Origin: Elioraea sp.
GTDB taxonomy: Bacteria; Pseudomonadota; Alphaproteobacteria; Acetobacterales; Acetobacteraceae
DNA: 64,000 bases
Assembly (NCBI RefSeq): GCF_022842375.1
Contig: NZ_JALHPR010000005.1
Span: forward strand, 134,370-198,369
Reading direction: 5' to 3'
Under the pieces are notes generated by a model that saw nothing but the letters and a program-made list of their open reading frames with translations, made no database searches and was not told the origin of the DNA. Both the position numbers and the translations under genes were made by a program. Every line of letters begins with the position of its first letter. The first letter of the stretch is position 1. This document shows positions 1-64,000 of the stretch, piece after piece.

Positions 1-949
1 GCATGCACTGCGTCTGGTCGATCGCGCCGATCAGCGCGCGGCGGATGGCGGGGTTGTTGAAGGGCGGCTGCAGGTGGTTCACCCGCACCATGCCGACAAA
101 GCCTGTCTGATCGAGCACGCGGACGGTGACGTTGCGCGCACGGCGCAGGACAGAAAGCAGGTCATGGTAGGCGTATTCCTGCCAATCCTGCTCGCCGGCG
201 ATCAGCGCGTTCGTCGCGGTGCCCGTGTCGGGCATCACCTTCCACTCGACCCTGTCGAAATGCACCACCTTCGGCCCCGAGGTCCAGGCCAGCTGCCCGT
301 CGCGCCGCGGCACGTAGCGGTCGAACTTCGTGTAGACGATCTGTGCGCCTGCGATGCGCTCATCCGCCTTGAACCGGAACGGTCCGCTGCCGATGAGCTC
401 GGGCACTTGGCGGAACGGGTCTGTCTCGGCCAGCCGCGCCGGCATCATCGCGCAGACGGGAACCGAGGCTTTGCCGAGCGCGATCGGCAGCAGGGGGAAG
501 GGGCGCTTCAGCCGGAAGCGGATCGTTCGGTCATCGGGGGCGGAGAGTTCGTCCGTCGCGTCCATCAGCGTCTGGCCGAACGGGTCGCGCCGCGCCCAGC
601 GGCGGATGCTCGCCACGCAGTCACGCGCCAGCACACGCTCGCCATCGTGGAACAACAGCCCTTCGCGGAGCGTCAGGTCCCAGCGCCTGCCGTCATCCTC
701 GATGCGGTGGCCGTCGACCATCTGCGGCGTCGCCTGGTAGTTGGCGTCCATGCCGTAGAGCGTGTCGAACACCATGTAGCCGTGGTTGCGCGAGACGTAG
801 GCCGTGGTGGTGACCGGGTCGAGCGTGACGAGGTCCTGCTGCGGCGTGAAGCGCAGCGTCGTCGCCGCCTGGGCGCGCAGGAGCGATGGCCGTGCAACGC
901 TCGCCGCGAGCCCCGCGCCGGCAGCCTGGAAGAGGGTTCGACGTCGCAT
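1..949 (-). CDS. ABC transporter substrate-binding protein, family 5 (peptide/nickel/opine type); 3' end lies outside the window
   Basis: It is absent from the ORF track because it runs off the edge. My minus-strand translation from the ATG (949..947) gives MRRRTLFQAAGAGLAASVARPSLLRAQAATTLRFTPQQDLVTLDPVTTTAYVSRNHGYMVFDTLYGMD..., i.e. an RR (Tat-like) signal plus a family-5 SBP N-terminal pattern. The + ORF 74..1096 is its antisense shadow. Confidence 0.8.
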   Translation of the reverse strand, partial: MRRRTLFQAAGAGLAASVARPSLLRAQAATTLRFTPQQDLVTLDPVTTTAYVSRNHGYMVFDTLYGMDANYQATPQMVDGHRIEDDGRRWDLTLREGLLFHDGERVLARDCVASIRRWARRDPFGQTLMDATDELSAPDDRTIRFRLKRPFPLLPIALGKASVPVCAMMPARLAETDPFRQVPELIGSGPFRFKADERIAGAQIVYTKFDRYVPRRDGQLAWTSGPKVVHFDRVEWKVMPDTGTATNALIAGEQDWQEYAYHDLLSVLRRARNVTVRVLDQTGFVGMVRVNHLQPPFNNPAIRRALIGAIDQTQCM

Positions 950-1085
950 GGGCGGTGCTCCTTAGGGAAGGCGAGGGCGCGCGCCAGCAGATCGCCCCCG
1001 CATCGTTTCGCCGCCAGCATGGGGGACAAATCCGCGCTCGGGCAATCCCCTTTCGGAAACCGTTGCGCGGCCGTGGCGGCGCGGC

Positions 1086-1844
1086 TCAGGGCCTGACGGC
1101 TGGCGTCTCGACGGGCATGCCGGCGGCGCGCGACATCAGGTAGGCCTCGAGCGCGATGGCATCGTGCGAGCCGGGGGCGAAACTCTCCGCCCGCACGCCC
1201 GTCGTGCAGCCGCGCAGCCGCCGTTGGAGCGAACCGAGACCCTGCCACTCCAGGCGGTAGAGCGGATAGCCCGTGGGGTGGCCCTGGGGGATCACGCTGC
1301 CGGCGAGCCGCCGCCCGGCATTGTCGTCATGGCACTGGGCGCAGGAGAGGTTCAGTTGCCCACGCCGCATGCGATAGAGTGCAGCTCCCTCCGCTTGCAG
1401 CAGGGCGATGCGCGGATCATCGGGTGGGGCGATCGGCAGGCCGCGCGACTGGTGCGCCACGAAGGCCGTGAGCGCGAGGCTCGCCTCGCTCTCGCGTGGC
1501 GCCGGGGTCGCCTCCTGGTGGCGGGTCTGGCAGAGGGCGATGCGCCCGGCGAGGTCGACCGCCTCGCCGCGCTCGGCATCGATCGCCGGATAGCGGGCGG
1601 CGACGCCGCGCATCGATGCCGCCGCCTCGCCGTGGCAGTCGGCGCAGGACCGCTCTGTCCGCCCGGCCTTGCGCGACCATCGCCCCTCGCCATCGAGAAC
1701 CCACAGCATGCCCGGGTTGGCTGCATCGTCGGCCTGCATCGCCTGCGTCGCCGCGCTCATGTCGGCGAAGCCAGACCGCCGCTCCTCCGCGCCCGCCGCC
1801 GGCATCGCCGCAAGCAGGAGCGCGGCAAGCACGGCAGCCCTCAT
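1086..1844 (-). CDS. soxA: SoxA-like dihaem cytochrome c
   Basis: These are the last 252 aa of ORF 1086..2231, starting at MRAAVLAALLLAAMPAAGA (signal peptide). It has two CxxCH motifs (CADCH, CAQCH) and an LQRRLRGC region like the Cys-ligand segment of SoxA. Its start overlaps the soxZ stop (ATGA). Confidence 0.8.
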   Translation of the reverse strand: MRAAVLAALLLAAMPAAGAEERRSGFADMSAATQAMQADDAANPGMLWVLDGEGRWSRKAGRTERSCADCHGEAAASMRGVAARYPAIDAERGEAVDLAGRIALCQTRHQEATPAPRESEASLALTAFVAHQSRGLPIAPPDDPRIALLQAEGAALYRMRRGQLNLSCAQCHDDNAGRRLAGSVIPQGHPTGYPLYRLEWQGLGSLQRRLRGCTTGVRAESFAPGSHDAIALEAYLMSRAAGMPVETPAVRP

Positions 1845-2164
1845 GGGGTGACGGTGATGCGGCGCGTCTCCGTCTGCGCGAAGCCGTTGTCGCCTTTCCA
1901 CGTGAAGGTGAGTGTGCCGCTCTCTGTCGCGATCGTGGTGAAGGCGAGATAGGGGTTGGCGGCGATGGCGGGGTGCAACTCGGCGCTGAACACCTCCTCG
2001 CCGTCCCACGCGCAGGCGAAGCGGCGGATGATGTCTCGCGGCAGCACCTCGCCGCTCGAGCCGGGGCGGAAGCCTGTCTCCATCGGGTGCTGGATCAGCG
2101 CGCGAAGCTCGATCACGCTCCCGCGCACGGCGGTGGCCGGCACCTGCAGGATCACGCGCGCCAT
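1841..2164 (-). CDS. soxZ: SoxZ-like sulfur-carrier partner
   Basis: These are the last 107 aa of ORF 1841..3142 (MARVILQVPATAVRGSVIELRALIQHPMETGFR...LTFTWKGDNGF). The gene starts 2 nt after the soxY stop. Confidence 0.85.
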   Translation of the reverse strand: MARVILQVPATAVRGSVIELRALIQHPMETGFRPGSSGEVLPRDIIRRFACAWDGEEVFSAELHPAIAANPYLAFTTIATESGTLTFTWKGDNGFAQTETRRITVTP

Positions 2165-2166
2165 GC

Positions 2167-2613
2167 TCAGCCCTCCACGCAGGCAGCGAGGGTGACGACC
2201 ACCTCGGTGCTCTCCGACCAGAACGAACCATCGCTCATCGCCGCGATCGCGATGATGCGCTGCGACGTCGCGAGCCGCATGCGCGTGGTGATGGCCGCGC
2301 GCCCCGCACGCGGCCCGAGATGGGCGACGATCACCTGCGGCAGGGGGTTGCGCTCGGTGAACACGCCGATGCGCTGCACGTGGTCCTGCGGCGTCATCGG
2401 GCTCTCTACCGTGATGGCGATGGGCACGGTATTGCCGTTCTCGACCAGCGGCGGGATGTCGATCGCCACGCGCCCCTCGCGCAACGTGCCGCCCTCCCCG
2501 AGGAAGGCCGCGATCGCGTCGCGCATCGTCGCCGGCGTGGCCGAGGCCGGGCGCGTGGCGCTGAGCGCGAGGAGGGCAGGGGCGGCGGCCAGCATGGCGC
2601 GGCGTGACGGCAT
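2167..2613 (-). CDS. soxY: SoxY-like sulfur carrier with a non-canonical C-terminal tail
   Basis: 148 aa with a Tat-type signal (MPSRRAMLAAAPALLALSA) and a SoxY-like core (ENGNTVPIAITVESPMT). It has a C-terminal Cys in the tail ...VVVTLAACVEG rather than GGCGG. Confidence 0.8.
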   Translation of the reverse strand: MPSRRAMLAAAPALLALSATRPASATPATMRDAIAAFLGEGGTLREGRVAIDIPPLVENGNTVPIAITVESPMTPQDHVQRIGVFTERNPLPQVIVAHLGPRAGRAAITTRMRLATSQRIIAIAAMSDGSFWSESTEVVVTLAACVEG

Positions 2614-2622
2614 GGGCTGCTC

Positions 2623-3072
2623 CTACTCCTTGAGCGTCACGAGGAAGGCCACCACGTCCTCGACCTCTCCGGCGGTCAGCACCGGCCTGCCGCGCCAGGC
2701 GGCGCCGACGGCGGAAAGCCCCTCGGTGCGGTGATAGGGTGGCATGATCGTGTCCGGGTTCACCCGCGCACTGTCGACGATACGAAGCCGCAACTGTCCC
2801 TCCGAGAGCCTGCTGCCGGCGCCGGCGAGCGAAGGGGCGAGGTTGCCCTGGAACCGCTCCTCCGGGAACGGCCCGGCATGGCAGAGCAGGCAAAGGCCCC
2901 GCTGCCTGTCGGCGACGATGGCACGGCCCCGCGCCGCGTCGCCCGGCCTGCCGGTGAGCGATGCCGCGATCGCGTCGCCGCCGATCATGACAGGCCGTGG
3001 CTCGTCCGCCGCGGCGGGCATCGTGGCCAGCAGCATGGCCACGATGGCGCCACGACGGAGCCCCCCGCTCAC
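2623..3072 (-). CDS. soxX: SoxX-like monohaem cytochrome c
   Basis: The end of ORF 2623..3927 carries a CLLCH haem motif. A GTG at 3072 gives the signal peptide VSGGLRRGAIVAMLLATMPAAA and overlaps the upstream stop (GTGA). The alternative ATG at 3036 would truncate the signal. Confidence 0.7.
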   Translation of the reverse strand: MSGGLRRGAIVAMLLATMPAAADEPRPVMIGGDAIAASLTGRPGDAARGRAIVADRQRGLCLLCHAGPFPEERFQGNLAPSLAGAGSRLSEGQLRLRIVDSARVNPDTIMPPYHRTEGLSAVGAAWRGRPVLTAGEVEDVVAFLVTLKE

Positions 3073-5258
3073 GCGCGCCGAAGGTCCGCGTGCTTGAGCG
3101 GGAGCGAGCGCACCCGCTTGCCCGTGGCGGCGAAGATCGCATTCATCACGGCCGGTGCGGCCACCGCGATCGTCGGCTCGCCGACGCCGCCCCAGAACCC
3201 GCCGGACGTGATGATGATGGATTCCACCGCCGGCATCTCGGCCAGCATCAGTGACGGATAGGTATCGAAGTTCTCCTGCTCGACACGCCCGCCCTTCACC
3301 GTGATCTCCTGGTGCAGCGCCGCGCCCAGGCCATAGACGAACGAGCCCTCGATCTGCGCCTCGATCTGCTGCGGGTTCACCGCATGGCCGCAATCGGTCG
3401 CAGCCACGATGCGGTGGATCGAGAGCTTGCCGTCGTTCGAGACCGAAACCTCGGCGCAGGCAGCGACGTAGCTGCCGAAGCCGTGCGTCTGGGCAAGGCC
3501 GCGGAAGCGCCCGGCAGGCGCGGGCGTTCCCCAGCCGATGCGCTCCGCCACCGCGTTCAGCACCGCCAGATGCTTCGGATGGTTGGTCATGAGCGCGCGG
3601 CGGAAGGCGAGCGGGTCCTTCCCGGCCGCGTGGGCCAGTTCGTCGATGAAGCACTCGAGGTAGATCGCGTTCTGGTTCAGGTTCACCCCGCGCCAGAACC
3701 CTGGCGGAACCGATGGGTTCCGCATCGCGTGGTCGATCAGCAGGTTCGGGATCGTGTAGCCTATATCGGCTTCGCCGCCGCTGGCGTTCAGCCCCTGGAA
3801 CACGACCGGGTCGCGCCCGTCGCGGATGTTCTGCGGGAAGGTGCCAGCGACGATCGACTGCCCCGAGATGCGCATGGTGAGGCCGACGAGGTTGCCCTGC
3901 GCATCGAGCCCGCCGACGAGCTTGCACTGCGTCACCGGGTGGAACCTGCCCTGCAGCATGTCCTCCTCGCGCGACCAGATCATCTTGATCGGCGTTCCCG
4001 GCATCTGCTTGGCGATCAGCACCACCTGGGTCACCCAGTCATGCACGGCGCCGCGCCGGCCGAAGCCGCCGCCGAGGTGGATCTTGTGCACGTCGCACTG
4101 GGTCGCCGGAAGGCCTGATGCCGCCGCGGTTGCCGCGAGCGCCGCCTCGCCGTTCTGCGTCGGCGTCCACACCTCGCAGCGATCGGCCGTCCAGAGGGCC
4201 GTGGCGTTCATCACCTCCATGCACGCATGGTTCTGGTGCGGATACGCGTAGACAGCCTCGATCCGCTTCGCCGCACCCGTGATCGCTGCGCGCGCATCGC
4301 CCGCACGGTTGCCGACGACAGCCTCCGGCGCATCGAGCCCTTCCTTGAGCCAGGCAGCGACGGCCTCTGAGGAGGCGTTCGCGTTCGGCCCCTCGTCCCA
4401 CACGATCGGCAGCGCATCGAGCGCCTTCTTCGCCCGCCACCAGGTATCGGCCACGACCGCGACCGCGTTGTCGCCCACCGGGACGACGCGCTTGACGCCC
4501 GGCATCCCTTGCACGGCCGCGGCGTCGAAGCTCCTCACCTTGCCGCCGAAGATGGGGCAGGCCCGCACGGCGGCGTTGAGCATGCCCGGCAGGGTGAGGT
4601 CCATGCCGTAGACCTGCGAGCCGTTCGTCTTCTCGACCGTGTCGAGGCGCGCGACCGACTTGCCCGCGATCTTCCACGCGCGTGGATCCTTCAGCGGAAC
4701 GTTCTCCGGCGGCGTCAGCCTGCCGGCCGCCTCGGCAACGCGGCCATAGGTGGTCGTCCGCCCCGTCGGGGTGTGGGTGATCACGCTGTTCGCGGCCGAG
4801 CATTCAGCCGCCGGAACGTTCCACGCCGTGGCGGCTGCCTGGACGAGCATCATCCGCGCCGCCGCACCGCCCTTGCGCACGTAGTCCTGGCTTTCGCGGA
4901 TGCCGCGGCTGCCGCCGGTGGAGAAGTTCCCCCAGACGCGGCGTCGGGCGAGGTTCTGCCCCGGCGTCGGATACTCCGTCGTCACCTTCGCCCAGTCGCA
5001 CTCGAGCTCCTCGGCCACGAGCTGCGCCAGCCCGGTGAGCGTTCCCTGCCCCATCTCCGACCGGGCGATGCGGATCACAACGGTGTCGTCGGGCCTGATC
5101 ACCACCCAGGCATTGACCTCCGGCGGGATTGCGGGTGCGGCGCCCTGCGCGACGGCGCTGCGCGTCAGCGGCACGTGGAAGCCGAGGGTGAAGGCGCCGG
5201 CAGCAGCCGTGGCTGTGGCCATCAGGCCGCGGCGGGAGAGTGTGCTCTCTGTCGTCAT
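3069..5258 (-). CDS. Molybdopterin-binding large subunit of an IorB/aldehyde-oxidase-type (xanthine dehydrogenase family) oxidoreductase, Tat-exported
   Basis: 729 aa from MTTESTLSRRGLMATATAAAGAFTLG (Tat signal) within ORF 3069..5786. Typical segments include EMGQGTLTGLAQLVAEELE, HLGGGFGRR and GGVGEPTIAVAAPAVMNAIFAATG. The 176 aa upstream of this start are Arg-rich artefact. Confidence 0.85.
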   Translation of the reverse strand: MTTESTLSRRGLMATATAAAGAFTLGFHVPLTRSAVAQGAAPAIPPEVNAWVVIRPDDTVVIRIARSEMGQGTLTGLAQLVAEELECDWAKVTTEYPTPGQNLARRRVWGNFSTGGSRGIRESQDYVRKGGAAARMMLVQAAATAWNVPAAECSAANSVITHTPTGRTTTYGRVAEAAGRLTPPENVPLKDPRAWKIAGKSVARLDTVEKTNGSQVYGMDLTLPGMLNAAVRACPIFGGKVRSFDAAAVQGMPGVKRVVPVGDNAVAVVADTWWRAKKALDALPIVWDEGPNANASSEAVAAWLKEGLDAPEAVVGNRAGDARAAITGAAKRIEAVYAYPHQNHACMEVMNATALWTADRCEVWTPTQNGEAALAATAAASGLPATQCDVHKIHLGGGFGRRGAVHDWVTQVVLIAKQMPGTPIKMIWSREEDMLQGRFHPVTQCKLVGGLDAQGNLVGLTMRISGQSIVAGTFPQNIRDGRDPVVFQGLNASGGEADIGYTIPNLLIDHAMRNPSVPPGFWRGVNLNQNAIYLECFIDELAHAAGKDPLAFRRALMTNHPKHLAVLNAVAERIGWGTPAPAGRFRGLAQTHGFGSYVAACAEVSVSNDGKLSIHRIVAATDCGHAVNPQQIEAQIEGSFVYGLGAALHQEITVKGGRVEQENFDTYPSLMLAEMPAVESIIITSGGFWGGVGEPTIAVAAPAVMNAIFAATGKRVRSLPLKHADLRRA

Positions 5259-5272
5259 GTGCCCGTTCCCCC

Positions 5273-5743
5273 TCAACCGCTCGTCGCCGGGCCGCCCTCG
5301 GCGGCCCGCTTGATGCCCGCGAGCACCCGGTTGTAGGTGCCGCAGCGGCAGATGTTGGTGATCTCGGCGCGGATCTGGTCCTCGGTCGGCTTCGGCGTCT
5401 GCGCGAGCAGCGCGGCCGCGGCCATCAGCATGCCCGACTGGCAGAAGCCGCATTGCGGCACGTCGAGCTCGACCCACGCCTTCTGCAGCGGATGCTGCGT
5501 CCCCGCGGGCGCGAGGCCCTCGATCGTCACGATTTTCTGCGCCTCGGTGAAGGCGGAGACGGGCGTCGCGCATGAGCGCACGGCCACGCCGTCGACATGC
5601 ACGGTGCAGGCGCCACAGGCGGCGACGCCGCAGCCATACTTCGTTCCGGTCAGCCCGATCTGCTCGCGCAGCACCCAGAGGAGCGGCGTGTCGTCCTCGA
5701 CCGCCACGTCGATCGTTCGTCCATTGACGTTCAGCTTGGCCAT
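5273..5743 (-). CDS. [2Fe-2S]-binding small subunit (IorA/CoxS type)
   Basis: 156 aa from [13 protein letters not shown]. Cys clusters [11 protein letters not shown] and CGFCQSGM...CRCGTY are typical of the two [2Fe-2S] sites. It lies 14 nt upstream of the large subunit. Confidence 0.9.
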
Positions 5744-5965
5744 GTCGCTCCCCGTTCGTTGGGCCTTGGGTCGTAGCCCCCGGCACGTCCCTTCGCTCCC
5801 AGCGGCCTTGGGCCGTCTTGGCAGGGGCGCAACCGGTTGGTGCAGCCAGCCTACGCTATACGCCGGGAGAGGCAATCCCAGAGGGCAATGCGCGCCTCAT
5901 GATGTTGTGACCGGCTTCGTGCGATGCTGCGCTGCGCTGCCGCAGCCCGAGGAAGCGGCCGTCGC

Positions 5966-6892
5966 ATGACCGGAGTGATGCCACCGATGACCATGGCCAG
6001 CCTGCCGGACGAAGCCGTCCACCTGCCTTTCGATGACGGACCGTTCCGCATGGCGATGGGCCTCGTCGCCTGTCCCGAGGATGACTGGCTCGAGATCGAC
6101 GCTCGCTACCATGAGGAGATGGCAGAGCGTCGCGACCTGCTGGCCGCGCGCCATGCCGAGGTCTTTGCTGCCTGCCCGGGCTCTGAGCCGGCGCGCGTGG
6201 AGGTGCTGGAAGTTGTCGCCGCGCATCTTGTGCGGCGATACCCCGCCTGGTTCATGCGTGAGTGCGACACGCTGCATAACGCGTTGACGGGCGAGACGTG
6301 GACGCTCACGGCCCCGCACTGCGATCCGCTCGCGCTCGCTGGCCTGCTGGTGCAGGAGGATCTATGCCTCATCCGCCCTGGCGCGGACGCGGCCGTGCTC
6401 GAAGCAGCGGTGGTGTGCGCGCCGAGCCGCTGGCGGCTTGCGGAGAAGATCGGTCGACCGTTGATGGCGGTTCACGCACCGGTGCCGTTCTACGGAGACA
6501 GGCTCGGCAGCCCGGTCGATCGCTTCATGCGGCAGCTGAAGCCCGGGCGGATCGCTGTCAGGATGAACTGGTCGATCGTCGATGATCCTGCGCTGTTCCA
6601 GCCACATGCTCCATCGCGCCACGAGGCCTGCTCACCGATCACTTCGAGCAATGCCGGCGAAACACTGCATTTCCGCATGGAACGGCAAGGGTTCCGCCTG
6701 ATGGAGCGATCAGGCTCGGTGCTGTTCACCATCCGCGTCCACAGCTATCCGCTGGCCCGTGTCGTTCGTCTCCCCGGCGTCGCGGCGCGGCTCGCCGGGG
6801 CGGTGCGAGCACTGCCGCCCGAGATGTCCGCATACAAGGCCCTCGTGCCGTTCCTCGATCCGCTGCACGCCTATCTCGCGGCGGTGGCGTGA
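5966..6892 (+). CDS. DUF3445 family protein (haem-dependent oxidative N-demethylase alpha-subunit-like)
   Basis: ORF 5924..6892. The sequence (DDWLEID..YHEEMAERRDLL.., QEDLCLI, VCAPSRWRLAEKIG) matches my memory of DUF3445. The start is uncertain: in-frame ATGs lie at 5924, 5966, 5978, 5987 and 5993, and 5966 has GAGGAAG 10 nt upstream. Confidence 0.7.
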   Translation: MTGVMPPMTMASLPDEAVHLPFDDGPFRMAMGLVACPEDDWLEIDARYHEEMAERRDLLAARHAEVFAACPGSEPARVEVLEVVAAHLVRRYPAWFMRECDTLHNALTGETWTLTAPHCDPLALAGLLVQEDLCLIRPGADAAVLEAAVVCAPSRWRLAEKIGRPLMAVHAPVPFYGDRLGSPVDRFMRQLKPGRIAVRMNWSIVDDPALFQPHAPSRHEACSPITSSNAGETLHFRMERQGFRLMERSGSVLFTIRVHSYPLARVVRLPGVAARLAGAVRALPPEMSAYKALVPFLDPLHAYLAAVA

Positions 6893-8535
6893 TGCGGCGG
6901 ATGGCGAAGCGGCCCGATATCCTCGTCGGTGCCGCGATCGGCCTTGGCATGACGGCGCGCGCGGCGGCCGACGGGGGTGCGGATTTTGTTCTCGCGCTCA
7001 ACGCCGGCCGGTTCCGCGTGATGGGTGCGCCCTCGCTCGCCGCGATGCTGCCGATCAGCGACAGCAACGCCTTCACTGACGGCTTCGCCCGATCCGAGAT
7101 CCTCGACCGCGTGGCCATCCCCGTCTTCTTCGGTGCGGCGGCGTGCGACCCGCGCGTGGATGTCATGGCCCTCGTCACGCGAATCCGGCGTATCGGCTAT
7201 CGCGGCATCGCCAACTTCCCGACCGCCATCCATCATGACGGGCCGTTCCGCGCGGCGCTGGAGGCAGCCGGCCTCGGCTTCGCGCGCGAGGTCGAGATGC
7301 TTCGCGCGGCGCGCGGAATCGGGCTCGCCACGCTCGGCTATGCCAAGACGCGCGCGGAGGTCGATGCCCTGCTCGATGCCGGCGTCGAGCATCTCTGCCT
7401 GAACTTCGGCTGGAACGCCGGCGGCAGCATGGGCGTTCCGGGCGGCGTTCCGCTCGATGATGCGGCCGAGCGTGCGCGGCGGATCTTCGCCCATGTGCGA
7501 CGTATCGCACGCGGCACGCTCTGCCTGGTCGAGGGCGGGCCGATCGTCGATCCGACGCACATGATCCGCGTGTGCGATGCCTCGCGCGCCGATGGCTATG
7601 TCGGCGGCTCGACGCTCGATCGCCTGCCGCTCGAGATGTCGGTGATGCAGACCACCTCGGCCTTCAAGACCGCGCGGCTGTTGCGTGACGACCGCGCCGG
7701 CGGGGAGCAGCGGATTGTGGGGCTGCTTGGCGGGTCGCAGGCAGCGCGGACGCTCGCCGAACGGATCGCGAGGCTCGTCGCGACCGACCTGCCGATCGTC
7801 ATCGAAGGCGAGGCCGGTGCCGGCCGCACCTCCGCGGCGCGGGCGATCCATGCCACGAGCCGCCGTGGTGGCAGTGTCGGGTTCATCGATGCGCGCGAGG
7901 ACATCACGGGGGCATTGTTTGGCGAGCGGGGCCGAAACATGCTGGGTGCGGCGCAGAACACGGTTGTCATCGAGCATGCCGATGCGCTGGCGCCGACGCT
8001 TCGCGCACGGCTCGCGGAATGGATCGAGCGCGGCACGTTCGATCGTTTCGCCCGGCCAGACGAACGGCGGCCACGCGCGCGCCTGCTGTTGACGCACCCA
8101 CCTGGCGGCGAGGCGCTCGCCCGCGCCCTCTCGGCACAGCGCCTTGCCGTTCCGCCGCTGCGCGAGCGGATGGAAGACCTTCCAGTCATTGCCCGCGCGA
8201 TGCTGGGTGCAACGGGAAGGCCTGTGCCGGCCCTTCAGCCCGCCGCGCTCAGGCTGCTGATGGCACAACGCTGGCCCGGCAACCTGCGCGAACTGCAGCA
8301 CGCCCTGGCACGCGCGGCGCTCGAGGCCCGTGACGGGCGGATCGATGCCGTGGTGATCGAGCGCGTGCTCGGCCCCGCCCAGGTTGGCGCTGTCACGGAA
8401 GCGATGGATGAGCGTGCCTGGATTCTTGATGCGCTGCGTCGGCATCGTTTCCGACGTGGCGAGACGGCAGCGTTCCTCGGCATCGCTCGGAAGACGCTCT
8501 ACAACCGGATGCGGCGGCTTGGCCTCGACAACTGA
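6892..8535 (+). CDS. Transcriptional regulator: PEP-hydrolase-like TIM-barrel sensor domain + degenerate sigma-54-interaction (AAA+) domain + Fis-type HTH
   Basis: The N-terminus (ILVGAAIGLGMTARAAADGGADFVLALNAGRFRVMG...GIANFPTAIHHDG) is homologous to CDS 15206..16036. The centre has GEAGAGRT, VVIEHAD and WPGNLRELQH. The C-terminus has an HTH (ETAAFLGIARKTLYNRMRRLG). Its ATG overlaps the DUF3445 stop (GTGATG). Confidence 0.8.
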   Translation: MRRMAKRPDILVGAAIGLGMTARAAADGGADFVLALNAGRFRVMGAPSLAAMLPISDSNAFTDGFARSEILDRVAIPVFFGAAACDPRVDVMALVTRIRRIGYRGIANFPTAIHHDGPFRAALEAAGLGFAREVEMLRAARGIGLATLGYAKTRAEVDALLDAGVEHLCLNFGWNAGGSMGVPGGVPLDDAAERARRIFAHVRRIARGTLCLVEGGPIVDPTHMIRVCDASRADGYVGGSTLDRLPLEMSVMQTTSAFKTARLLRDDRAGGEQRIVGLLGGSQAARTLAERIARLVATDLPIVIEGEAGAGRTSAARAIHATSRRGGSVGFIDAREDITGALFGERGRNMLGAAQNTVVIEHADALAPTLRARLAEWIERGTFDRFARPDERRPRARLLLTHPPGGEALARALSAQRLAVPPLRERMEDLPVIARAMLGATGRPVPALQPAALRLLMAQRWPGNLRELQHALARAALEARDGRIDAVVIERVLGPAQVGAVTEAMDERAWILDALRRHRFRRGETAAFLGIARKTLYNRMRRLGLDN

Positions 8536-9119
8536 GAGTCTGCCGCATCGCGCCAGGCGAATGGCTCTCCTCCTTCGATCAGCACGTGGCTTGCCTGCTC
8601 TGGCCATGGCCGCGCCGGGCCCTCCCCGAGGCCGGGGTGGAGCAGGATCCGCCGCAGCCCGAGCGATAGCGCGATCGTTGCCGCATCGTCCGAGACGGCG
8701 CAGGCGATCGGCGCCATTCCATGCTCGGCGAAACGCAGCAGCATGCGGAACTCGGCTTCCGCGCGCATGCCAACCGAGGCCAGCGCCGCTGACGTCTCGG
8801 GACCGAAGAACTGGATCGTCGGGAAGTTCACCACCTCGGTAATGCCAGCTTCTGCCAACGCCGCCGCGACATCAGCGACGCGGAGGAAGGGGTCGCTTGC
8901 GAACACGCCCGCCACGGGTGCGCCCGCCCGCAGCCGGGCCCGCCCACGGCAGGCGGCAAGCAGGGCGCCGTTGATGTCGAGCACGGGCAGCAGCGCGACG
9001 AGGGGCCACCGCGCCGGCGGAAACTGCGCGAGCGCCGGCAGGAACACCCCGTCGCGCCGACGCTCGGGCCTGACACCGGCGAGGGAGGCGAGGGGATGCA
9101 GGGTTCGCACCATACCCAA
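8499..9119 (-). CDS. Short PEP-hydrolase-like (TIM-barrel signal-transduction family) paralogue
   Basis: 206 aa. PVAGVFASDPFLRVADVAAALAEAGITEVVNFPTIQFFGPETSAALASVGMRAEAEFRMLLRFAEHG...ILLHPGLG aligns by eye with [12 protein letters not shown]...[36 protein letters not shown]...ILVPHLGLT of CDS 15206..16036. The start is TTG at 9119 or ATG at 9113. The last 37 nt overlap the convergent regulator gene. Confidence 0.55.
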   Translation of the reverse strand: MGMVRTLHPLASLAGVRPERRRDGVFLPALAQFPPARWPLVALLPVLDINGALLAACRGRARLRAGAPVAGVFASDPFLRVADVAAALAEAGITEVVNFPTIQFFGPETSAALASVGMRAEAEFRMLLRFAEHGMAPIACAVSDDAATIALSLGLRRILLHPGLGEGPARPWPEQASHVLIEGGEPFAWRDAADSQLSRPSRRIRL

Positions 9120-9160
9120 TATTACCCGTTAATGACGCGCAATCCACCTTGCGACGAGCA

Positions 9161-9174
9161 TGCCTGATCAGGCA
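9161..9174. promoter_or_regulatory. Perfect 14-bp palindrome TGCCTGATCAGGCA in the divergent promoter region
   Basis: Read directly from the sequence. It lies between the short paralogue (start 9113/9119, minus) and the first permease gene (9242, plus), and is a candidate operator. Confidence 0.3.
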
Positions 9175-9241
9175 CACCCATGGTGGGAGCGGCCAGCCGA
9201 ACAGATGCGGCCGAGGGAGACACAAGGGAGACGGGCCGGGG

Positions 9242-10117
9242 ATGGACCTCGCCGCGACCATCGTGCTGAACGGGCTCACGCTCGCTGCGCTTTATTTCAT
9301 CGTCGCGAGCGGCTTCTCGCTGATCTTCGGCCTCATGCGCGTGGTGAACATGGCGCATGGTACGCTCTATCTGGTTGCCGGCTATGTCGGCTACCGCGTC
9401 TTCGAGCCGCTCTATGACGCTGACGTCTGGTGGGCATGGTATGCCGGGCTCGCGGCCGGCATTGTCGCGGCGGCGGTGGCCGGCGCCCTGTTGCAATGGG
9501 TGCTGCTGTCGTGGATGCAGGGCCAGGAACTGCGCCAGGCACTCGTCACGATCGGCGTCTCGATCATCGTGGCTGACCAGGTGCTGGCGATCTTCGGCGG
9601 CACGCCGCGGCAGTTCTTTGCCCCAGACGCGATCTTCGGTTCGACGCGCGTTCCCTTCGTCGGCGGCTACCCGACCTTCCGCCTCGTGCAGATCGGCATC
9701 GCGATCGCCGTCGGGATTGCGCTTTGGCTCGTCCTCAATCGCACGCGCCTCGGCATGATGATCCGCGCCGGTGTCGATGACCGCGAGATGCTCGGCGCCT
9801 GCGGGGTGAACGTGCCGCGCGTCGGCATCGCGGTGTTCGCGCTGGGCGCGGCGCTCTGCGGCCTCGGCGGCGTGATCGGCTCGACGGCACAGCCGCTCGC
9901 GCTTGGCCAGGACGGACGCTTCCTGCTCATCTCGCTCGTCGTCGTCATCGTCGGCGGCATGGGCTCGATCACCGGCACGGCGATCGGCGCGATCCTCGTC
10001 GGCCTTGCCGAGCAGATCGGCCAGGCGATGTTTCCGACCTACTCCGTCATCCTCACCTTCGTGATCATGGTGGCGGTGCTCGCGCTCCGGCCGCAGGGGA
10101 TCCTCGGCCGTGCGTAG
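9242..10117 (+). CDS. Branched-chain-amino-acid-type (LivH-like) ABC permease
   Basis: 291 aa from MDLAATIVLNGLTLAALYFIVASGFSLIFGLMRVVNMAHG, with AGGGAG upstream. It is the in-frame part of ORF 9149..10117. Confidence 0.85.
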   Translation: MDLAATIVLNGLTLAALYFIVASGFSLIFGLMRVVNMAHGTLYLVAGYVGYRVFEPLYDADVWWAWYAGLAAGIVAAAVAGALLQWVLLSWMQGQELRQALVTIGVSIIVADQVLAIFGGTPRQFFAPDAIFGSTRVPFVGGYPTFRLVQIGIAIAVGIALWLVLNRTRLGMMIRAGVDDREMLGACGVNVPRVGIAVFALGAALCGLGGVIGSTAQPLALGQDGRFLLISLVVVIVGGMGSITGTAIGAILVGLAEQIGQAMFPTYSVILTFVIMVAVLALRPQGILGRA

Positions 10118-11108
10118 CGCTGCCTTCCGCGCGATCGGTGCGCTGCTGCTCGTCGCAGCTCCCTTCCTGCTGCTCGTCGTGCTGCCGCAGAACCAGGCGC
10201 TGTTCTGGACGGCCAACGTGCTTGGCAGGGCGATCGTGTTCGGCATCATCGCGCTGTCGCTGAGCTTCCTCGCCACCTATGGCGGGTTCATCTCGCTCGC
10301 GCAGATGATGGTGGCGGGCTCGGCCGGCTACGCAGTCGCGATCCTGGTCGATGGTGCGGTGCCGACGATCGTGGGCGGCGTTCCCTATGCACTCGCGATG
10401 CCGATCGCGCTCGTCGTCGCCACGCTGATGGGGCTTCTCGTCGGCGCCGTGGCCGTACGCACGCGCGACATCTACCTGCTCATGATCACGCTCGCGGTGG
10501 CGATGGGCGTGTTCCGCTTCGTCGAGACCAACATTGCTTGGTTCAACGGCTACGAGGGCATCCGCAATGTCGTGGGGCCGCAGCTGTTCGGCACGGATTT
10601 CCGGAATCCGTACGTATTCTATTACGTCTCGCTCGTGGTCGCCGCGCTGCTCTATGGCGGCGTCCTCTACCTCGTGCGGACACCGTTCGGGCTCGTGCTC
10701 CAGGGCATCCGCGACAATGACAGGCGTGTCGCTGCACTCGGCTACTCGGTGAAGCTTCACCGCATCGCCGCGTTCGGCGTCGCCGGCTTCATCGCAGGCG
10801 CTGGCGGGGTGCTGGCAACGATCTACAACATCGGCATCTCACCCGGCACCATCGGGCTTGGGCCGACGGTGAACGTGCTGATCATGAGCGTGATCGGCGG
10901 GCTCGGCCATCCAGCCGGCGCCTTCATCGGCTCGCTGATCTTCACTGTGTTCGACACCTTCGCGGCCAACATCTACGACCGCGACCGCTTCAATACGCTG
11001 ATCGGCCTCGTGTTCCTGGTGATCGTGCTCGTCTCTCCCGACGGCATGGTCGGTCTTGGCACGCGGCTCCGCAGCCTGCTCGGGGCACGCCGTGCGCCAC
11101 AGCCCTGA
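10110..11108 (+). CDS. LivM-like ABC permease
   Basis: 332 aa, multi-TM, with typical ..SLSFLATYGGFISLAQ.. and ..RVAALGYSVKLHRIAAF.. segments. The GTG start overlaps the upstream stop by 8 nt. Confidence 0.85.
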   Translation: MRSAAFRAIGALLLVAAPFLLLVVLPQNQALFWTANVLGRAIVFGIIALSLSFLATYGGFISLAQMMVAGSAGYAVAILVDGAVPTIVGGVPYALAMPIALVVATLMGLLVGAVAVRTRDIYLLMITLAVAMGVFRFVETNIAWFNGYEGIRNVVGPQLFGTDFRNPYVFYYVSLVVAALLYGGVLYLVRTPFGLVLQGIRDNDRRVAALGYSVKLHRIAAFGVAGFIAGAGGVLATIYNIGISPGTIGLGPTVNVLIMSVIGGLGHPAGAFIGSLIFTVFDTFAANIYDRDRFNTLIGLVFLVIVLVSPDGMVGLGTRLRSLLGARRAPQP

Positions 11109-11177
11109 GGAGCGAGGCCCCCGGCACGGTGCCGGACGCGCCACCAACGAAAATCAACACAAAACAGGAGGAACATC

Positions 11178-12461
11178 ATGACGACGACACTCACGCGCCG
11201 GCGCGCCCTGCTCGGCACGGCAGGCATTGCAGCGGGGCTGGCAACGCCGCTTGCGGCCCCCGCGATCGCACAAGGAGCGCCCATCCGGCTCGGCGGGTTG
11301 ACCACGCTCGAAGGCCCCTTCGCAACGGGTGGCCAGGATGCCTTCCGCACCGTTCAAATGGAATTGGAGCGGATCAACTACACGGTCGGCGGCCGCAGGA
11401 TCGAGTTCATCCGCGAGAGCTCGAACGCACAGGCCGATGTCGCGCTGGCGCGTGCACGCAAGCTGATCGAGCAGGATAACGCCGACATCATCCTCGGGCC
11501 CCTCTCGGGTGCAGAGGGCATTGCGCTGCGCGACTATTCGCGCACGCTTACCGGGCGGACGATCGTCAATGGCAGTTCCGGGGCGTCCGACACGACGCTG
11601 CGCAACCCTTCGCCGAACTTCTTCCGCTTCTCCACCGATGGTACCCAGTGGATGGCCGGTCTCGGCCGTTACGTGTACGAGACGCTCGGCGTGCGCGAGG
11701 TCGCGGTGACCGCCGGTGACTACGCCTTTCCGTACGCTCAGGTGTTCGGCTTCAACATCGAGTTCTGCCGGCTCGGCGGCCGAGTCACGCAATACTGGGC
11801 GCCGCTCGGCACGACGGATTTCGGCGCGCAGATCGCACAGATCAACCGCTCCAGCGCCGGCGCGCTCGTAATCGTGCATGGCGGAACCGACGGGCTCGCC
11901 TTCATGACGCAGTATGCCCAGGCGGGCGGGCAGAAGCCGCTCATCGCCGGCTCGATCATGGCTGACCAGACGATGCTCGCCGCACGCGGCCCGCATCGGC
12001 GCGTGATGGTCGGCATGGTCTCCGGCGGCCCGATCGCGGATGTGATCGACGATCCCGATTGGCGCGAGTTCGTCGAGCGCTACCGCCGCCGTTGGCTGAA
12101 CGAGGGCGGGTTCCCGTCACCCTCGATCCACGCGGTCAACTACGCCACGAACCTCTGGGGCATCCTGAAGGCGCTGGAGGCCGTCCGCGGCGATCTTTCG
12201 AACAACCAGCAGGCGTTCCAGCGCGCGCTCGCCGCCGCCGAGTTCAAGGCGCCCACGGGCGCAAACGTGAAGCTTGACCACAATCGCCAGGCCATCTCCG
12301 ACATCTTCCTCAATCGCGTCGAGGAGCGGGACGGTCGTGCGCAGGTGGTGGCCTTCGCCCGGGCCAATGCGGTGAACCAGACCCTCGGCCTGCCTGAGGC
12401 ACAGTTCCTCGCCCTCGGCGCGCCCTCGCGCGACAATGCGGGCTGCGTGCGCCCATCCTGA
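11178..12461 (+). CDS. Periplasmic substrate-binding protein, Leu/Ile/Val (type I PBP, amide/urea-like) family, Tat signal
   Basis: 427 aa with MTTTLTRRRALLGTAGIAAGLATPLAAPAIAQG and an AGGAGG RBS. IRLGGLTTLEGPFA..DIILGPLSGAEG is typical of the family. Confidence 0.85.
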   Translation: MTTTLTRRRALLGTAGIAAGLATPLAAPAIAQGAPIRLGGLTTLEGPFATGGQDAFRTVQMELERINYTVGGRRIEFIRESSNAQADVALARARKLIEQDNADIILGPLSGAEGIALRDYSRTLTGRTIVNGSSGASDTTLRNPSPNFFRFSTDGTQWMAGLGRYVYETLGVREVAVTAGDYAFPYAQVFGFNIEFCRLGGRVTQYWAPLGTTDFGAQIAQINRSSAGALVIVHGGTDGLAFMTQYAQAGGQKPLIAGSIMADQTMLAARGPHRRVMVGMVSGGPIADVIDDPDWREFVERYRRRWLNEGGFPSPSIHAVNYATNLWGILKALEAVRGDLSNNQQAFQRALAAAEFKAPTGANVKLDHNRQAISDIFLNRVEERDGRAQVVAFARANAVNQTLGLPEAQFLALGAPSRDNAGCVRPS

Positions 12462-12527
12462 CGGCCTGACCTGTACCAGCGGGGCCGGCGAACGCCGGCC
12501 CCGCCCCTTGTCCTGGACCCCATAACC

Positions 12528-13289
12528 GTGACAGTCCCTGCCCTCAGCCTGCGGAATGTCAGCCGTCGCTTCGGCGCGCTGCAGGCCGTGCGCGATGTCA
12601 GCTTCGACGTCATGCCGGGCGAGCGCCGGGCCGTGCTCGGCCCGAACGGGGCGGGCAAGACGACGCTGTTCAATACGATCTGCGGCGACTTCCCGCCGAG
12701 CGCAGGCAGCATCAGCCTGTTCGGCCGCGACATCGCCAGCGCAAGCGCGCATGAGCGCACGCGGCTCGGCATCGGCCGCACCTATCAGACATCGCTGCTG
12801 TTCAACGGGCTCACGGTCCTCGATAACCTGTTCATCGCCGTGCGCGGATTGATGCCCAACCGTTTCTCATTCCTTCGGCCGCGCCGCGATGACACCGCGA
12901 TGGCCAAGGCGCGCACCCTCGCTGACCGTTTCGGCCTTGCACCGCTGGTCGCCGAGAAGGTCGTCAATCTAAGCCACGGCCAGCGCCGGCAGCTCGAGAT
13001 CGGGATGGCGCTTGCCGGCGACCCGAAGCTCCTGATGCTCGACGAGCCGGCGGCCGGGCTTTCACCTGGCGATCGCCCGGGCCTGCTGGCGATGCTGCAC
13101 GCCCTGCCGCGCAGCGTCACGTTGATCCTGATCGAGCACGATATGGATATCGCGCTTCCCGCTGCGGACATCGTGACGGTGATGAAGGACGGCGAGGTCG
13201 TGGTCGAGGCGCCACCCGACAGGATTGAGGACAATCCGATCGTGCAGGCGATCTATCTCGGCAGCGGGCTGGCCGGGGGTGGGCACTGA
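12528..13289 (+). CDS. LivG-like ABC ATPase
   Basis: Walker A GPNGAGKTT, signature LSHGQRRQL, Walker B LLMLDEPAAG. The start is GTG. Confidence 0.85.
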   Translation: MTVPALSLRNVSRRFGALQAVRDVSFDVMPGERRAVLGPNGAGKTTLFNTICGDFPPSAGSISLFGRDIASASAHERTRLGIGRTYQTSLLFNGLTVLDNLFIAVRGLMPNRFSFLRPRRDDTAMAKARTLADRFGLAPLVAEKVVNLSHGQRRQLEIGMALAGDPKLLMLDEPAAGLSPGDRPGLLAMLHALPRSVTLILIEHDMDIALPAADIVTVMKDGEVVVEAPPDRIEDNPIVQAIYLGSGLAGGGH

Positions 13290-13996
13290 TGCTGTCGGTG
13301 ACCGACCTTCATGTCCGCTTCGGCGAGGCGCATATCCTGCAGGGCGTAAGCATCGCGGTTGGCCGAACGCCGCTGGCAATCGTCGGGCGCAACGGCATGG
13401 GCAAGACCACGCTCTGCCAGGCGATCATGGGCCTGGTGCGGTCGAGCGAGGGCGCGGTGACGCTCGCCGGAACACCGCTGACCGGCAAGCTTCCCTACCA
13501 GGTCGCGCGCAGCGGCGTCGCGCTCGTGCCGCAGGGGCGGCGCACCTTCCCTTCGCTCTCGGTGCATGAGCACCTGCTGCTGGTCGCTCGCACGCGGGAC
13601 GCGGCATGGACCATCGATCGTGTCTACGACACTTTCCCGCGTCTCGCCGAGCGGCGACGCAACGGCGGCACCGAGCTTTCGGGCGGGGAGCAGCAGATGC
13701 TCGCGATCGCGCGTGCGCTGCTGATGAACCCGACCCTCGTCATCATGGACGAGCCGAGCGAGGGGCTCGCGCCTGTGATCGTCGACCAACTGATCGGCGT
13801 GCTGCGCACGCTCGAGGGCGACGGGATGGGCCTCTTGCTCGTCGAGCAGAACCTCCGGGTCGCAACCGAAGTTGCGTCCGAGGTGTCGATCATGGTGACC
13901 GGCAGGATCGCCACGACCCTGCCTGCGCACGTGCTTGCTGCCGATACCGAGATCCAGCGCCGCTACCTGGGCGTCGCGGCTGGCGGACATCACTGA
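13289..13996 (+). CDS. LivF-like ABC ATPase
   Basis: Walker A GRNGMGKTT, signature LSGGEQQML, Walker B VIMDEPSEGL. The ATG overlaps the upstream TGA. Confidence 0.9.
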   Translation: MLSVTDLHVRFGEAHILQGVSIAVGRTPLAIVGRNGMGKTTLCQAIMGLVRSSEGAVTLAGTPLTGKLPYQVARSGVALVPQGRRTFPSLSVHEHLLLVARTRDAAWTIDRVYDTFPRLAERRRNGGTELSGGEQQMLAIARALLMNPTLVIMDEPSEGLAPVIVDQLIGVLRTLEGDGMGLLLVEQNLRVATEVASEVSIMVTGRIATTLPAHVLAADTEIQRRYLGVAAGGHH

Positions 13997-14007
13997 GGAG
14001 GAAGGCG

Positions 14008-15204
14008 ATGGCGAAGGTCTATGTCATCGGGACGATGGATACGAAGGGCGAGGAGCTTCGCTTCGCGGCATCATGTGTGCGCCGTGCTGGCGCAGAGCCC
14101 GTGCTCGTCGATGTCGGAACGAAAGGCGCAGGCGTGGGGGCGGATGTCACCGCGGCCGAGATCGCCGCCCATCACCCTGACGGCGCTGCCGCCGTGCTCG
14201 GCCTCAACGATCGCGGCGTTGCCGTTGCCGGCATGGCGGAGGCGCTGACGCGCTGGCTCGTTGCGCGCACCGATATCGGTGCCGTGCTCGGCCTCGGCGG
14301 TTCGGGCAACACTGCACTCGTGACGGCGGCGATGCGCGCGCTGCCCATCGGCGTGCCGAAGCTGATGGTCAGCACCGTCGCGTCGAGCAACGTCGCACCC
14401 TATGTCGGGCCGGCCGACATCGCGCTGATGTACTCGGTGGTCGACGTCGCCGGGATCAATGGAATCTCACGTCGCGTGCTCGCAAACGCGGCGCACGCCG
14501 CCGCCGGCATGGCAATGAACCACCCGCCCGCGGCAACTGAGGCCGAGAAGCCTGGCATCGGCCTTTCGATGTTCGGCGTCACGACGCCCTGCATCACGAT
14601 GCTGCGCGAGGTGCTCGAAGGGTCCTACGAGTGCTACGTGTTCCACGCCACGGGTGCCGGCGGGCAGAGCATGGAGAAACTCGCCGATTCGGGCCTCGTG
14701 TCGGCGCTGCTCGACATCACCACGACCGAGGTGCCCGATCATCTCTTCGGCGGCGTGTTTCCCTGCACCGAGGACAGGTTCGGCGCAGCGATCCGCACGA
14801 AGCTGCCCTATGTCGGCAGCGTGGGTGCCGTCGACATGGTGAATTTCGGTGCCAAGGAGACGGTGCCCGCCCATTACGCGGGCCGGACGCTCTACGTGCA
14901 CAATCCGCAGGTGACGCTGATGCGTACGACGCCGGAGGAGAACCGCGAGATCGGCGCGTTCATCGTCTCGCGGCTCAACCGCATGGAGGGGAAGGTGCGG
15001 TTCCTGCTGCCGCTTGGCGGCGTCTCGGCGATCGATGTGCCGGGCATGCCATTTCATGATCCGGAGGCAGATCGTGCGTTGTTCGACACGATCCGTTCGC
15101 ACTTCGTCACGACGCCCAATCGCCGGCTGATCGAGGTCGGAGCCGCCGTGAATGACCGCGCCTTCGTCGATGCCACCATCGCCGCCTTCAGGGAGATTGC
15201 CTGA
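14008..15204 (+). CDS. UPF0261 / Tm-1-like ATP-binding domain protein
   Basis: 398 aa from [37 protein letters not shown], inside ORF 13606..15204, with GAGGAGGAAG upstream. [31 protein letters not shown] matches my memory of UPF0261. Confidence 0.8.
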
Positions 15205-15205
15205 G

Positions 15206-16036
15206 ATGCCCCGCTTCACGCGCGCCGTGCTGCTCGAGAGGTTCAATGCCATGGTAGCGCGCCGCGAGCCGATCATCGGCGGCGGCGCGGGAACGGGACT
15301 GTCGGCCAGGTGCGAGGAGGCCGGCGGGATCGACCTGATCGTCATCTACAATTCCGGCCGCTATCGCATGGCTGGGCGCGGATCGCTTGCCGGGCTTCTC
15401 GCCTACGGCAACGCGAACGAGATCGTGAAGGAGATGGCACGCGAGGTGCTGCCCGTCGTCAAGCGCACGCCAGTGATCGCCGGCGTGAACGGCACCGACC
15501 CGTTCGCGATCATGGATCACCTGCTGGATGAGCTGAAGGCGCTGGGCTTCGCCGGGGTGCAGAACTTCCCGACCGTCGGGCTGATCGACGGAACGTTCCG
15601 CGCCAATCTCGAGGAGACCGGCATGGGCTTCGGGCACGAGATCGACATGATCCGCCTCGCCAATGCGAAGGACATGCTCACCACGCCCTACGTGTTTAAC
15701 GCGGATGAGGCAGCCGAGATGGCAAAGGCGGGGGCCGACATCCTCGTGCCGCATCTCGGGCTTACCACGGGCGGAGCGATCGGCGCCCACACCGCACTGA
15801 AGCTCGAGGACTGCCCCGCCCTGATCGACGAGTGGGCGGAAGCCGCGCGCCGCGTGCGGCCGGACATCATCGTGCTCTGCCATGGCGGTCCGATCGCGAC
15901 ACCAGAGGATGCGTCCTACATCCTCCGCAACACGAAGAACATCAACGGCTTCTACGGCGCGTCATCGATGGAGCGGCTGCCGACCGAGATCGCGCTCACC
16001 GAACAGACGCGCAGCTTCAAGTCCATCAGTTTCTGA
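15206..16036 (+). CDS. Phosphoenolpyruvate-hydrolase-like TIM-barrel protein (usual partner of UPF0261)
   Basis: 276 aa from [34 protein letters not shown]. It starts 1 nt after the UPF0261 stop and contains [13 protein letters not shown] and [12 protein letters not shown]. Confidence 0.8.
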
Positions 16037-16046
16037 AGGAGCCACC

Positions 16047-16964
16047 ATGGCACGCGCCTATGCCTCCACCGTCCTCGACGCGCCGATCGAGACCGTCTGG
16101 GCAACGATCCGCGACTTCAACGGGCTGCCGTCATGGCACCCGGCGATCGCGCGGTCGGAGATCGAGGATGGGCTCGATGCAGACGCGGTCGGCTGCATCC
16201 GCCGCTTCTGGCTGCAGGATGGCACGATGGTGCGCGAGCGCCTGCTGTCGCTCGATGACCGGATGACGAGCTTCACCTACAATTTCGAAACGCCCGCCTT
16301 TCCGGTGAAGAACTACGTCGCGCGCATCCGGCTCATGCCCGTCACGAAGACCGATCAGACCTTCGCCGAGTGGGAAGCGAATTTCGACGAGGCGCCGGAG
16401 GACGAGGGCAAGTATGTCGATATCGTCTCGAACGGCGTGTTCCAGGGCGGGTGGGATGCGCTGAAGAAGGCGCTCATCGTCCGCGCCAAACCCGAGGGTG
16501 CGAGGCGCTGGGCGGGCTTCCCGCCGAACAAGGTCTGGTGCAGCACGGTGATCGACGCGCCGGCCACGAAGGTGTGGGGCGTGATCCGCGACTTTGCCGG
16601 CATGGGCGCGTGGCACGAGGCGATCACGAAGATGCACATGCTTGGCGGCGTCCGCAGCGACAAGGTGTCGGGTACGCGCGACTTCCTTTTCGGCGAGGGG
16701 CATCTCAACGAGAAGCTGCTGCATCTCGATGACAGCGAGATGAGCTTCTCCTACTGCATCACCAAGTGCGACATCCCGTGGATGAACTACATCAGTGGGC
16801 CGCGGCTCTGGCACGTCACGGACGGCAACCGCTGCTTCGGTGCGTGGACGGGCGACTGGATCGCCGCGCCGCAGGATGACGTTGCCCTGATCCCGCTCGC
16901 AACGAACGACGTCTACCTCAAGGCGTTCGACACCGTCGCGGAACGGATTTTCATGAGGGGCTGA
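16047..16964 (+). CDS. Tandem SRPBCC (START / polyketide-cyclase-like) double-domain protein
   Basis: 305 aa with an internal duplication visible by eye: STVLDAPIETVWATIRDFNGLPSWHPAI versus STVIDAPATKVWGVIRDFAGMGAWHEAI. It starts 10 nt after the upstream stop. Confidence 0.7.
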   Translation: MARAYASTVLDAPIETVWATIRDFNGLPSWHPAIARSEIEDGLDADAVGCIRRFWLQDGTMVRERLLSLDDRMTSFTYNFETPAFPVKNYVARIRLMPVTKTDQTFAEWEANFDEAPEDEGKYVDIVSNGVFQGGWDALKKALIVRAKPEGARRWAGFPPNKVWCSTVIDAPATKVWGVIRDFAGMGAWHEAITKMHMLGGVRSDKVSGTRDFLFGEGHLNEKLLHLDDSEMSFSYCITKCDIPWMNYISGPRLWHVTDGNRCFGAWTGDWIAAPQDDVALIPLATNDVYLKAFDTVAERIFMRG

Positions 16965-16970
16965 GAGAAA

Positions 16971-16998
16971 GGGGGGCGGCGCCACCACGCCACCCCCC
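16971..16998. terminator. Hairpin between convergent genes (possible bidirectional terminator)
   Basis: GGGGGGCGGCG-CCACCA-CGCCACCCCCC forms an 11-bp stem with one mismatch. It is flanked by GAGAGAAA, i.e. a U-rich tail on the minus-strand transcript. Confidence 0.5.
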
Positions 16999-17004
16999 TC
17001 ACCC

Positions 17005-18291
17005 TCATTCCGCGGCGATCGGCAGGCGCTCGCGCGCGATCGTCCGCCGCGGGTCCTTCCAGAGCCGCCCGTCGGTCATCACCATCGCGATCTTGTCCTT
17101 GTCCGCGAGCAGCGTGACATCGGCCAGCACGTCGCCTTTCACGAGCAGCAGGTCGGCGAGGAAGCCCTCGCGCACCTGGCCGAGTTCGCTCTTCATGCCC
17201 ATCAGGTCGGCGCCGACACGCGTCGCGCATTGCAGCGCCTCGTTCGGCGTGTAGCCGAAGAAGCGGACGAAGTGGCTGATGTCGCGCGCGTTCTGGCCCT
17301 GTGGCGTGAAGGCGAAGCCATAGTCGCCGCCGATCACCACGCGGATGCCGCGCTTGCGCATCTGGTGATAGGTCTCGCAGCTGACGTCGAACGCCTTGTC
17401 GAAGCCGCGGGCGATCAGCCAGTCCTTGCTGATGCCGATCTTCTCGTGCTCGTACATCAGGTTGTAGAGCAGGCCGAAGGCCGGGCCGACGAAGTGCTTG
17501 TGCTTGTTCCGCTCGAGCATGTCGAGCGCTTCTGCGTCTGACTGGTCGCAGTGGTAGATGCAGTCGACCCCCGCCTCGACGCAACGCTTCACGCTTTCGG
17601 CCGACCGCGAGTGCGCCACGAGCATCTTGCCGAACTCATGCCCGACCTCGACGGCGGTGGTGATTTCCGCGCGCGACATCGGTGTGATGGAAGCCTTGGC
17701 GTGGGTAACGAAATCATCGCCGGAGACGTTGATCTTGAGGTTGTCCACGCCCTCACGCATGCAGAGGCGCGCGACCTTGCGCATCTCGTCAACGCCGTCG
17801 GCGATCAGCGCGAAGCTCTCGCGGTAGAGATGGACCCGCCGCTCGTCACCCAGCCCTGCTGTCGTGGTGATCTCCGGGCTTGCCGCGCGCATGCGTGGGC
17901 CGATGAAGTCGCCCGCATTGATGGCGTTGCGCGTGACGACGCCGAGGCGAAGCTTGGCCGAAGCCGCCTCGAACAGGCTGGTGAACCCGTGATCAAGCAT
18001 CACCCGGGTGTTCTTGATTGTCATGAGCAGGTGCTCCTCGGGCGGAATTTCGCCGAGTTGCGCCGGCTCGCTCACCCCCGTGAAGGTTGGATGACTGTGC
18101 CCCTCCACCATGCCCGGCATGAGCGTATGGCCAGTGCCGTCAATCACGTCTGCCCCGATAGCATCGATCGTGCCGAGATCCGTCGCGACCGCGCGGATGC
18201 GGTTGCCCTCGACGAGGACATCAGCGGGATACGCGTCGGCGCCGCTGGCGTCGAACACGCGTGCGTTTCGGATCAGAATGCGTCCAGACAT
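17005..18291 (-). CDS. Metal-dependent amidohydrolase family protein
   Basis: 428 aa from MSGRILIRNARVFDASG..LMPGMVEGHSHP (HxH motif), with AGGGAGG upstream. The remainder of ORF 17005..18699 is an artefactual extension. Confidence 0.8.
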   Translation of the reverse strand: MSGRILIRNARVFDASGADAYPADVLVEGNRIRAVATDLGTIDAIGADVIDGTGHTLMPGMVEGHSHPTFTGVSEPAQLGEIPPEEHLLMTIKNTRVMLDHGFTSLFEAASAKLRLGVVTRNAINAGDFIGPRMRAASPEITTTAGLGDERRVHLYRESFALIADGVDEMRKVARLCMREGVDNLKINVSGDDFVTHAKASITPMSRAEITTAVEVGHEFGKMLVAHSRSAESVKRCVEAGVDCIYHCDQSDAEALDMLERNKHKHFVGPAFGLLYNLMYEHEKIGISKDWLIARGFDKAFDVSCETYHQMRKRGIRVVIGGDYGFAFTPQGQNARDISHFVRFFGYTPNEALQCATRVGADLMGMKSELGQVREGFLADLLLVKGDVLADVTLLADKDKIAMVMTDGRLWKDPRRTIARERLPIAAE

Positions 18292-18669
18292 GAACTGACC
18301 TCCCTTGGTTCCGCGCGTTTTCCTCGCGCGATCCTCCATCTTCCCAAGGAGGGCATCGCGTTTCAACAGTGACGATGCGCTTCGTGCCGGGCAAATGCTG
18401 TCGGCGCAGCCGGCGTTGCGGGATGGGATGTGCGCCGTCCCTATGCTCCGTCGGAGAACGCCGTACTGTGCCATGCGCGCCCGGCACCATTGCGCTCGTG
18501 CAACACAAGGGAAGCGACAGGTCGACCCATGGGCGATCTGTCGGGCTCCATGTTGGGGAGTAGCGAAAGAAGCCCCGGCCAACCGCACGCGTGATCCGGA
18601 CGGAGCCTGGCGTTGGCCCTCGCTGCGGTATCCCAACGAGGAGACCTGACGCTCAGTCACGCATGGGCA

Positions 18670-19344
18670 ATGCCGGTCGCGTGCGAAATCGGGTTGCATC
18701 GGCGCCGCTGCTGGGCTCGACTTCGCAACGGTGATGTTGCGCAGGAAGACGAAAGGGGCCGACCGCTGCCAGTCCGCCAGATCCTGAAGCTTGGCAATCC
18801 CGTGTTGCGTGCCCGTGCTGCTGCGGTGGCTGATCCGCGCTCGCCCGAGATCGCCGCGCTGGTGGCGGATCTGCGCGATACGCTCGAGAGCATCGGCGGC
18901 AACGGCATCGCCGCGCCGCAGATCGGCGTCTCCCTCCGTGTGTTCCTTTACGCGATCCCGCGCTCACGCCTGCCCGAGTGCGATGCGTTCCGCCCGGTGC
19001 CGTGGTGTGCGCTCGTCAACCCCGAGATCGAGCCGCTCGAAGGCGAGCATCGCCCCATCGGGCTCGAACGCTGCCTCTCCATCCCTGGCCTGCATGGTGC
19101 GGTGCCGCGCCACACCGTGATCCGCGTCCGCGCCCCGTCGGCCGATGGCGAGGCGCTCGATTTCGTTGCCCGCGGCTACCACGCTCGGCTGATCCAGCAC
19201 GAGAACGATCATCTCGACGGAATCCTGTTCCCGATGCGCATGGCCGATCTCGGTACGCTCGGCTTCAACGATCAGGTACCCGAAAAGGCTTTCCACATTC
19301 CCGAGCCAGACTGTCCCGACCCCTTTGCCGGAGACGACGAATGA
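18670..19344 (+). CDS. def: Peptide deformylase paralogue with N- and C-terminal extensions
   Basis: All three Def motifs are present: GIAAPQIG, ERCLSIPG (canonical EGCLS) and QHENDHLDG (HExxH). The start is uncertain: TTG 18613, ATG 18670, or a downstream non-ATG codon. Confidence 0.75.
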   Translation: MPVACEIGLHRRRCWARLRNGDVAQEDERGRPLPVRQILKLGNPVLRARAAAVADPRSPEIAALVADLRDTLESIGGNGIAAPQIGVSLRVFLYAIPRSRLPECDAFRPVPWCALVNPEIEPLEGEHRPIGLERCLSIPGLHGAVPRHTVIRVRAPSADGEALDFVARGYHARLIQHENDHLDGILFPMRMADLGTLGFNDQVPEKAFHIPEPDCPDPFAGDDE

Positions 19345-20918
19345 ACGCGCGCATGACCTGGGCCCTTTCGGCCGTTCTCAGCCTGAGCCTCGCCACGGCG
19401 GCAGCGGCGGAGGAGTTGCGGGCCGGCTTCTCGCTCGATCCCTCGTCGCTTGATCCGCACTTCCACAATTTCTCGCCGAACAACGCCGTCGCCCAGCATT
19501 TCTTCGATGGGCTGACCAATTTCGACCGTCAGAACCAGCCTCGTCCCGGCCTCGCCGAGAGCTGGCGCCCGATCGATGACACGACTTGGGAGTTCAAGCT
19601 GCGCCCAGGCGTGCGTTTTCACGACGGCGCACCGCTGACGGTCGAGGACATCGCCTTCAGCCTCGCGCGTGCGCCGGCGGTGCCGAACTCGCCATCGTCC
19701 TTCGCGATGTTCGTCGCCGGCATGACGGTCGAGAAGGTCGATGACCTGACACTACGGATCATCACCGCAGCACCAAACCCGCTCGTGCCGAACAACCTCG
19801 CCAACGTGATGATCGTGCGAAGGGCGAAGGCCGAGGGGGCGGGCACGCCGCAGTTCAACAGTGGCGATGCGCTCGTCGGCACCGGCCCCTACCGGTTCGT
19901 CTCGTTCACACCCGGGTCGCAACTGGTGATGGTCAGAAACGAGGCCTACTGGGGCGGCGTGCAGCCCTATACGCGCGTGACCGTCAGCTTCATCCGCAAT
20001 GCCACCGCCCGCACCGCTGCATTGCTGTCCGAGTCGGTCGATTTCATCGACCAGCCGCCAACCGCAGACATCGGCCGCCTGCGCGCGGATCCGCGTTTCA
20101 CCGTCACGCAAGGCGTGACGGCGCGGACGATGTACCTGCATCTCGACCAGTTCCGCGACGAGACACCCTTCGTGACCGGCGTGACAGGGCGAAACCCGCT
20201 GCGCGATGCGCGCGTGCGCCGCGCGATCAGCATGGCGATCAACCGCCAGGCGATCGTCGATCGCGTAATGGAAGGTGTCGCGGAACCGGCCGCGCAGATC
20301 ATGCCGCCCTTCGCGTTCGGTGCGAGCCGTACGCTGCAGCCCGTACCGTTCGACCCGGAGGGAGCGCGGCGGCTTCTCGCCGAGGCGGGCTATCCGGATG
20401 GCTTCGGGATCACGCTGCATGGCACGAATGATCGCTACGTGAACGATGCCCGAATTGCCCAGGCGATCGCGCAGATGCTGACGCGCGTCGGCATCCGCAC
20501 CGAAGTCGATACGATGCCCGGCAACGTATTCTTTACCCAGGCGACGACAGGCGGGCCGAACCGCACGCCGCGCTACAGCCTGATCCAGCTCGGCTTCGCC
20601 TCTGGCACGGGTGAGAACGGCTCGGCGCTGCGCTCGCTGCTCGGCACGTTCGATCCGGCGCGTGCCATGGGTGCGGCCAATCGAGGCCGGTACAGCAACC
20701 CCGTGGTGGATGACCTCGTGCTCGAGGCGCTGCGCACGGTCGATGACACGCGCCGTGCCGCGCTGCTCGAGCGCGCGACCAACATCGCGTTCGGAGAGGA
20801 TGTCGGCGCGATCGCGTTGCATCACCAGCACGGCGTCTGGGCCGCACGGAAGCCCTACCGGGTTGAGCCACGCAGCTACGAAGGCACGCTGGTGATGGAT
20901 GTGATCCGCGCTCCCTGA
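19341..20918 (+). CDS. ABC transporter substrate-binding protein, family 5 (peptide type), orphan
   Basis: 525 aa from MNARMTWALSAVLSLSLATAAAA (signal peptide). The ATG overlaps the def stop (ATGA). No permease or ATPase gene is adjacent. Confidence 0.85.
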   Translation: MNARMTWALSAVLSLSLATAAAAEELRAGFSLDPSSLDPHFHNFSPNNAVAQHFFDGLTNFDRQNQPRPGLAESWRPIDDTTWEFKLRPGVRFHDGAPLTVEDIAFSLARAPAVPNSPSSFAMFVAGMTVEKVDDLTLRIITAAPNPLVPNNLANVMIVRRAKAEGAGTPQFNSGDALVGTGPYRFVSFTPGSQLVMVRNEAYWGGVQPYTRVTVSFIRNATARTAALLSESVDFIDQPPTADIGRLRADPRFTVTQGVTARTMYLHLDQFRDETPFVTGVTGRNPLRDARVRRAISMAINRQAIVDRVMEGVAEPAAQIMPPFAFGASRTLQPVPFDPEGARRLLAEAGYPDGFGITLHGTNDRYVNDARIAQAIAQMLTRVGIRTEVDTMPGNVFFTQATTGGPNRTPRYSLIQLGFASGTGENGSALRSLLGTFDPARAMGAANRGRYSNPVVDDLVLEALRTVDDTRRAALLERATNIAFGEDVGAIALHHQHGVWAARKPYRVEPRSYEGTLVMDVIRAP

Positions 20919-20920
20919 CC

Positions 20921-22333
20921 GTGATGGACCTTCCGGCCGACAGCGCCACGGCCCTGCTCCACGCGTTCCGGCGTGGCACGCTTTCGCCCGTCGAGGCGAC
21001 GTCAGCAGCGCTTGCCCGCATCCGCGCCTTCGAGCCTGCGGTGAACGCATTCGTGCTGGTCGACGAGGTCGGCGCGATGCAGGCCGCGCGGCAGAGCGAG
21101 GAGCGCTGGCGCGCCGGTCGGCCCCTGGGTGTTCTCGATGGCGTTCCGAGCACGATCAAGGACGCGACGCTGACGCGCGGCTGGCCGACACTGCGCGGCA
21201 GCCGCACGATCGCGCGTGACCAGCCATGGAATGACGATGCACCCGTCGTCGCGCGCATGCGCGAGGCCGGTGCCGTGCTGCTCGGCAAGACCACGTTGCC
21301 GGAGTTCGCCTGGAAGGGCGTGTGCGACAGCGCGCTCACCGGCACCACGCGCAACCCTTGGGATGTGCGCACCACGCCTGGCGGGTCGAGCGGCGGCGCT
21401 GCCGTCGCTGCCGCACTCGGCATGGGGTGGCTGCACCAGGGCTCCGACGGCGGGGGCTCGATCAGGATCCCGGCCGGCTTCACCGGCGTCGTCGGCCACA
21501 AGCCGTCCTTCGGCCGCGTGCCGCTGTGGCCGCCCACGGTGCAGGGCACGCTGTCGCACACAGGGCCGATCACGCGCACCGTCGCGGATGCCGCACTGAT
21601 GCTGACGGCGATCGCGAGGCCCGATGCGCGCGACTGGATGGCGCTGCCGCATGACGCGCGTGACTGGCGGATGGGCCTCTCTGACGGGGTGCGCGGCTGG
21701 CGGATCGCGGCGAGTGCCACACTTGGCTACGTGCGCGGGCTTGATGACGAGGTCGCTGCCGCCTTCGCCGATGCCGTGTCCGCGTTCGAGGCGCTGGGTG
21801 CGACGGTCGAGGGGGTCGCCCCTGGTTTTGCCGACCCGCACGACGCCTTCCGCATCCTCTGGTACGCGGGTGCTGCGCAGAACCTCAGGCCCATGGCGCC
21901 GGACCTGCGCGCCCTCGTCGATCCTGGCCTGCGCGAGATTGCCGAGGAGGCTGAGCGCTTCTCGGCTTCCGACCTGATCGAGGCCGGCATGGTGCGTGCG
22001 CGCATGGGCGTTTCGATGAAGGCGCTGCATGAGCGGTACGACGTGCTGCTGACGCCGACGCTGCCCATCCCCGCCTTCATGGCCGGGCAGGAGGTGCCAG
22101 ACCCCGCGCGCCAGACGCGCTGGACGGAATGGTCGCCCTATTGTTTCCCGTTCAACATGACGATGCAGCCGGCGATCAGCGTTCCCTGCGGCCTCACGCG
22201 GGCGGGATTGCCGATCGGGCTGCAGATCGTCGGGCCGGCGCATGACGACGCGCTCGTGCTCCGCGCCGCCGCCGCGTTCGAGGCGGCGCGGCCCTTCGCG
22301 CGGATCGACGCCCCTCGCGGCAGCGCAGCTTAG
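20921..22333 (+). CDS. Amidase (amidase-signature family)
   Basis: GGSSGGAAVAAALGMGWLHQGSDGGGSIRIPA and STIKDA give the Ser-Ser-Lys signature. The start is GTG 20921 or ATG 20924, 2 nt after the SBP stop. Confidence 0.85.
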   Translation: MMDLPADSATALLHAFRRGTLSPVEATSAALARIRAFEPAVNAFVLVDEVGAMQAARQSEERWRAGRPLGVLDGVPSTIKDATLTRGWPTLRGSRTIARDQPWNDDAPVVARMREAGAVLLGKTTLPEFAWKGVCDSALTGTTRNPWDVRTTPGGSSGGAAVAAALGMGWLHQGSDGGGSIRIPAGFTGVVGHKPSFGRVPLWPPTVQGTLSHTGPITRTVADAALMLTAIARPDARDWMALPHDARDWRMGLSDGVRGWRIAASATLGYVRGLDDEVAAAFADAVSAFEALGATVEGVAPGFADPHDAFRILWYAGAAQNLRPMAPDLRALVDPGLREIAEEAERFSASDLIEAGMVRARMGVSMKALHERYDVLLTPTLPIPAFMAGQEVPDPARQTRWTEWSPYCFPFNMTMQPAISVPCGLTRAGLPIGLQIVGPAHDDALVLRAAAAFEAARPFARIDAPRGSAA

Positions 22334-23010
22334 CCCCGCGCGGCCTGTGCGGCGAGAAGCTCGGCGATGCGCGCGTTGGTGCCGTTGATGTCTGGCATCC
22401 TCTCGCCCGCGGCGATGCGCGCGAGCGTCGTCTTCTCCGCCTCCTGCATGCCGATGGCGCGTTCCGCCGCCTCGGTGATCTCGGCGGCCTTCAGCACGAG
22501 AACGCCGTTCTCGTCCGCCAGGACGGCATCGCCGGGCTCAACCGCAACGCCGCCGCAGGAGATGGGCACGCAGAACTCGCCATGCGTGAATTGCCGCTTG
22601 CCCGTCACTGCGGAGAGGCCGCGCGCCCAGACCGGAACGCCATAGTCGCGCAACTCGCCGATGTCGGTTGCCATGCCGTCGATGATGATGCCGGCGCATC
22701 CAGCCTCGCGCGCGGCGAAGGCGACGCCGCCGCCGCAGGAGGCGTGGCGCATGTCGCCGGCACGGTCCATCACCAGGACATCGCCAGGGCGGAGCTTGCC
22801 GAGTGCGTAGTGGACGATCGTCGTATCGGAGCCGTGGCAGCGGATGGTCACGGCCGTGCCGGCGATGCGCCGATCGGGCAGCAGGCCGCGGATTTCCGGC
22901 GCCATGAAGCCGGTGTGGCGGAAATGGCCGATCGTTGCCGGTTCGGCGCGACGGAGCAGGTCGAGCAGGGCAGGCGGCACCGGTGCTGGCAGGTCATTGA
23001 TGGTGAACAT
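22330..23010 (-). CDS. RraA / 4-hydroxy-4-methyl-2-oxoglutarate aldolase family protein
   Basis: 226 aa from MFTINDLPAP. GDVLVMDRAGDMRHASCGGGVAFAAREAGCAGIIIDGMATD is typical of the RraA-like fold. Confidence 0.8.
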   Translation of the reverse strand: MFTINDLPAPVPPALLDLLRRAEPATIGHFRHTGFMAPEIRGLLPDRRIAGTAVTIRCHGSDTTIVHYALGKLRPGDVLVMDRAGDMRHASCGGGVAFAAREAGCAGIIIDGMATDIGELRDYGVPVWARGLSAVTGKRQFTHGEFCVPISCGGVAVEPGDAVLADENGVLVLKAAEITEAAERAIGMQEAEKTTLARIAAGERMPDINGTNARIAELLAAQAARG

Positions 23011-23158
23011 CGGCAGGGGTCCTCGATTGCGGGCGCAGCGCGACAAGGATCGTAGTCCGCAAAAGGTCGCTGCACATCAGCGATCGCAGCGGCGTTGCGT
23101 TCGCGCCGGGAGCCGTTACGATCAGCGTACGCAGCGGAACGACCTGGAGGACGATGCG

Positions 23159-24034
23159 ATGGCACTCGCGATCACGCCGCTCACGCCATCCGGTTTCGGT
23201 GCCGAGGTGACCGGCATCGATCCGACGCTTCAGCTCGACGAGGAAACGTTCCGTGCCGTCGAGCAGGCGTGGCACGATCATGCTGTGCTGGTGTTCCGCG
23301 ATCTTGCGATGACGCCGGAGCAGCAGATCGCGTTCACGCGGAGGCTCGGCCCGCTGCACATCATGGTGCCGCTTCAATACAATCTCGATGGTCACCCGGA
23401 GATCTTCGTCGTCGGCAATGCCGAGGAGGGGGGCAAGGCCGTCGGCATGCGCCGCGCCGGGATGGGGTTCCATAGCGATGGCGAGGACAAGGCCATCCCG
23501 AATGCCGGGTCGTTCCTCGCCGCAGTGCAGGTTCCGCCCGAGGGAGGCGACACCATCTTCGCAGACACGCGGGCAGCGTGGCATGCCCTACCGCGCGAGA
23601 CGAAGGCGCGGCTGGCGGGGCGCCGTGCGCGGTTCAGCAGGATCACGCTGCACCACGTCCACTATCCGCACCTGCCGGCATTGACGGATGAGCAGAAGCG
23701 CGACCGCCCTGATGTGTGGCACCCGATCGCGCGGCTGCACCCGCGCAACAGTCGTGTGGCCCTCTATATCGGGCGATGGGCTGTCGAGATCGAGGGTATG
23801 GCGGAGGCGGAGGGAACAGCGCTGATCGCCGAGCTCTGCGATGTCGCGCACCGGCCAGAGTTCCTCTATCGCCACAGCTGGCGGCCCGGCGATGCCGTGC
23901 TGTGGGACAATCGCTGCACGCAGCATTGTGCCACGTCGTTCGACGAGGAGCGCTACACGCGGCGCATGCATCGCACGACGCTGGAGGGCGAGGCGCCGGT
24001 GCTCGCCTCCGTTGCCGCGGCGGTCGCTGCTTGA
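23159..24034 (+). CDS. TauD/TfdA-family Fe(II)/2-oxoglutarate dioxygenase
   Basis: 291 aa from MALAITPLTPSGFGAEVTGID, with a GGAGG RBS. It has FHSDGED (HxD) and WDNRCTQHCAT (distal His). Confidence 0.85.
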   Translation: MALAITPLTPSGFGAEVTGIDPTLQLDEETFRAVEQAWHDHAVLVFRDLAMTPEQQIAFTRRLGPLHIMVPLQYNLDGHPEIFVVGNAEEGGKAVGMRRAGMGFHSDGEDKAIPNAGSFLAAVQVPPEGGDTIFADTRAAWHALPRETKARLAGRRARFSRITLHHVHYPHLPALTDEQKRDRPDVWHPIARLHPRNSRVALYIGRWAVEIEGMAEAEGTALIAELCDVAHRPEFLYRHSWRPGDAVLWDNRCTQHCATSFDEERYTRRMHRTTLEGEAPVLASVAAAVAA

Positions 24035-24408
24035 TGGAGATCCTTCACCCGCCGGCGCCGGGCGAGAAGCGCCCCTTCAGTCGCGCGGTGAAGGCAGCCG
24101 GCATGGTGTGGGTGTCGGGCCACTCGGCACCGCATGACCCCGCGCACGGCATCCATCGTGGTGCGACGCCGGGCGAGGAGGTCGACAATGCGCTCGCCTT
24201 CGTCGCCGCGATCCTCGCCGAGGCAGGCAGCGGGCTCGACCGCGTGGTGCAGGTGACGATGCTGATCAGCGACAGGGCGGACTATGATGCCTGCAACGTG
24301 GCCTATGTGAAGCACTTCCCCGGCGGCCTGCCGGCACGCCACACTGCGCTGTTTGGCGTGCCGACAGAGGCGCGCGTCGGCTTCGCCTGCGTTGCGTTGG
24401 CGGACTGA
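24034..24408 (+). CDS. RidA/YjgF-family protein
   Basis: 124 aa (MEILHPPAPGEKRPFSRAVKAAGMVWVSG...PARHTALFGVPTEARVGFACVA). The ATG overlaps the TauD stop (TGATG). Confidence 0.8.
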   Translation: MEILHPPAPGEKRPFSRAVKAAGMVWVSGHSAPHDPAHGIHRGATPGEEVDNALAFVAAILAEAGSGLDRVVQVTMLISDRADYDACNVAYVKHFPGGLPARHTALFGVPTEARVGFACVALAD

Positions 24409-24420
24409 ACCTTCGGCCGA

Positions 24421-25173
24421 TCAGTGGAACACGCGGCCTGAATCGATCACCACCGTTTGTCCCGTCATCGTCTCGGTGCGACACATCGCGACGACCATTC
24501 CGGCGCAATCATCCTTGTCGGCTGGCTTCTTGAGCAGCGAGGCTGACGCTGAGGCCTCGACCAGCTCAGGCCTGAGATTGGCCGTCGCGCGCGTGCCTTC
24601 GAGCAGCCCGGGGGCGACGCAATTGACGAGCGTATGGGGTGCCATCGCCACCGCCATGCAGCGCGTGAGATGAATCAGCCCTGCCTTCGATACGGCATAG
24701 GCGATCGACGAGCCTGATGGCCCGAGCCCGGCGACGGAGGCGATGTTGACGATGCGCCCACGCCCTTGCGCCTTCATCACGGGTGCAGCCGCCTTCATCA
24801 GCCGCATCGGGCCGGTGAGGTTGATGTCCATGATCTTCCCCCACTCCTCCATCGTCATCGCATCGAGGTCGGGGAAAGGGATCGAGATGTTGTAGGCGGC
24901 GTCGTTGACGAGGATGTCGAGCCGCCCGAAGCGGCGCACGACGTCATCCACGAGCGTGGCGACGGCTGCGGCATCCGTCAGATCGCAGCCGAAGGCAGCG
25001 GCGTTCACCTGGTGCCGGGCGGCGATGTCGCGTGCCACACCCTCTGCCTGTTCGCGGCTCCGCGCATACACGACCGCGACATGCACCCCCTCGCGCGCGA
25101 GGGCGTGGCAGATGCGCTGGCCGAGCCCGCCATTGCCGCCCGTGACGAGGGCGACGGCACCGGAAAGTTCCAT
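24421..25173 (-). CDS. Short-chain dehydrogenase/reductase
   Basis: TGGNGGLG cofactor motif, NDAAYN, and the YAVSK catalytic YxxxK. Confidence 0.85.
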   Translation of the reverse strand: MELSGAVALVTGGNGGLGQRICHALAREGVHVAVVYARSREQAEGVARDIAARHQVNAAAFGCDLTDAAAVATLVDDVVRRFGRLDILVNDAAYNISIPFPDLDAMTMEEWGKIMDINLTGPMRLMKAAAPVMKAQGRGRIVNIASVAGLGPSGSSIAYAVSKAGLIHLTRCMAVAMAPHTLVNCVAPGLLEGTRATANLRPELVEASASASLLKKPADKDDCAGMVVAMCRTETMTGQTVVIDSGRVFH

Positions 25174-25200
25174 GGCGTATGCTCCTGCTGGTGTTCGCGT

Positions 25201-26274
25201 TCAGCCGGTGATCGCCGCGACAACGCGCGCGGCATAGGTGGGGAACGCGTCAGGGTCGAGCCAGCGCGTGACGGAAACGATCTCGTGGTCAGGATCGATC
25301 CACGTCGTATTGCCGCCGGCACCGCGGGCGAAGACGCTGCGTGCGGAAGCGGCGGGTGCGGCCGCCCGCGCGGTGTTGAGCCACCAGAGGAGCCCATATT
25401 CCGGCTTCAACGGGCAGGGTGCGGCGATCGCCTCGATCCACGCGGCCGGGATCAGCTGCCGGCCGTCCCAGGTGCCGCGCTGGAGCACGAGCTGGCCCAG
25501 CAGCGCCTGGTCGTCGGCGCCGATGAACACGCCGCCGCCCCAGTGGCCACCGCCCGGAACCGACGGCATCTCCGTGCCGTCGATGGTGACCAGCGCCGTG
25601 TCGTAGGCGTGCCAGGACCATCCGGTGCTCGCGCCGATCGGGTCCATGATGCGCGCGCGGAACACTTCTGGCAGCGGCGTGCGGAACAGGTGCAGCAGTG
25701 CCAGCGACAATGCATTCACCCGCACATCATTATACTCCCAGAACGTTCCCGGGTCGCGCAGCGGGCGTGCCTCGCCCTTGCGGGCCTTGCCCTCGCGGAG
25801 GAGATCGCGGTTGCGGTCGATCAGGTCCGACTTGCCCCAGAGCGTGCCTTCCCACTCCGAGGTGAGGGTGAGCAACTGTCGCCAGGTGACGATGCCGTTG
25901 CGCGGGCCGGCGAAGTGGGGGCTCGCGACGCGGGCCGAGACCGGCTCGTCGAGCGAGGCGATCAGCCCGTCATGCTGCGCGAGGCCGGCGAGCAGCGAGA
26001 GGTATGACTTCGCTACCGAGAAGGTCATGTCGGCGCGCGTCGTGTCGCCCCAGGCAGCGATGCGCTTGCCGCGATGCATCACCACGCCCGCCGGGCCGCC
26101 GCGCGGTGCGACGGGGCCAATGATCGCGTTGTCGGGCGGCGGCTCGAAATAGCCGCTGTCGAGATGCGCGCGGAGGTCGCGCGGCCAGCCGATTTCGTTG
26201 GCTGCGGCAAAGGCCGCGGCGGTCGCAATGGCGGCAGCGAGCGTCGGAGACGAGGGAGAGGTCGTTGCCATCAT
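25201..26274 (-). CDS. Serine hydrolase (beta-lactamase / D-aminopeptidase-like fold)
   Basis: 357 aa from MMATTSPSS, with an SxxK motif (SVAKS). The start was chosen inside ORF 25201..26307. Confidence 0.75.
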   Translation of the reverse strand: MMATTSPSSPTLAAAIATAAAFAAANEIGWPRDLRAHLDSGYFEPPPDNAIIGPVAPRGGPAGVVMHRGKRIAAWGDTTRADMTFSVAKSYLSLLAGLAQHDGLIASLDEPVSARVASPHFAGPRNGIVTWRQLLTLTSEWEGTLWGKSDLIDRNRDLLREGKARKGEARPLRDPGTFWEYNDVRVNALSLALLHLFRTPLPEVFRARIMDPIGASTGWSWHAYDTALVTIDGTEMPSVPGGGHWGGGVFIGADDQALLGQLVLQRGTWDGRQLIPAAWIEAIAAPCPLKPEYGLLWWLNTARAAAPAASARSVFARGAGGNTTWIDPDHEIVSVTRWLDPDAFPTYAARVVAAITG

Positions 26275-26333
26275 GCGGCGATAGCAGACATCGCCGCACC
26301 TGGCCACGGCGCGATGCAGGGGGCAGACCAGAT

Positions 26334-26364
26334 CCGGGCGCGGCTGATCGTCAGCCGCGCCCGG
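26334..26364 (-). terminator. Strong hairpin downstream of katG
   Basis: CCGGGCGCGGCTGA-tcg-TCAGCCGCGCCCGG forms a perfect 14-bp stem 18 nt after the katG stop. No clear U-tract follows. Confidence 0.5.
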
Positions 26365-26381
26365 TCCTCAAGGGGTCAATT

Positions 26382-28751
<2,370 letters not shown>

Positions 28752-28839
28752 TCACTCCACCGATCGGGTAATGTTCTGTCGGGTCGTACGTTAGCGGGTT
28801 TCCGATGATGAATGGAAGCGTGGCACGCTAACGAATGTG

Positions 28840-28854
28840 ATAGATGACATCTAT
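28840..28854. promoter_or_regulatory. ATAG-N7-CTAT element (candidate OxyR half operator)
   Basis: ATAGatgacatCTAT, read directly, lies 52 nt upstream of the oxyR ATG in the katG-oxyR divergent region. Only one dyad of the four-element consensus is present. Confidence 0.35.
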
Positions 28855-28905
28855 CAAGCCTGGGTGGCCGACCTGGCCATCCACGCGTCCGGGTAGGTCC
28901 GATCC

Positions 28906-29811
28906 ATGAACCTGAGAGACCTGCGCTACATCCTCGCCATCGCGGAGCACAGGCATTTTGGCCGCGCTGCTGAGGCCTCCGGCATCAGCCAGCCGACGCT
29001 CTCGGTGCAGCTGCGCAAGCTCGAGGAGCTGCTGGGTGTCGCGCTGTTCGAGCGCAGCAGCAAGGCCGTGGTGCCGACCGCCGCCTGCGAGCGGCTGATC
29101 GGCCATGTCCGCGCTGCCGTGGCGGAGGCTGACGCGATCCTCTCCGTTGCACTCACGCTGCGCGACCCGCTGGCCGGGCGCTTCCGGCTTGGCATCATCC
29201 CGACGCTCGCACCCTATCTGCTCCCGCTGGTGTTCGCGCCGCTGCGCGAGGCGCTGCCCGCGCTCGAGGTCGAGCCGTGGGAGGACCAGACGTCAGCCAT
29301 CGTCGACCGGCTGCGGGCGCATGAACTCGATGCCGCACTTCTCGCCACCGATCTCGACGGGCCCGACCTCGCGAGCCGGCCGCTCTTCGCCGAGCCGTTC
29401 CTTGCGGCCCTGCCGCCGGAGCATCCGCTTGCCGCCCGCGCCGTCGTGGAGGAGGGCGAGCTTGCGCGCGACATCCTCGTGCTGGCCGAGGGGCATTGCC
29501 TGCGCGACCAGACGCTCGCCGCCTGTGGGCAGAGCGGGGCGCTCGGCGGCACGCTGCGCGCCGCGTCCCTCTCGACGCTGCTGAACATGGTGGCCGCCGG
29601 CTACGGCACGACGCTGATCCCCGGGCTCGCTGCCGGTGCGGCGCAGGATGCCGGCATCGTGCTGCGCCCGCTCGCCGCGCAGGCGGGGCGGACGGTGCGC
29701 ATCGTGTGGCGCGCGCGCTTTCCTCGCCGCGGTGCCGTGGATGCGGTGGGCGACGTGATCGCCGCGCGCCTGCGCGGGTTTGCGACCGGCGGCGCGACGG
29801 GGGCGGTTTGA
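28906..29811 (+). CDS. oxyR: LysR-family peroxide sensor OxyR
   Basis: N-terminal HTH (MNLRDLRYILAIAEHRHFGRAAEASGISQPTLSVQLRKLE) and LAEGHCLRDQTLAACG carrying both redox Cys. It is divergent from katG. Confidence 0.85.
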   Translation: MNLRDLRYILAIAEHRHFGRAAEASGISQPTLSVQLRKLEELLGVALFERSSKAVVPTAACERLIGHVRAAVAEADAILSVALTLRDPLAGRFRLGIIPTLAPYLLPLVFAPLREALPALEVEPWEDQTSAIVDRLRAHELDAALLATDLDGPDLASRPLFAEPFLAALPPEHPLAARAVVEEGELARDILVLAEGHCLRDQTLAACGQSGALGGTLRAASLSTLLNMVAAGYGTTLIPGLAAGAAQDAGIVLRPLAAQAGRTVRIVWRARFPRRGAVDAVGDVIAARLRGFATGGATGAV

Positions 29812-29824
29812 GCGCGCGCGGCAG

Positions 29825-30208
29825 CTACTTGATCGCGATTGCAGCCGCGGCGGCGGGCGCGAGTTCGGCGGTTGGCGCGATCGTTCCGTGGTTGGCCAGC
29901 ATGTACGCGCTGATCGCCCACTTGTCCTCGTCGCTGAGCTTCGTCGGGTCGTCGAAGGGCATCATCATCTGGTTGTATTCGAACAGGCCCATCGCGTTCT
30001 CGAAGCGCGCGATCTTCGCTCCCTGGCCCCAGATCGGTGTCTGATAGCCCGCACCCGCGCGGCCATCGTCGCCATGGCAGGCAGCGCAGTAATCGGCGAA
30101 CAGCCGCGCACCATGGCCGACCTGTTGGCTGCGCGGCGCATCGGCCGATGCGAGGGAGACGAAGGCGACAGTGACGCCGGCGAGAGCGGCAAATACAAGC
30201 GAACGCAT
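29825..30208 (-). CDS. sorB: Monohaem cytochrome c, SorB-like
   Basis: 127 aa with a signal peptide (MRSLVFAALAGVTVAFVSLASA) and a CAACH motif. It lies immediately downstream of the sulfite-oxidase-family gene. Confidence 0.7.
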   Translation of the reverse strand: MRSLVFAALAGVTVAFVSLASADAPRSQQVGHGARLFADYCAACHGDDGRAGAGYQTPIWGQGAKIARFENAMGLFEYNQMMMPFDDPTKLSDEDKWAISAYMLANHGTIAPTAELAPAAAAAIAIK

Positions 30209-30248
30209 CGTGGCAGCATGCTCCGGGTTGGTTCAGCGGGAGGGAGCG

Positions 30249-30274
30249 GCCGGCCCCCGAACGCAGGGGCCGGC
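30249..30274 (-). other. Intercistronic hairpin between sorA and sorB
   Basis: GCCGGCCCC-(8 nt)-GGGGCCGGC forms a perfect 9-bp stem. Confidence 0.3.
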
Positions 30275-30293
30275 ACCTGGAGGCAGGGTCGTC

Positions 30294-31676
30294 TCAGACC
30301 ACCTCGACCCTGAATTTCGGGATGGCCCAGTTCGCCATGCCGAGCGTGTTGAGCGGCACCTTCTCCGGCTGCTGCGTCCCGGCAGTGTCGGTCGCGCGCG
30401 TCTCGATCACGTGCTGGCCCGCCGTCGCGTTCCACGGCACGTCGAACCTGACCCAGGTGTACTTGCCGAGATTGGGAGGCCTGATCGCCGCCTGCTGCCA
30501 GGCGCCGCCGTCGATCCGCACCTCGACGTTCCGCACGCCGTGCTGCGGCGCCCAGGCATAGCCGCGCAGCGTCTGCTGCCCGGCCGAGAGGCGCGGGACC
30601 TGGCCACGCTGCAGCGGGTAGTTCGCCGGCACCGACGGCGACTTCTCGAGCACAAGCGGCACGGTGATGAAGGATTTCGGCGGCATCCAGGTGACCATGG
30701 GCCCCTTGATGTCGTCCGCCGTCACGCCGATGAACTCGTCATCGGCGCTGAACTCGGGCCGCGCGTAGCTGGGCCCGATATAGACCTCGCCTCGCGTGTT
30801 CAGCCGCGCCCAGACGCGCTTGTCGGTGACGCGGATCTCGGTGAGCCACTTGATCGAGGCGGTGCCGCCCCAGCCGGGCACGACCATGCGCACCGGTGCG
30901 CCGTGATCGGGGATCAGCGGGTTGCCGTTCATCGCGAAGCAGACGCCCATGTCGTGCTGCAGCGAAGCGACGTCGCTGTAGGGCATCGGCCTGCCCATGT
31001 CATTGCCGTCGACGCCCGACCAGAACAGCACCGTGCGTGCGCCTGGCTTGATACCGACGCGGGCGAAGATCTCGCTCATCGGGACGTACTGCCACTCGGC
31101 CTGGCCGACGGCACCGAGCACCCAGTTGCCGCCGGCAACCTCCTGCCCGGTCAGCCCGTCCTGCTCCCAGAACAGCGTGCGCCCGTTGCCGTGGCATTCC
31201 ATCGTCGCGATGATCGTGCGCGACGGCATGGCGAGCAGGTCGTTGTACGAAAGGTCGACCGGCCGCTCGACGGAGGTGCCGTGGATGCGCAGCTTCCAGT
31301 TCTCGCGCGCAAGCACGGGGCGCTGTTCGACCGTCGGTGTCGGGTAGTGGTTGCGGACGTAGAATTCCTCAACCGGCGTCATGAACGTTTTGAAGTTCCA
31401 GTAATTGCCGGAACGAACCGTCGCGCCGATGTTCAAGACGCGGCTGTCGTCCTTCAGGATCGCCCTCCGCGGGGCTGGCGCCGGCTGCGCCGGTGCCTGT
31501 GCCGGTGCCTGTGCCGGGGCCTGCGCCAGGGCCTGGGTCGACCCGGTCCCGATCGCCGCCGCCGCCCCGAACGCCGCCGCCGAGACGAACAGCGATCGCC
31601 GCTGCGTGTTGGTGCCGTCCTTCAGGACGGTCTGGGCGATCTGGTCCGCTTCCGCACGCTGTTTTCGTTCCGACAT
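30294..31676 (-). CDS. sorA: Sulfite dehydrogenase, molybdopterin subunit (sulfite oxidase family, SorA-like), Tat-exported
   Basis: 460 aa with a Tat signal (TQRRSLFVSAAAFGAAAA), Mo-ligand region ATMECHGNGR, SIKWLTEIRV, and a C-terminal dimerisation-type domain. GGGGAGGA RBS. Confidence 0.8.
   Translation of the reverse strand: MSERKQRAEADQIAQTVLKDGTNTQRRSLFVSAAAFGAAAAIGTGSTQALAQAPAQAPAQAPAQPAPAPRRAILKDDSRVLNIGATVRSGNYWNFKTFMTPVEEFYVRNHYPTPTVEQRPVLARENWKLRIHGTSVERPVDLSYNDLLAMPSRTIIATMECHGNGRTLFWEQDGLTGQEVAGGNWVLGAVGQAEWQYVPMSEIFARVGIKPGARTVLFWSGVDGNDMGRPMPYSDVASLQHDMGVCFAMNGNPLIPDHGAPVRMVVPGWGGTASIKWLTEIRVTDKRVWARLNTRGEVYIGPSYARPEFSADDEFIGVTADDIKGPMVTWMPPKSFITVPLVLEKSPSVPANYPLQRGQVPRLSAGQQTLRGYAWAPQHGVRNVEVRIDGGAWQQAAIRPPNLGKYTWVRFDVPWNATAGQHVIETRATDTAGTQQPEKVPLNTLGMANWAIPKFRVEVV
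31477..31536 (-). repeat. Imperfect 12-bp tandem repeat inside sorA encoding (AQAP)n
   Basis: GCCGGTGCCTGT x2 is exact (31489..31512), flanked by degenerate copies. It translates to ALAQAPAQAPAQAPAQPAPAP just after the Tat signal. Confidence 0.6.
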
Positions 31677-31726
31677 CCGTCATCCTCCCCATCTTGCCCG
31701 GCCATCCGGGATGCGGACGGGAGATG

Positions 31727-31742
31727 AGCAACCTCCGTGCCG
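31727..31742 (-). promoter_or_regulatory. Sigma-54 (-24/-12) promoter upstream of sorA
   Basis: The minus strand reads CGGCACG-GAGG-TTGCT, against the consensus TGGCACG-N4-TTGCW with exact spacing. The -12 GC lies 52 nt upstream of the sorA ATG. Confidence 0.6.
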
Positions 31743-31769
31743 CGGCCCACGGGGCCGAACGAGTTGGAC

Positions 31770-31782
31770 TATCAATGCGTTG
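31770..31782. promoter_or_regulatory. IHF core-consensus match
   Basis: tATCAAtgcgTTG fits WATCAANNNNTTR perfectly. It lies between the inverted repeat and the -24/-12 element. Confidence 0.4.
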
Positions 31783-31804
31783 CGCCAGACCGACAGCACC
31801 GCAT

Positions 31805-31820
31805 GTCCGGATTTCCGGAC
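31805..31820. promoter_or_regulatory. Perfect inverted repeat GTCCGGA-TT-TCCGGAC (candidate enhancer/UAS)
   Basis: Read directly. It lies 14 nt after the stop of the EBP gene and about 65-80 nt upstream of the -24 element. The 2-nt loop makes a terminator hairpin unlikely. Confidence 0.4.
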
Positions 31821-31833
31821 GGCGGTCCATGGG

Positions 31834-33204
31834 TCAGTCCGAGATTTCGGATTGACTGGACCCTGTGCGCAGCGCGAAGCGGCGCACCTTCTCGAACATG
31901 GTCGAGCGCGAGACGTCGAGCCGTTCCGCCGCGCGCGCCACGTCGCCGTTGCAGGCGGCGAGTGCCGCGGCGATCGCGCGGCGCTCCGCCGCATCGCGCG
32001 CCGCGGCCAGAGTCCCTCCCCCATCGGCTTCGGGTGCGGCCAGGGCGCGCTCGGGGAACAGGTCGGCCGCGCCGATCCAGTCGCCATCGGCCAGGGCGAC
32101 GGCCCGCTCCATCCGATTGCGCAACTCGCGGATGTTGCCGGGGAAGGCGTATGCCAGCAGCGCCGCCTCGGCGACACTCGTCAAGCCACGGCGTGGCCTG
32201 CCGAACGCGGCGGCGAATTCACCGAGGAAGCGGCGGGCGAGCGGCAGCACGTCCTCGCCTCTCGCCCTGAGCGGCGGCATCGCGACATGGATGACCGCCA
32301 GGCGGAAGAAGAGATCGGCGCGGAACAGGCCGGCCGCGACCCTTGCCTCGAGATCGGCATTCGTCGCGGCAACGATCCGTGCACGGAACGGCAGGTCGCT
32401 GCTGCCGCCGACGCGGCGGAAGCTCCGTTCCTGCAGCAGCCGCAGCAGCTTCGCCTGAAGTGCCAACGGCAGTTCGGCGACCTCGTCGAGAAACAGCATG
32501 CCAGCGCCAGCGCGGAACGCCAGCCCGTCATGCCGTGCGGCAGCGCCTGTGAAGGCGCCGCGCTCATGGCCGAAGATCTCGCTCTCCAGAAGGTCAGGCG
32601 GGATCGCGGCGCAGTTGACCGCGATGAACGGCGCTTCCGCGTGCGGTCCCTCCGCGTGCAACAGGCGTGCGGCAACCTCCTTGCCCGATCCGCTCGGGCC
32701 GGTGATGAGCACGGTCGAGGCGATCGGCGCGATGCGGCGCAGCAGTCGCTCGACCGCAGCGATCGACGGCGATGTGCCGAGGACAAGCCCGCCGCAGCGC
32801 TGCCAGCGTGGCGCGAGCAGCGCCTCAAGTCGTTCTAAAAGCGTATCTATATCGAAAGGCTTGGTCAGGTAGTCGGCGGCACCGGCCCGCATCAGCCGCA
32901 CGGCCTGCGCGACGTCGCCGAAACCGGTGACGAACAGCATCGGCACCTGGCCGCATTGCTGCGCGAGCGCGCGATGGATGTCCTCGCCCGACATGTCGGG
33001 CAGCCTGATGTCGCAGATCACCGCGTCAGGGGGGCGCATGCCGAGCGCGCCGATCGCCTCAGCGCCGGTGCGAAACCATTGCGTGCGGTAGCCCTCGACC
33101 GCCAGCCAGTCGACCACGGATTGGCCCATCACCGGGTCATCCTCGATCAGCGCGACCAGGGGGGCTGTGTCAGGCTGCGTCGGCAAGGCGGCGTTCCGCG
33201 GCAT
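31834..33204 (-). CDS. NtrC-family sigma-54-dependent response regulator (REC + AAA+ + HTH), motifs intact
   Basis: REC domain (VICDIRLPDMSG), Walker A GPSGSGKE, GAFTGA, Walker B LFLDEV, FPGNIRELRN, and an HTH (AAERLDVSRSTMFEKVRRF). Confidence 0.9.
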   Translation of the reverse strand: MPRNAALPTQPDTAPLVALIEDDPVMGQSVVDWLAVEGYRTQWFRTGAEAIGALGMRPPDAVICDIRLPDMSGEDIHRALAQQCGQVPMLFVTGFGDVAQAVRLMRAGAADYLTKPFDIDTLLERLEALLAPRWQRCGGLVLGTSPSIAAVERLLRRIAPIASTVLITGPSGSGKEVAARLLHAEGPHAEAPFIAVNCAAIPPDLLESEIFGHERGAFTGAAARHDGLAFRAGAGMLFLDEVAELPLALQAKLLRLLQERSFRRVGGSSDLPFRARIVAATNADLEARVAAGLFRADLFFRLAVIHVAMPPLRARGEDVLPLARRFLGEFAAAFGRPRRGLTSVAEAALLAYAFPGNIRELRNRMERAVALADGDWIGAADLFPERALAAPEADGGGTLAAARDAAERRAIAAALAACNGDVARAAERLDVSRSTMFEKVRRFALRTGSSQSEISD

Positions 33205-34603
33205 CTGGAATCCTCACGGTGATCGCCGCGCCCGGTGGACCGGCAATGGTGATGGTGGCGCCCAGTTCGGCTGTCAGCCGCGCCACGGTCCAGAGGCCGA
33301 GGCCATTTGTCGGCAGCTGGCGACCGGCCGCAGCACCTGTGAGCAGCACCTCTGCCGCTGCCGGCAGCCCGGGCCCGTCATCGGCAACGGTGAGGATGAG
33401 CGCGCCAGCCTCGGTGACGGCATGAAAGCGCAGCGTGCCCTGCGGGGGCGATGCAGCGCAGGCGTTGAGCAGGAGATTGAGCGCGATCTGGCGCACCGCC
33501 TGCGCCGGGATCGCGGGGGTCGATGCGAGATCCTGCCGCCAGGCGAGAACCAGGTCGCGGCGCCGCGCCTCGCTTTCGATCAGGTAGCGGAGATCGTCGA
33601 TGTCGCCGGGCGCGAGGGGGCGGTCATCCACCTCGCCGCGCCACAGCATCAGCGAGGCACGGACCACGTTGTGGATGCCGGTCAGCCCCCGTTCGAGCAG
33701 GGCCGCCGCGCGGGCGCGGTGCACCGGATCGGCGCCGTGGCGTTCGATCATGCGGACGGCGTTGAACAGGCCGCCGAGCGGGTTGTTGACCTCATGCGCC
33801 ATGGCCGAGGCGTAGCGGCCGACCAGGGCGCGGCGTTCCTGCTCGGCAAGGCGCTTCAGCAGTGCCTCGCGCTCGGTGATCGCCGCTGCAGCGGCGTTGT
33901 AGCGGCGGTAGGCACGGCCCTCATCCGTATCCTCGGGCGGCAGCTCCGCCTCGGGAATGGGATCGAGCCGCCCCTCACTGGCTTGCGCGAGCCGGTCCGA
34001 CAGGCGGAGCACCGGGCGCAGCATCCGCTGCACCAGGAGCCAGCCGAGTGCCGCGAGCAGGATGGTCAGCGCCGCGTTGAGGCCGACCAGCGCGGCAAGT
34101 GCCGCGCGCCGTTCCGCCGCCAGCGCGGTGACGTCGATCTCGGCGGCGATCCTGCCGATCGCCACGCCGGCCTCGACCATCGCCCGATGGATCCACACCG
34201 TGCCGTGCGCGGTATCGAGCTGCGTCGGGTCGCCATCTGGGTGGGAGGCGGGCGGGGCCGGAGAGCCGAGCGGGTGGGGCAGAGGATCGGAGGCTGCGAG
34301 CACCGTGTCGTCGGGCAGCACGACGAGCACGCGCAGCGCCGCGACGCCGGAGTAGCGCGTGCGCGAGCGGTCGAGCGCATCGAATGCTTCCCACGGATCG
34401 CGGCGGATCAGCGCCGGCTGGAGCGCGGTCGAGAGCCCATCGAGATAGGCGCCGCCGAGCTCGGTGAAATGCGCTGCCTGCGTCGCCTCGATCCGCAGCA
34501 GCACGAGCTTGGAGATCGCCGCGGCGACACCGATCATCAGCGCCGCGACGAGCAGCGGCACCTTGATGGCAAGCGGCCAGCGCATCCTCCGCCGCGCGCT
34601 CAT
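33170..34603 (-). CDS. Sensor histidine kinase (two TM segments, periplasmic loop)
   Basis: H-box SAMAHEVNNPL and an ATPase region (DDGPGLP...NGLGLW). The stop lies 35 nt inside the annotated RR start. The ATG overlaps the upstream SBP stop (ATGA). Confidence 0.85.
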   Translation of the reverse strand: MSARRRMRWPLAIKVPLLVAALMIGVAAAISKLVLLRIEATQAAHFTELGGAYLDGLSTALQPALIRRDPWEAFDALDRSRTRYSGVAALRVLVVLPDDTVLAASDPLPHPLGSPAPPASHPDGDPTQLDTAHGTVWIHRAMVEAGVAIGRIAAEIDVTALAAERRAALAALVGLNAALTILLAALGWLLVQRMLRPVLRLSDRLAQASEGRLDPIPEAELPPEDTDEGRAYRRYNAAAAAITEREALLKRLAEQERRALVGRYASAMAHEVNNPLGGLFNAVRMIERHGADPVHRARAAALLERGLTGIHNVVRASLMLWRGEVDDRPLAPGDIDDLRYLIESEARRRDLVLAWRQDLASTPAIPAQAVRQIALNLLLNACAASPPQGTLRFHAVTEAGALILTVADDGPGLPAAAEVLLTGAAAGRQLPTNGLGLWTVARLTAELGATITIAGPPGAAITVRIPDAAERRLADAA

Positions 34604-35484
34604 CCTGCCTCCCTCACCTGGCGCCAGAGCGCCGCGATGCTGTCGAATTGCGATGGGGCGACCGGGGCGAACCCATCAAGGCGGAGTGTGGCGAGGATCT
34701 CCTGCCCGATCGTGCTTCTGTCCATCCCGAGGAATGCTGCCTTGGTTGCGGCGATGATCGAGGGCTCGGTCTGGCGGGAGGCGGCGATGGGCGGGAAGCC
34801 CATCGGCTCCGAGGTTCGCAGGATGCGCGTCGCCCTGACCAGAGCCGGCTCGAGCTCGGCCATCACGTCCCACACATAGCCATCGACCGATCCGGACTGG
34901 GCGAGGCCCGAGGCGACGGCCCGGATGACGTTGCGATGGCCGTAGGTGAAGAAGCTGCGTGCGAAGAACCCGGCGGCCGTCTCTCCCCTGGCGGCCAGCG
35001 CGGCGCTCGTGACCAGGAACCCGGAATTGCTGTCGGGGTCCGAGAAGGCGTGGATGTCGCCGCTGAGGTCGGCGAGGCTCTCGGCCCGCCTGTCGCGGCG
35101 AACGATCACGTAGGAGCGGTAGAGCGACGCGCCGCGATAGAGCGGTGCCGCCACGAGGCTCAGCGCCTCGCGGTGCTGCACGAAGGGAAAGCCGCAGATC
35201 CAGGCGGCGTCGAGCTGGCCGGCAATGAGCAGCGCGCTGATCTCGCGATAGGTGCGGCGCTTGACGACCTGCACCGTCCTGCCGAGGCGGCGGGAGAGAT
35301 AGGCCTCGATCTGGCGCACGAGCACGATGTCGCTGTCGAGGAAAACTGGGGTGAGCCCGAGCGTGATGGGCCGTGCTGCCCTGGCGCTGCCCGACCAGCC
35401 TGAGGCCAGGGCAAGCGCGGGGGAAGCGGCCATGAGGGCACGACGGGTCGTCCACGTTGGCGTCGCGTGCGCCCCTTCCATCAT
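34600..35484 (-). CDS. PhnD-like (phosphonate-binding family) periplasmic binding protein, Tat signal
   Basis: ITLGLTPVFLDSDIVLVRQIEAYLSRRLGRTVQVVKRRTYREISALLIAGQLDAAWICGFPFV is typical of the PhnD-type fold. The start MMEGAHATPTWTTRRALMAASPALALA was chosen at 35484, 1 nt after the upstream stop. Confidence 0.75.
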   Translation of the reverse strand: MMEGAHATPTWTTRRALMAASPALALASGWSGSARAARPITLGLTPVFLDSDIVLVRQIEAYLSRRLGRTVQVVKRRTYREISALLIAGQLDAAWICGFPFVQHREALSLVAAPLYRGASLYRSYVIVRRDRRAESLADLSGDIHAFSDPDSNSGFLVTSAALAARGETAAGFFARSFFTYGHRNVIRAVASGLAQSGSVDGYVWDVMAELEPALVRATRILRTSEPMGFPPIAASRQTEPSIIAATKAAFLGMDRSTIGQEILATLRLDGFAPVAPSQFDSIAALWRQVREAG

Positions 35485-35485
35485 C

Positions 35486-37117
35486 CTACCGCTCATCGCC
35501 GGGCGGTGCATCGTCGCCGCGCGCAAGACGGCGCAGTACGTGCTTCTGCACCTTGCCGGTGGAGGTTCGCGGCACGGTGGTGAACACCACCCGCCGCGGT
35601 GCCTTGTAGTGGGCGATCGCCCCGCGCACGAAGGCGATCAGCTCGTCCTCCGTCGCGCCGGCACCTGGCTTGAGCTCGACGAAGGCGCACGGGCTCTCGC
35701 CCCAGCGCTCGTCCGGCATCGCCACGACCGCGGCGACGGCAACCGAGGCGTGGCGGTAGAGCGCGTCCTCCACCTCGATCGATGAGATGTTTTCCCCGCC
35801 GGAGATGATGATGTCCTTCGCACGGTCCTTCAGCTGGATGTAGCTGTCGGGATGCATCACGCCGAGGTCGCCGGTATGGAACCAGCCACCGGCGAAGGCC
35901 GCCTCGGTCGCTGCCTCGTCCTTGAGATAGCCCTTCATCACCACGTTGCCGCGCATCAGCACCTCGCCGATCGTTTCGCCATCGGCCGGCATAGGCAGGA
36001 GCGTTTCCGGATCGGCGACCGTCAGCCCCTCGAGCGCCTGGTAGCGCACGCCCTGTCGCGCCATCTTCCGCGCGCGATCCTCCGCCGGCAGCGCATCCCA
36101 CGCCTCGTTCCACTCGTTGACGACGGCAGGGCCGTACACCTCCGTCAGCCCATACACGTGGCAGACGCGGAACCCCGCTTCTGCCATGGCAGCGAGCACG
36201 GCTTCCGGCGGCGGGGCGGCGGCCGTGAGGAATGTGGGCGTGTTCTCAAGGCGCGGCCGTTCCGCAACGGGAACGTCGAGCAGCGTCGCCATCACGATCG
36301 GCGCGCCGCAGAGATGCGTCACGCCATGCGCGGCAATCAGCCGCCACATCTCGGGCCCCCGCACGTGCCGCAGGCATACATGCGTGCCGGCCAGCGCGGT
36401 GATGGTCCACGGAAAGCACCAGCCGTTGCAGTGGAACATCGGCAGCGTCCAGAGATACACGGGATGCCGCGCGATATCGCCCGCCGTGACGTTGCCGAGT
36501 GCCAGCAGATGCGCGCCGCGATGGTGGTACACGACACCCTTCGGCCGGCCCGTCGTGCCACTCGTGTAGTTGAGGGCGATCGCGTCCCACTCATCCTCCG
36601 GCCTCAGCCAGGCCCAGCCGGGATCGCCGCCAGCAAGCAGCGCCTCGTAAGCGATTCCCCCAAGCGTCTCGCCGCGCGCGGTTTCCGGGCAGGGCGGATC
36701 GTCCACCTCGATGATCAGCGGTCGCGCGGCGCAGTGACCGAGGGCTGCGCGCAGCAGCGGAATGAACTCGCGATCGACGAGGATGGCCCGCGCCTCGCCG
36801 TGGTCGAGGATGAAGCCGATGGTCGCTGCATCCAGCCGGGTGTTGATGGCGTTGAGCACGGCACGTGCCATCGGTACGCCGAAATGCGCCTCGAGCATCG
36901 CCGGGCCGTTCGGCAGCAGCGCGGCAACCGTGTCGCCGCGGCCGATGCCGTTGCCGTCGAGTGCAGAGGCAAGCCGCACTGCGCGGTCACGGAAGGCGCG
37001 GTAGCTCGTCGTTCCGCCTGCGTGCAGGATGGCAGGACGGTCGGGGAAGACGGACGCCGCGCGCGCCAGGAACGGCAGCGGCGAGAGCGGGACGAAATTC
37101 GCCGCATTCCGCTCCAT
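35486..37117 (-). CDS. Acyl-CoA synthetase (AMP-forming, medium-chain type)
   Basis: YTSGTTGRPKGV AMP motif, GWFHTGDLG, and STGKVQKHVLR. The ATG at 37117 was chosen; the alternative GTG at 37174 would overlap the upstream gene. Confidence 0.85.
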   Translation of the reverse strand: MERNAANFVPLSPLPFLARAASVFPDRPAILHAGGTTSYRAFRDRAVRLASALDGNGIGRGDTVAALLPNGPAMLEAHFGVPMARAVLNAINTRLDAATIGFILDHGEARAILVDREFIPLLRAALGHCAARPLIIEVDDPPCPETARGETLGGIAYEALLAGGDPGWAWLRPEDEWDAIALNYTSGTTGRPKGVVYHHRGAHLLALGNVTAGDIARHPVYLWTLPMFHCNGWCFPWTITALAGTHVCLRHVRGPEMWRLIAAHGVTHLCGAPIVMATLLDVPVAERPRLENTPTFLTAAAPPPEAVLAAMAEAGFRVCHVYGLTEVYGPAVVNEWNEAWDALPAEDRARKMARQGVRYQALEGLTVADPETLLPMPADGETIGEVLMRGNVVMKGYLKDEAATEAAFAGGWFHTGDLGVMHPDSYIQLKDRAKDIIISGGENISSIEVEDALYRHASVAVAAVVAMPDERWGESPCAFVELKPGAGATEDELIAFVRGAIAHYKAPRRVVFTTVPRTSTGKVQKHVLRRLARGDDAPPGDER

Positions 37118-37158
37118 CCCGGCATCGTACTTGCCCTGTCGCGAGGCCCCCCCCACCG

Positions 37159-37971
37159 TCAACGGTCCTCCCACACGGGCGGGCGCTTGGCGAGGAATGC
37201 GCCGATGCCCTCGCCCGCGTCGCGCGTCATCAGGTTCTCGACCATCACGCAGGCGGCGTCGCGATACGCCTCGCTGAGATCACGGCCGAGCTGGCGGTGG
37301 AACGACGCCTTGCCAAGGCGCACGGCGACGGCAGAACGGGCGGCGATGCGCGCGGCAAGCGCGAGCGCATCATCGCGCGCCGCCCCCGCCACGACGACGC
37401 GGTTGACGAGGCCGATGCGATGCGCCTCGGCAGCGTCGATCACGTCTCCTGTCAGCAGCATCTCCATCGCTGCCTTGCGCGGCACGGCGCGGGAGAGGGC
37501 CACGGCAGGGGTGGAGCAGAAGAGGCCGATCGACACACCAGGCGTGCAGAACCGCGCGCTCTCGTCGGCGACCGCAAGGTCGCAGGCAGCGACGAGCTGG
37601 CAGCCGGCCGCGGTCGCCATCCCGCGGACCGCCGCAATCACTGGCTGCGGTAGCGCAACGATGGCTTGCATGAAGGTGGCACAGGCGCCCATCGCGTTGG
37701 TGAAGAACGCCGCGCCGCCATCCTCGTCGGCCCTGTGCGCATCGAGTTCCGCCAGATCGTGGCCGGCGCAGAAGGCAGCCCCCTCGCCGGCGATGACGAC
37801 GACGCGAACGCCGGGGTCTGCCGCGATGGAGACGAGGGTTGCATTCAGCGCGCCGAGCATGGCGAGCGAGAGGCTGTTGCGACGTGCTGGCCGGTTCAGG
37901 CGGAGGAGGGCAACGCCATCCCCCCGCCGCTCGACGATGACCGGCATCGCTGCATCCGCCGCTGTGTCCAT
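37159..37971 (-). CDS. Enoyl-CoA hydratase/isomerase (crotonase) family
   Basis: 270 aa from MDTAADAAMPVIVERRGDGVALLRLNRPARRNSL, with GEGAAFCAGHDL and a GAGGAG RBS. Confidence 0.85.
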   Translation of the reverse strand: MDTAADAAMPVIVERRGDGVALLRLNRPARRNSLSLAMLGALNATLVSIAADPGVRVVVIAGEGAAFCAGHDLAELDAHRADEDGGAAFFTNAMGACATFMQAIVALPQPVIAAVRGMATAAGCQLVAACDLAVADESARFCTPGVSIGLFCSTPAVALSRAVPRKAAMEMLLTGDVIDAAEAHRIGLVNRVVVAGAARDDALALAARIAARSAVAVRLGKASFHRQLGRDLSEAYRDAACVMVENLMTRDAGEGIGAFLAKRPPVWEDR

Positions 37972-38161
37972 GACGTTCTCCTCACCGACCATCCGGGACG
38001 CAGGGTGCCGCCAAACCGGCCCGGCCGCCAGCACCGAGGGGGCGGGTGCGCACGTCAGGCTGGCATCCGTCGCCGGATCGCCGCATTCTTGGCTCAAGAG
38101 CATTGCGCATGCCGCCGGGGCGGTGCGCAGCGATGCCGGAACGAAGGGAAACGTCATCATC

Positions 38162-39142
38162 ATGCCGACACGCCGCCGCACCCTGTCCCTCGCCCTCGCT
38201 GCGGGCCTCGCCCCCTCGATCGTCCGGGCGCAGGGCGCCCCGGCCTGGCGCCCGACGCGCCCGATCCGCCTGGTCGTTCCCTTCGCTCCTGGAGGATCGA
38301 ACGACATCGTCGGGCGCATCATCGCGGAGGCGACCGGCCAGGCCCTCGGCCAGCCGATCGTGGTCGAGAACCGCGCCGGTGCAGGCAGCGTCATTGGCTC
38401 TGACCATGTCGCGCGATCGGCCCCCGACGGCTACACCGTACTGATCAACAGCGCGCATGCCACCGTGCCGGCGATCGTCGCGCGCGTGCCCTACAACGCG
38501 ATCAACGACTTCGCTGGGGTCGCTGTCGCCGGCTTCTCGCCACATGTCGTGGTCGTCACGCCGCAATTCCCGGCGCGGACGGGGCAGGAGCTGATCGCGG
38601 CGATCAAGGCCAATCCTGGCCGCTACAATCTGGCAACCGCCGGCATCGGCAGCGGCGTTCACGTCGCGGCCGAACTGTTCCGCGCGAGGACGCAGATCGA
38701 GGTCGAGCTCGTGCATTACCGCGGCGGCGGGCCCGCCGTGGCCGCCCTCGTGGCGGGGGAAGCGCAGCTTGGCACGCCGACCATGGCCTCCTCGATCGGG
38801 CAGATCCGGGGTGGTGGCCTGCGCGCCATCGCGGTGATGGCGGAGCGGCGCACCGAGGTGCTGCCGGACGTGCCAAGCGCGCCGGAGGCTGGTTTTCCGC
38901 AGGCGATCTTCGAGGAGTTCTTCCCTATCCTCGCCCCCGCCGCCACGCCGGCGCCGGTGCTGGCAGCACTCGGTGCCGCATTCCGTGGCGCGATCCAGCA
39001 GAACGCGGCACGGCTCGCCGAGCTTGCCGGCGTCACGCCGCGCGCCGGGTTCGAAAGCCCGGAGCAGGTGATGACGCTGGTGCGACAGGGGGTCGAGAGC
39101 TACACGGCGATCCTGCGCGCTGCCGGCGTGCAGCCCGAATAG
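38162..39142 (+). CDS. Bug-family (TctC-like) tripartite tricarboxylate transporter substrate-binding protein, orphan
   Basis: 326 aa from MPTRRRTLSLALAAGLAPSIVRAQG, with PIRLVVPFAPGGSNDIVGRIIAE...VENRAGAGS. It is the only real part of the 1096-aa ORF 35852..39142. Confidence 0.85.
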   Translation: MPTRRRTLSLALAAGLAPSIVRAQGAPAWRPTRPIRLVVPFAPGGSNDIVGRIIAEATGQALGQPIVVENRAGAGSVIGSDHVARSAPDGYTVLINSAHATVPAIVARVPYNAINDFAGVAVAGFSPHVVVVTPQFPARTGQELIAAIKANPGRYNLATAGIGSGVHVAAELFRARTQIEVELVHYRGGGPAVAALVAGEAQLGTPTMASSIGQIRGGGLRAIAVMAERRTEVLPDVPSAPEAGFPQAIFEEFFPILAPAATPAPVLAALGAAFRGAIQQNAARLAELAGVTPRAGFESPEQVMTLVRQGVESYTAILRAAGVQPE

Positions 39143-39170
39143 TGCGTCCGGGGCGTCGCGGGCGGTCGGC

Positions 39171-39932
39171 TCAGATCACGATCGTCCGCGCCGGGCCCAT
39201 CACGTCCATCTCGACATCGAGGCCGACGACGGGCGGGCGGGCGTAGTGCCACACAACGCCCGGTCGAAGCACACCGCGCGCCCCGAAGCAGTCGCCGAAG
39301 AGATGGCCGATGTCGAACACGGTGTAGAGCTGCGCCTGCACCGCATCGGCCCAGGTAAGGCCGAGCGCTGCAAGCCGGGCCTCCATCGCATCGCGCACGA
39401 AGACGAGCTTCTGGCGAAGCGCCTCCGGGTGAGTCTCGCCGTGGCGGACCGTGCGGTCGCGATAGGGGCCGCTGCCCTCTGCCGCCTCGCCGCCGCCGGC
39501 GATCACGAAGCTCGGCCGTGCCGATGCCCCGCGCGCGGGAACCGTGTAGGAGAAGGCGAACATCACCGGCTCCGACGGCGCATCGTAGAATGGGCAGACA
39601 TTGGTACGCGCGACGGGATTCGCGCCGTCGCGCCAGATGCCCCAGCGCTCCAGCGTGGCAACGTAGAATCGGTTGAAATCGGTAAACCCCTGGTCGGTGA
39701 ACGGGGCGGGGGAGCGGAGCTCGCACGCGGCGAAGGCTGTGGGTGGGCGGCCGAGTGCTTCGAGGTGGCGCTCGACGAATGCGAAGGCCTGCGACATCGG
39801 CAGGGGGCGGTGCAGGCACGCGCGCTCGACCTCGAACCCATCGAGGGCAGCGATGCCGGCGGAGTACTGGAACACCGAGGGGATGTAGCGGTAGCCTCCT
39901 GCGTCAAAGCGGATCGCCTGCGTCACGGTCAT
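39171..39932 (-). CDS. Hypothetical protein (weak recollection of CnbZ-like 2-aminomuconate-deaminase family)
   Basis: A clean 253-aa ORF with gene-like composition (GGYRYIPSVFQYSAGIAAL...). I cannot verify the family without a search. Confidence 0.45.
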   Translation of the reverse strand: MTVTQAIRFDAGGYRYIPSVFQYSAGIAALDGFEVERACLHRPLPMSQAFAFVERHLEALGRPPTAFAACELRSPAPFTDQGFTDFNRFYVATLERWGIWRDGANPVARTNVCPFYDAPSEPVMFAFSYTVPARGASARPSFVIAGGGEAAEGSGPYRDRTVRHGETHPEALRQKLVFVRDAMEARLAALGLTWADAVQAQLYTVFDIGHLFGDCFGARGVLRPGVVWHYARPPVVGLDVEMDVMGPARTIVI

Positions 39933-39960
39933 CTCCCTTGGTCGTTGGGCGTGGGTCGCG

Positions 39961-40755
39961 TCATGGTGCGGTCCCGGCGGGAAGTCCGAGCCGGCCGAGG
40001 CCGGGGAGCTTCAGCGCGGGCCGGCGGATATCAATGCCGGCGACGCCGCCGAGGATATTGAGCTCGATGCCTTCGACCCAACCGATCGTAAGCCCGGCAT
40101 AGCCGCCAAGCGTGAAGCGGATGCCGGTGCCGGACCCGGTGAGGCCGGCCCAGCTGCCATCATGCGGGAAGTCCTTGCCGATCGCGGTCGGCGGCAGTGC
40201 CACCAGCGTCTCCGGCACCGCGGCGAGAACGGCGGCGACGAAGGTGTTCGAGTTCGGCCCCGGCCAGGCGCGATAGTCGCCGAGGTTGCGCCATGCATAG
40301 GCCTCGATCGCTGCCTGGATGCGCGGGATCATCGCTGCCGCCACCTCGCCATCGGCGGCGAAGACCACCTCCGGGTGGCGGCCGAACCAGCGCCCGTCAG
40401 CCGCGAAGCCGTTGACGCGGATGGGCGTGCCCCAGGCGGTGTAGTCATATCGCGTGTAGCTCGTGGCACCTTCGGGCTTGATGACGATCCAGCTGTGCAC
40501 CGCAAAGATACCGCGCCAGCGCACGGTAGGGGCGGCGAACACACGCACCATCGCGCCCTGGTTCTCCGCTATCGGAGGCAGGTGCCCCGCGCTCGACCGA
40601 TCAGCGGTCCGCCAATCCGCGCCCACGCTGGTGAATTGGTGGAGCACGGCCGAGATGCCGATGGGCAGGAGATAGAGGAGCACGAACAGCGAGAGCATCA
40701 CGCGCGAAAGCATGGCCCACCGAACGCCTATTGCCCAGCGTCGTGGTCGCTGCAT
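39961..40755 (-). CDS. DUF3750-like membrane-anchored protein
   Basis: N-terminal TM segment (VMLSLFVLLYLLPIGISAVL), then WRGIFAVHSWIVIKPEGATSYTRYDYTAWG. The family is assigned from memory. The start is ATG 40755 or GTG 40770. Confidence 0.55.
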   Translation of the reverse strand: MQRPRRWAIGVRWAMLSRVMLSLFVLLYLLPIGISAVLHQFTSVGADWRTADRSSAGHLPPIAENQGAMVRVFAAPTVRWRGIFAVHSWIVIKPEGATSYTRYDYTAWGTPIRVNGFAADGRWFGRHPEVVFAADGEVAAAMIPRIQAAIEAYAWRNLGDYRAWPGPNSNTFVAAVLAAVPETLVALPPTAIGKDFPHDGSWAGLTGSGTGIRFTLGGYAGLTIGWVEGIELNILGGVAGIDIRRPALKLPGLGRLGLPAGTAP

Positions 40756-40873
40756 GACGACCCCGCTCACGAGGCGCCCTCATGGCAGGAGATGAAGGAC
40801 GAACCCACGGGAAAAATATCGCGTGGGTTCGCTGTCTCCGCAATGCGCGTCTCAGCCGATTTCCCCGCAGGTG

Positions 40874-41917
40874 CTACCCGCCGATCTCCTTCCGCACGAT
40901 CGCCGCCCCCTCCGCCAGGGCGCGGAGCTTGCCGAAGGCACGATCGCGCGGCAGGTACTTCATGCCGCAATCGGGTGCGGGGACCAGCCGCTCCGCCGGC
41001 AATACGCGAAGGCCAGCGCGGATCCGGTCAGCCACCACGGCAGGCGTCTCGATCTCCTCCGCCCCGAGGTCAAGCACGCCGAGCATCACGGTCTTGCCGG
41101 GCAGGTCGCGCAGAATGGCAAGGTCGAGCCTCGGCTGTGCGGCCTCGATGGAGATCTGTGCGGCCGTCGTTCCCGACAGTTCCGGCAGGAAGCTGTAGCC
41201 GGAGGGCTTGTCGCTGCTGACCATCGCGGCATAGCCGAAACACATGTGAACGACGGTGGTGCCGGCGATGCCGGCGAGCGCGCGGTTGATGGCGTGGACG
41301 GCATAGCGGCGTGCCTCGTCGGGGAAGGCCTGCATCCACGGCTCGTCGAGCTGGATGACATCGGCGCCGGCCGCCTTCAGGTCGCGGATCTCGGCGTTCA
41401 GCGCGTCGGCGAAGTCCATCGCGAGCTCCGCGTCGTCGCCGTAGAACTCGTTCTTGGCCTGGCGTGTCATGGTGAACGGGCCTGGCAGGGTGATCTTCAC
41501 CTGGCGGTCGGTGTTCGCGCGGCAGAAAGCGACGTCGTGCACCTCGACCTGGGCTGTACGGCGCACGCGGCCGGTGATGCGCGGCACGATGGTCGGCTTG
41601 CCGGTACGGCCGATCACCTCGCCGGGCCGCTCACGGTCGATGCCTTCCAGCGCATTCGCGAAGTGGTTGGAGTAGCTTTCCCGCCTGATCTCGCCATCCG
41701 TGATGATGTCGATGCCGGCACGCTCCATGTCGCGGATAGCGATGATGGTCGCATCGTCCTGCGCCTCGGCGAGATACGGCTCGGGCACCCGCCAGATCTC
41801 GGGCGTGCGCACGCGCGGGACGTTCTTTGCGCGCAACGCCTGGTGATCGACCAGCCATTCCGGCTGGGGATAGCTGCCAACGACCGTTGTCGGCAGGAGC
41901 GGAAGCGGATGCGGCAT
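40874..41917 (-). CDS. Cobalamin-independent methionine-synthase-like methyltransferase (MetE C-terminal domain only)
   Basis: 347 aa from MPHPLPLLPTTVVGSYPQPEWL. Zn-site motifs are VVHMCFGY (His-x-Cys) and APDCGMKYL (Cys). GGAGA RBS. Confidence 0.8.
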   Translation of the reverse strand: MPHPLPLLPTTVVGSYPQPEWLVDHQALRAKNVPRVRTPEIWRVPEPYLAEAQDDATIIAIRDMERAGIDIITDGEIRRESYSNHFANALEGIDRERPGEVIGRTGKPTIVPRITGRVRRTAQVEVHDVAFCRANTDRQVKITLPGPFTMTRQAKNEFYGDDAELAMDFADALNAEIRDLKAAGADVIQLDEPWMQAFPDEARRYAVHAINRALAGIAGTTVVHMCFGYAAMVSSDKPSGYSFLPELSGTTAAQISIEAAQPRLDLAILRDLPGKTVMLGVLDLGAEEIETPAVVADRIRAGLRVLPAERLVPAPDCGMKYLPRDRAFGKLRALAEGAAIVRKEIGG

Positions 41918-41939
41918 GCGTGGTCTCCGTTGGTAGGGT

Positions 41940-42758
41940 TCAGGCAGCGTTCGCCTGACCTGTCTCGCGCGCGATCGGACGTCTTCGGGGTACTTGCGCC
42001 GGCGCTCCACCGCCCCAGGCGGCGCAGCGCCGTTCGACGACGCGCATCGCCATGTCGAAGCCCATCGCGATCACCAGCACGAGCAGCACGCCCGCGAATA
42101 CGCGCGGGCTGTCGAGCACGGTGCGCGACGATGTCACCAGATAGCCGATGCCCGCGGCAGAGATCAGCATCTCGGCAACGACCACGCCGACGATGACGAG
42201 AGCGCCGCCGAGCCTGAGGCCTGCAAGCAGCGTCGGGATCGAGGCGGGCAGGATCACGCGCAGGAGCCGCTGCACCGGGGTCGCCCCCATGCTCCGTGCG
42301 GTGAGCACGAGGTTCGGGTCGATCGTCTGGATGCCAGCGGCGGTCGCGAGCATGGTGGGGAAGAAGCCGTAGATGGCGGCGAAGGCAATCTTGGACTCGG
42401 AGCCGATGCCGAACCAGGCCGTGAACACGGGGTACAGCACGACGATCGGGACCGCATAGAAACTCGAGAACACCGGCAGCAGGATGCGCCGCGGCCCTGC
42501 GAGCGCGCCGACGAAGGCACCGATGAGGATGCCGCCACCGACAGCGAAGACAAGCGCTGCCGCGACCTCGGTCAGCGTCACCACAAGGGCCGCGCCGTAC
42601 ACACGCCAGTCGGAGAAGCCGGCGACAAGTGTCGTCGTCAGCGGCGGCAGAAACAGCATCGGCACGAGCCCGAGCCGCGGCAGCGCTTCCCACAGCACGA
42701 GAACACCAAGAATGATGAGTGTGCGAACCGCACCAGGACTCATCGCCCCCAGGCTCAT
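41940..42758 (-). CDS. ABC permease, NitT/TauT (SsuC-like) family
   Basis: 272 aa, multi-TM. The ATG overlaps the upstream ATPase stop (ATGA). Confidence 0.85.
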   Translation of the reverse strand: MSLGAMSPGAVRTLIILGVLVLWEALPRLGLVPMLFLPPLTTTLVAGFSDWRVYGAALVVTLTEVAAALVFAVGGGILIGAFVGALAGPRRILLPVFSSFYAVPIVVLYPVFTAWFGIGSESKIAFAAIYGFFPTMLATAAGIQTIDPNLVLTARSMGATPVQRLLRVILPASIPTLLAGLRLGGALVIVGVVVAEMLISAAGIGYLVTSSRTVLDSPRVFAGVLLVLVIAMGFDMAMRVVERRCAAWGGGAPAQVPRRRPIARETGQANAA

Positions 42759-43573
42759 CGCGCGGGCGCCTTGATCTGCTGCCAGATGCGGTCGCGCAGC
42801 CGGCCGAACACCGCACCTGCCATCATCTCGTAGGTGCGCGGGCGCGGCAGCTCTACCTCCATCCGGTCGACGATGCGGCCAGGCCGAGCCGACATCACGA
42901 GCACCTCGTCGGCGAGGTACACAGCCTCGGTCAGGCTGTGGGTGACGAACACCACCGTCTTGCGCGTGGCCGACCAGATGCGCAGCAGCTCCTCGCCCAT
43001 CGCCATGCGCGTCTGTTCGTCGAGCGCGGCGAAGGGCTCGTCCATCAGCAGCACCGGCGGGTCCTGCACGAGGCCGCGGGCGATCGAGACGCGCTGCTTC
43101 ATCCCGCCCGACAATTCGTGCGGATAGCGCCCGCCGGCATCACCGAGCCCGACGAGTTCGAGCATCGCGTTCGCCCGCGCGGCGCGCTCCGCGCGCGACA
43201 CGCCGCGCAGCGCCAGGGGGAAGGCGACATTGTCGATCGCCGTCAGCCACGGGAACAGGTTCGCTTCCTGGAACACGACGCCGACGCGATCAGGGTCGGG
43301 GTCGGTGATCGGCCTGCCGCTGCAGAGGATGGTTCCCGCGGTCTGGTGACGCAGCCCTGCGAGCATCATCAGCAGCGAGGATTTGCCACAGCCGCTCGGG
43401 CCCACGATGACGACAAAGCGCCCTTCACCCACCGTCAACGCGATGTCGGACAGCGCATGCACCGGCCCGTCCCGCGACGGGTAGACGTGATCGAGGCCGC
43501 TGACCTGGATGATCGGCCGCTCGGGCGCGATCGCCTCGTCGACCACCGGCTTCAGCTCCGCCAATGGCTGCAT
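42755..43573 (-). CDS. ABC ATPase, NitT/TauT family
   Basis: 272 aa from MQPLAELKP. Walker A GPSGCGKSS, signature LSGGMKQRV, Walker B LLMDEPFAALD. Confidence 0.9.
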   Translation of the reverse strand: MQPLAELKPVVDEAIAPERPIIQVSGLDHVYPSRDGPVHALSDIALTVGEGRFVVIVGPSGCGKSSLLMMLAGLRHQTAGTILCSGRPITDPDPDRVGVVFQEANLFPWLTAIDNVAFPLALRGVSRAERAARANAMLELVGLGDAGGRYPHELSGGMKQRVSIARGLVQDPPVLLMDEPFAALDEQTRMAMGEELLRIWSATRKTVVFVTHSLTEAVYLADEVLVMSARPGRIVDRMEVELPRPRTYEMMAGAVFGRLRDRIWQQIKAPAR

Positions 43574-44307
43574 CGCACTTCCACGGCCCTGATCGCCTCG
43601 TTCAGCACGATCGCCACGATCGCGAGCAGCAGCACGCCCGCGAACAGGCGATCCATCATGAAGTTCTCCCCCCAGCTCGCGATCTGGTGGCCCATGCCGG
43701 TGCGCGAGGCATACATCTCGGCGAGCAGCACCGCGGTGAAGCCGAAGATCACCGCGAGCCGGAAGCCTTCGAGCAGGATGGGCAGCATGCTCGGCAGGTA
43801 GACGCGCCAGGCGATCTGCGCCCGCGTCGCCCCGAAGGCGCGGGCGACGAACACGTGATCGGGCCGCACGGCGCGCACGGCGGCCGTTGCACTCATCAGC
43901 ACGATGAATACCGTGGAGAACACGCCGAAGGCGACCTTCTGCCAGAAGCCGATCCCCATCGTGAGAATGAACATCGGCAGGAAGATCGATTTCGGGATGC
44001 TGAACAGGAAGAACACCAGGGGATCGAAGATCGCGCCGAGGCGTGGGTTCTCCGACAGCAGCAAACCGAGCAGCGTGCCCACCGGCAGTGCCACAGCCAC
44101 CGCGACCAGGAGCTGGACCGTCGTGATCGCGAGATCGGCGCGGAGTGCAGGCCGCGCGAGCAGGCCCCACAGCGTACCGAGCACGGTGGAGAACGGCGGC
44201 AGCAACTCCGGATCGGCCACGCCAAGCCGCGGCAACGCTTCCCAGGCGCCGAGAAACGCAGCGATCAGCAAGGCGCGGCCGAGCAGAACGGGCAGGCTGC
44301 TCCTCAT
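43552..44307 (-). CDS. ABC permease, NitT/TauT family (second copy)
   Basis: 251 aa from MRSSLPVLLGRALLIAAFLGAWEALPRLG. The ATG overlaps the SBP stop (ATGA). Confidence 0.85.
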   Translation of the reverse strand: MRSSLPVLLGRALLIAAFLGAWEALPRLGVADPELLPPFSTVLGTLWGLLARPALRADLAITTVQLLVAVAVALPVGTLLGLLLSENPRLGAIFDPLVFFLFSIPKSIFLPMFILTMGIGFWQKVAFGVFSTVFIVLMSATAAVRAVRPDHVFVARAFGATRAQIAWRVYLPSMLPILLEGFRLAVIFGFTAVLLAEMYASRTGMGHQIASWGENFMMDRLFAGVLLLAIVAIVLNEAIRAVEVRCSHWRS

Positions 44308-45317
44308 GCGCCCGTCGGCACGGGCTTGAACCGTGTCGTGAACGTTTCCGCTGCCGGCGCAAGATCCGTCATGCCGCCGAGCCGGGCGAGGTCGAGCGCG
44401 ACCTCGATCTGTGCCTGGTCGAGCGCGCCATCGGTCAGCAGCTTCAGGATCGTCTCCTCGTACTCGATCGCGGCGATTTCTGCCGGGATCTCGTTGTTCT
44501 CGGCGATCAGCGCGATCGCGCCATCGCGGTTGGCGCGGAGCCACGCGAGCCCGCCGAACAGGGCGTTCACGCTGCCCTGCACCGCCTGCGGGCGCTCCTG
44601 GATCAGCTTGTCGGTGACGATCCACCCGGCGACGGTGTGGCGCGGCATCGCGGTAGTGAAATCGATCAGGCTCCGGGCCTGGCCCGCGCGCATCAGCTGG
44701 AACGTCAGCGGTGAGTAGATCACCGCGGCATCGAGATTGCGCGTGCGCAGGTTCGGAACGAGGCCACCGCCACCGACGGGAACGCGCGTGAACTCGACCT
44801 TGCGGTCCTGCCCGGTCCAGAGTGCGAGCAGATCGGAGCCGGAGCCCGCGGCGGTGATACCGACCTTCTTGCCTGCAAGCTCCGACACCGCGGTGATCGG
44901 GGAATCCTGGCGCACCATCAGGTGCCAGCCGTAGTAGGCATCCTGCGCGCCGGCGACGAGTTTCGAGCGCACGCCGCGGCGAATGCCGGTGGCGACGAGC
45001 GAGGGCGGATCGAGGATGATATCGGCAGCACCCGCCGCCAGGGCCTCGAAACACTCGGCACCGCTGCGGTAGATCGTCATCTCCGCACGCAGGCCCTCCT
45101 TCTCGAACAGTCTCTGGCGCAGCGTCGCCAGCGTGACGATGGTCGGCCAATAGGCCTTGGTCGGCACGCCGACGCGGATCATTCCGCCGGACTGCGCGAT
45201 CGCTGGTGCTGCCAGCGCCGCGGCGCCGAGGCCGAGCCCGAGCTTCAGTGCGTCGCGACGGTCGATCATCATGCCGCGTGACACGCTGTGCTGCGTGTCG
45301 GTTCCTTGCTTTGACAT
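44304..45317 (-). CDS. NMT1/THI5-like (NitT/TauT-type) periplasmic substrate-binding protein, Tat signal
   Basis: 337 aa with MIDRRDALKLGLGLGAAALAAPAIAQ. It is the first gene of the co-oriented ABC cluster. Confidence 0.8.
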   Translation of the reverse strand: MSKQGTDTQHSVSRGMMIDRRDALKLGLGLGAAALAAPAIAQSGGMIRVGVPTKAYWPTIVTLATLRQRLFEKEGLRAEMTIYRSGAECFEALAAGAADIILDPPSLVATGIRRGVRSKLVAGAQDAYYGWHLMVRQDSPITAVSELAGKKVGITAAGSGSDLLALWTGQDRKVEFTRVPVGGGGLVPNLRTRNLDAAVIYSPLTFQLMRAGQARSLIDFTTAMPRHTVAGWIVTDKLIQERPQAVQGSVNALFGGLAWLRANRDGAIALIAENNEIPAEIAAIEYEETILKLLTDGALDQAQIEVALDLARLGGMTDLAPAAETFTTRFKPVPTGA

Positions 45318-45383
45318 ATCGTTTCGCTCCCTGGTTGTTCTGATCTTTGGTTGTCGCCGATCCTGCCGCGTCTGTTTCGGCCG

Positions 45384-45700
45384 TCAATCGAAGGGTGACG
45401 CACCGCCGCGCCGGGCTGGGTTGCGCGCCGCGGGACTGCTGGTCAGCGCATCGTGCATGCTGCACGGCCCCGCGTGGGTGACGGCGTCACGACCTGTCTG
45501 ATCGCACCCTGCGGGGAAGGCAGGATCAGCGAGCTTGTGGTCAGGCACGATGAATGCGGCGAGCAGCCTGTGCCTGTGCAGCACATTGAGCACCGGACAG
45601 TTGTCGAACCCGAGCATGATGCGGGATCAAGCGCCGCTCGCTGGCTTCCGACCGACTTCGCAACAGGGCGGTGTGCCGCTTCATCGGCTACGATGCGCAT
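45384..45700 (-). pseudogene. Possible relic of a polysaccharide-deacetylase (NodB-homology) gene
   Basis: ORF 45384..45617 reads MLGFDNCPVLNVLHRHRLLAAFIVPDHKLADP, resembling a degenerate (L)TFDDGP...LL..L.....ATFFV.G N-terminal pattern, and stops after 77 aa. An overlapping 85-aa ORF in another frame carries the RBS. The local G+C looks lower than in the flanking genes. Confidence 0.3.
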
Positions 45701-45794
45701 GCTCCCTCCCCGTGCTGGCCGATAGCGTTTATCGACAAAGAAGGTGCGTCAAGCATTTTTGTCGACATTCTTGTGTCATGCGGCGCGGCGACGC

Positions 45795-46556
45795 ATGCTT
45801 CCCCTGATGACAGCGATTCCAGCCACGACCCATCGCGGTGGCCCCGGCGGGCCGCCGACCAGCGAAACCCTGGCGACCGCGGCGTATCGCCGGCTGCGTG
45901 CCGATATCGTCGAGGGGCGGCTCGCACCAGGCTTGAAACTGAAGGTGCATGAGCTCGCGCGCCGCTATGGCGCCGGACCGGCGCCATTGCGTGAGGCGCT
46001 GGCGCAACTCACGGCCGAAGGGCTGGCAGTGCGGATGGAACAGCGCGGCTTCCGCGTGCGTGCGCTCGATCCGCGCGCACTCGGAGAGCTCGTGCGCACA
46101 CGCTGCCTTGTCGAGGGGCTGGCGTTGCGCGAATCCATCCTGCGCGGCGATGCGGCGTGGGAGAACGCGATTGCGGGTTCGGCACATCGGCTCGCCAGCC
46201 TTCCCGTATCGCTCGCGCCCGATCGCTTCATTGCCAATCCGGCCTGGGAGGCTGCGCACAGGGCGTTTCACCGCGCGCTCATCGACGCCTGCGAGGCAGC
46301 GCCGCTGATCGACTTCTGCGAGCGGCTGCGCGAGGAGGCCGATCGCTATCGAACGCTGTCGAGCGTTGCGTCCTATCCGCAGCGTGACGTTCCCGCCGAG
46401 CACGCGGCGATCGCGCGCGCAGCACTTGACCGTGACGCTGAGCGTGCGCCGGCTCTGCTTGCCGAACACCTCGCCAGGACCGGCGATGTCGTACGCCTCG
46501 GGCTGAAGGAGGGGCCGGAGCCAGCTTTCCGGCGCGGGGCCGCAGAACCTCGTTGA
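45795..46556 (+). CDS. GntR-family regulator (FadR/FCD subfamily)
   Basis: wHTH (AYRRLRADIVEGRLAPGLKLKVHELARRYGAGPAPLREALAQLTAEGL) plus an FCD-like helical C-terminal domain. Possible starts are GTG 45744, ATG 45795 and ATG 45807. Confidence 0.8.
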   Translation: MLPLMTAIPATTHRGGPGGPPTSETLATAAYRRLRADIVEGRLAPGLKLKVHELARRYGAGPAPLREALAQLTAEGLAVRMEQRGFRVRALDPRALGELVRTRCLVEGLALRESILRGDAAWENAIAGSAHRLASLPVSLAPDRFIANPAWEAAHRAFHRALIDACEAAPLIDFCERLREEADRYRTLSSVASYPQRDVPAEHAAIARAALDRDAERAPALLAEHLARTGDVVRLGLKEGPEPAFRRGAAEPR

Positions 46557-46569
46557 CGGTGCGAAGCGC

Positions 46570-47589
46570 CTACTCGGCGCGGATCCCCGCCCGCGCAGCA
46601 ACGCGCCCCCACTTGCCGACCTCCGCTTCGATGAAGCTGCGGAACTCGGCTGGGCCAAGCGCCTCCGGCACGAGGCCTCGCTCGGTCAACGCCGTGGCGA
46701 AGCCTTCGTTCATCAGGCGTTGCATGTCAGTGGAAATGCGCGTGACGACCGCGGCCGGTGTTCGCGCCGGCGCGACCAGCCCGACCCAGCTGCCACCGGT
46801 GAACCCCTTGAGGCCCTGTTCATCCAGCGTCGCCACGTCAGGCGCGAGCGGCGAGCGCCGCAGCATGCCGACGCCAAGCGCGCGCAGCCGCCCAGCCTGC
46901 ACATGCGGCAGGCCTGCTGGGAACGTGTCGAACGCGATCTGGAGATTGCCGGCGATCAGGTCGGTGATCATTGGGCCGCTGCCGCGGTAGGGAACGTGGG
47001 TGATGTCGATCCCGGCTTCTGCCTTGAGCAGCTCACCAACGAAATGATTGGATGTGCCGTTGCCGAAGCTGCCGAAGTTCAGCGTGCCCGGCCGCGCCTT
47101 CGCGAGTGCGATCAGCCCCTGGACGTCCTGCGCCGCGACGGAGGGGTGCGCGAGCAGCAGGAAAGGTGACTGTGCCACGAGCATGATGGCCGCGAAGTCT
47201 CGCACGGGATCATACGGAAGGTTGCGCAACGTGCTGCGCGCGATCGCGATCTCCGGGCTTGCCGCCATCAGCAGCGTGTAGCCATCCGGCGCTGCCTTGG
47301 CGACGCCATCAGCCCCGATCGTCCCGGCAGCGCCGGAGCGGTTCTCGACGATGACGGACTGACCCCACAGCTGTGACAGACGTTCGGCAGCGAGCCGGGC
47401 GACGATATCGGTGCTGCCGCCCGCGGGGTAGGCGACGATCATGCGCACAGCGCGCGTCGGCCACGCGTCCTGGGCACGAGCGGCCGGTGCAACGACGATG
47501 CCTGCGGCACCCGCGAGAAAAGCGCGCCTGCCCGGCCGGGTTGCCCCGCGGCCTGTGGCATGGATCGGTGGTGTCCCGGTCAGCACCAT
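46570..47589 (-). CDS. Bug-family (TctC-like) substrate-binding protein, orphan
   Basis: 339 aa from MVLTGTPPIHATGRGATRPGRRAFLAGAAG (Tat signal), with VRMIVAYPAGGSTDIVARLAAE..VENRSGAAG and an AGGGGGA RBS. Confidence 0.85.
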   Translation of the reverse strand: MVLTGTPPIHATGRGATRPGRRAFLAGAAGIVVAPAARAQDAWPTRAVRMIVAYPAGGSTDIVARLAAERLSQLWGQSVIVENRSGAAGTIGADGVAKAAPDGYTLLMAASPEIAIARSTLRNLPYDPVRDFAAIMLVAQSPFLLLAHPSVAAQDVQGLIALAKARPGTLNFGSFGNGTSNHFVGELLKAEAGIDITHVPYRGSGPMITDLIAGNLQIAFDTFPAGLPHVQAGRLRALGVGMLRRSPLAPDVATLDEQGLKGFTGGSWVGLVAPARTPAAVVTRISTDMQRLMNEGFATALTERGLVPEALGPAEFRSFIEAEVGKWGRVAARAGIRAE

Positions 47590-47692
47590 GATGTCCCCCT
47601 GTTTTCGCACTCTTTCCAATACGACCATGTTGGCCTTCAATCCGCAATCCGATCCGCCGACGGATCGGAACAGGGTCAGGGGGAGTGCCGGC

Positions 47693-48709
47693 ATGGCATC
47701 GTTGCACGACAGGCTGCTGGTGATCGACGGGCTGATTTTCCATTCCGATGGCGACCCACGCTGGTTGCGCGAGGGCAACATCAGCGCGGTCAACCTCACC
47801 ATCCGTTCCCCGATCGATGATTTCGAGCAGACCTTCGACGCCTTCGCCGCCTGGCGCCGCCGCACCGCCGATCCGGCATCAGGCTGGCACCTCGTTCTCA
47901 CCGGCGCCGATATCGATGCGGCGAAGGCAGCAGGCAAGGTCGGGCTCATCATGGGCTGGCAGGACACGAAGATGCTGGGTGACCGGGCCGAGCGCCTGGA
48001 ATGCTTCCACCGCCTCGGGCTGCGCGTCGTGCAGTTGACCTACAACGAGGCCTGCCCCGTCGGCGATGGTTGCCTCGAGACGCGCAACGCCGGCTTGTCG
48101 AACTTCGGTTACGAGGTGGTGGCAGAGCTCAATCGCCTCGGCATCGCGATCGATCTCTCGCATTGCGGCGAGCAGGTGTGCCTCGACGCCGCTGCCGCGA
48201 CGAAGGTGCCCATCCTGTTGACGCACGCCAACGCCAAGGCCGTGACGGCCCGCGTGCGGAACAAATCCGATGCGGCGATCCGCGCCGTCGCGAATACCGG
48301 CGGCCTGGTCGGCGCGTCGATCCATGGCTTCATGAACTGGGACGGCAACCCGGCAAATCCGCCCACGCTGGACCTGTTCCTGCGGCATCTCCGCCACATC
48401 GTCGATCTCGTCGGCATCGACCACGTCTCGTTCGGTACCGACATGGCCGCGCTCGCGAGCGAGAGTGCTGCGGATTCGATCCTGCAGATGAGCTTCAGCC
48501 GCTACGGCGGGGCGACGGCCGACTACATCCGCGCCTTCGGCAACACGCTCGCCAAGCGCTATCCCGACGAACTGAACAACCCGCGCCTGATGCACCGCAA
48601 GACCGATGCGCTCCTCGCGGCCGGATACAGCGAGAGCGATGTCGAGAAGATCATGGGCCGGAACCTTCGCCGTGTCCTCGGCGAGATCTGGGGCGCCGGC
48701 GCAGCATGA
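47693..48709 (+). CDS. Membrane-dipeptidase (M19) family protein
   Basis: 338 aa from MASLHDRLLVIDGLIFHSDG (HxD). It also has QLTYNE, IDLSHCG and LLTHANAK, and a GGGGGAG RBS. Confidence 0.8.
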   Translation: MASLHDRLLVIDGLIFHSDGDPRWLREGNISAVNLTIRSPIDDFEQTFDAFAAWRRRTADPASGWHLVLTGADIDAAKAAGKVGLIMGWQDTKMLGDRAERLECFHRLGLRVVQLTYNEACPVGDGCLETRNAGLSNFGYEVVAELNRLGIAIDLSHCGEQVCLDAAAATKVPILLTHANAKAVTARVRNKSDAAIRAVANTGGLVGASIHGFMNWDGNPANPPTLDLFLRHLRHIVDLVGIDHVSFGTDMAALASESAADSILQMSFSRYGGATADYIRAFGNTLAKRYPDELNNPRLMHRKTDALLAAGYSESDVEKIMGRNLRRVLGEIWGAGAA

Positions 48710-49569
48710 CGCGCAGCGTCACGATCGGGCTGGCCCAGACGGGCCCCGTCGTCAGCGACAGCCCTGCCAACCAGCTCGGCGTCGCGGAGGCGATGTTCGA
48801 CCGCGCATCGGCCGAGGGCGTAGCCCTCCTCTGCTTTTCCGAGCTGTTTCTGGCTCCATTCTTTCCCAACCGCCTGGACAAGGCATTCGACCGCTTCTTC
48901 ATTCGCCTCGACGGGCCTGAAATGCAGGCGCTGCGGGGGATGGCGCGCCAGCGCGGCATCGGTGCCGTGTTCGGCGTCGCCGAGGCTGCCGATGACGGCT
49001 ATTTCAACAGCGCCGTCGTCGTCGGGCCTGACGGCGCCATCCGCGGCGCGTATCGCAAGACGCACATCCCTGCCTATTTCCCCACCGATGCGCCCGGTGG
49101 AACCGGGAGCTTCGAAAAGCTCTATTTCGCGCCAGGCAACGCGCTGCCGGTGTTCGAGCTCGCGGGGTGCAGGTTCGGCATCCAGATCTGCAACGATCGG
49201 CTCTACCCTGAGCCGAGCCGTGTTCTCGCGCTCGCCGGGGCCGAGGCGATCGTCATGCCGATCTGCTTTTCGACCTACGCCGATCCAGGGCGCCGCGCGT
49301 CGATCTGGGAAATCCCTCTGCGGGCGCGGGCGTATGAGAATGGCGTCTGGGTGCTGGCGGCGAACCGCGTCGGCGTCGAGGGGCCGCGACACCATCTTGG
49401 CCGGAGCATGGTGGTCGACCCGCGTGGCATGATCGCTGCCGAGGCGGGCACCGACGGCGAAGCGCTGCTCGTGGCGACGATCGATCTCGATGAGGTCGTC
49501 AGGGCCCGGAAGGACTTCCCCTGGTGGCGCGATCGGCGGCCGGACCTGTACGGCCCTGTCGTGGCGTGA
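48706..49569 (+). CDS. Carbon-nitrogen hydrolase (nitrilase superfamily, N-carbamoyl-amino-acid amidohydrolase-like)
   Basis: The Glu-Lys-Cys triad contexts are CFSELF, YRKTHIP and IQICNDRLYPE. The ATG overlaps the dipeptidase stop (ATGA). Confidence 0.85.
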   Translation: MTRSVTIGLAQTGPVVSDSPANQLGVAEAMFDRASAEGVALLCFSELFLAPFFPNRLDKAFDRFFIRLDGPEMQALRGMARQRGIGAVFGVAEAADDGYFNSAVVVGPDGAIRGAYRKTHIPAYFPTDAPGGTGSFEKLYFAPGNALPVFELAGCRFGIQICNDRLYPEPSRVLALAGAEAIVMPICFSTYADPGRRASIWEIPLRARAYENGVWVLAANRVGVEGPRHHLGRSMVVDPRGMIAAEAGTDGEALLVATIDLDEVVRARKDFPWWRDRRPDLYGPVVA

Positions 49570-51154
49570 GCATCCGCCCTGCCTTGATCCGGCGTGCCGC
49601 CATCTCGCCGATCATCACACAGGTGAAGTGCAGGTTGGCGCGACAATCCGTCGGCATGATCGATGCGTCGGCGATGCGCAGGCCCTCGACGCCGCGGACG
49701 CGGAGCTCGGGATCGACCACGCCACGCGGATCGCCATAGGTCGCCATGCGGCATGTTCCGGCAGCGTGCTGGATGTCGCCCGCTTCCGCGAGCATGAGGG
49801 CGTCGAGTGCGTCATCGGGAAGTGCGGCCGCGGCTTCGATCGCGAGCGTGGTGTCGCCGAAGGTGATCGCCTCGGCGATGCGCGTGACCGGCGGCAACGC
49901 GCAGAGTGCCGCAAGGCGCCTGATACCATCGCGCATGCGCAGCCGGTCGGAGGGATGGTCGAGCATGTTCTCCTCGACCACCGGCTGGGCATCCGGATCG
50001 GCGGACCGCAGCCGCACCTCGCCACGCGAGAAGGCGTCGTATAGCGCGATGCCGATCGCCCCGACGGGTGCCACGCCACTCTCCGCGAGGCCGCGGTGAT
50101 TGTAGGCAATCATGATCATGTCACGCTCGCCGCCGCCACCGAGGCCGCTCGAGTAGGTGACGCAGCAGTTGGTATGTCGCGCATCCGCCCCCGTGGCACG
50201 GCTTCCCGGCGTCAGCGCAAGGCTTGCGCGGAGGATCGGATGGTCCATGAAGTGCTGGCCGACGGCGGGCAGGTCGCGCAGCACGGCGATGCCGAGGTCG
50301 CGCAGCGCAGCAGCCGGTCCGATGCCGCTGCGCATCAGGATGCACGGGCTGTGGATCGCCCCGGCAGACAGCACCACCTCGCGCGCCGCGATCTCCTGCC
50401 ACGGCCCTGCGCCGAAGCGGACGCGCACGCCGCTGGCGCGACGCCCGTCGAACAGCACGCGATCGACCAGGGCGTCGCCGCGGATCGTCAGGTTCGCACG
50501 ATCGCGTGCCGGCTCGAGATAGGCGTCGTTGGTGGTGATGCGAATGCCATCGCGCAGGTTGATCGGATTGCACGAGATGCCCTCGCCGTCCGGCGCATTC
50601 AGGTCGGGCTTCCACGCATGGCCTGCCATAAGTGCTGCCTCGCGCAGCGCATGGTCGACAGCGCCCCACCGCTCCTCCGGCATGCGCCACACGGGCAGGG
50701 GGCCGCCCTGACGGCGACCGGCAACGCCATAGGTCGCGTCGTCCTCGATGAGGTCGAACAGCGGCAGGACGTCATCGGCTGACCAGCCCTCGCAGCCTGC
50801 CTCAGCCCAGGCGTCGAAGGCGGCGGGGACGCCGCGGATGGCGATCTGCGCGTTGACGGTCGAGGATCCGCCGAGCGCCTTGCCGCGCCAGTAGAAGCGT
50901 GGCGCCTGTGCCGTCGTGCGACGCGTCATCAGCCCCGGCCACTGCCATGCCGCCTGGTGCGCCGGGTCATGCATGAACGGCACGATGTTCGGGCTGCGCA
51001 GCGCCGCGGGTGCATCGGCCGCGCGCCAGTCACGCCCTGCCTCGAGCAGCAGCACGTGGCAGGTGGGATCCTCCGAGAGCCGTGCGGCAAGTGCAGCGCC
51101 GGCAGATCCTGCGCCGACGACGATCACGTCATACGGGGCCTGCGTGGCGTCCAT
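49499..51154 (-). CDS. GMC-family FAD oxidoreductase (choline-dehydrogenase-like)
   Basis: 551 aa from MDATQAPYDVIVVGAGSAGAALAARLSED. GGSSTVNAQI and HAAGTCRM are present. The 3' end overlaps the convergent CN-hydrolase gene by 71 nt. Confidence 0.85.
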   Translation of the reverse strand: MDATQAPYDVIVVGAGSAGAALAARLSEDPTCHVLLLEAGRDWRAADAPAALRSPNIVPFMHDPAHQAAWQWPGLMTRRTTAQAPRFYWRGKALGGSSTVNAQIAIRGVPAAFDAWAEAGCEGWSADDVLPLFDLIEDDATYGVAGRRQGGPLPVWRMPEERWGAVDHALREAALMAGHAWKPDLNAPDGEGISCNPINLRDGIRITTNDAYLEPARDRANLTIRGDALVDRVLFDGRRASGVRVRFGAGPWQEIAAREVVLSAGAIHSPCILMRSGIGPAAALRDLGIAVLRDLPAVGQHFMDHPILRASLALTPGSRATGADARHTNCCVTYSSGLGGGGERDMIMIAYNHRGLAESGVAPVGAIGIALYDAFSRGEVRLRSADPDAQPVVEENMLDHPSDRLRMRDGIRRLAALCALPPVTRIAEAITFGDTTLAIEAAAALPDDALDALMLAEAGDIQHAAGTCRMATYGDPRGVVDPELRVRGVEGLRIADASIMPTDCRANLHFTCVMIGEMAARRIKAGRMLTPRQGRTGPAADRATRGSPSGP

Positions 51155-51164
51155 CGATTGAGCT

Positions 51165-51887
51165 TCAGCCAGCCGGCGCGACCGAGAGGCCGACAACGCC
51201 GTGCCGCGCGATGAGATCAGCGACCAGCCCCGATGCCTTGGCCTCCTCGACGAAGCTTCGCAGGAAGGCCGCACCAGCGCCGTTGCCGCGCGCGGTGCCG
51301 ATCGCCTGCTGCACCGCCATGAACTTGCCATCGAGGATGCGGGCACCCGGCATCGCCCCGACATCCTTCAGCAGACGCGGCCTGAGCCCGGCGAGCACGT
51401 CTGCCCCGTCGGCGACGAAGCGCTGGAACGCAGCGTCGATGCTTTCGGTGCGCACCACCGTCGCGTGGCGGATGTTGCGTTCGAGCCAGAGATCGTACGC
51501 CGCGCGTGCCGTCGAGACGATGGTGATGCCGGCGCGGTCGACCTCGGCAAGCGTGGCGATGGGCGAGCCTGGCGGCACCATGTAGGTCGCCTCGATCTCG
51601 GCGTAGGCCGCCGTGAATGCGATCTTCTCCGCGCGCTGCGGCTCGGCGCCGATCAGCCCGATGTCCCACGCGCCAGTACCCACCGCGTCGGCCAGCTCAC
51701 CCGGCATCGGGTAGGGAACGAGCGCCAAGGGAACGCCAAGCCGGCCGGCGATCGCGCGCGCCATGTCGGGCGACACGCCTTCGGGTTCCCCGGCGGGGCC
51801 GCGGCTGGAGACGAGCAGGAAGTTGCTCATGTTGATTCCGGCACGAAGCGTTCCGCTTGGCGCGAGCTGGGCAATGACGTCCTGCAT
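51165..51887 (-). CDS. Type-2 periplasmic-binding-protein-fold (family 3 SBP-like) protein without a recognisable signal peptide
   Basis: 240 aa from MQDVIAQLAPSGTLRAGINMSNFLLV. SBP_bac_3-like segments include WDIGLIGAEPQRAEKIAFTAAYAEIEATYMV. There is no hydrophobic N-terminus even with the TTG 51944 start. Confidence 0.65.
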   Translation of the reverse strand: MQDVIAQLAPSGTLRAGINMSNFLLVSSRGPAGEPEGVSPDMARAIAGRLGVPLALVPYPMPGELADAVGTGAWDIGLIGAEPQRAEKIAFTAAYAEIEATYMVPPGSPIATLAEVDRAGITIVSTARAAYDLWLERNIRHATVVRTESIDAAFQRFVADGADVLAGLRPRLLKDVGAMPGARILDGKFMAVQQAIGTARGNGAGAAFLRSFVEEAKASGLVADLIARHGVVGLSVAPAG

Positions 51888-51940
51888 GGGTCCTCGATCG
51901 TTCGGTGCGGCACGGGAGAGTGCGTGTGGTGGGCGGCAAG

Positions 51941-53191
51941 TCAACCCCGCCAGCGGGCTACCTCGTCGTCATCGGCGGTGCAGGCTGTTGCGACGATCGC
52001 CGCGGCGAGCGAGGCAGCCGCGCGCAGCTCCATCCGCGACACCTTGTCGCGCGTGTCGGCCTCCGTCAGCACGTGGCGGACGGGGCTTGCCATGTCGTCG
52101 AAGCCGGAGACGAGACGGAAGGCAGGAATGCCGGCGAGCGCGTAGTTCGCGTGGTCGGAATTGCGCATCAACGGGCGCACGGTCCTGAGCGCGGTGCCTT
52201 CGCGTGCGGCGACATCGAGCAGGAACGGCTCGATCCCCGCAAAGCCGCTCGTCAGCGCGGCCAGCGGCCCGGAAACGCCGACGGTGTCGATGTTGACGTT
52301 GAGCGCGATCGCCGCCCGTTGCGGCCCCGACATGGCAGCGACATGCTGCGCCGAGCCTGTCAGTGCCCATTCCTCGACGCTGTAGAGGGCAAGCGTCACG
52401 CCCCGTCGCCAGCCCGTCACCTCGGATGCAAGGGCGCGCGTGACGGCGAGTGCGGCAGCGACCCCGCTCGCATTGTCCATCGCACTCTCGGCCAGCGCGT
52501 GTCCGTCGAGATGGGCGCTGAGCACCACACGGCCCTCGCCACGGCCAGGCATGTCGAACAGCAGCGTGCGCGACATGGCAGGCGCCTCTGCTGTATCGAT
52601 GTGCATCGTCACGCGTGGCCAACCGGCCTCGCTGCGGACGAGCCGCGCAGCCATCTCCGGCGAGAGGCCGAGGGCAGGGATGCCAGCGTCATCTTCTCCC
52701 CTGCCCGACGAGCCGGCAACGAGCGATGCCGCGAGTGGCCCTGCGATCAGGAACGCAACGGCACCGGCCGCGCGCGCCATCTCCACCTTGCGGCCGCGAT
52801 GGATCGTTCCGGCCGTGAACATGTGCTCGTGGCGCACGAGGGCCGCGCGGCCGGCCAGATCGGCCGCATGCGCGGCGAACTCCTCCGGTGTTCCGCGTCC
52901 GACATCGACGACCTCGACCGTGAGCCCGCCTGGTGGCGTCGGCGCCGAACGCAGCAGCGGGTGGCAGCGTGCGATGGCGCCATCAGGCAAGGTCAGCCCT
53001 GCCGAAACCCCCTGCCAGCCGCTGTAGTGGACGGGAATCTCCCGCATCGCGACGCCAGATGCAGCGGCGCCGCGCTGCGCTGCCCAGGACAGCGCCGCGC
53101 GCTCTCCCTCCGTGCCGCAGAGCCTGCCGCCGAAATCGCAGAGCGCGGTGAAGTCGGCCCAGAGTGCGTGGTGATCGATCGTCACGGGCAT
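51941..53191 (-). CDS. M28-family metallopeptidase (aminopeptidase-like)
   Basis: 416 aa with VVLSAHLDGHALAESAMDNASGVAA and SVEEWALTGS. It has no signal peptide. Confidence 0.75.
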   Translation of the reverse strand: MPVTIDHHALWADFTALCDFGGRLCGTEGERAALSWAAQRGAAASGVAMREIPVHYSGWQGVSAGLTLPDGAIARCHPLLRSAPTPPGGLTVEVVDVGRGTPEEFAAHAADLAGRAALVRHEHMFTAGTIHRGRKVEMARAAGAVAFLIAGPLAASLVAGSSGRGEDDAGIPALGLSPEMAARLVRSEAGWPRVTMHIDTAEAPAMSRTLLFDMPGRGEGRVVLSAHLDGHALAESAMDNASGVAAALAVTRALASEVTGWRRGVTLALYSVEEWALTGSAQHVAAMSGPQRAAIALNVNIDTVGVSGPLAALTSGFAGIEPFLLDVAAREGTALRTVRPLMRNSDHANYALAGIPAFRLVSGFDDMASPVRHVLTEADTRDKVSRMELRAAASLAAAIVATACTADDDEVARWRG

Positions 53192-53219
53192 GGATTGGTC
53201 CTGTCAGCGCGGGGGACCT

Positions 53220-54128
53220 CTACCTCAGCGGGTCGAGATGCCTGGCGTAGGTGGTTTCGAAGAGCTCGAGAAACGCGGCGGCGAGCCGCGACAAAGGCTG
53301 GCCGATCGGGTGGAACACGGCAAACTCGTAGGAGAGGTCGGGCAAGACCGGCCGGGCGACGACGCGGCCGGTTGCCGCGGCGGCATCGGCGCTGATCCGG
53401 TCGACGAAGGCGACGCCCGCACCCTCGGCGGCAAGGCCGATCGCGGTCGCATAGTAGTCGCACGAGGCAACGGGGGACCAGCGCGTGCCGGCAGCCTCGA
53501 AGGCGCGCGTGGCGGCGACCTGCGCTGCGTGGCCGCGATACATCGCGATGATGGGTTGCCCATCGAGCAGGCGGGGGGTGACTACCTTGCGGGCAGCAAG
53601 CCTGCTGCTGGGCGCCATGACGGCAACGATACCGAGGCGGAACCGCCGCACCATCGCCATCGGGTGTTCGATCGGCGGCTCGGCGAAGGCGAGATCGAAG
53701 GCCCGCGTCGGGATCATCTCGCGGATGGATTGCGAGCGCCGCGAGATGAAGGAGATCGTCACCCCCGGCCGCTCATTGATGAAGCGCGCGGCCACGGGCG
53801 GCAGCCAGGCGATGCTTGGCCCCGGGTGGGCGGCGACAGCGAGCGAGCCGAAGCGATCCTCCCTGATCCCGGCGGCGACGCGGCCGAGCTGCTCGTGCGC
53901 CGCCAGCGCCCTGCCGGCCTCGACGCAGAGGATCGTGGCCTCCGCCGTGGGGTGCAGGGAGCGGCCGATGCGGGTGAACAGCCGGAACCCGACGCGGCGC
54001 TCGAGCCTGGCGAGCAGGCTGCTGACCGCCGGTTGGCTCACGCCGAGGGCCGCCGCCGCACGCGTGACGGAGCGGAGCTCGACCACCGCGCGCAACGCTT
54101 CGAGCTGCCTGATATCCAGCATATCCAT
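53220..54128 (-). CDS. LysR-family transcriptional regulator
   Basis: The HTH region is MDMLDIRQLEALRAVVELRSVTRAAAALGVSQPAVSSLLARLE. A CCAT-N11-ATGG inverted repeat (54125..54143) spans its start codon. Confidence 0.85.
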   Translation of the reverse strand: MDMLDIRQLEALRAVVELRSVTRAAAALGVSQPAVSSLLARLERRVGFRLFTRIGRSLHPTAEATILCVEAGRALAAHEQLGRVAAGIREDRFGSLAVAAHPGPSIAWLPPVAARFINERPGVTISFISRRSQSIREMIPTRAFDLAFAEPPIEHPMAMVRRFRLGIVAVMAPSSRLAARKVVTPRLLDGQPIIAMYRGHAAQVAATRAFEAAGTRWSPVASCDYYATAIGLAAEGAGVAFVDRISADAAAATGRVVARPVLPDLSYEFAVFHPIGQPLSRLAAAFLELFETTYARHLDPLR

Positions 54129-54280
54129 TACGCCGCATTATGGTTTTCTGTCCCGTCGAGGCAATGGATTTAGGCGCTGAGATCGCCGATGCTGGAACGA
54201 ACCGAGTGGCATGACGATTGCTGATGTTATTCAGCCATGACTGCGCCGTACGCCGTGCTGGAGGGGCAACGCCTGCCGTG

Positions 54281-55057
54281 ATGACGGGAACCGCAACGAT
54301 GGCACCTGCCGCGATCATCGCGGCGGAGGGTTTGCACAAGTCCTTCGGCGCGGTGCACGTTTTGCGCGGCATTGACCTCGCCGTGGCCGAGGGCGAGGTG
54401 TTGTGCCTGATCGGCCCCAGCGGATCGGGGAAGACAACGCTGCTGCGCTGCTTCGCGATGCTCGAACAGCCGAGCGGCGGGGCGATCAGCATGCGCGGGG
54501 CAACCATTGCCTCCGCCACCCCCGATGCTGCAACCCGGCGTGCGGCGAAGGCGGTTCGGCCCGAGATCGGCATGGTGTTCCAGCACTTCAACCTCTGGCC
54601 ACACATGACGGTGCTCGGCAACATCATCGAGGCGCCGATGCGCGTGAAGGGCACCGCGCGCGCCGAGGCCGTCGCACTGGCCGAGCAGCTGCTCGCCAAG
54701 GTCGGCCTCTCCGACAAGCGGGATGTCTATCCCACGCGGCTCTCGGGCGGGCAGCAGCAGCGCGTGGCAATCGCCCGCGCACTCGCCATGGCACCGCAGG
54801 TGATGCTGTTCGACGAGGTGACATCTGCGCTCGACCCGGAGCTGAAGCGCGAGGTGTTGCTCGTGATGCGCGCGCTCGCGGCCGAGGGCATGACGATGAT
54901 CGTTGTTACCCACGAGATGAATTTCGCCCGCCACGTCGCGCGGCGGATCGTGTTCATGGACGAGGGGCGCATCGTCGAGGAGGCACCGCCGGCGGCCTTC
55001 TTCGATGCGCCCGCGACGGATCGTGCGCGGCGCTTCCTCCAGCAATTCGAGGAGTAG
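54281..55057 (+). CDS. Polar-amino-acid ABC transporter ATPase
   Basis: Walker A GPSGSGKTT, signature LSGGQQQRV, Walker B MLFDEVTSALD. The start is ATG 54281 or 54299. Confidence 0.9.
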   Translation: MTGTATMAPAAIIAAEGLHKSFGAVHVLRGIDLAVAEGEVLCLIGPSGSGKTTLLRCFAMLEQPSGGAISMRGATIASATPDAATRRAAKAVRPEIGMVFQHFNLWPHMTVLGNIIEAPMRVKGTARAEAVALAEQLLAKVGLSDKRDVYPTRLSGGQQQRVAIARALAMAPQVMLFDEVTSALDPELKREVLLVMRALAAEGMTMIVVTHEMNFARHVARRIVFMDEGRIVEEAPPAAFFDAPATDRARRFLQQFEE

Positions 55058-55104
55058 GGGCCAACATGCGTTTCAGGCAAGGCCACAGGCAGAAGGAGGT
55101 TTCC

Positions 55105-55914
55105 ATGTCATTGTTCCGCAGGGCACTCACGCTCGCCGCCGCCGCGGCGGCACTGCTCGTTGCAGCACCAGGAAGCGGCAGCGCGCAGCAGGCGCAGTCG
55201 CGCCTGTTCGAAATCACGCAGAGCAAGAAGCTCAAGGTCTGCGTGTTCCCACTCTACTACGCCATCTCGTTCCGCAATCCGCGCACCGGCCAGCTCGAGG
55301 GCATCGACGCCGACCTCTCCAAGGAACTCGCCAAGGAGCTCGGCGCCGAGATCGAATATGTCGACACGAGCTTCGGCACGTTCATCGCCGACCTGCAGGC
55401 GAACAAATGCCACATCGGCATGTTCGGCGTCGGCGCCACGCTCAGGCGCGCGCAGGCGGTGGAGTTCTCCAAGCCCTACCTGCTGACAAGCATCTACGCC
55501 GTGACGCGCCGCGGCAGCCGCGTGCAGAGCTGGGCGGACGTGGACAAGCAGGGCGTGCGCGTCGCCGTCTCGCTCGGCAGCTACATCGAGCCGTTCATGC
55601 AGCGCTACCTGAAGAACGCCACGCTTGTCTCAATCGCGCCGCCAGCGACGCGCGAGGCGGAACTCGTCGCCCGCCGCGCCGACGTGATCATGACCGACTT
55701 CCCGACCGCCATCAAAGTGACCGACGAGTTCGACTGGGCGGTGTTCTTCACCCCGCCCGAGCCGCTGGCCGTCACGCCCTACTCCTACGTCATCCCGCAG
55801 GGCGACCAGATCTGGCTGAACTACGTGAACCTCTTCATCGATACCATCCGCCTCGACGGGCGGCTGATGGAAGCGGCCAAGCGCCATAAGCTCGATCCGA
55901 TCGTCGTTCGGTGA
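55105..55914 (+). CDS. Family-3 (polar amino acid) substrate-binding protein
   Basis: 269 aa from MSLFRRALTLAAAAAALLVAAPGSGSA (signal peptide), with an AAGGAGG RBS. Confidence 0.85.
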   Translation: MSLFRRALTLAAAAAALLVAAPGSGSAQQAQSRLFEITQSKKLKVCVFPLYYAISFRNPRTGQLEGIDADLSKELAKELGAEIEYVDTSFGTFIADLQANKCHIGMFGVGATLRRAQAVEFSKPYLLTSIYAVTRRGSRVQSWADVDKQGVRVAVSLGSYIEPFMQRYLKNATLVSIAPPATREAELVARRADVIMTDFPTAIKVTDEFDWAVFFTPPEPLAVTPYSYVIPQGDQIWLNYVNLFIDTIRLDGRLMEAAKRHKLDPIVVR

Positions 55915-55975
55915 GAGCGGCCTGCACCGTCCGGCCCGGGCCTCGTGCCCGGGCCGAATATCCAGGACATCGCCG

Positions 55976-56641
55976 ATGATGACGTATCGCTTCCGCTGGG
56001 ATGTCGTCTGGAGCAACGCGGGCTTCCTGCTGTCCGGCCTCGAGCTCACGCTGATGATCTCAGCGATGACGCTTGCCATCGCCATCGTGCTCGGCCTCGT
56101 CATCGCCGTGATGCAGATGTCGGCGAGCCGCATCCTGCGCTGGATCGCGATCGCGGTCGGCGAGGTGGTGCGGAACACGCCGATCCTCGTGCAGCTGCTC
56201 TGGGTCTACTACGTGCTGCCGATCGTGTTCGACATCGAGATCAGCGCGATTTCTGCCTGCGTGATCGGCCTCTCCGTCTACGCGTCGGCCTTCATCGCCG
56301 AGGCGTATCGTGCGGGGATCCAGGCGGTGCCGCGCGGGCACAGCGAGGCCGCGCAGGTGCTCGGCCTCACCGGCGTGCAGACCTTCCTGCGCATCGTGCT
56401 GCCGCAGGCGATCCGCTTTACCCTGCCGCCGCTCTGCGCCAATTTCGTGCTGCTGATCAAGTACTCCTCGCTCGGCGCCGTCGTGTCGGTGAGCGAGATT
56501 ACCCGCAAGGGGATGGAGCTTTCTGCCTCTACGTTCCGGCCGCTCGAGATCTTCACGTTCATCGCGGTCGTCTACTTCTTCATCTGCTGGCCGCTCACGA
56601 TGAGCATCCGCGCGTGGGAGAGGCGGCTCGCACGCCGCTGA
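55976..56641 (+). CDS. Polar-amino-acid ABC permease (His/Glu/Gln/Arg/opine family)
   Basis: 221 aa with the typical IRNTP-like segment VVRNTPILVQLLWVYY and the EAA loop SAFIAEAYRAGIQAVPRGHSEAAQVLG. Confidence 0.9.
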   Translation: MMTYRFRWDVVWSNAGFLLSGLELTLMISAMTLAIAIVLGLVIAVMQMSASRILRWIAIAVGEVVRNTPILVQLLWVYYVLPIVFDIEISAISACVIGLSVYASAFIAEAYRAGIQAVPRGHSEAAQVLGLTGVQTFLRIVLPQAIRFTLPPLCANFVLLIKYSSLGAVVSVSEITRKGMELSASTFRPLEIFTFIAVVYFFICWPLTMSIRAWERRLARR

Positions 56642-56676
56642 CCCGACGGGCCGTCAATCCGGGAGGAGAACAACAC

Positions 56677-57624
56677 ATGACGACGCTGGCCGACGACGGG
56701 CTGTTTCGTGCGCCGCGCACCTTCATGGGTGCACCCTACGGGCGGCCGGGCGAGGGCAGCCGCGCGGCCTTCATCGGCCTTCCCTTCGATTGCGGCGTGC
56801 ATCCCTTCCGCGTCGGCTGCCGGCAGGGGCCGCATGCGGTGCGCGAAATGTCGGCGCTGATGCGACGCTACAACCCGACCTATGCCGATTTCGACCCCGT
56901 GAAGGCACTCGGCCTCGTCGACTGCGGCGATGTCGAACTGACGCCGGGGCGCATCCTCGATGCCTATGCGCGGATGGAGGCGGGCGTGTCGGCGATCGTC
57001 GAGGCAGGGGCGATCCCCGTCACCGTCGGCGGCGACGGCTCGGTCTCGGTGCCGGTGCTTCGCGCGGTGGCGAAACGGCACCCGGGCCTCGCCGTGCTGC
57101 ACATCGACAGCCACACGGACACCTACCCCTACGACGACCCCGATGACCGCTACAACGCAGCGACGCAGCTGACGCACGCGGTCGAGGAGGGCCTCGTCGA
57201 TCCGCACCGGTCCTGGCACATCGGCATCCGCGGCTCGACCTTCGCGCAAGGGGTTGTGAAGCGCGCACGGTCGCTCGGCTACGGGGTGGTCTCGATCGAC
57301 GATCTCGTCCGCCGCGGCTTCGCGCAGACGATCGCTGAGTTCCGCGAGGGCGTGGCGCGCCGGCCGGTCTACATCTGCTTCGACATGGACGTCTTCGACC
57401 CATCCTGCGCACCAGGTGTCGCGACGCCGACCTGGGGCGGCCTCAGCGCGCGCGAGGGCATCGACCTCATCCGCACGCTGACCGACCTCGATATCGTCGC
57501 GGTCGACATCAACACGGTGAGCCCAGCGCAGGATGTGAACAACATGGCAGCACATCTCTGCGCGCATGTGGCCTACGAGTTCCTGGTGCTGCTCTGCCGC
57601 AACCTTGGCCTCGCCGAGGACTGA
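56677..57624 (+). CDS. Ureohydrolase (arginase/agmatinase/guanidino-acid hydrolase family)
   Basis: 315 aa with a GGGAGGAG RBS. The Mn-ligand motifs are GGDGSVS, LHIDSHTDT and CFDMDVFDP. Confidence 0.85.
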   Translation: MTTLADDGLFRAPRTFMGAPYGRPGEGSRAAFIGLPFDCGVHPFRVGCRQGPHAVREMSALMRRYNPTYADFDPVKALGLVDCGDVELTPGRILDAYARMEAGVSAIVEAGAIPVTVGGDGSVSVPVLRAVAKRHPGLAVLHIDSHTDTYPYDDPDDRYNAATQLTHAVEEGLVDPHRSWHIGIRGSTFAQGVVKRARSLGYGVVSIDDLVRRGFAQTIAEFREGVARRPVYICFDMDVFDPSCAPGVATPTWGGLSAREGIDLIRTLTDLDIVAVDINTVSPAQDVNNMAAHLCAHVAYEFLVLLCRNLGLAED

Positions 57625-57630
57625 GCGCCG

Positions 57631-58893
57631 TCAGAACCGCATCGTCAGCCCGGGGAAATAGCTGAACAGCAGCAGCACCGTTAGGCCGACGGCATAGAAG
57701 GGCAGCAGCTCCACCGTCGCGCGCAGGATCGGAACACGCGCGATCGTCGTCGAGATGAACAGCGTGGTGCCGACCGGCGGCGTGTAGAGGCCGATCGCGA
57801 GGTTCAGCACCATGATCACGCCGAGCTGCACCAGGTCGAGCCCGATCGACTGCGCGAGCGGAACGAAGATGGGGCCGAGGAGAAGGATCGCGGCCGGCAG
57901 GTCGATGAACATGCCGGCACCGAGCATGATCGCGTTCATGGCAAGCAGGATCAGCCATGGCTGTTGCAACGTGCCGGTGGCCCAGGCGGCGAAGGCCTGT
58001 GGTGCCTGCACGAAGGTCATGATCCAGCCGACAGCCGCACTTGCCATGATGACGAGCATCACGACGCCCGTGGCGCGCCCTGAATTGACCAGCGCGCCGA
58101 GGAAGCGCGCGATCGTCATGTCGCGATAGATGAAGGTGGCGACCACCAGCGCATAGAGCACCGCCATCACCGAGACTTCCGTCGGCGTGGCAACGCCGAA
58201 GCGAAGGCAGGCGAGGATCAGCACCGGCATGGCGAGCGCGGGCAGCGCACGCAGCGCGAGGCCCCACACCTCGCCACGCGCGAGCCGCTGGTGCGTGACC
58301 GGAAAACCGCGCAGCCGCGCGGAGACGTTGCACACGAGCAGGAATCCCGCGGCCAGCATCAGGCCGGGCAGCACGCCCGCGACGAACAGCGCACCGACCG
58401 AGACGTTGCTGACGAGCGCGTAGAGGATCATCGGGATCGAAGGCGGGATCAGGATCGCGATGGTCGCCGCCGCCGCGTTGTTCGCGGCGGCGAACCCTGC
58501 CGGATAGCCCTCGCGCTTCTGCCACGGGATCAGCACCGAGCCGAGGGCGGAGGCATCCGACACGGCGGAGCCGGAGACGCCGCCGAACACGACGGAGCCG
58601 ACGACCGTCGTGCTCGCCAGCCCGCCGCGGTAGTGTCCGACAGTGGCCGAGGCGAAGCCGATCAGCCCCTGGCCGAGCTTGCCCGTCATCATCAGCTCGC
58701 CCGCAAGCACGAAGAACGGCAGCGCGAGCAGCGGGAATGACTGCGTTTGCGCGAACATCTGCTGCACGACGAGCAGCAGCGGCAACGCGCCATCGGCCCA
58801 GAGCGATGCGCCGGAGGCGATGACGAGGGTGTGCGCTACCGGAACCGACAGCACGAGCAGCCCGAAGAACACGAGCGAGAGGACGAGGCTCAC
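57631..58893 (-). CDS. dctM: TRAP transporter large permease
   Basis: 420 aa, highly hydrophobic, DctM-like throughout. The start is GTG. Confidence 0.9.
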   Translation of the reverse strand: MSLVLSLVFFGLLVLSVPVAHTLVIASGASLWADGALPLLLVVQQMFAQTQSFPLLALPFFVLAGELMMTGKLGQGLIGFASATVGHYRGGLASTTVVGSVVFGGVSGSAVSDASALGSVLIPWQKREGYPAGFAAANNAAAATIAILIPPSIPMILYALVSNVSVGALFVAGVLPGLMLAAGFLLVCNVSARLRGFPVTHQRLARGEVWGLALRALPALAMPVLILACLRFGVATPTEVSVMAVLYALVVATFIYRDMTIARFLGALVNSGRATGVVMLVIMASAAVGWIMTFVQAPQAFAAWATGTLQQPWLILLAMNAIMLGAGMFIDLPAAILLLGPIFVPLAQSIGLDLVQLGVIMVLNLAIGLYTPPVGTTLFISTTIARVPILRATVELLPFYAVGLTVLLLFSYFPGLTMRF

Positions 58894-58921
58894 CGTTGCG
58901 GATCCTTGAAGTTGCCTCTGC

Positions 58922-59455
58922 TCACGTCACCGCGTCCTCGGGCGCTGCCTCCGGGGCGGCACCCGAGCCGAGCAGGGCAACCCGCAGCGCGATCGTCGCT
59001 GCCGTCAGCGCCGTCAGCGCGGCGAGCATCGCCATCGCCCAGTAGCCATAGCTGCCGGGGATGCGCAGGATCGTGCTCTGCTGCAGCTTCGCGATCTCCG
59101 CCACCTCGAGCGCCAGCAGCGCCAGCCAGGTGTAGGACGCGACGACGAGCGCGTTCACGATCACGATCAGCAGCTGTCTGCCGCGCTCGGGCAGGGCGCG
59201 CGGCAGGATATCGACGGCGATATGCGCGCCCGACTGCGCGGCCAGCACGACGCCAGCCGCGATGAACCAGGGAAATGCCTGCTCGGGGATCTCCTGCGCC
59301 CAGGAGAAACCGCCCATGCCGAGCGCGTAGCGCGCGATCACGTTCGCCGAGAGAACGCCGAGCAGGAGCAGGCCGGTGGCGACAACGACCACGCGGCAGA
59401 GAAGGGCGACGGCGCGATCGATCGCCGCCGCCCCGCCGAGAAGGAGCGCGCGCAT
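58922..59455 (-). CDS. dctQ: TRAP transporter small permease
   Basis: 177 aa from MRALLLGGAAAIDRAVALLCRVVVVATG, with four hydrophobic segments. It lies between dctP and dctM. Confidence 0.75.
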   Translation of the reverse strand: MRALLLGGAAAIDRAVALLCRVVVVATGLLLLGVLSANVIARYALGMGGFSWAQEIPEQAFPWFIAAGVVLAAQSGAHIAVDILPRALPERGRQLLIVIVNALVVASYTWLALLALEVAEIAKLQQSTILRIPGSYGYWAMAMLAALTALTAATIALRVALLGSGAAPEAAPEDAVT

Positions 59456-59489
59456 CGCGCCCGCTCCCCGCCCGTTCCGGCCCTCTCCC

Positions 59490-60491
59490 TCAGGCCGTCG
59501 CTGCCCGGCGCACCTCTCGCACGAACTCGCCGAAGGGCCGCTTCTCCCACGCATCGAGAACGCCCGCGGTCGCGGTGCGGAACGCGCCCTGGTTCGCCTC
59601 GTTCACGGCAACGTTCGCGTTGGCCTTGAACTCGGCGAGCAGCGTCGTGTCGCTCTCCACCATGATGCGGCGGTTCATCGCCTCTGCCTCCTTCATCGCG
59701 TCGAGCAGCAGGCGCCAGTCGGCATCGTTGATGCGCGCGCGGGCGATGCGGCTGAAGAGGACGGGCGTGCTCTCCCACTTGTGGGCGGAGAGGGAGATGT
59801 ACTTGTTCACCTCGAACAGCTTCGAGGAGTGGATGTTGGCTAGCGGGTTCTCCTGCCCGTCCACCACGCCCTGCTGGAGGGCGACGTAGAGCTCGGAGAA
59901 GTTGATCTGCTGCGTCGCCGCGCCAAGCGCCTGGAACGTGTCGATCGTCGCCGGGTCGGCCGGGGTGCGGATCTTGAGGCCGCGCAGGTCGTCGGGCGTG
60001 TTGATCGGCCGCCGGCTGTTGGTGATGTGGCGGATGCCGTTGTCCCAGTAGCTGACGAGCAGGAGGCCGAGCGGCTCGAACCGCTTCGCCAGGTTCTGCC
60101 CGACGGGGCCATCGACCAGGCGATAGGCCTGGGCGTTGGTCGCGAACAGGAAGGGCAGTCCGAGGGCGGCCATCTCCGGCACGAGCGAGGAGGACGGCCC
60201 CTGGCTGTTGACCGAGATGTCGAGCGTGCCGGTGCGAAGGCCCGTCAGCATGGCGAGGTCATCGCCGAGCTGCGCGGCACCGGCGACGCGCACCTCGATG
60301 CGGCCGTTGGAGCGTGTCTTCACCAGCTCGGCAAAGTGGTCGGCAGCGACCCAGCGCGGGTTGCCGCGCGCGGCATTGTGGCCGAGCGTGAGGCGGACCT
60401 GCCCCTGGCCGCGGGCGATGGAGGGGGCGGCAAGCAGCCCGGCCGCGCCAAGCAATGCGGTGCGGCGGGTCGTCTTCATCCGGTTGATCAT
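59490..60491 (-). CDS. dctP: TRAP transporter substrate-binding protein
   Basis: 333 aa from MINRMKTTRRTALLGAAGLLAAPSIARG (Tat signal). LRLTLGHNAARGNP, ELYVALQQGVVDGQENP and other DctP-type segments are present. Confidence 0.85.
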   Translation of the reverse strand: MINRMKTTRRTALLGAAGLLAAPSIARGQGQVRLTLGHNAARGNPRWVAADHFAELVKTRSNGRIEVRVAGAAQLGDDLAMLTGLRTGTLDISVNSQGPSSSLVPEMAALGLPFLFATNAQAYRLVDGPVGQNLAKRFEPLGLLLVSYWDNGIRHITNSRRPINTPDDLRGLKIRTPADPATIDTFQALGAATQQINFSELYVALQQGVVDGQENPLANIHSSKLFEVNKYISLSAHKWESTPVLFSRIARARINDADWRLLLDAMKEAEAMNRRIMVESDTTLLAEFKANANVAVNEANQGAFRTATAGVLDAWEKRPFGEFVREVRRAATA

Positions 60492-60566
60492 GATCTTCGT
60501 TCCTTCCCTGTCGATATCCCCAGCCGGCATCGTTCTCCGGCGGGCCTTGGTGAACTCACGTCCCGG

Positions 60567-61556
60567 TCACAGCCACTCCCTGATGCGGCGTGCGACTTCT
60601 GTCGTCGAAATCCCGTACCGGTCATGCAATGTCGGCAAGGCGCCGGCATCGAGGAACCGGTCGGGCAGGGCGATCTGGCGGAAGCGGGGGCCATGGCCGT
60701 GGCGGAGCAGCAGCGCCGCCACCGCCTCGCCAAGCCCGCCGATCTCGCTGTGGTTCTCGGCCACCACCACGAGCCTGCCGGGCCTCGCTGCCGCGGCGAG
60801 GATCGTCTCAGTGTCGAGCGGCTTGATCGTCGGGCTGTGCAGCACCGCCGCACCGATGCGGTCGGCTTCGAGAAGCTTTGCAGCCTCCAGCGCGCGCATC
60901 GTCATGATGCCCGACGAGATGACGAGAACATCCGCCCCGTCACGCAGCATCGCTGCGCGGCCGAGTTCGAAGCGGTAGTCATACTCGTCGAGCACCAGCG
61001 GCACGTTGCCGCGCAGCAGCCGCATGTACACCGGGCCCGGGTGGGCGGCGATGGCGGGAACCGCACCGGCGATGTCGTGCGCATCGCACGGGTCGATGAT
61101 CGTCATGCCCGGCATGCCGCGGAAGATCGCCAGATCCTCCGTCGCCTGGTGGCTCGGCCCATAGCCCGTCGTGAGGCCGGGCAGCGCGCAGACGATGCGG
61201 ACGGGCAGGTGCTCCTCGGCGATCGCCATGCAGATGAAGTCATACGCCCGGCGCGAGGCGAACACGGCATAGGTGGTGGCGAACGGCATGAACCCTTCGC
61301 GCGCCATGCCGGCTGCGGCGCCCATCAGCAGCTGTTCGGCCATGCCCATCTGGTAGAAGCGGTCGGGGAAGCGCTCGGCGAACACGTGCAGGTCGGTGTA
61401 CTTGCCGAGATCGGCCGTCATGCCGACGATGCGGTCATCGGTTTCGGCGAGACGGGAGAGAGCGTGTCCGAACGGCGCGGGCGCGGTGCGCTGCCCCTCT
61501 GCCGCAAGCGAGGCGATCATCGCCGATGTGGTGGCGCGACGTGGTGCGGCCGTCAT
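60567..61556 (-). CDS. Transketolase, C-terminal (pyrimidine-binding) subunit
   Basis: 329 aa. FPDRFYQMGMAEQLLMGAAAGMAREG is typical of the split-transketolase B subunit. The ATG overlaps the upstream stop (ATGA). Confidence 0.85.
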   Translation of the reverse strand: MTAAPRRATTSAMIASLAAEGQRTAPAPFGHALSRLAETDDRIVGMTADLGKYTDLHVFAERFPDRFYQMGMAEQLLMGAAAGMAREGFMPFATTYAVFASRRAYDFICMAIAEEHLPVRIVCALPGLTTGYGPSHQATEDLAIFRGMPGMTIIDPCDAHDIAGAVPAIAAHPGPVYMRLLRGNVPLVLDEYDYRFELGRAAMLRDGADVLVISSGIMTMRALEAAKLLEADRIGAAVLHSPTIKPLDTETILAAAARPGRLVVVAENHSEIGGLGEAVAALLLRHGHGPRFRQIALPDRFLDAGALPTLHDRYGISTTEVARRIREWL

Positions 61557-62392
61557 GGCGCTGCCCCCTCGACCAGCCTGATCGCATCGGCCCATTCATG
61601 CGGCTCGACGCGCAGGAAGTGGCTCTTCTCCCGCGCCTCAAGGAAGGGAACGCCGCGGGCCATGCGCGTGTCGCAGATGATGACGCGCGGGCCGGCGACC
61701 GTGGCGTTGCGGGCCGCATCGAAGGCAGCGACCAGGCTCGGGATGTCGTTGCCGTCGACACGCTGCGCATGCCAGCCGAAGGCGCGCCATTTCTCCGCCA
61801 GCGGCTCGAAGCCGAGGACGGAGGAGGATCGCCCATCGGCCTGCATCTGGTTCACGTCGACAAGTGCCACGAGGTTGTCGAGCGACCAGTGGGCGGCCGA
61901 CATCGCAGCCTCCCACGTCGCCCCCTCGTTCAGCTCGCCGTCCGACAACAGCGTGTAGACGAGCGACCGTGACGCCTTGCGCTTCAGCCCCAGGCACATG
62001 CCGACAGCAACCGTCAGCCCCTGGCCGAGGGAGCCGCCGGTGATCTCCATCCCCGGCGTGTACGCCGCCATGCCCGACATCGGCAGGCGGCTGTCATCCG
62101 ACCCGTAGGTGTCCAGCTCCGAGACCGGAACGATCCCGGCCTCTGCCAGCGCGGCATAGAGGGCGATGGCGTAGTGGCCGATCGAGAGCAGGAAGCGGTC
62201 GCGCCCCTCCCACGCCGGATCCTCGGCCCGAAAGCTCATCGCGTGGAAATAGGCGACCGCCAGCACATCGGCGATGCCGAGCGCCTGTGCAATGTAGCCC
62301 TGCCCCTGCACCTCGCCCATGCGGAGCGCGTGCAGCCGAATGCGGCGCGCGCGCTCAGGCAGGGTGGGGGCGTTGGCGAGGGCGGGGGGCAT
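61553..62392 (-). CDS. Transketolase, N-terminal (TPP-binding) subunit
   Basis: 279 aa with SIGHYAIALYAALAEAG and the TPP motif LLSDGELNEGATWEA. The ATG overlaps the SDR stop (ATGA). Confidence 0.85.
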   Translation of the reverse strand: MPPALANAPTLPERARRIRLHALRMGEVQGQGYIAQALGIADVLAVAYFHAMSFRAEDPAWEGRDRFLLSIGHYAIALYAALAEAGIVPVSELDTYGSDDSRLPMSGMAAYTPGMEITGGSLGQGLTVAVGMCLGLKRKASRSLVYTLLSDGELNEGATWEAAMSAAHWSLDNLVALVDVNQMQADGRSSSVLGFEPLAEKWRAFGWHAQRVDGNDIPSLVAAFDAARNATVAGPRVIICDTRMARGVPFLEAREKSHFLRVEPHEWADAIRLVEGAAP

Positions 62393-63141
62393 CAGTGGAT
62401 CAGCATGCCGCCGTTGACGTCGATCACCGCGCCGGTGACGTAGCCGGACAGGTCGGAGGCGAGGAAGAGGTAGATGTTCGCGACGTCGATCGCGTCGCCG
62501 AGCCGGTTCAGCGGGATGCCCTTCTTGATGTCCTCCTTCATCTCCGGCGTCAGCTTGCCGCCGGTGATGTCGGTCTGGATCAGGCCTGGCGTCACGCAGT
62601 TGACGCGGATGCCATCGGGGCCGAGCTCGCGCGCCATCGCCTTGGCGAGGCCGAGAACGCCCGCCTTCGCCGCCGAGTAGTGCGGCCCGCCGAAGATGCC
62701 GCCGCCGCGCTGCGCCGAGACCGAGCTCATGCAGGCAATCGCACCCTGCTTGCGCGAGCGCATGTGCGGGATGAAGGCCTGGCTGAGGTAGAGGACGCCG
62801 GAGAGGTTCACGTCGATCACCCGGTCCCAGTTGTCGGGGCGGATGTCCATGATCTTGAGCGGCTGGGTGATGCCGGCGTTGTTGATCAGGATGTCGACAT
62901 GGCCAAGCCCGGCGATCGCGGCGTCCGCCGCTGCGGTGCAGCTCGCGGGGTCAGACACGTCGCAGCCGAGGCCGAGATGCTGTGGCCCGAGCGCCGCCGC
63001 GGCTGCCTTGGCGCCGTCTGCGTCGATGTCGAGGATGGCGACGCGGGCGCCGTGTTCCGCGAAGAGGCGGGCGGTGGCGAGCCCGATGCCGCGCAGGCTC
63101 GCGGCGCCAGAAATGACGGCCGTCTTGTTGGCAAGCAGCAC
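62392..63141 (-). CDS. Short-chain dehydrogenase/reductase (FabG-like)
   Basis: SGAASLRGIG, NNAG and YSAAK motifs. The start is GTG with a GGAGGGA RBS. Confidence 0.85.
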   Translation of the reverse strand: MLLANKTAVISGAASLRGIGLATARLFAEHGARVAILDIDADGAKAAAAALGPQHLGLGCDVSDPASCTAAADAAIAGLGHVDILINNAGITQPLKIMDIRPDNWDRVIDVNLSGVLYLSQAFIPHMRSRKQGAIACMSSVSAQRGGGIFGGPHYSAAKAGVLGLAKAMARELGPDGIRVNCVTPGLIQTDITGGKLTPEMKEDIKKGIPLNRLGDAIDVANIYLFLASDLSGYVTGAVIDVNGGMLIH

Positions 63142-63227
63142 TGTTCCCTCCGGGTATTCTCGTTGGAGTGCACTATCCGGGTGGCCAGCCTCACCAGCAA
63201 GTGAGGAAAACCCGCCGTCACATGAAC

Positions 63228-64000
63228 TCAGTTCACCGGTGTGCCATCAATCACTGTCAGGTCGAGCGGGAGGGCGAGCTCGCGGCTCAGCCAGTCGATG
63301 AAGAGGCGCAGCGCCGGCGCGTAGCGACGCGCGCGCGGGAACACCAGCCAGTGCCCGACATAGGTCACGTCCTCGCCCACGCCGGCGAGCGGCCTGACGA
63401 GCCGCCCGCTGGCGAGCTCGCGCTCGGCGAAGCGGAGGGATTCGAGCGCGACGCCAAGCCCCTCGGCGGCTGCGGAGAGCGAGAGGAAGCTGCGGTCGAA
63501 GCGCGGCCCGCTGCTCTCCGGCGCGATCAGGCCATTGGCCGAGAACCAGTCGGGCCAGCGGACCTTCTTCACCGCACTTTCGATCAGCGTCTGGCCGAGC
63601 AGGTCGCGCGGCGCCCTGATCGCGCCGGCAAGCGAGGGCGCGCAGAGGGGTGTGACCGTCTCGTGGCCGAGCGGCATGACGACCAGCGCCTGGAAGGCCT
63701 GCGTGCCGTAATGCTCCGGCCGGGGTGCGCCGTAGACGATGTCCGCGTCGAACTCGTCGCCGCGGAAGCGCGTGTAGTCAGCCCCCGCCGCGATGCGGAG
63801 TTCCAGCCCGGCATGCTCCTCCAACAGCCGCTTCAGCCGCGGCACCAGCCATTGCGCCGCGAAGGAGGGCGCGCAGTGAAGGCGCAGCCGCTCGGGCCCG
63901 CGCGCGGCGATCGTGCTGATGCCGAGGCGGAGCTCGCCGAACCCGCGCTCGACATGCCCCATCAGCGTCTCGCCCTGCGCCGTCAGCCGGGTGCCGCGCC
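63228..64000 (-). CDS. LysR-family regulator (GcvA-like effector domain); 5' end lies outside the window
   Basis: ORF 63228..63962 continues upstream in frame (...RGTRLTAQGETLMGHVERGF) to the window edge. The effector domain contains LRLHCAPSFAAQWLVPRL. Confidence 0.75.
   Translation of the reverse strand, partial: RGTRLTAQGETLMGHVERGFGELRLGISTIAARGPERLRLHCAPSFAAQWLVPRLKRLLEEHAGLELRIAAGADYTRFRGDEFDADIVYGAPRPEHYGTQAFQALVVMPLGHETVTPLCAPSLAGAIRAPRDLLGQTLIESAVKKVRWPDWFSANGLIAPESSGPRFDRSFLSLSAAAEGLGVALESLRFAERELASGRLVRPLAGVGEDVTYVGHWLVFPRARRYAPALRLFIDWLSRELALPLDLTVIDGTPVN

Follow-up and report, generated by a model that had tools for sequence, protein, structure and literature searches.

Organization of the locus

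The window, a 64-kb stretch of Elioraea sp. DNA, carries five consecutive genes for a periplasmic binding protein (X), a sensor kinase (S), a response regulator (R), a molybdoenzyme and a cytochrome c, with regulatory DNA between R and the enzyme gene. All genes and signals described in the initial annotation are present on the minus strand, their coordinates unchanged, and are listed here with our assignments.

34600..35484, minus strand: aioX-like gene for a predicted periplasmic arsenite-binding protein of the AioX/ArxX subfamily (PF12974; match to PDB 6esv/6esk)
33170..34603, minus strand: aioS-like gene for a membrane sensor histidine kinase (HisKA, HATPase_c; Pfam), its start overlapping the aioX stop
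31834..33204, minus strand: aioR-like gene for an NtrC-type sigma-54 enhancer-binding response regulator (Response_reg, Sigma54_activat, AAA_lid_14, HTH_8; Pfam)
31805..31820, palindrome with no strand assigned: predicted AioR binding site GTCCGGAAATCCGGAC, from its likeness to the footprinted AioR site
31775..31790, minus strand: possible second box GTCTGGCGCAACGCAT, degenerate and 30 nt downstream of the palindrome, read from the sequence
31727..31742, minus strand: sigma-54 -24/-12 promoter cGGCAC-GGAGG-TTGCT, from pattern search and orthologous loci
31684..31688, minus strand: ribosome-binding site GGAGG, 7 nt before the enzyme ATG, read from the sequence
30294..31676, minus strand: gene for a predicted Tat-exported SUOX-fold molybdoenzyme of an uncharacterized clade, candidate arsenite:cytochrome c oxidoreductase (PF00174, PF03404)
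29825..30208, minus strand: gene for a monoheme cytochrome c with signal peptide, presumed to accept electrons from the enzyme (PF13442, PF00034; CAACH)

X and S are joined by an ATGA overlap (34600-34603), the S and R genes share 35 nt, and a gap of 157 nt (31677-31833) separates R from the enzyme gene. X starts 1 nt past the end of an acyl-CoA ligase ORF (35486), which had raised the possibility of co-transcription with the ligase and crotonase genes. These neighbors proved to be specific to the window and are not conserved beside the module elsewhere. A functional tie of the module to the ligase and crotonase, a pairing conserved in none of the related loci, was rejected. Elsewhere in the window are genes for a TauD-family dioxygenase (22844-24034, about 6 kb from the module) and an NMT1/SsuA-like binding protein (44304-45383).

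A sensor trio of the AioXSR family

The binding protein was originally called PhnD-like. Its fold agrees with that name (PF12974, E 2e-50, Pfam), but the label is too broad for what is an AioX, as judged by comparison with the solved AioX of Rhizobium NT-26 (PDB 6esv/6esk; E 4e-89 across the mature protein, 54.7% identity). The product begins with a twin-arginine motif, TRRALM. The pocket residues listed by Badilla et al. (PMC5908839), Y88, C106, Y131, S161, N162, S163, H192 and D210, are all kept in the window X, as is the V56/F57 hydrophobic loop of arsenite binders, which the arsenate-binding ArrX lacks. At each position the identical residue is found in 52-54 of the 54 enzyme-linked X proteins. 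The same authors caution that, among these binding proteins, ligand specificity is not settled by the pocket residues alone. The window X is an AioX-family member predicted to bind arsenite.

The kinase has two hydrophobic segments on either side of a loop of ~130 aa, is 39% identical to NT-26 AioS over its full length, and in the related loci S always adjoins X. The regulator, in whose translation GAFTGA and Walker A motifs are visible, shares 49% identity with NT-26 AioR and 54% with the aioBA-linked AioR of Microvirga. The aioX-aioS-aioR gene order, the overlapping genes, the membrane kinase and a regulator of REC, sigma-54 AAA+ and Fis-type HTH domains recur in the AioXSR-aioBA-cytC systems of Rhizobium/Pseudorhizobium NT-26 and Agrobacterium tumefaciens 5A/GW4, where a cytochrome c gene likewise follows the enzyme gene. 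Taken together, X, S and R are 55/39/49% identical to their NT-26 counterparts, and a Microvirga trio that is linked to aioBA is equally close to NT-26 (54/44/55%). In the tree, sensor trios linked to the enzyme interleave with those linked to aioBA and follow taxonomy. An enzyme-linked trio from a Bosea MAG (L018), for example, is 76/72/72% identical to the aioBA-linked trio on a Bosea F3-2 plasmid and only 56/40/50% identical to the window trio. A separate clade of sulfur-sensing X paralogues was considered and rejected, given the interleaving seen in both tree and pairwise identities. By these comparisons the sensor genes are those of the AioX/AioS/AioR family.

It was initially suggested that the signal is sulfite or a sulfonate. 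In its fullest form, X would sense a sulfur oxyanion (sulfite, a sulfonate or a similar species), and the target would be a genuine SorAB-type sulfite dehydrogenase for sulfite detoxification. Such a signal sits poorly with an X that has every arsenite-pocket residue of AioX and interleaves with aioBA-linked AioX proteins at up to 76% identity. NT-26 AioX itself was assayed against sulfate, thiosulfate and tetrathionate and bound none of them (PMC5908839). The placement of the trio in an arsenite-sensing family, and the repeated occurrence of the module inside arsenic-resistance islands (see below), lead us to set the sulfite or sulfonate signal aside.

Regulatory DNA upstream of the enzyme gene

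The palindrome GTCCGGAAATCCGGAC agrees at 14 of 16 positions with GTTCGGATTTCCGAAC, an experimentally footprinted AioR site (PMC5335332), and lies ~62 bp upstream of cGGCAC-N5-TTGCT. The AioR-box pattern occurs three times in the window, against 0.73 expected; the two other matches, at 33742 within aioS and at 58480 within a DctM gene, are probably due to chance. Boxes of this class also precede aioB in NT-26, Microvirga and Paracoccus and, in most of the related loci, the orthologue of the enzyme gene, there as one or two copies of GTCCG-N6-CGGAC or, in betaproteobacteria, GTTAC-N6-GTAAC. Many orthologous loci have two boxes 31 nt apart, and a two-palindrome layout has been reported for aioBA operons (PMC3834237). 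In the window, GTCTGGCGCAACGCAT is a weak match, and so we infer a second box only provisionally.

The sigma-54 pattern is no rarer in the window than chance would have it (22 found, 25 expected), and the weight of the promoter comes instead from its position and its conservation in orthologous loci. Alphaproteobacterial loci carry TGGCAC-N5-TTGC[AT] 64-92 nt ahead of the start codon, and TGGC-N8-TTGC elements are present in the betaproteobacterial ones. In common with AioXSR-aioBA systems, the window has the arsenite-pocket residues, a -24/-12 promoter for sigma-54 and, 100-200 nt upstream, an AioR box; the predicted architecture of promoter and box is of the AioXSR type. An AioR box at this position is a further point against a sulfite signal. 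We consider it probable that the enzyme operon is under AioXSR-type, arsenic-responsive control.

A sulfite oxidase-fold enzyme of an uncharacterized clade

AioXSR systems are known with aioBA as their target; here the neighbor is a SUOX-fold enzyme, and AioA or AioB homologues were not found in the window. AioBA is a heterodimer of a Rieske protein and a Mo-bis-PGD subunit, whereas the window enzyme is a single-subunit protein with Oxidored_molyb (PF00174) and Mo-co_dimer (PF03404) domains. Pfam detected in it no Mo-bis-PGD large subunit and no Rieske or 4Fe-4S domain of the kind found in AioBA or Arx enzymes. The arginine pair at residues 26-27 is invariant.

The pair of genes had been named sorA and sorB. 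The resemblance to SorAB of Starkeya novella and SorT/SorU of Sinorhizobium meliloti is real: a SUOX fold with a dimerization domain, Tat export and a soluble cytochrome c partner encoded downstream. C161, R108, H110 and R166 are conserved and correspond to SorA Cys104, Arg55, His57 and Arg109, and the full anion-binding set of sulfite-oxidizing enzymes (the Mo-ligand Cys, two Arg, His and Trp) is kept. These features, together with the TauD-family and NMT1/SsuA-like genes of the window, speak for a sulfite dehydrogenase. They also weigh against arsenite oxidation, as the intact anion-binding set is no less suited to sulfite than to neutral As(OH)3.

The enzyme nevertheless falls far under the NCBIfam family cut-offs for SorT (161.6 bits against 570), SorA (141.2 against 600) and SoxC (156.7 against 420), and the sorA/sorB names do not hold. 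Its nearest solved relative is SorT (E 7e-38), and HMMER scores against the structures are 133.7 bits for SorT and 105.6 bits for SorA. H162, directly after the Mo-ligand Cys and in place of the Ser of sulfite-oxidizing enzymes, and E297 are family-specific invariants. SorA Tyr236 aligns either with E297 or with residue 299 (Tyr in 106 and Phe in 14 of 120 sequences), the alignment being ambiguous at this point. Two insertions of ~15-20 residues each set the enzyme apart from SorA and SorT. None of its 452 relatives carries a functional name, and a plasmid collection yielded no member of the family, only distant actinobacterial sulfite oxidases. An AlphaFold2 model built on a family alignment of 31 sequences, all of them close relatives and so of low diversity, reached a mean pLDDT of 61.7, with active-site loops below 50.

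Regulation further weakens the sorAB identity. Characterized genes for sulfite-oxidizing enzymes, including sorAB and sorT, have sulfite-responsive ECF sigma factors as their regulators (PMC6527743), whereas members of the window family stand beside AioXSR or ArsR and among ars genes. No ECF sigma gene was found adjacent to the enzyme operon, where the neighboring regulator is of the AioR/sigma-54 kind. With sensor, promoter and enzyme considered together, a sulfite-sensing system that controls a SorAB-type dehydrogenase is very unlikely.

Conservation of the module and its arsenic context

The wiring first proposed, from periplasmic binding protein through kinase and sigma-54 activator to a molybdoenzyme/cytochrome c operon, is borne out by synteny, promoter and AioR-box evidence; it is the proposed signal and the enzyme name that we revise. 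Among 70 related genome loci, the enzyme and cytochrome c pair adjoins X/S(/R) in 56. This synteny is kept in two gene orientations: sensor genes and pair run in one direction in alphaproteobacteria and diverge from each other in betaproteobacteria, and boxes and promoter are common to both layouts. A cytochrome c homologue lies 3' of the enzyme gene in 65 of the 70. The linkage of the sensor genes with the pair is, at the level of gene order, conserved, and the module is carried by three cultured strains, Falsiroseomonas oryzae MO-31, Roseococcus suduntuyensis DSM 19979 and Bosea sp. Tri-44. In one locus (L093) an integrase/Prim-Pol island borders the five genes. Ten outgroup loci (L070-L079; 48-52% identity) showed no cytochrome c, XSR or conserved neighbors and so give no clue to the ancestral function.

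Loci of the module type are common in MAGs from lakes, drinking water and soil. Parts of the window sequence itself are present in metagenome runs from drinking water, sediment and wastewater, and in a lone RNA run at 4% of words. By their record titles, many of the related loci belong to MAGs from lakes or associated with blooms, habitats in which sulfonates are common, and this would suit a sulfite-based system.

Arsenic genes are a recurrent neighbor. In 22 of the 70 loci, arsR, arsC, acr3 or gapdh-arsJ lies within 10 kb, and one further locus (L036) has aioB within that distance, divergent from the enzyme gene; none of the 10 outgroup loci has ars genes or aioB within 10 kb. The flanking ars and gapdh-arsJ genes are those that flank aioXSR. 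That ars genes flank about one third of loci is again at odds with a sulfite signal. In a 2-Mb genome (L044), the order is arsC-arsR-MIP channel-enzyme-cytochrome c-gapdh-arsJ, without XSR, and in two loci (L047, L050) arsR immediately adjoins the enzyme gene. Because some of these ars-embedded loci lack the sensor, the arsenic context is independent of it. The arsenic-island setting of the module is thus evident in its gene neighborhoods. The window itself contains no ars gene, aioA, aioB or moeA across its 64 kb, and the absence of ars and aio genes, with a TauD-family gene ~6 kb away, counts against reading the enzyme as an arsenite oxidase.

These data bear on two further explanations. In the first, arsenite is sensed through AioXSR while the enzyme is a sulfite dehydrogenase, recruited because sulfite, thiosulfate or thioarsenic species would accompany arsenite stress or arsenic-sulfide minerals. 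Such a division would accommodate both the sensor evidence and the intact sulfite oxidase-type active-site residues, and the presence of aioB alongside this enzyme gene in L036 would be understandable if each of the two enzymes had its own substrate. A Soe-like sulfite-oxidizing enzyme of Thioalkalivibrio is, moreover, arsenite-induced (PMC6620896). We still hold this explanation to be unlikely: the L044 pair sits inside an ars operon, between the MIP channel and gapdh-arsJ; no sulfur-oxidation genes were found to be conserved around the module in the related loci; and the family departs from sulfite-oxidizing enzymes at the invariant positions described above (H162 for Ser; E297 or Tyr/Phe 299 for Tyr236).

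In the second explanation, the substrate is another metalloid species that co-occurs with arsenite, for instance antimonite or an arsenical in methylated or thiolated form, and the enzyme is an accessory member of the arsenic regulon. Here the arsenic-island context and the L036 coexistence would apply equally. According to reviews, further Sb(III)/As(III) oxidases remain unidentified, one having been suggested for Bosea sp. AS-1 (PMC8453088), and a related module occurs in other Bosea genomes. Antimonite is not bound by NT-26 AioX (PMC5908839), however, and no feature of the sequence points specifically to antimony or to organoarsenicals. We judge this explanation to be quite unlikely.

Discussion

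We propose a model where AioX binds periplasmic arsenite and signals to the membrane kinase AioS, which would phosphorylate AioR. AioR would then bind the palindrome at 31805-31820, and its AAA+ domain would open the sigma-54 promoter at 31727-31742, leading to transcription of the Tat-exported SUOX-fold molybdoenzyme and cytochrome c genes. The enzyme would most likely oxidize arsenite to arsenate in the periplasm and pass the electrons to the cytochrome c. In that case it would do the work of AioBA with a different molybdoenzyme fold. We infer arsenite both as the inducer in Elioraea sp. and as the substrate of the enzyme. For each of AioX, ArxX and ArrX, the ligand is the substrate of the molybdoenzyme under its control (PMC5908839). 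That the five genes form one arsenite-responsive module, with an enzyme whose most likely activity is arsenite oxidation, is to us somewhat better than an even proposition. The narrower assignment of the enzyme as an arsenite oxidase falls a little short of even. Because the enzyme coexists with aioB in L036, it need not replace AioBA.

There is precedent for such an exchange of partners. The same X/S/R family accompanies a different molybdoenzyme in ArxXSR-arxB'ABC and in ArrX-linked arsenate reductase loci (PMC5908839), which shows that the sensor module is swapped between enzyme modules. Arx and Arr enzymes are DMSO-reductase-family complexes with iron-sulfur and membrane subunits, whereas the window enzyme belongs to the sulfite oxidase family. 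The Thioalkalivibrio Soe-like cluster (PMC6620896) likewise encodes a relative of sulfite-oxidizing enzymes that might oxidize arsenite. The candidate there, SoeABC, is a DMSO-reductase-family enzyme of another fold that faces the cytoplasm, not the periplasm, and has no link to AioXSR.

In the literature searchable without subscription, we found no SUOX, SorA, SoxC or YedY-type enzyme tied to AioR, AioX or arsenic islands. The initial remark that control by sigma-54 and a binding protein is undescribed for SorAB-type enzymes therefore appears to hold for the target enzyme, although the sensory system itself is well known. What appears to be new here is the pairing of AioXSR with a SUOX-fold enzyme.

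Arsenite oxidation in nature is tracked by two genes, aioA and arxA, both of the DMSO-reductase family. It is tempting to speculate, and we do so tentatively, that the SUOX-fold enzyme and its cytochrome c constitute a third, structurally unrelated bacterial arsenite oxidase beside Aio and Arx, one that aioA/arxA surveys would not detect. Its regulator would be AioXSR or, in some genomes, ArsR. Its hosts are Alpha- and Betaproteobacteria of fresh water and soil (Acetobacteraceae, Hyphomicrobiales, Burkholderiales), among which it is widespread. If the enzyme does oxidize arsenite, a whole group of arsenite oxidizers has been missed so far, the sulfite oxidase family would gain a new chemistry, and AioXSR would stand as a portable cassette with four different molybdoenzymes as partners. 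If it is a sulfite dehydrogenase instead, its control by an arsenite sensor and its placement in ars operons would indicate an as yet unexplained link between arsenic stress and sulfite metabolism.

Organization of the module

Genes for the binding protein (X), histidine kinase (S) and sigma-54 response regulator (R) are followed in the window by genes for a sulfite-oxidase-fold (SUOX-fold) molybdoenzyme and a cytochrome c. In the direction of transcription the features are:

within 37159-38394, minus strand: enoyl-CoA hydratase gene, first in the series
35486-37174, minus strand: acyl-CoA ligase gene
34600-35484, minus strand: binding protein X gene
33170-34603, minus strand: histidine kinase S gene
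31834-33204, minus strand: sigma-54 response regulator R gene, separated from the enzyme gene by a 157-nt gap
31805-31820: predicted AioR box, palindrome GTCCGGAAATCCGGAC, ending 62 bp upstream of the -24/-12 element
31727-31742: -24/-12 element, cGGCAC-N5-TTGCT
30294-31676, minus strand: molybdoenzyme gene
29825-30208, minus strand: monoheme cytochrome c gene

Several details of the initial annotation are borne out by the window sequence and its translations: the ATGA shared by X and S, the single nucleotide between the ligase stop and X, the twin-arginine motifs and GAFTGA, and a -24/-12 element ahead of the enzyme gene. S and R overlap by 35 nt.

Beyond the cytochrome c gene lie a convergent oxyR and then katG, a divergent pair (26382-29811) that abuts it with 13 nt between stops. 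KatG is also encoded within 10 kb of the module in two other loci, L022 (with oxyR) and L040, a proximity that could be fortuitous or could point to oxidative stress. Sulfonate metabolism is hinted at near the module only by genes for a TauD/TfdA-family dioxygenase (22844-24034, plus strand) and an NMT1/SsuA-like binding protein (44304-45383, minus strand), neither conserved beside the module elsewhere. A second, unrelated molybdoenzyme is represented by a 928-aa ORF (3069-5855, minus strand) with the xanthine-dehydrogenase-family molybdopterin-binding domains MoCoBD_1/2.

The sensor belongs to the AioXSR family

X had been labelled PhnD-like, which proves too generic. Among solved structures it comes closest, by a wide margin, to the Rhizobium sp. 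NT-26 periplasmic arsenite sensor AioX (E 4e-89), followed by ArrX (1e-34), with PtxB and PhnD reaching only 1e-12 or worse. Measured against the NT-26 aioXSR-aioBA-cytC locus, taken from the plasmid collection as reference, window X, S and R are 55, 39 and 49% identical to AioX, AioS and AioR, a distance equal to that of the aioBA-linked Microvirga trio (54, 44 and 55%). The arsenite/phosphate pocket residues described by Badilla et al. (Y88, C106, Y131, S161, S163, H192 and D210; PMC5908839) are all kept in window X, plus N162, as is the V56/F57 loop that is absent from arsenate-binding ArrX. The sensory half of the module thus belongs to a known family, AioXSR being well described.

Enzyme-linked X proteins interleave with aioBA- or arx-linked ones, tracking taxonomy, in a neighbour-joining tree of simple distances with no bootstrap; the pairwise identities of the trios are the firmer evidence. 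The enzyme-linked trio of a Bosea MAG (L018) shares 76, 72 and 72% identity with its aioBA-linked counterpart on the Bosea F3-2 plasmid and only 56, 40 and 50% with the window trio, and the trio of L043 pairs likewise with an aioBA-linked Hydrogenophaga trio (61, 48 and 58%). The interleaving and these identities across enzyme types rule out the idea that the sensor is a diverged paralogue.

What looks like a decayed aio-type locus (L082) lies on the megaplasmid of a model methylotroph, Methylorubrum extorquens AM1 (316538 region), where arsB, moeA and genes for AioX-like (58% identity to NT-26) and AioS-like proteins are found and an IS21 element (istA/istB) stands where aioR and enzyme genes would be expected.

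Promoter and predicted AioR boxes

Footprinting in A. tumefaciens GW4 placed AioR at GTTCGGATTTCCGAAC (PMC5335332), from which the predicted box GTCCGGAAATCCGGAC departs solely by a symmetric T-to-C and A-to-G change. In NT-26, Microvirga, Paracoccus seriniphilus and Bosea F3-2, aioB is preceded by a box of this class. The pattern GTYCG-N6-CGRAC occurs three times in the window against 0.73 expected; its further matches, at 33742-33757 inside aioS and 58480-58495 inside a DctM transporter gene, are probably chance. The layout of palindrome and promoter is the same as in the aioBA operons of Li et al., who described one or two palindromes 100-200 nt before aioB, with a -24/-12 box, in every aioXSR-bearing operon (PMC3834237).

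In loci of other genomes whose regulator is of the NtrC type, the enzyme gene is preceded by a conserved TGGCAC-N5-TTGC[AT] promoter with one or two boxes. For alphaproteobacteria the box reads GTCCG-N6-CGGAC. The betaproteobacterial form is GTTAC-N6-GTAAC; written in full, GTTACTTTTTTGTAAC, it is identical in every letter to the box that precedes aioB in Hydrogenophaga BPS33. Agreement extends to Bosea, with GTTCGGAAACCTGAAC ahead of the L018 enzyme gene and GTTCGGAAATCTGAAC ahead of aioB in F3-2.

Conserved linkage and arsenic islands

Scanning the genome collection yielded 80 loci, 70 with close relatives of the enzyme (61-86% identity) and 10 from a more distant clade. Of the close loci, 65 have a cytochrome c gene after that of the enzyme, and X-S-R is co-directional and immediately upstream in 30 (mostly Alphaproteobacteria), divergent in 17 (Betaproteobacteria) and convergent downstream in one. 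Eight others pair X-S with a 212-aa regulator made up of receiver and Fis-type HTH, without the AAA+ domain; the sensor is absent in eight, and six contigs are too short to tell. The distant loci (L070-L079), a sister clade of the enzyme at 48-52% identity and mostly from Hyphomicrobiaceae, have no adjacent cytochrome c, sensor genes or conserved neighbours in any of the 10.

The short-regulator loci (L027, L028, L031-L034, L037 and L038) are alphaproteobacterial, with the regulator gene between the kinase and enzyme genes. They have no -24/-12 promoter and retain two GTTCA-N6-TGAAC palindromes with a TTGCC-type element after them, as though sigma-54 control had naturally given way to sigma-70 control while the DNA site was kept. 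L037 and L038 are two module copies on two contigs of one Bosea MAG, each with gapdh-arsJ-arsC-arsR downstream. At L093 (1-11817 of a 5.7-Mb contig) the five-gene block adjoins a phage-type integrase and a Prim-Pol/DUF3987 gene, which suggests that the module travels on a genomic island.

Neighbouring ORFs were clustered and representatives scored against NCBIfam. Recurrent neighbours were ArsJ-associated GAPDH (530 bits, cut-off 450), ArsJ (522 bits, cut-off 400), ACR3 (368 bits, cut-off 283), ArsR and LMW-PTP-type ArsC. Of the 70 close loci, 22 encode at least one of these within 10 kb, or 23 with L036, which has aioB instead; none was found within 10 kb in the 10 outgroup loci, or in the window. 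Among cultured relatives the closest, Falsiroseomonas oryzae MO-31 (L068), has the order arsR-acr3-arsR-arsC-gapdh-arsJ-X-S-R-enzyme-cytochrome c, mirroring gapdh-arsJ-acr3-aioXSR-aioBA on a Pseudosulfitobacter plasmid. In L044, on a 2.05-Mb Burkholderiales chromosome without XSR, arsC-arsR-MIP channel-enzyme-cytochrome c-gapdh-arsJ (8267-14562) is followed by rpiA and phoU, and ArsR seems to control an ars operon that includes the enzyme pair; arsR directly adjoins the enzyme gene in L047 and L050. The uncultured Hyphomicrobiaceae contig L036 (560-1081 and 1397-6883) carries aioB, 70% identical to that of NT-26, divergent from the enzyme gene, with R-S-X convergent downstream. One box and a -24/-12 promoter stand in the shared 316-bp spacer, so both enzymes may belong to one AioR regulon.

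The enzyme

The enzyme has a sulfite-oxidase Mo domain and a dimerisation domain, with SorT (E 7e-38) and SorA (E 2e-29) as closest solved relatives. The Mo-ligand cysteine (C161) is conserved, as are R108, H110 and R166, equivalents of SorA Arg55, His57 and Arg109. SorA Tyr236 lacks a clear counterpart, its position aligning with either invariant E297 or a Tyr/Phe at 299, and the structure model is of poor quality. A search of the protein database gave 452 relatives at E <= 1e-20; among these, the 120 listed show 63-92% identity and bear generic names only.

The genes had been called sorAB. The enzyme falls far under the curated SorT, SorA and SoxC thresholds and has insertions peculiar to its family, and its Mo-Cys is immediately followed by an invariant His. 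Characterised sorAB and sorT are sulfite-induced via ECF sigma factors (PMC6527743), and no such sigma factor gene was found here. On these grounds the label is best taken as a description of fold, with identity as SorAB not demonstrated.

Discussion

Sequence comparison establishes which family the sensor belongs to, the box with its promoter, the linkage across loci and their setting in arsenic islands. We propose a model in which arsenite binds X and S phosphorylates R, which at the box at 31805-31820 would activate sigma-54 RNA polymerase at 31727-31742. The Tat-exported enzyme would then oxidise a periplasmic substrate, reducing cytochrome c. The sequencing runs screened yielded no transcript evidence for the module. 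Molybdoenzyme chemistry treats sulfite and arsenite alike: in both cases Mo(VI)=O transfers its oxygen atom to a lone pair. MIP channels of ars operons are expected to conduct arsenite, by analogy with AqpS.

Of the substrates considered, arsenite is the most likely, and we tentatively regard the enzyme as a candidate arsenite oxidase, because sensors of the X family bind the substrate of their target enzyme (PMC5908839), because the pair takes the place of aioBA-cytC in arsenic islands, and because it is apparently ArsR-controlled near a MIP-family channel gene and arsenate-detoxifying gapdh-arsJ. Two points count against arsenite as substrate: the pocket retains arginines typical of sulfite oxidases, and the enzyme coexists with aioB in L036. 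Three other readings are accordingly considered, each less likely. The arginines would suit an arrangement in which arsenite is the signal and sulfite the substrate, which we consider unlikely. They would also suit sulfite as both signal and substrate, akin to the sulfite- or sulfonate-type oxyanion proposed in the initial annotation; with an AioX-type pocket in X, this is very unlikely. The coexistence with aioB and the arsenic-island setting leave room for another metalloid species as the enzyme's substrate, which we consider quite unlikely.

A SUOX-fold enzyme linked to AioXSR, AioR or ars islands was not found in the searchable literature, where the closest proposal concerns a Soe-like candidate of the DMSO-reductase family in Thioalkalivibrio (PMC6620896). 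In reviews, arsenite oxidases are limited to Aio and Arx, with mention that additional As(III)/Sb(III) oxidases are suspected (PMC8453088, PMC6620896).

As the X tree, the trio identities and the boxes agree across enzyme types, the simplest reading is that one sensor family has recombined with different enzyme modules, the same conclusion that Badilla et al. reached for Aio, Arx and Arr (PMC5908839).
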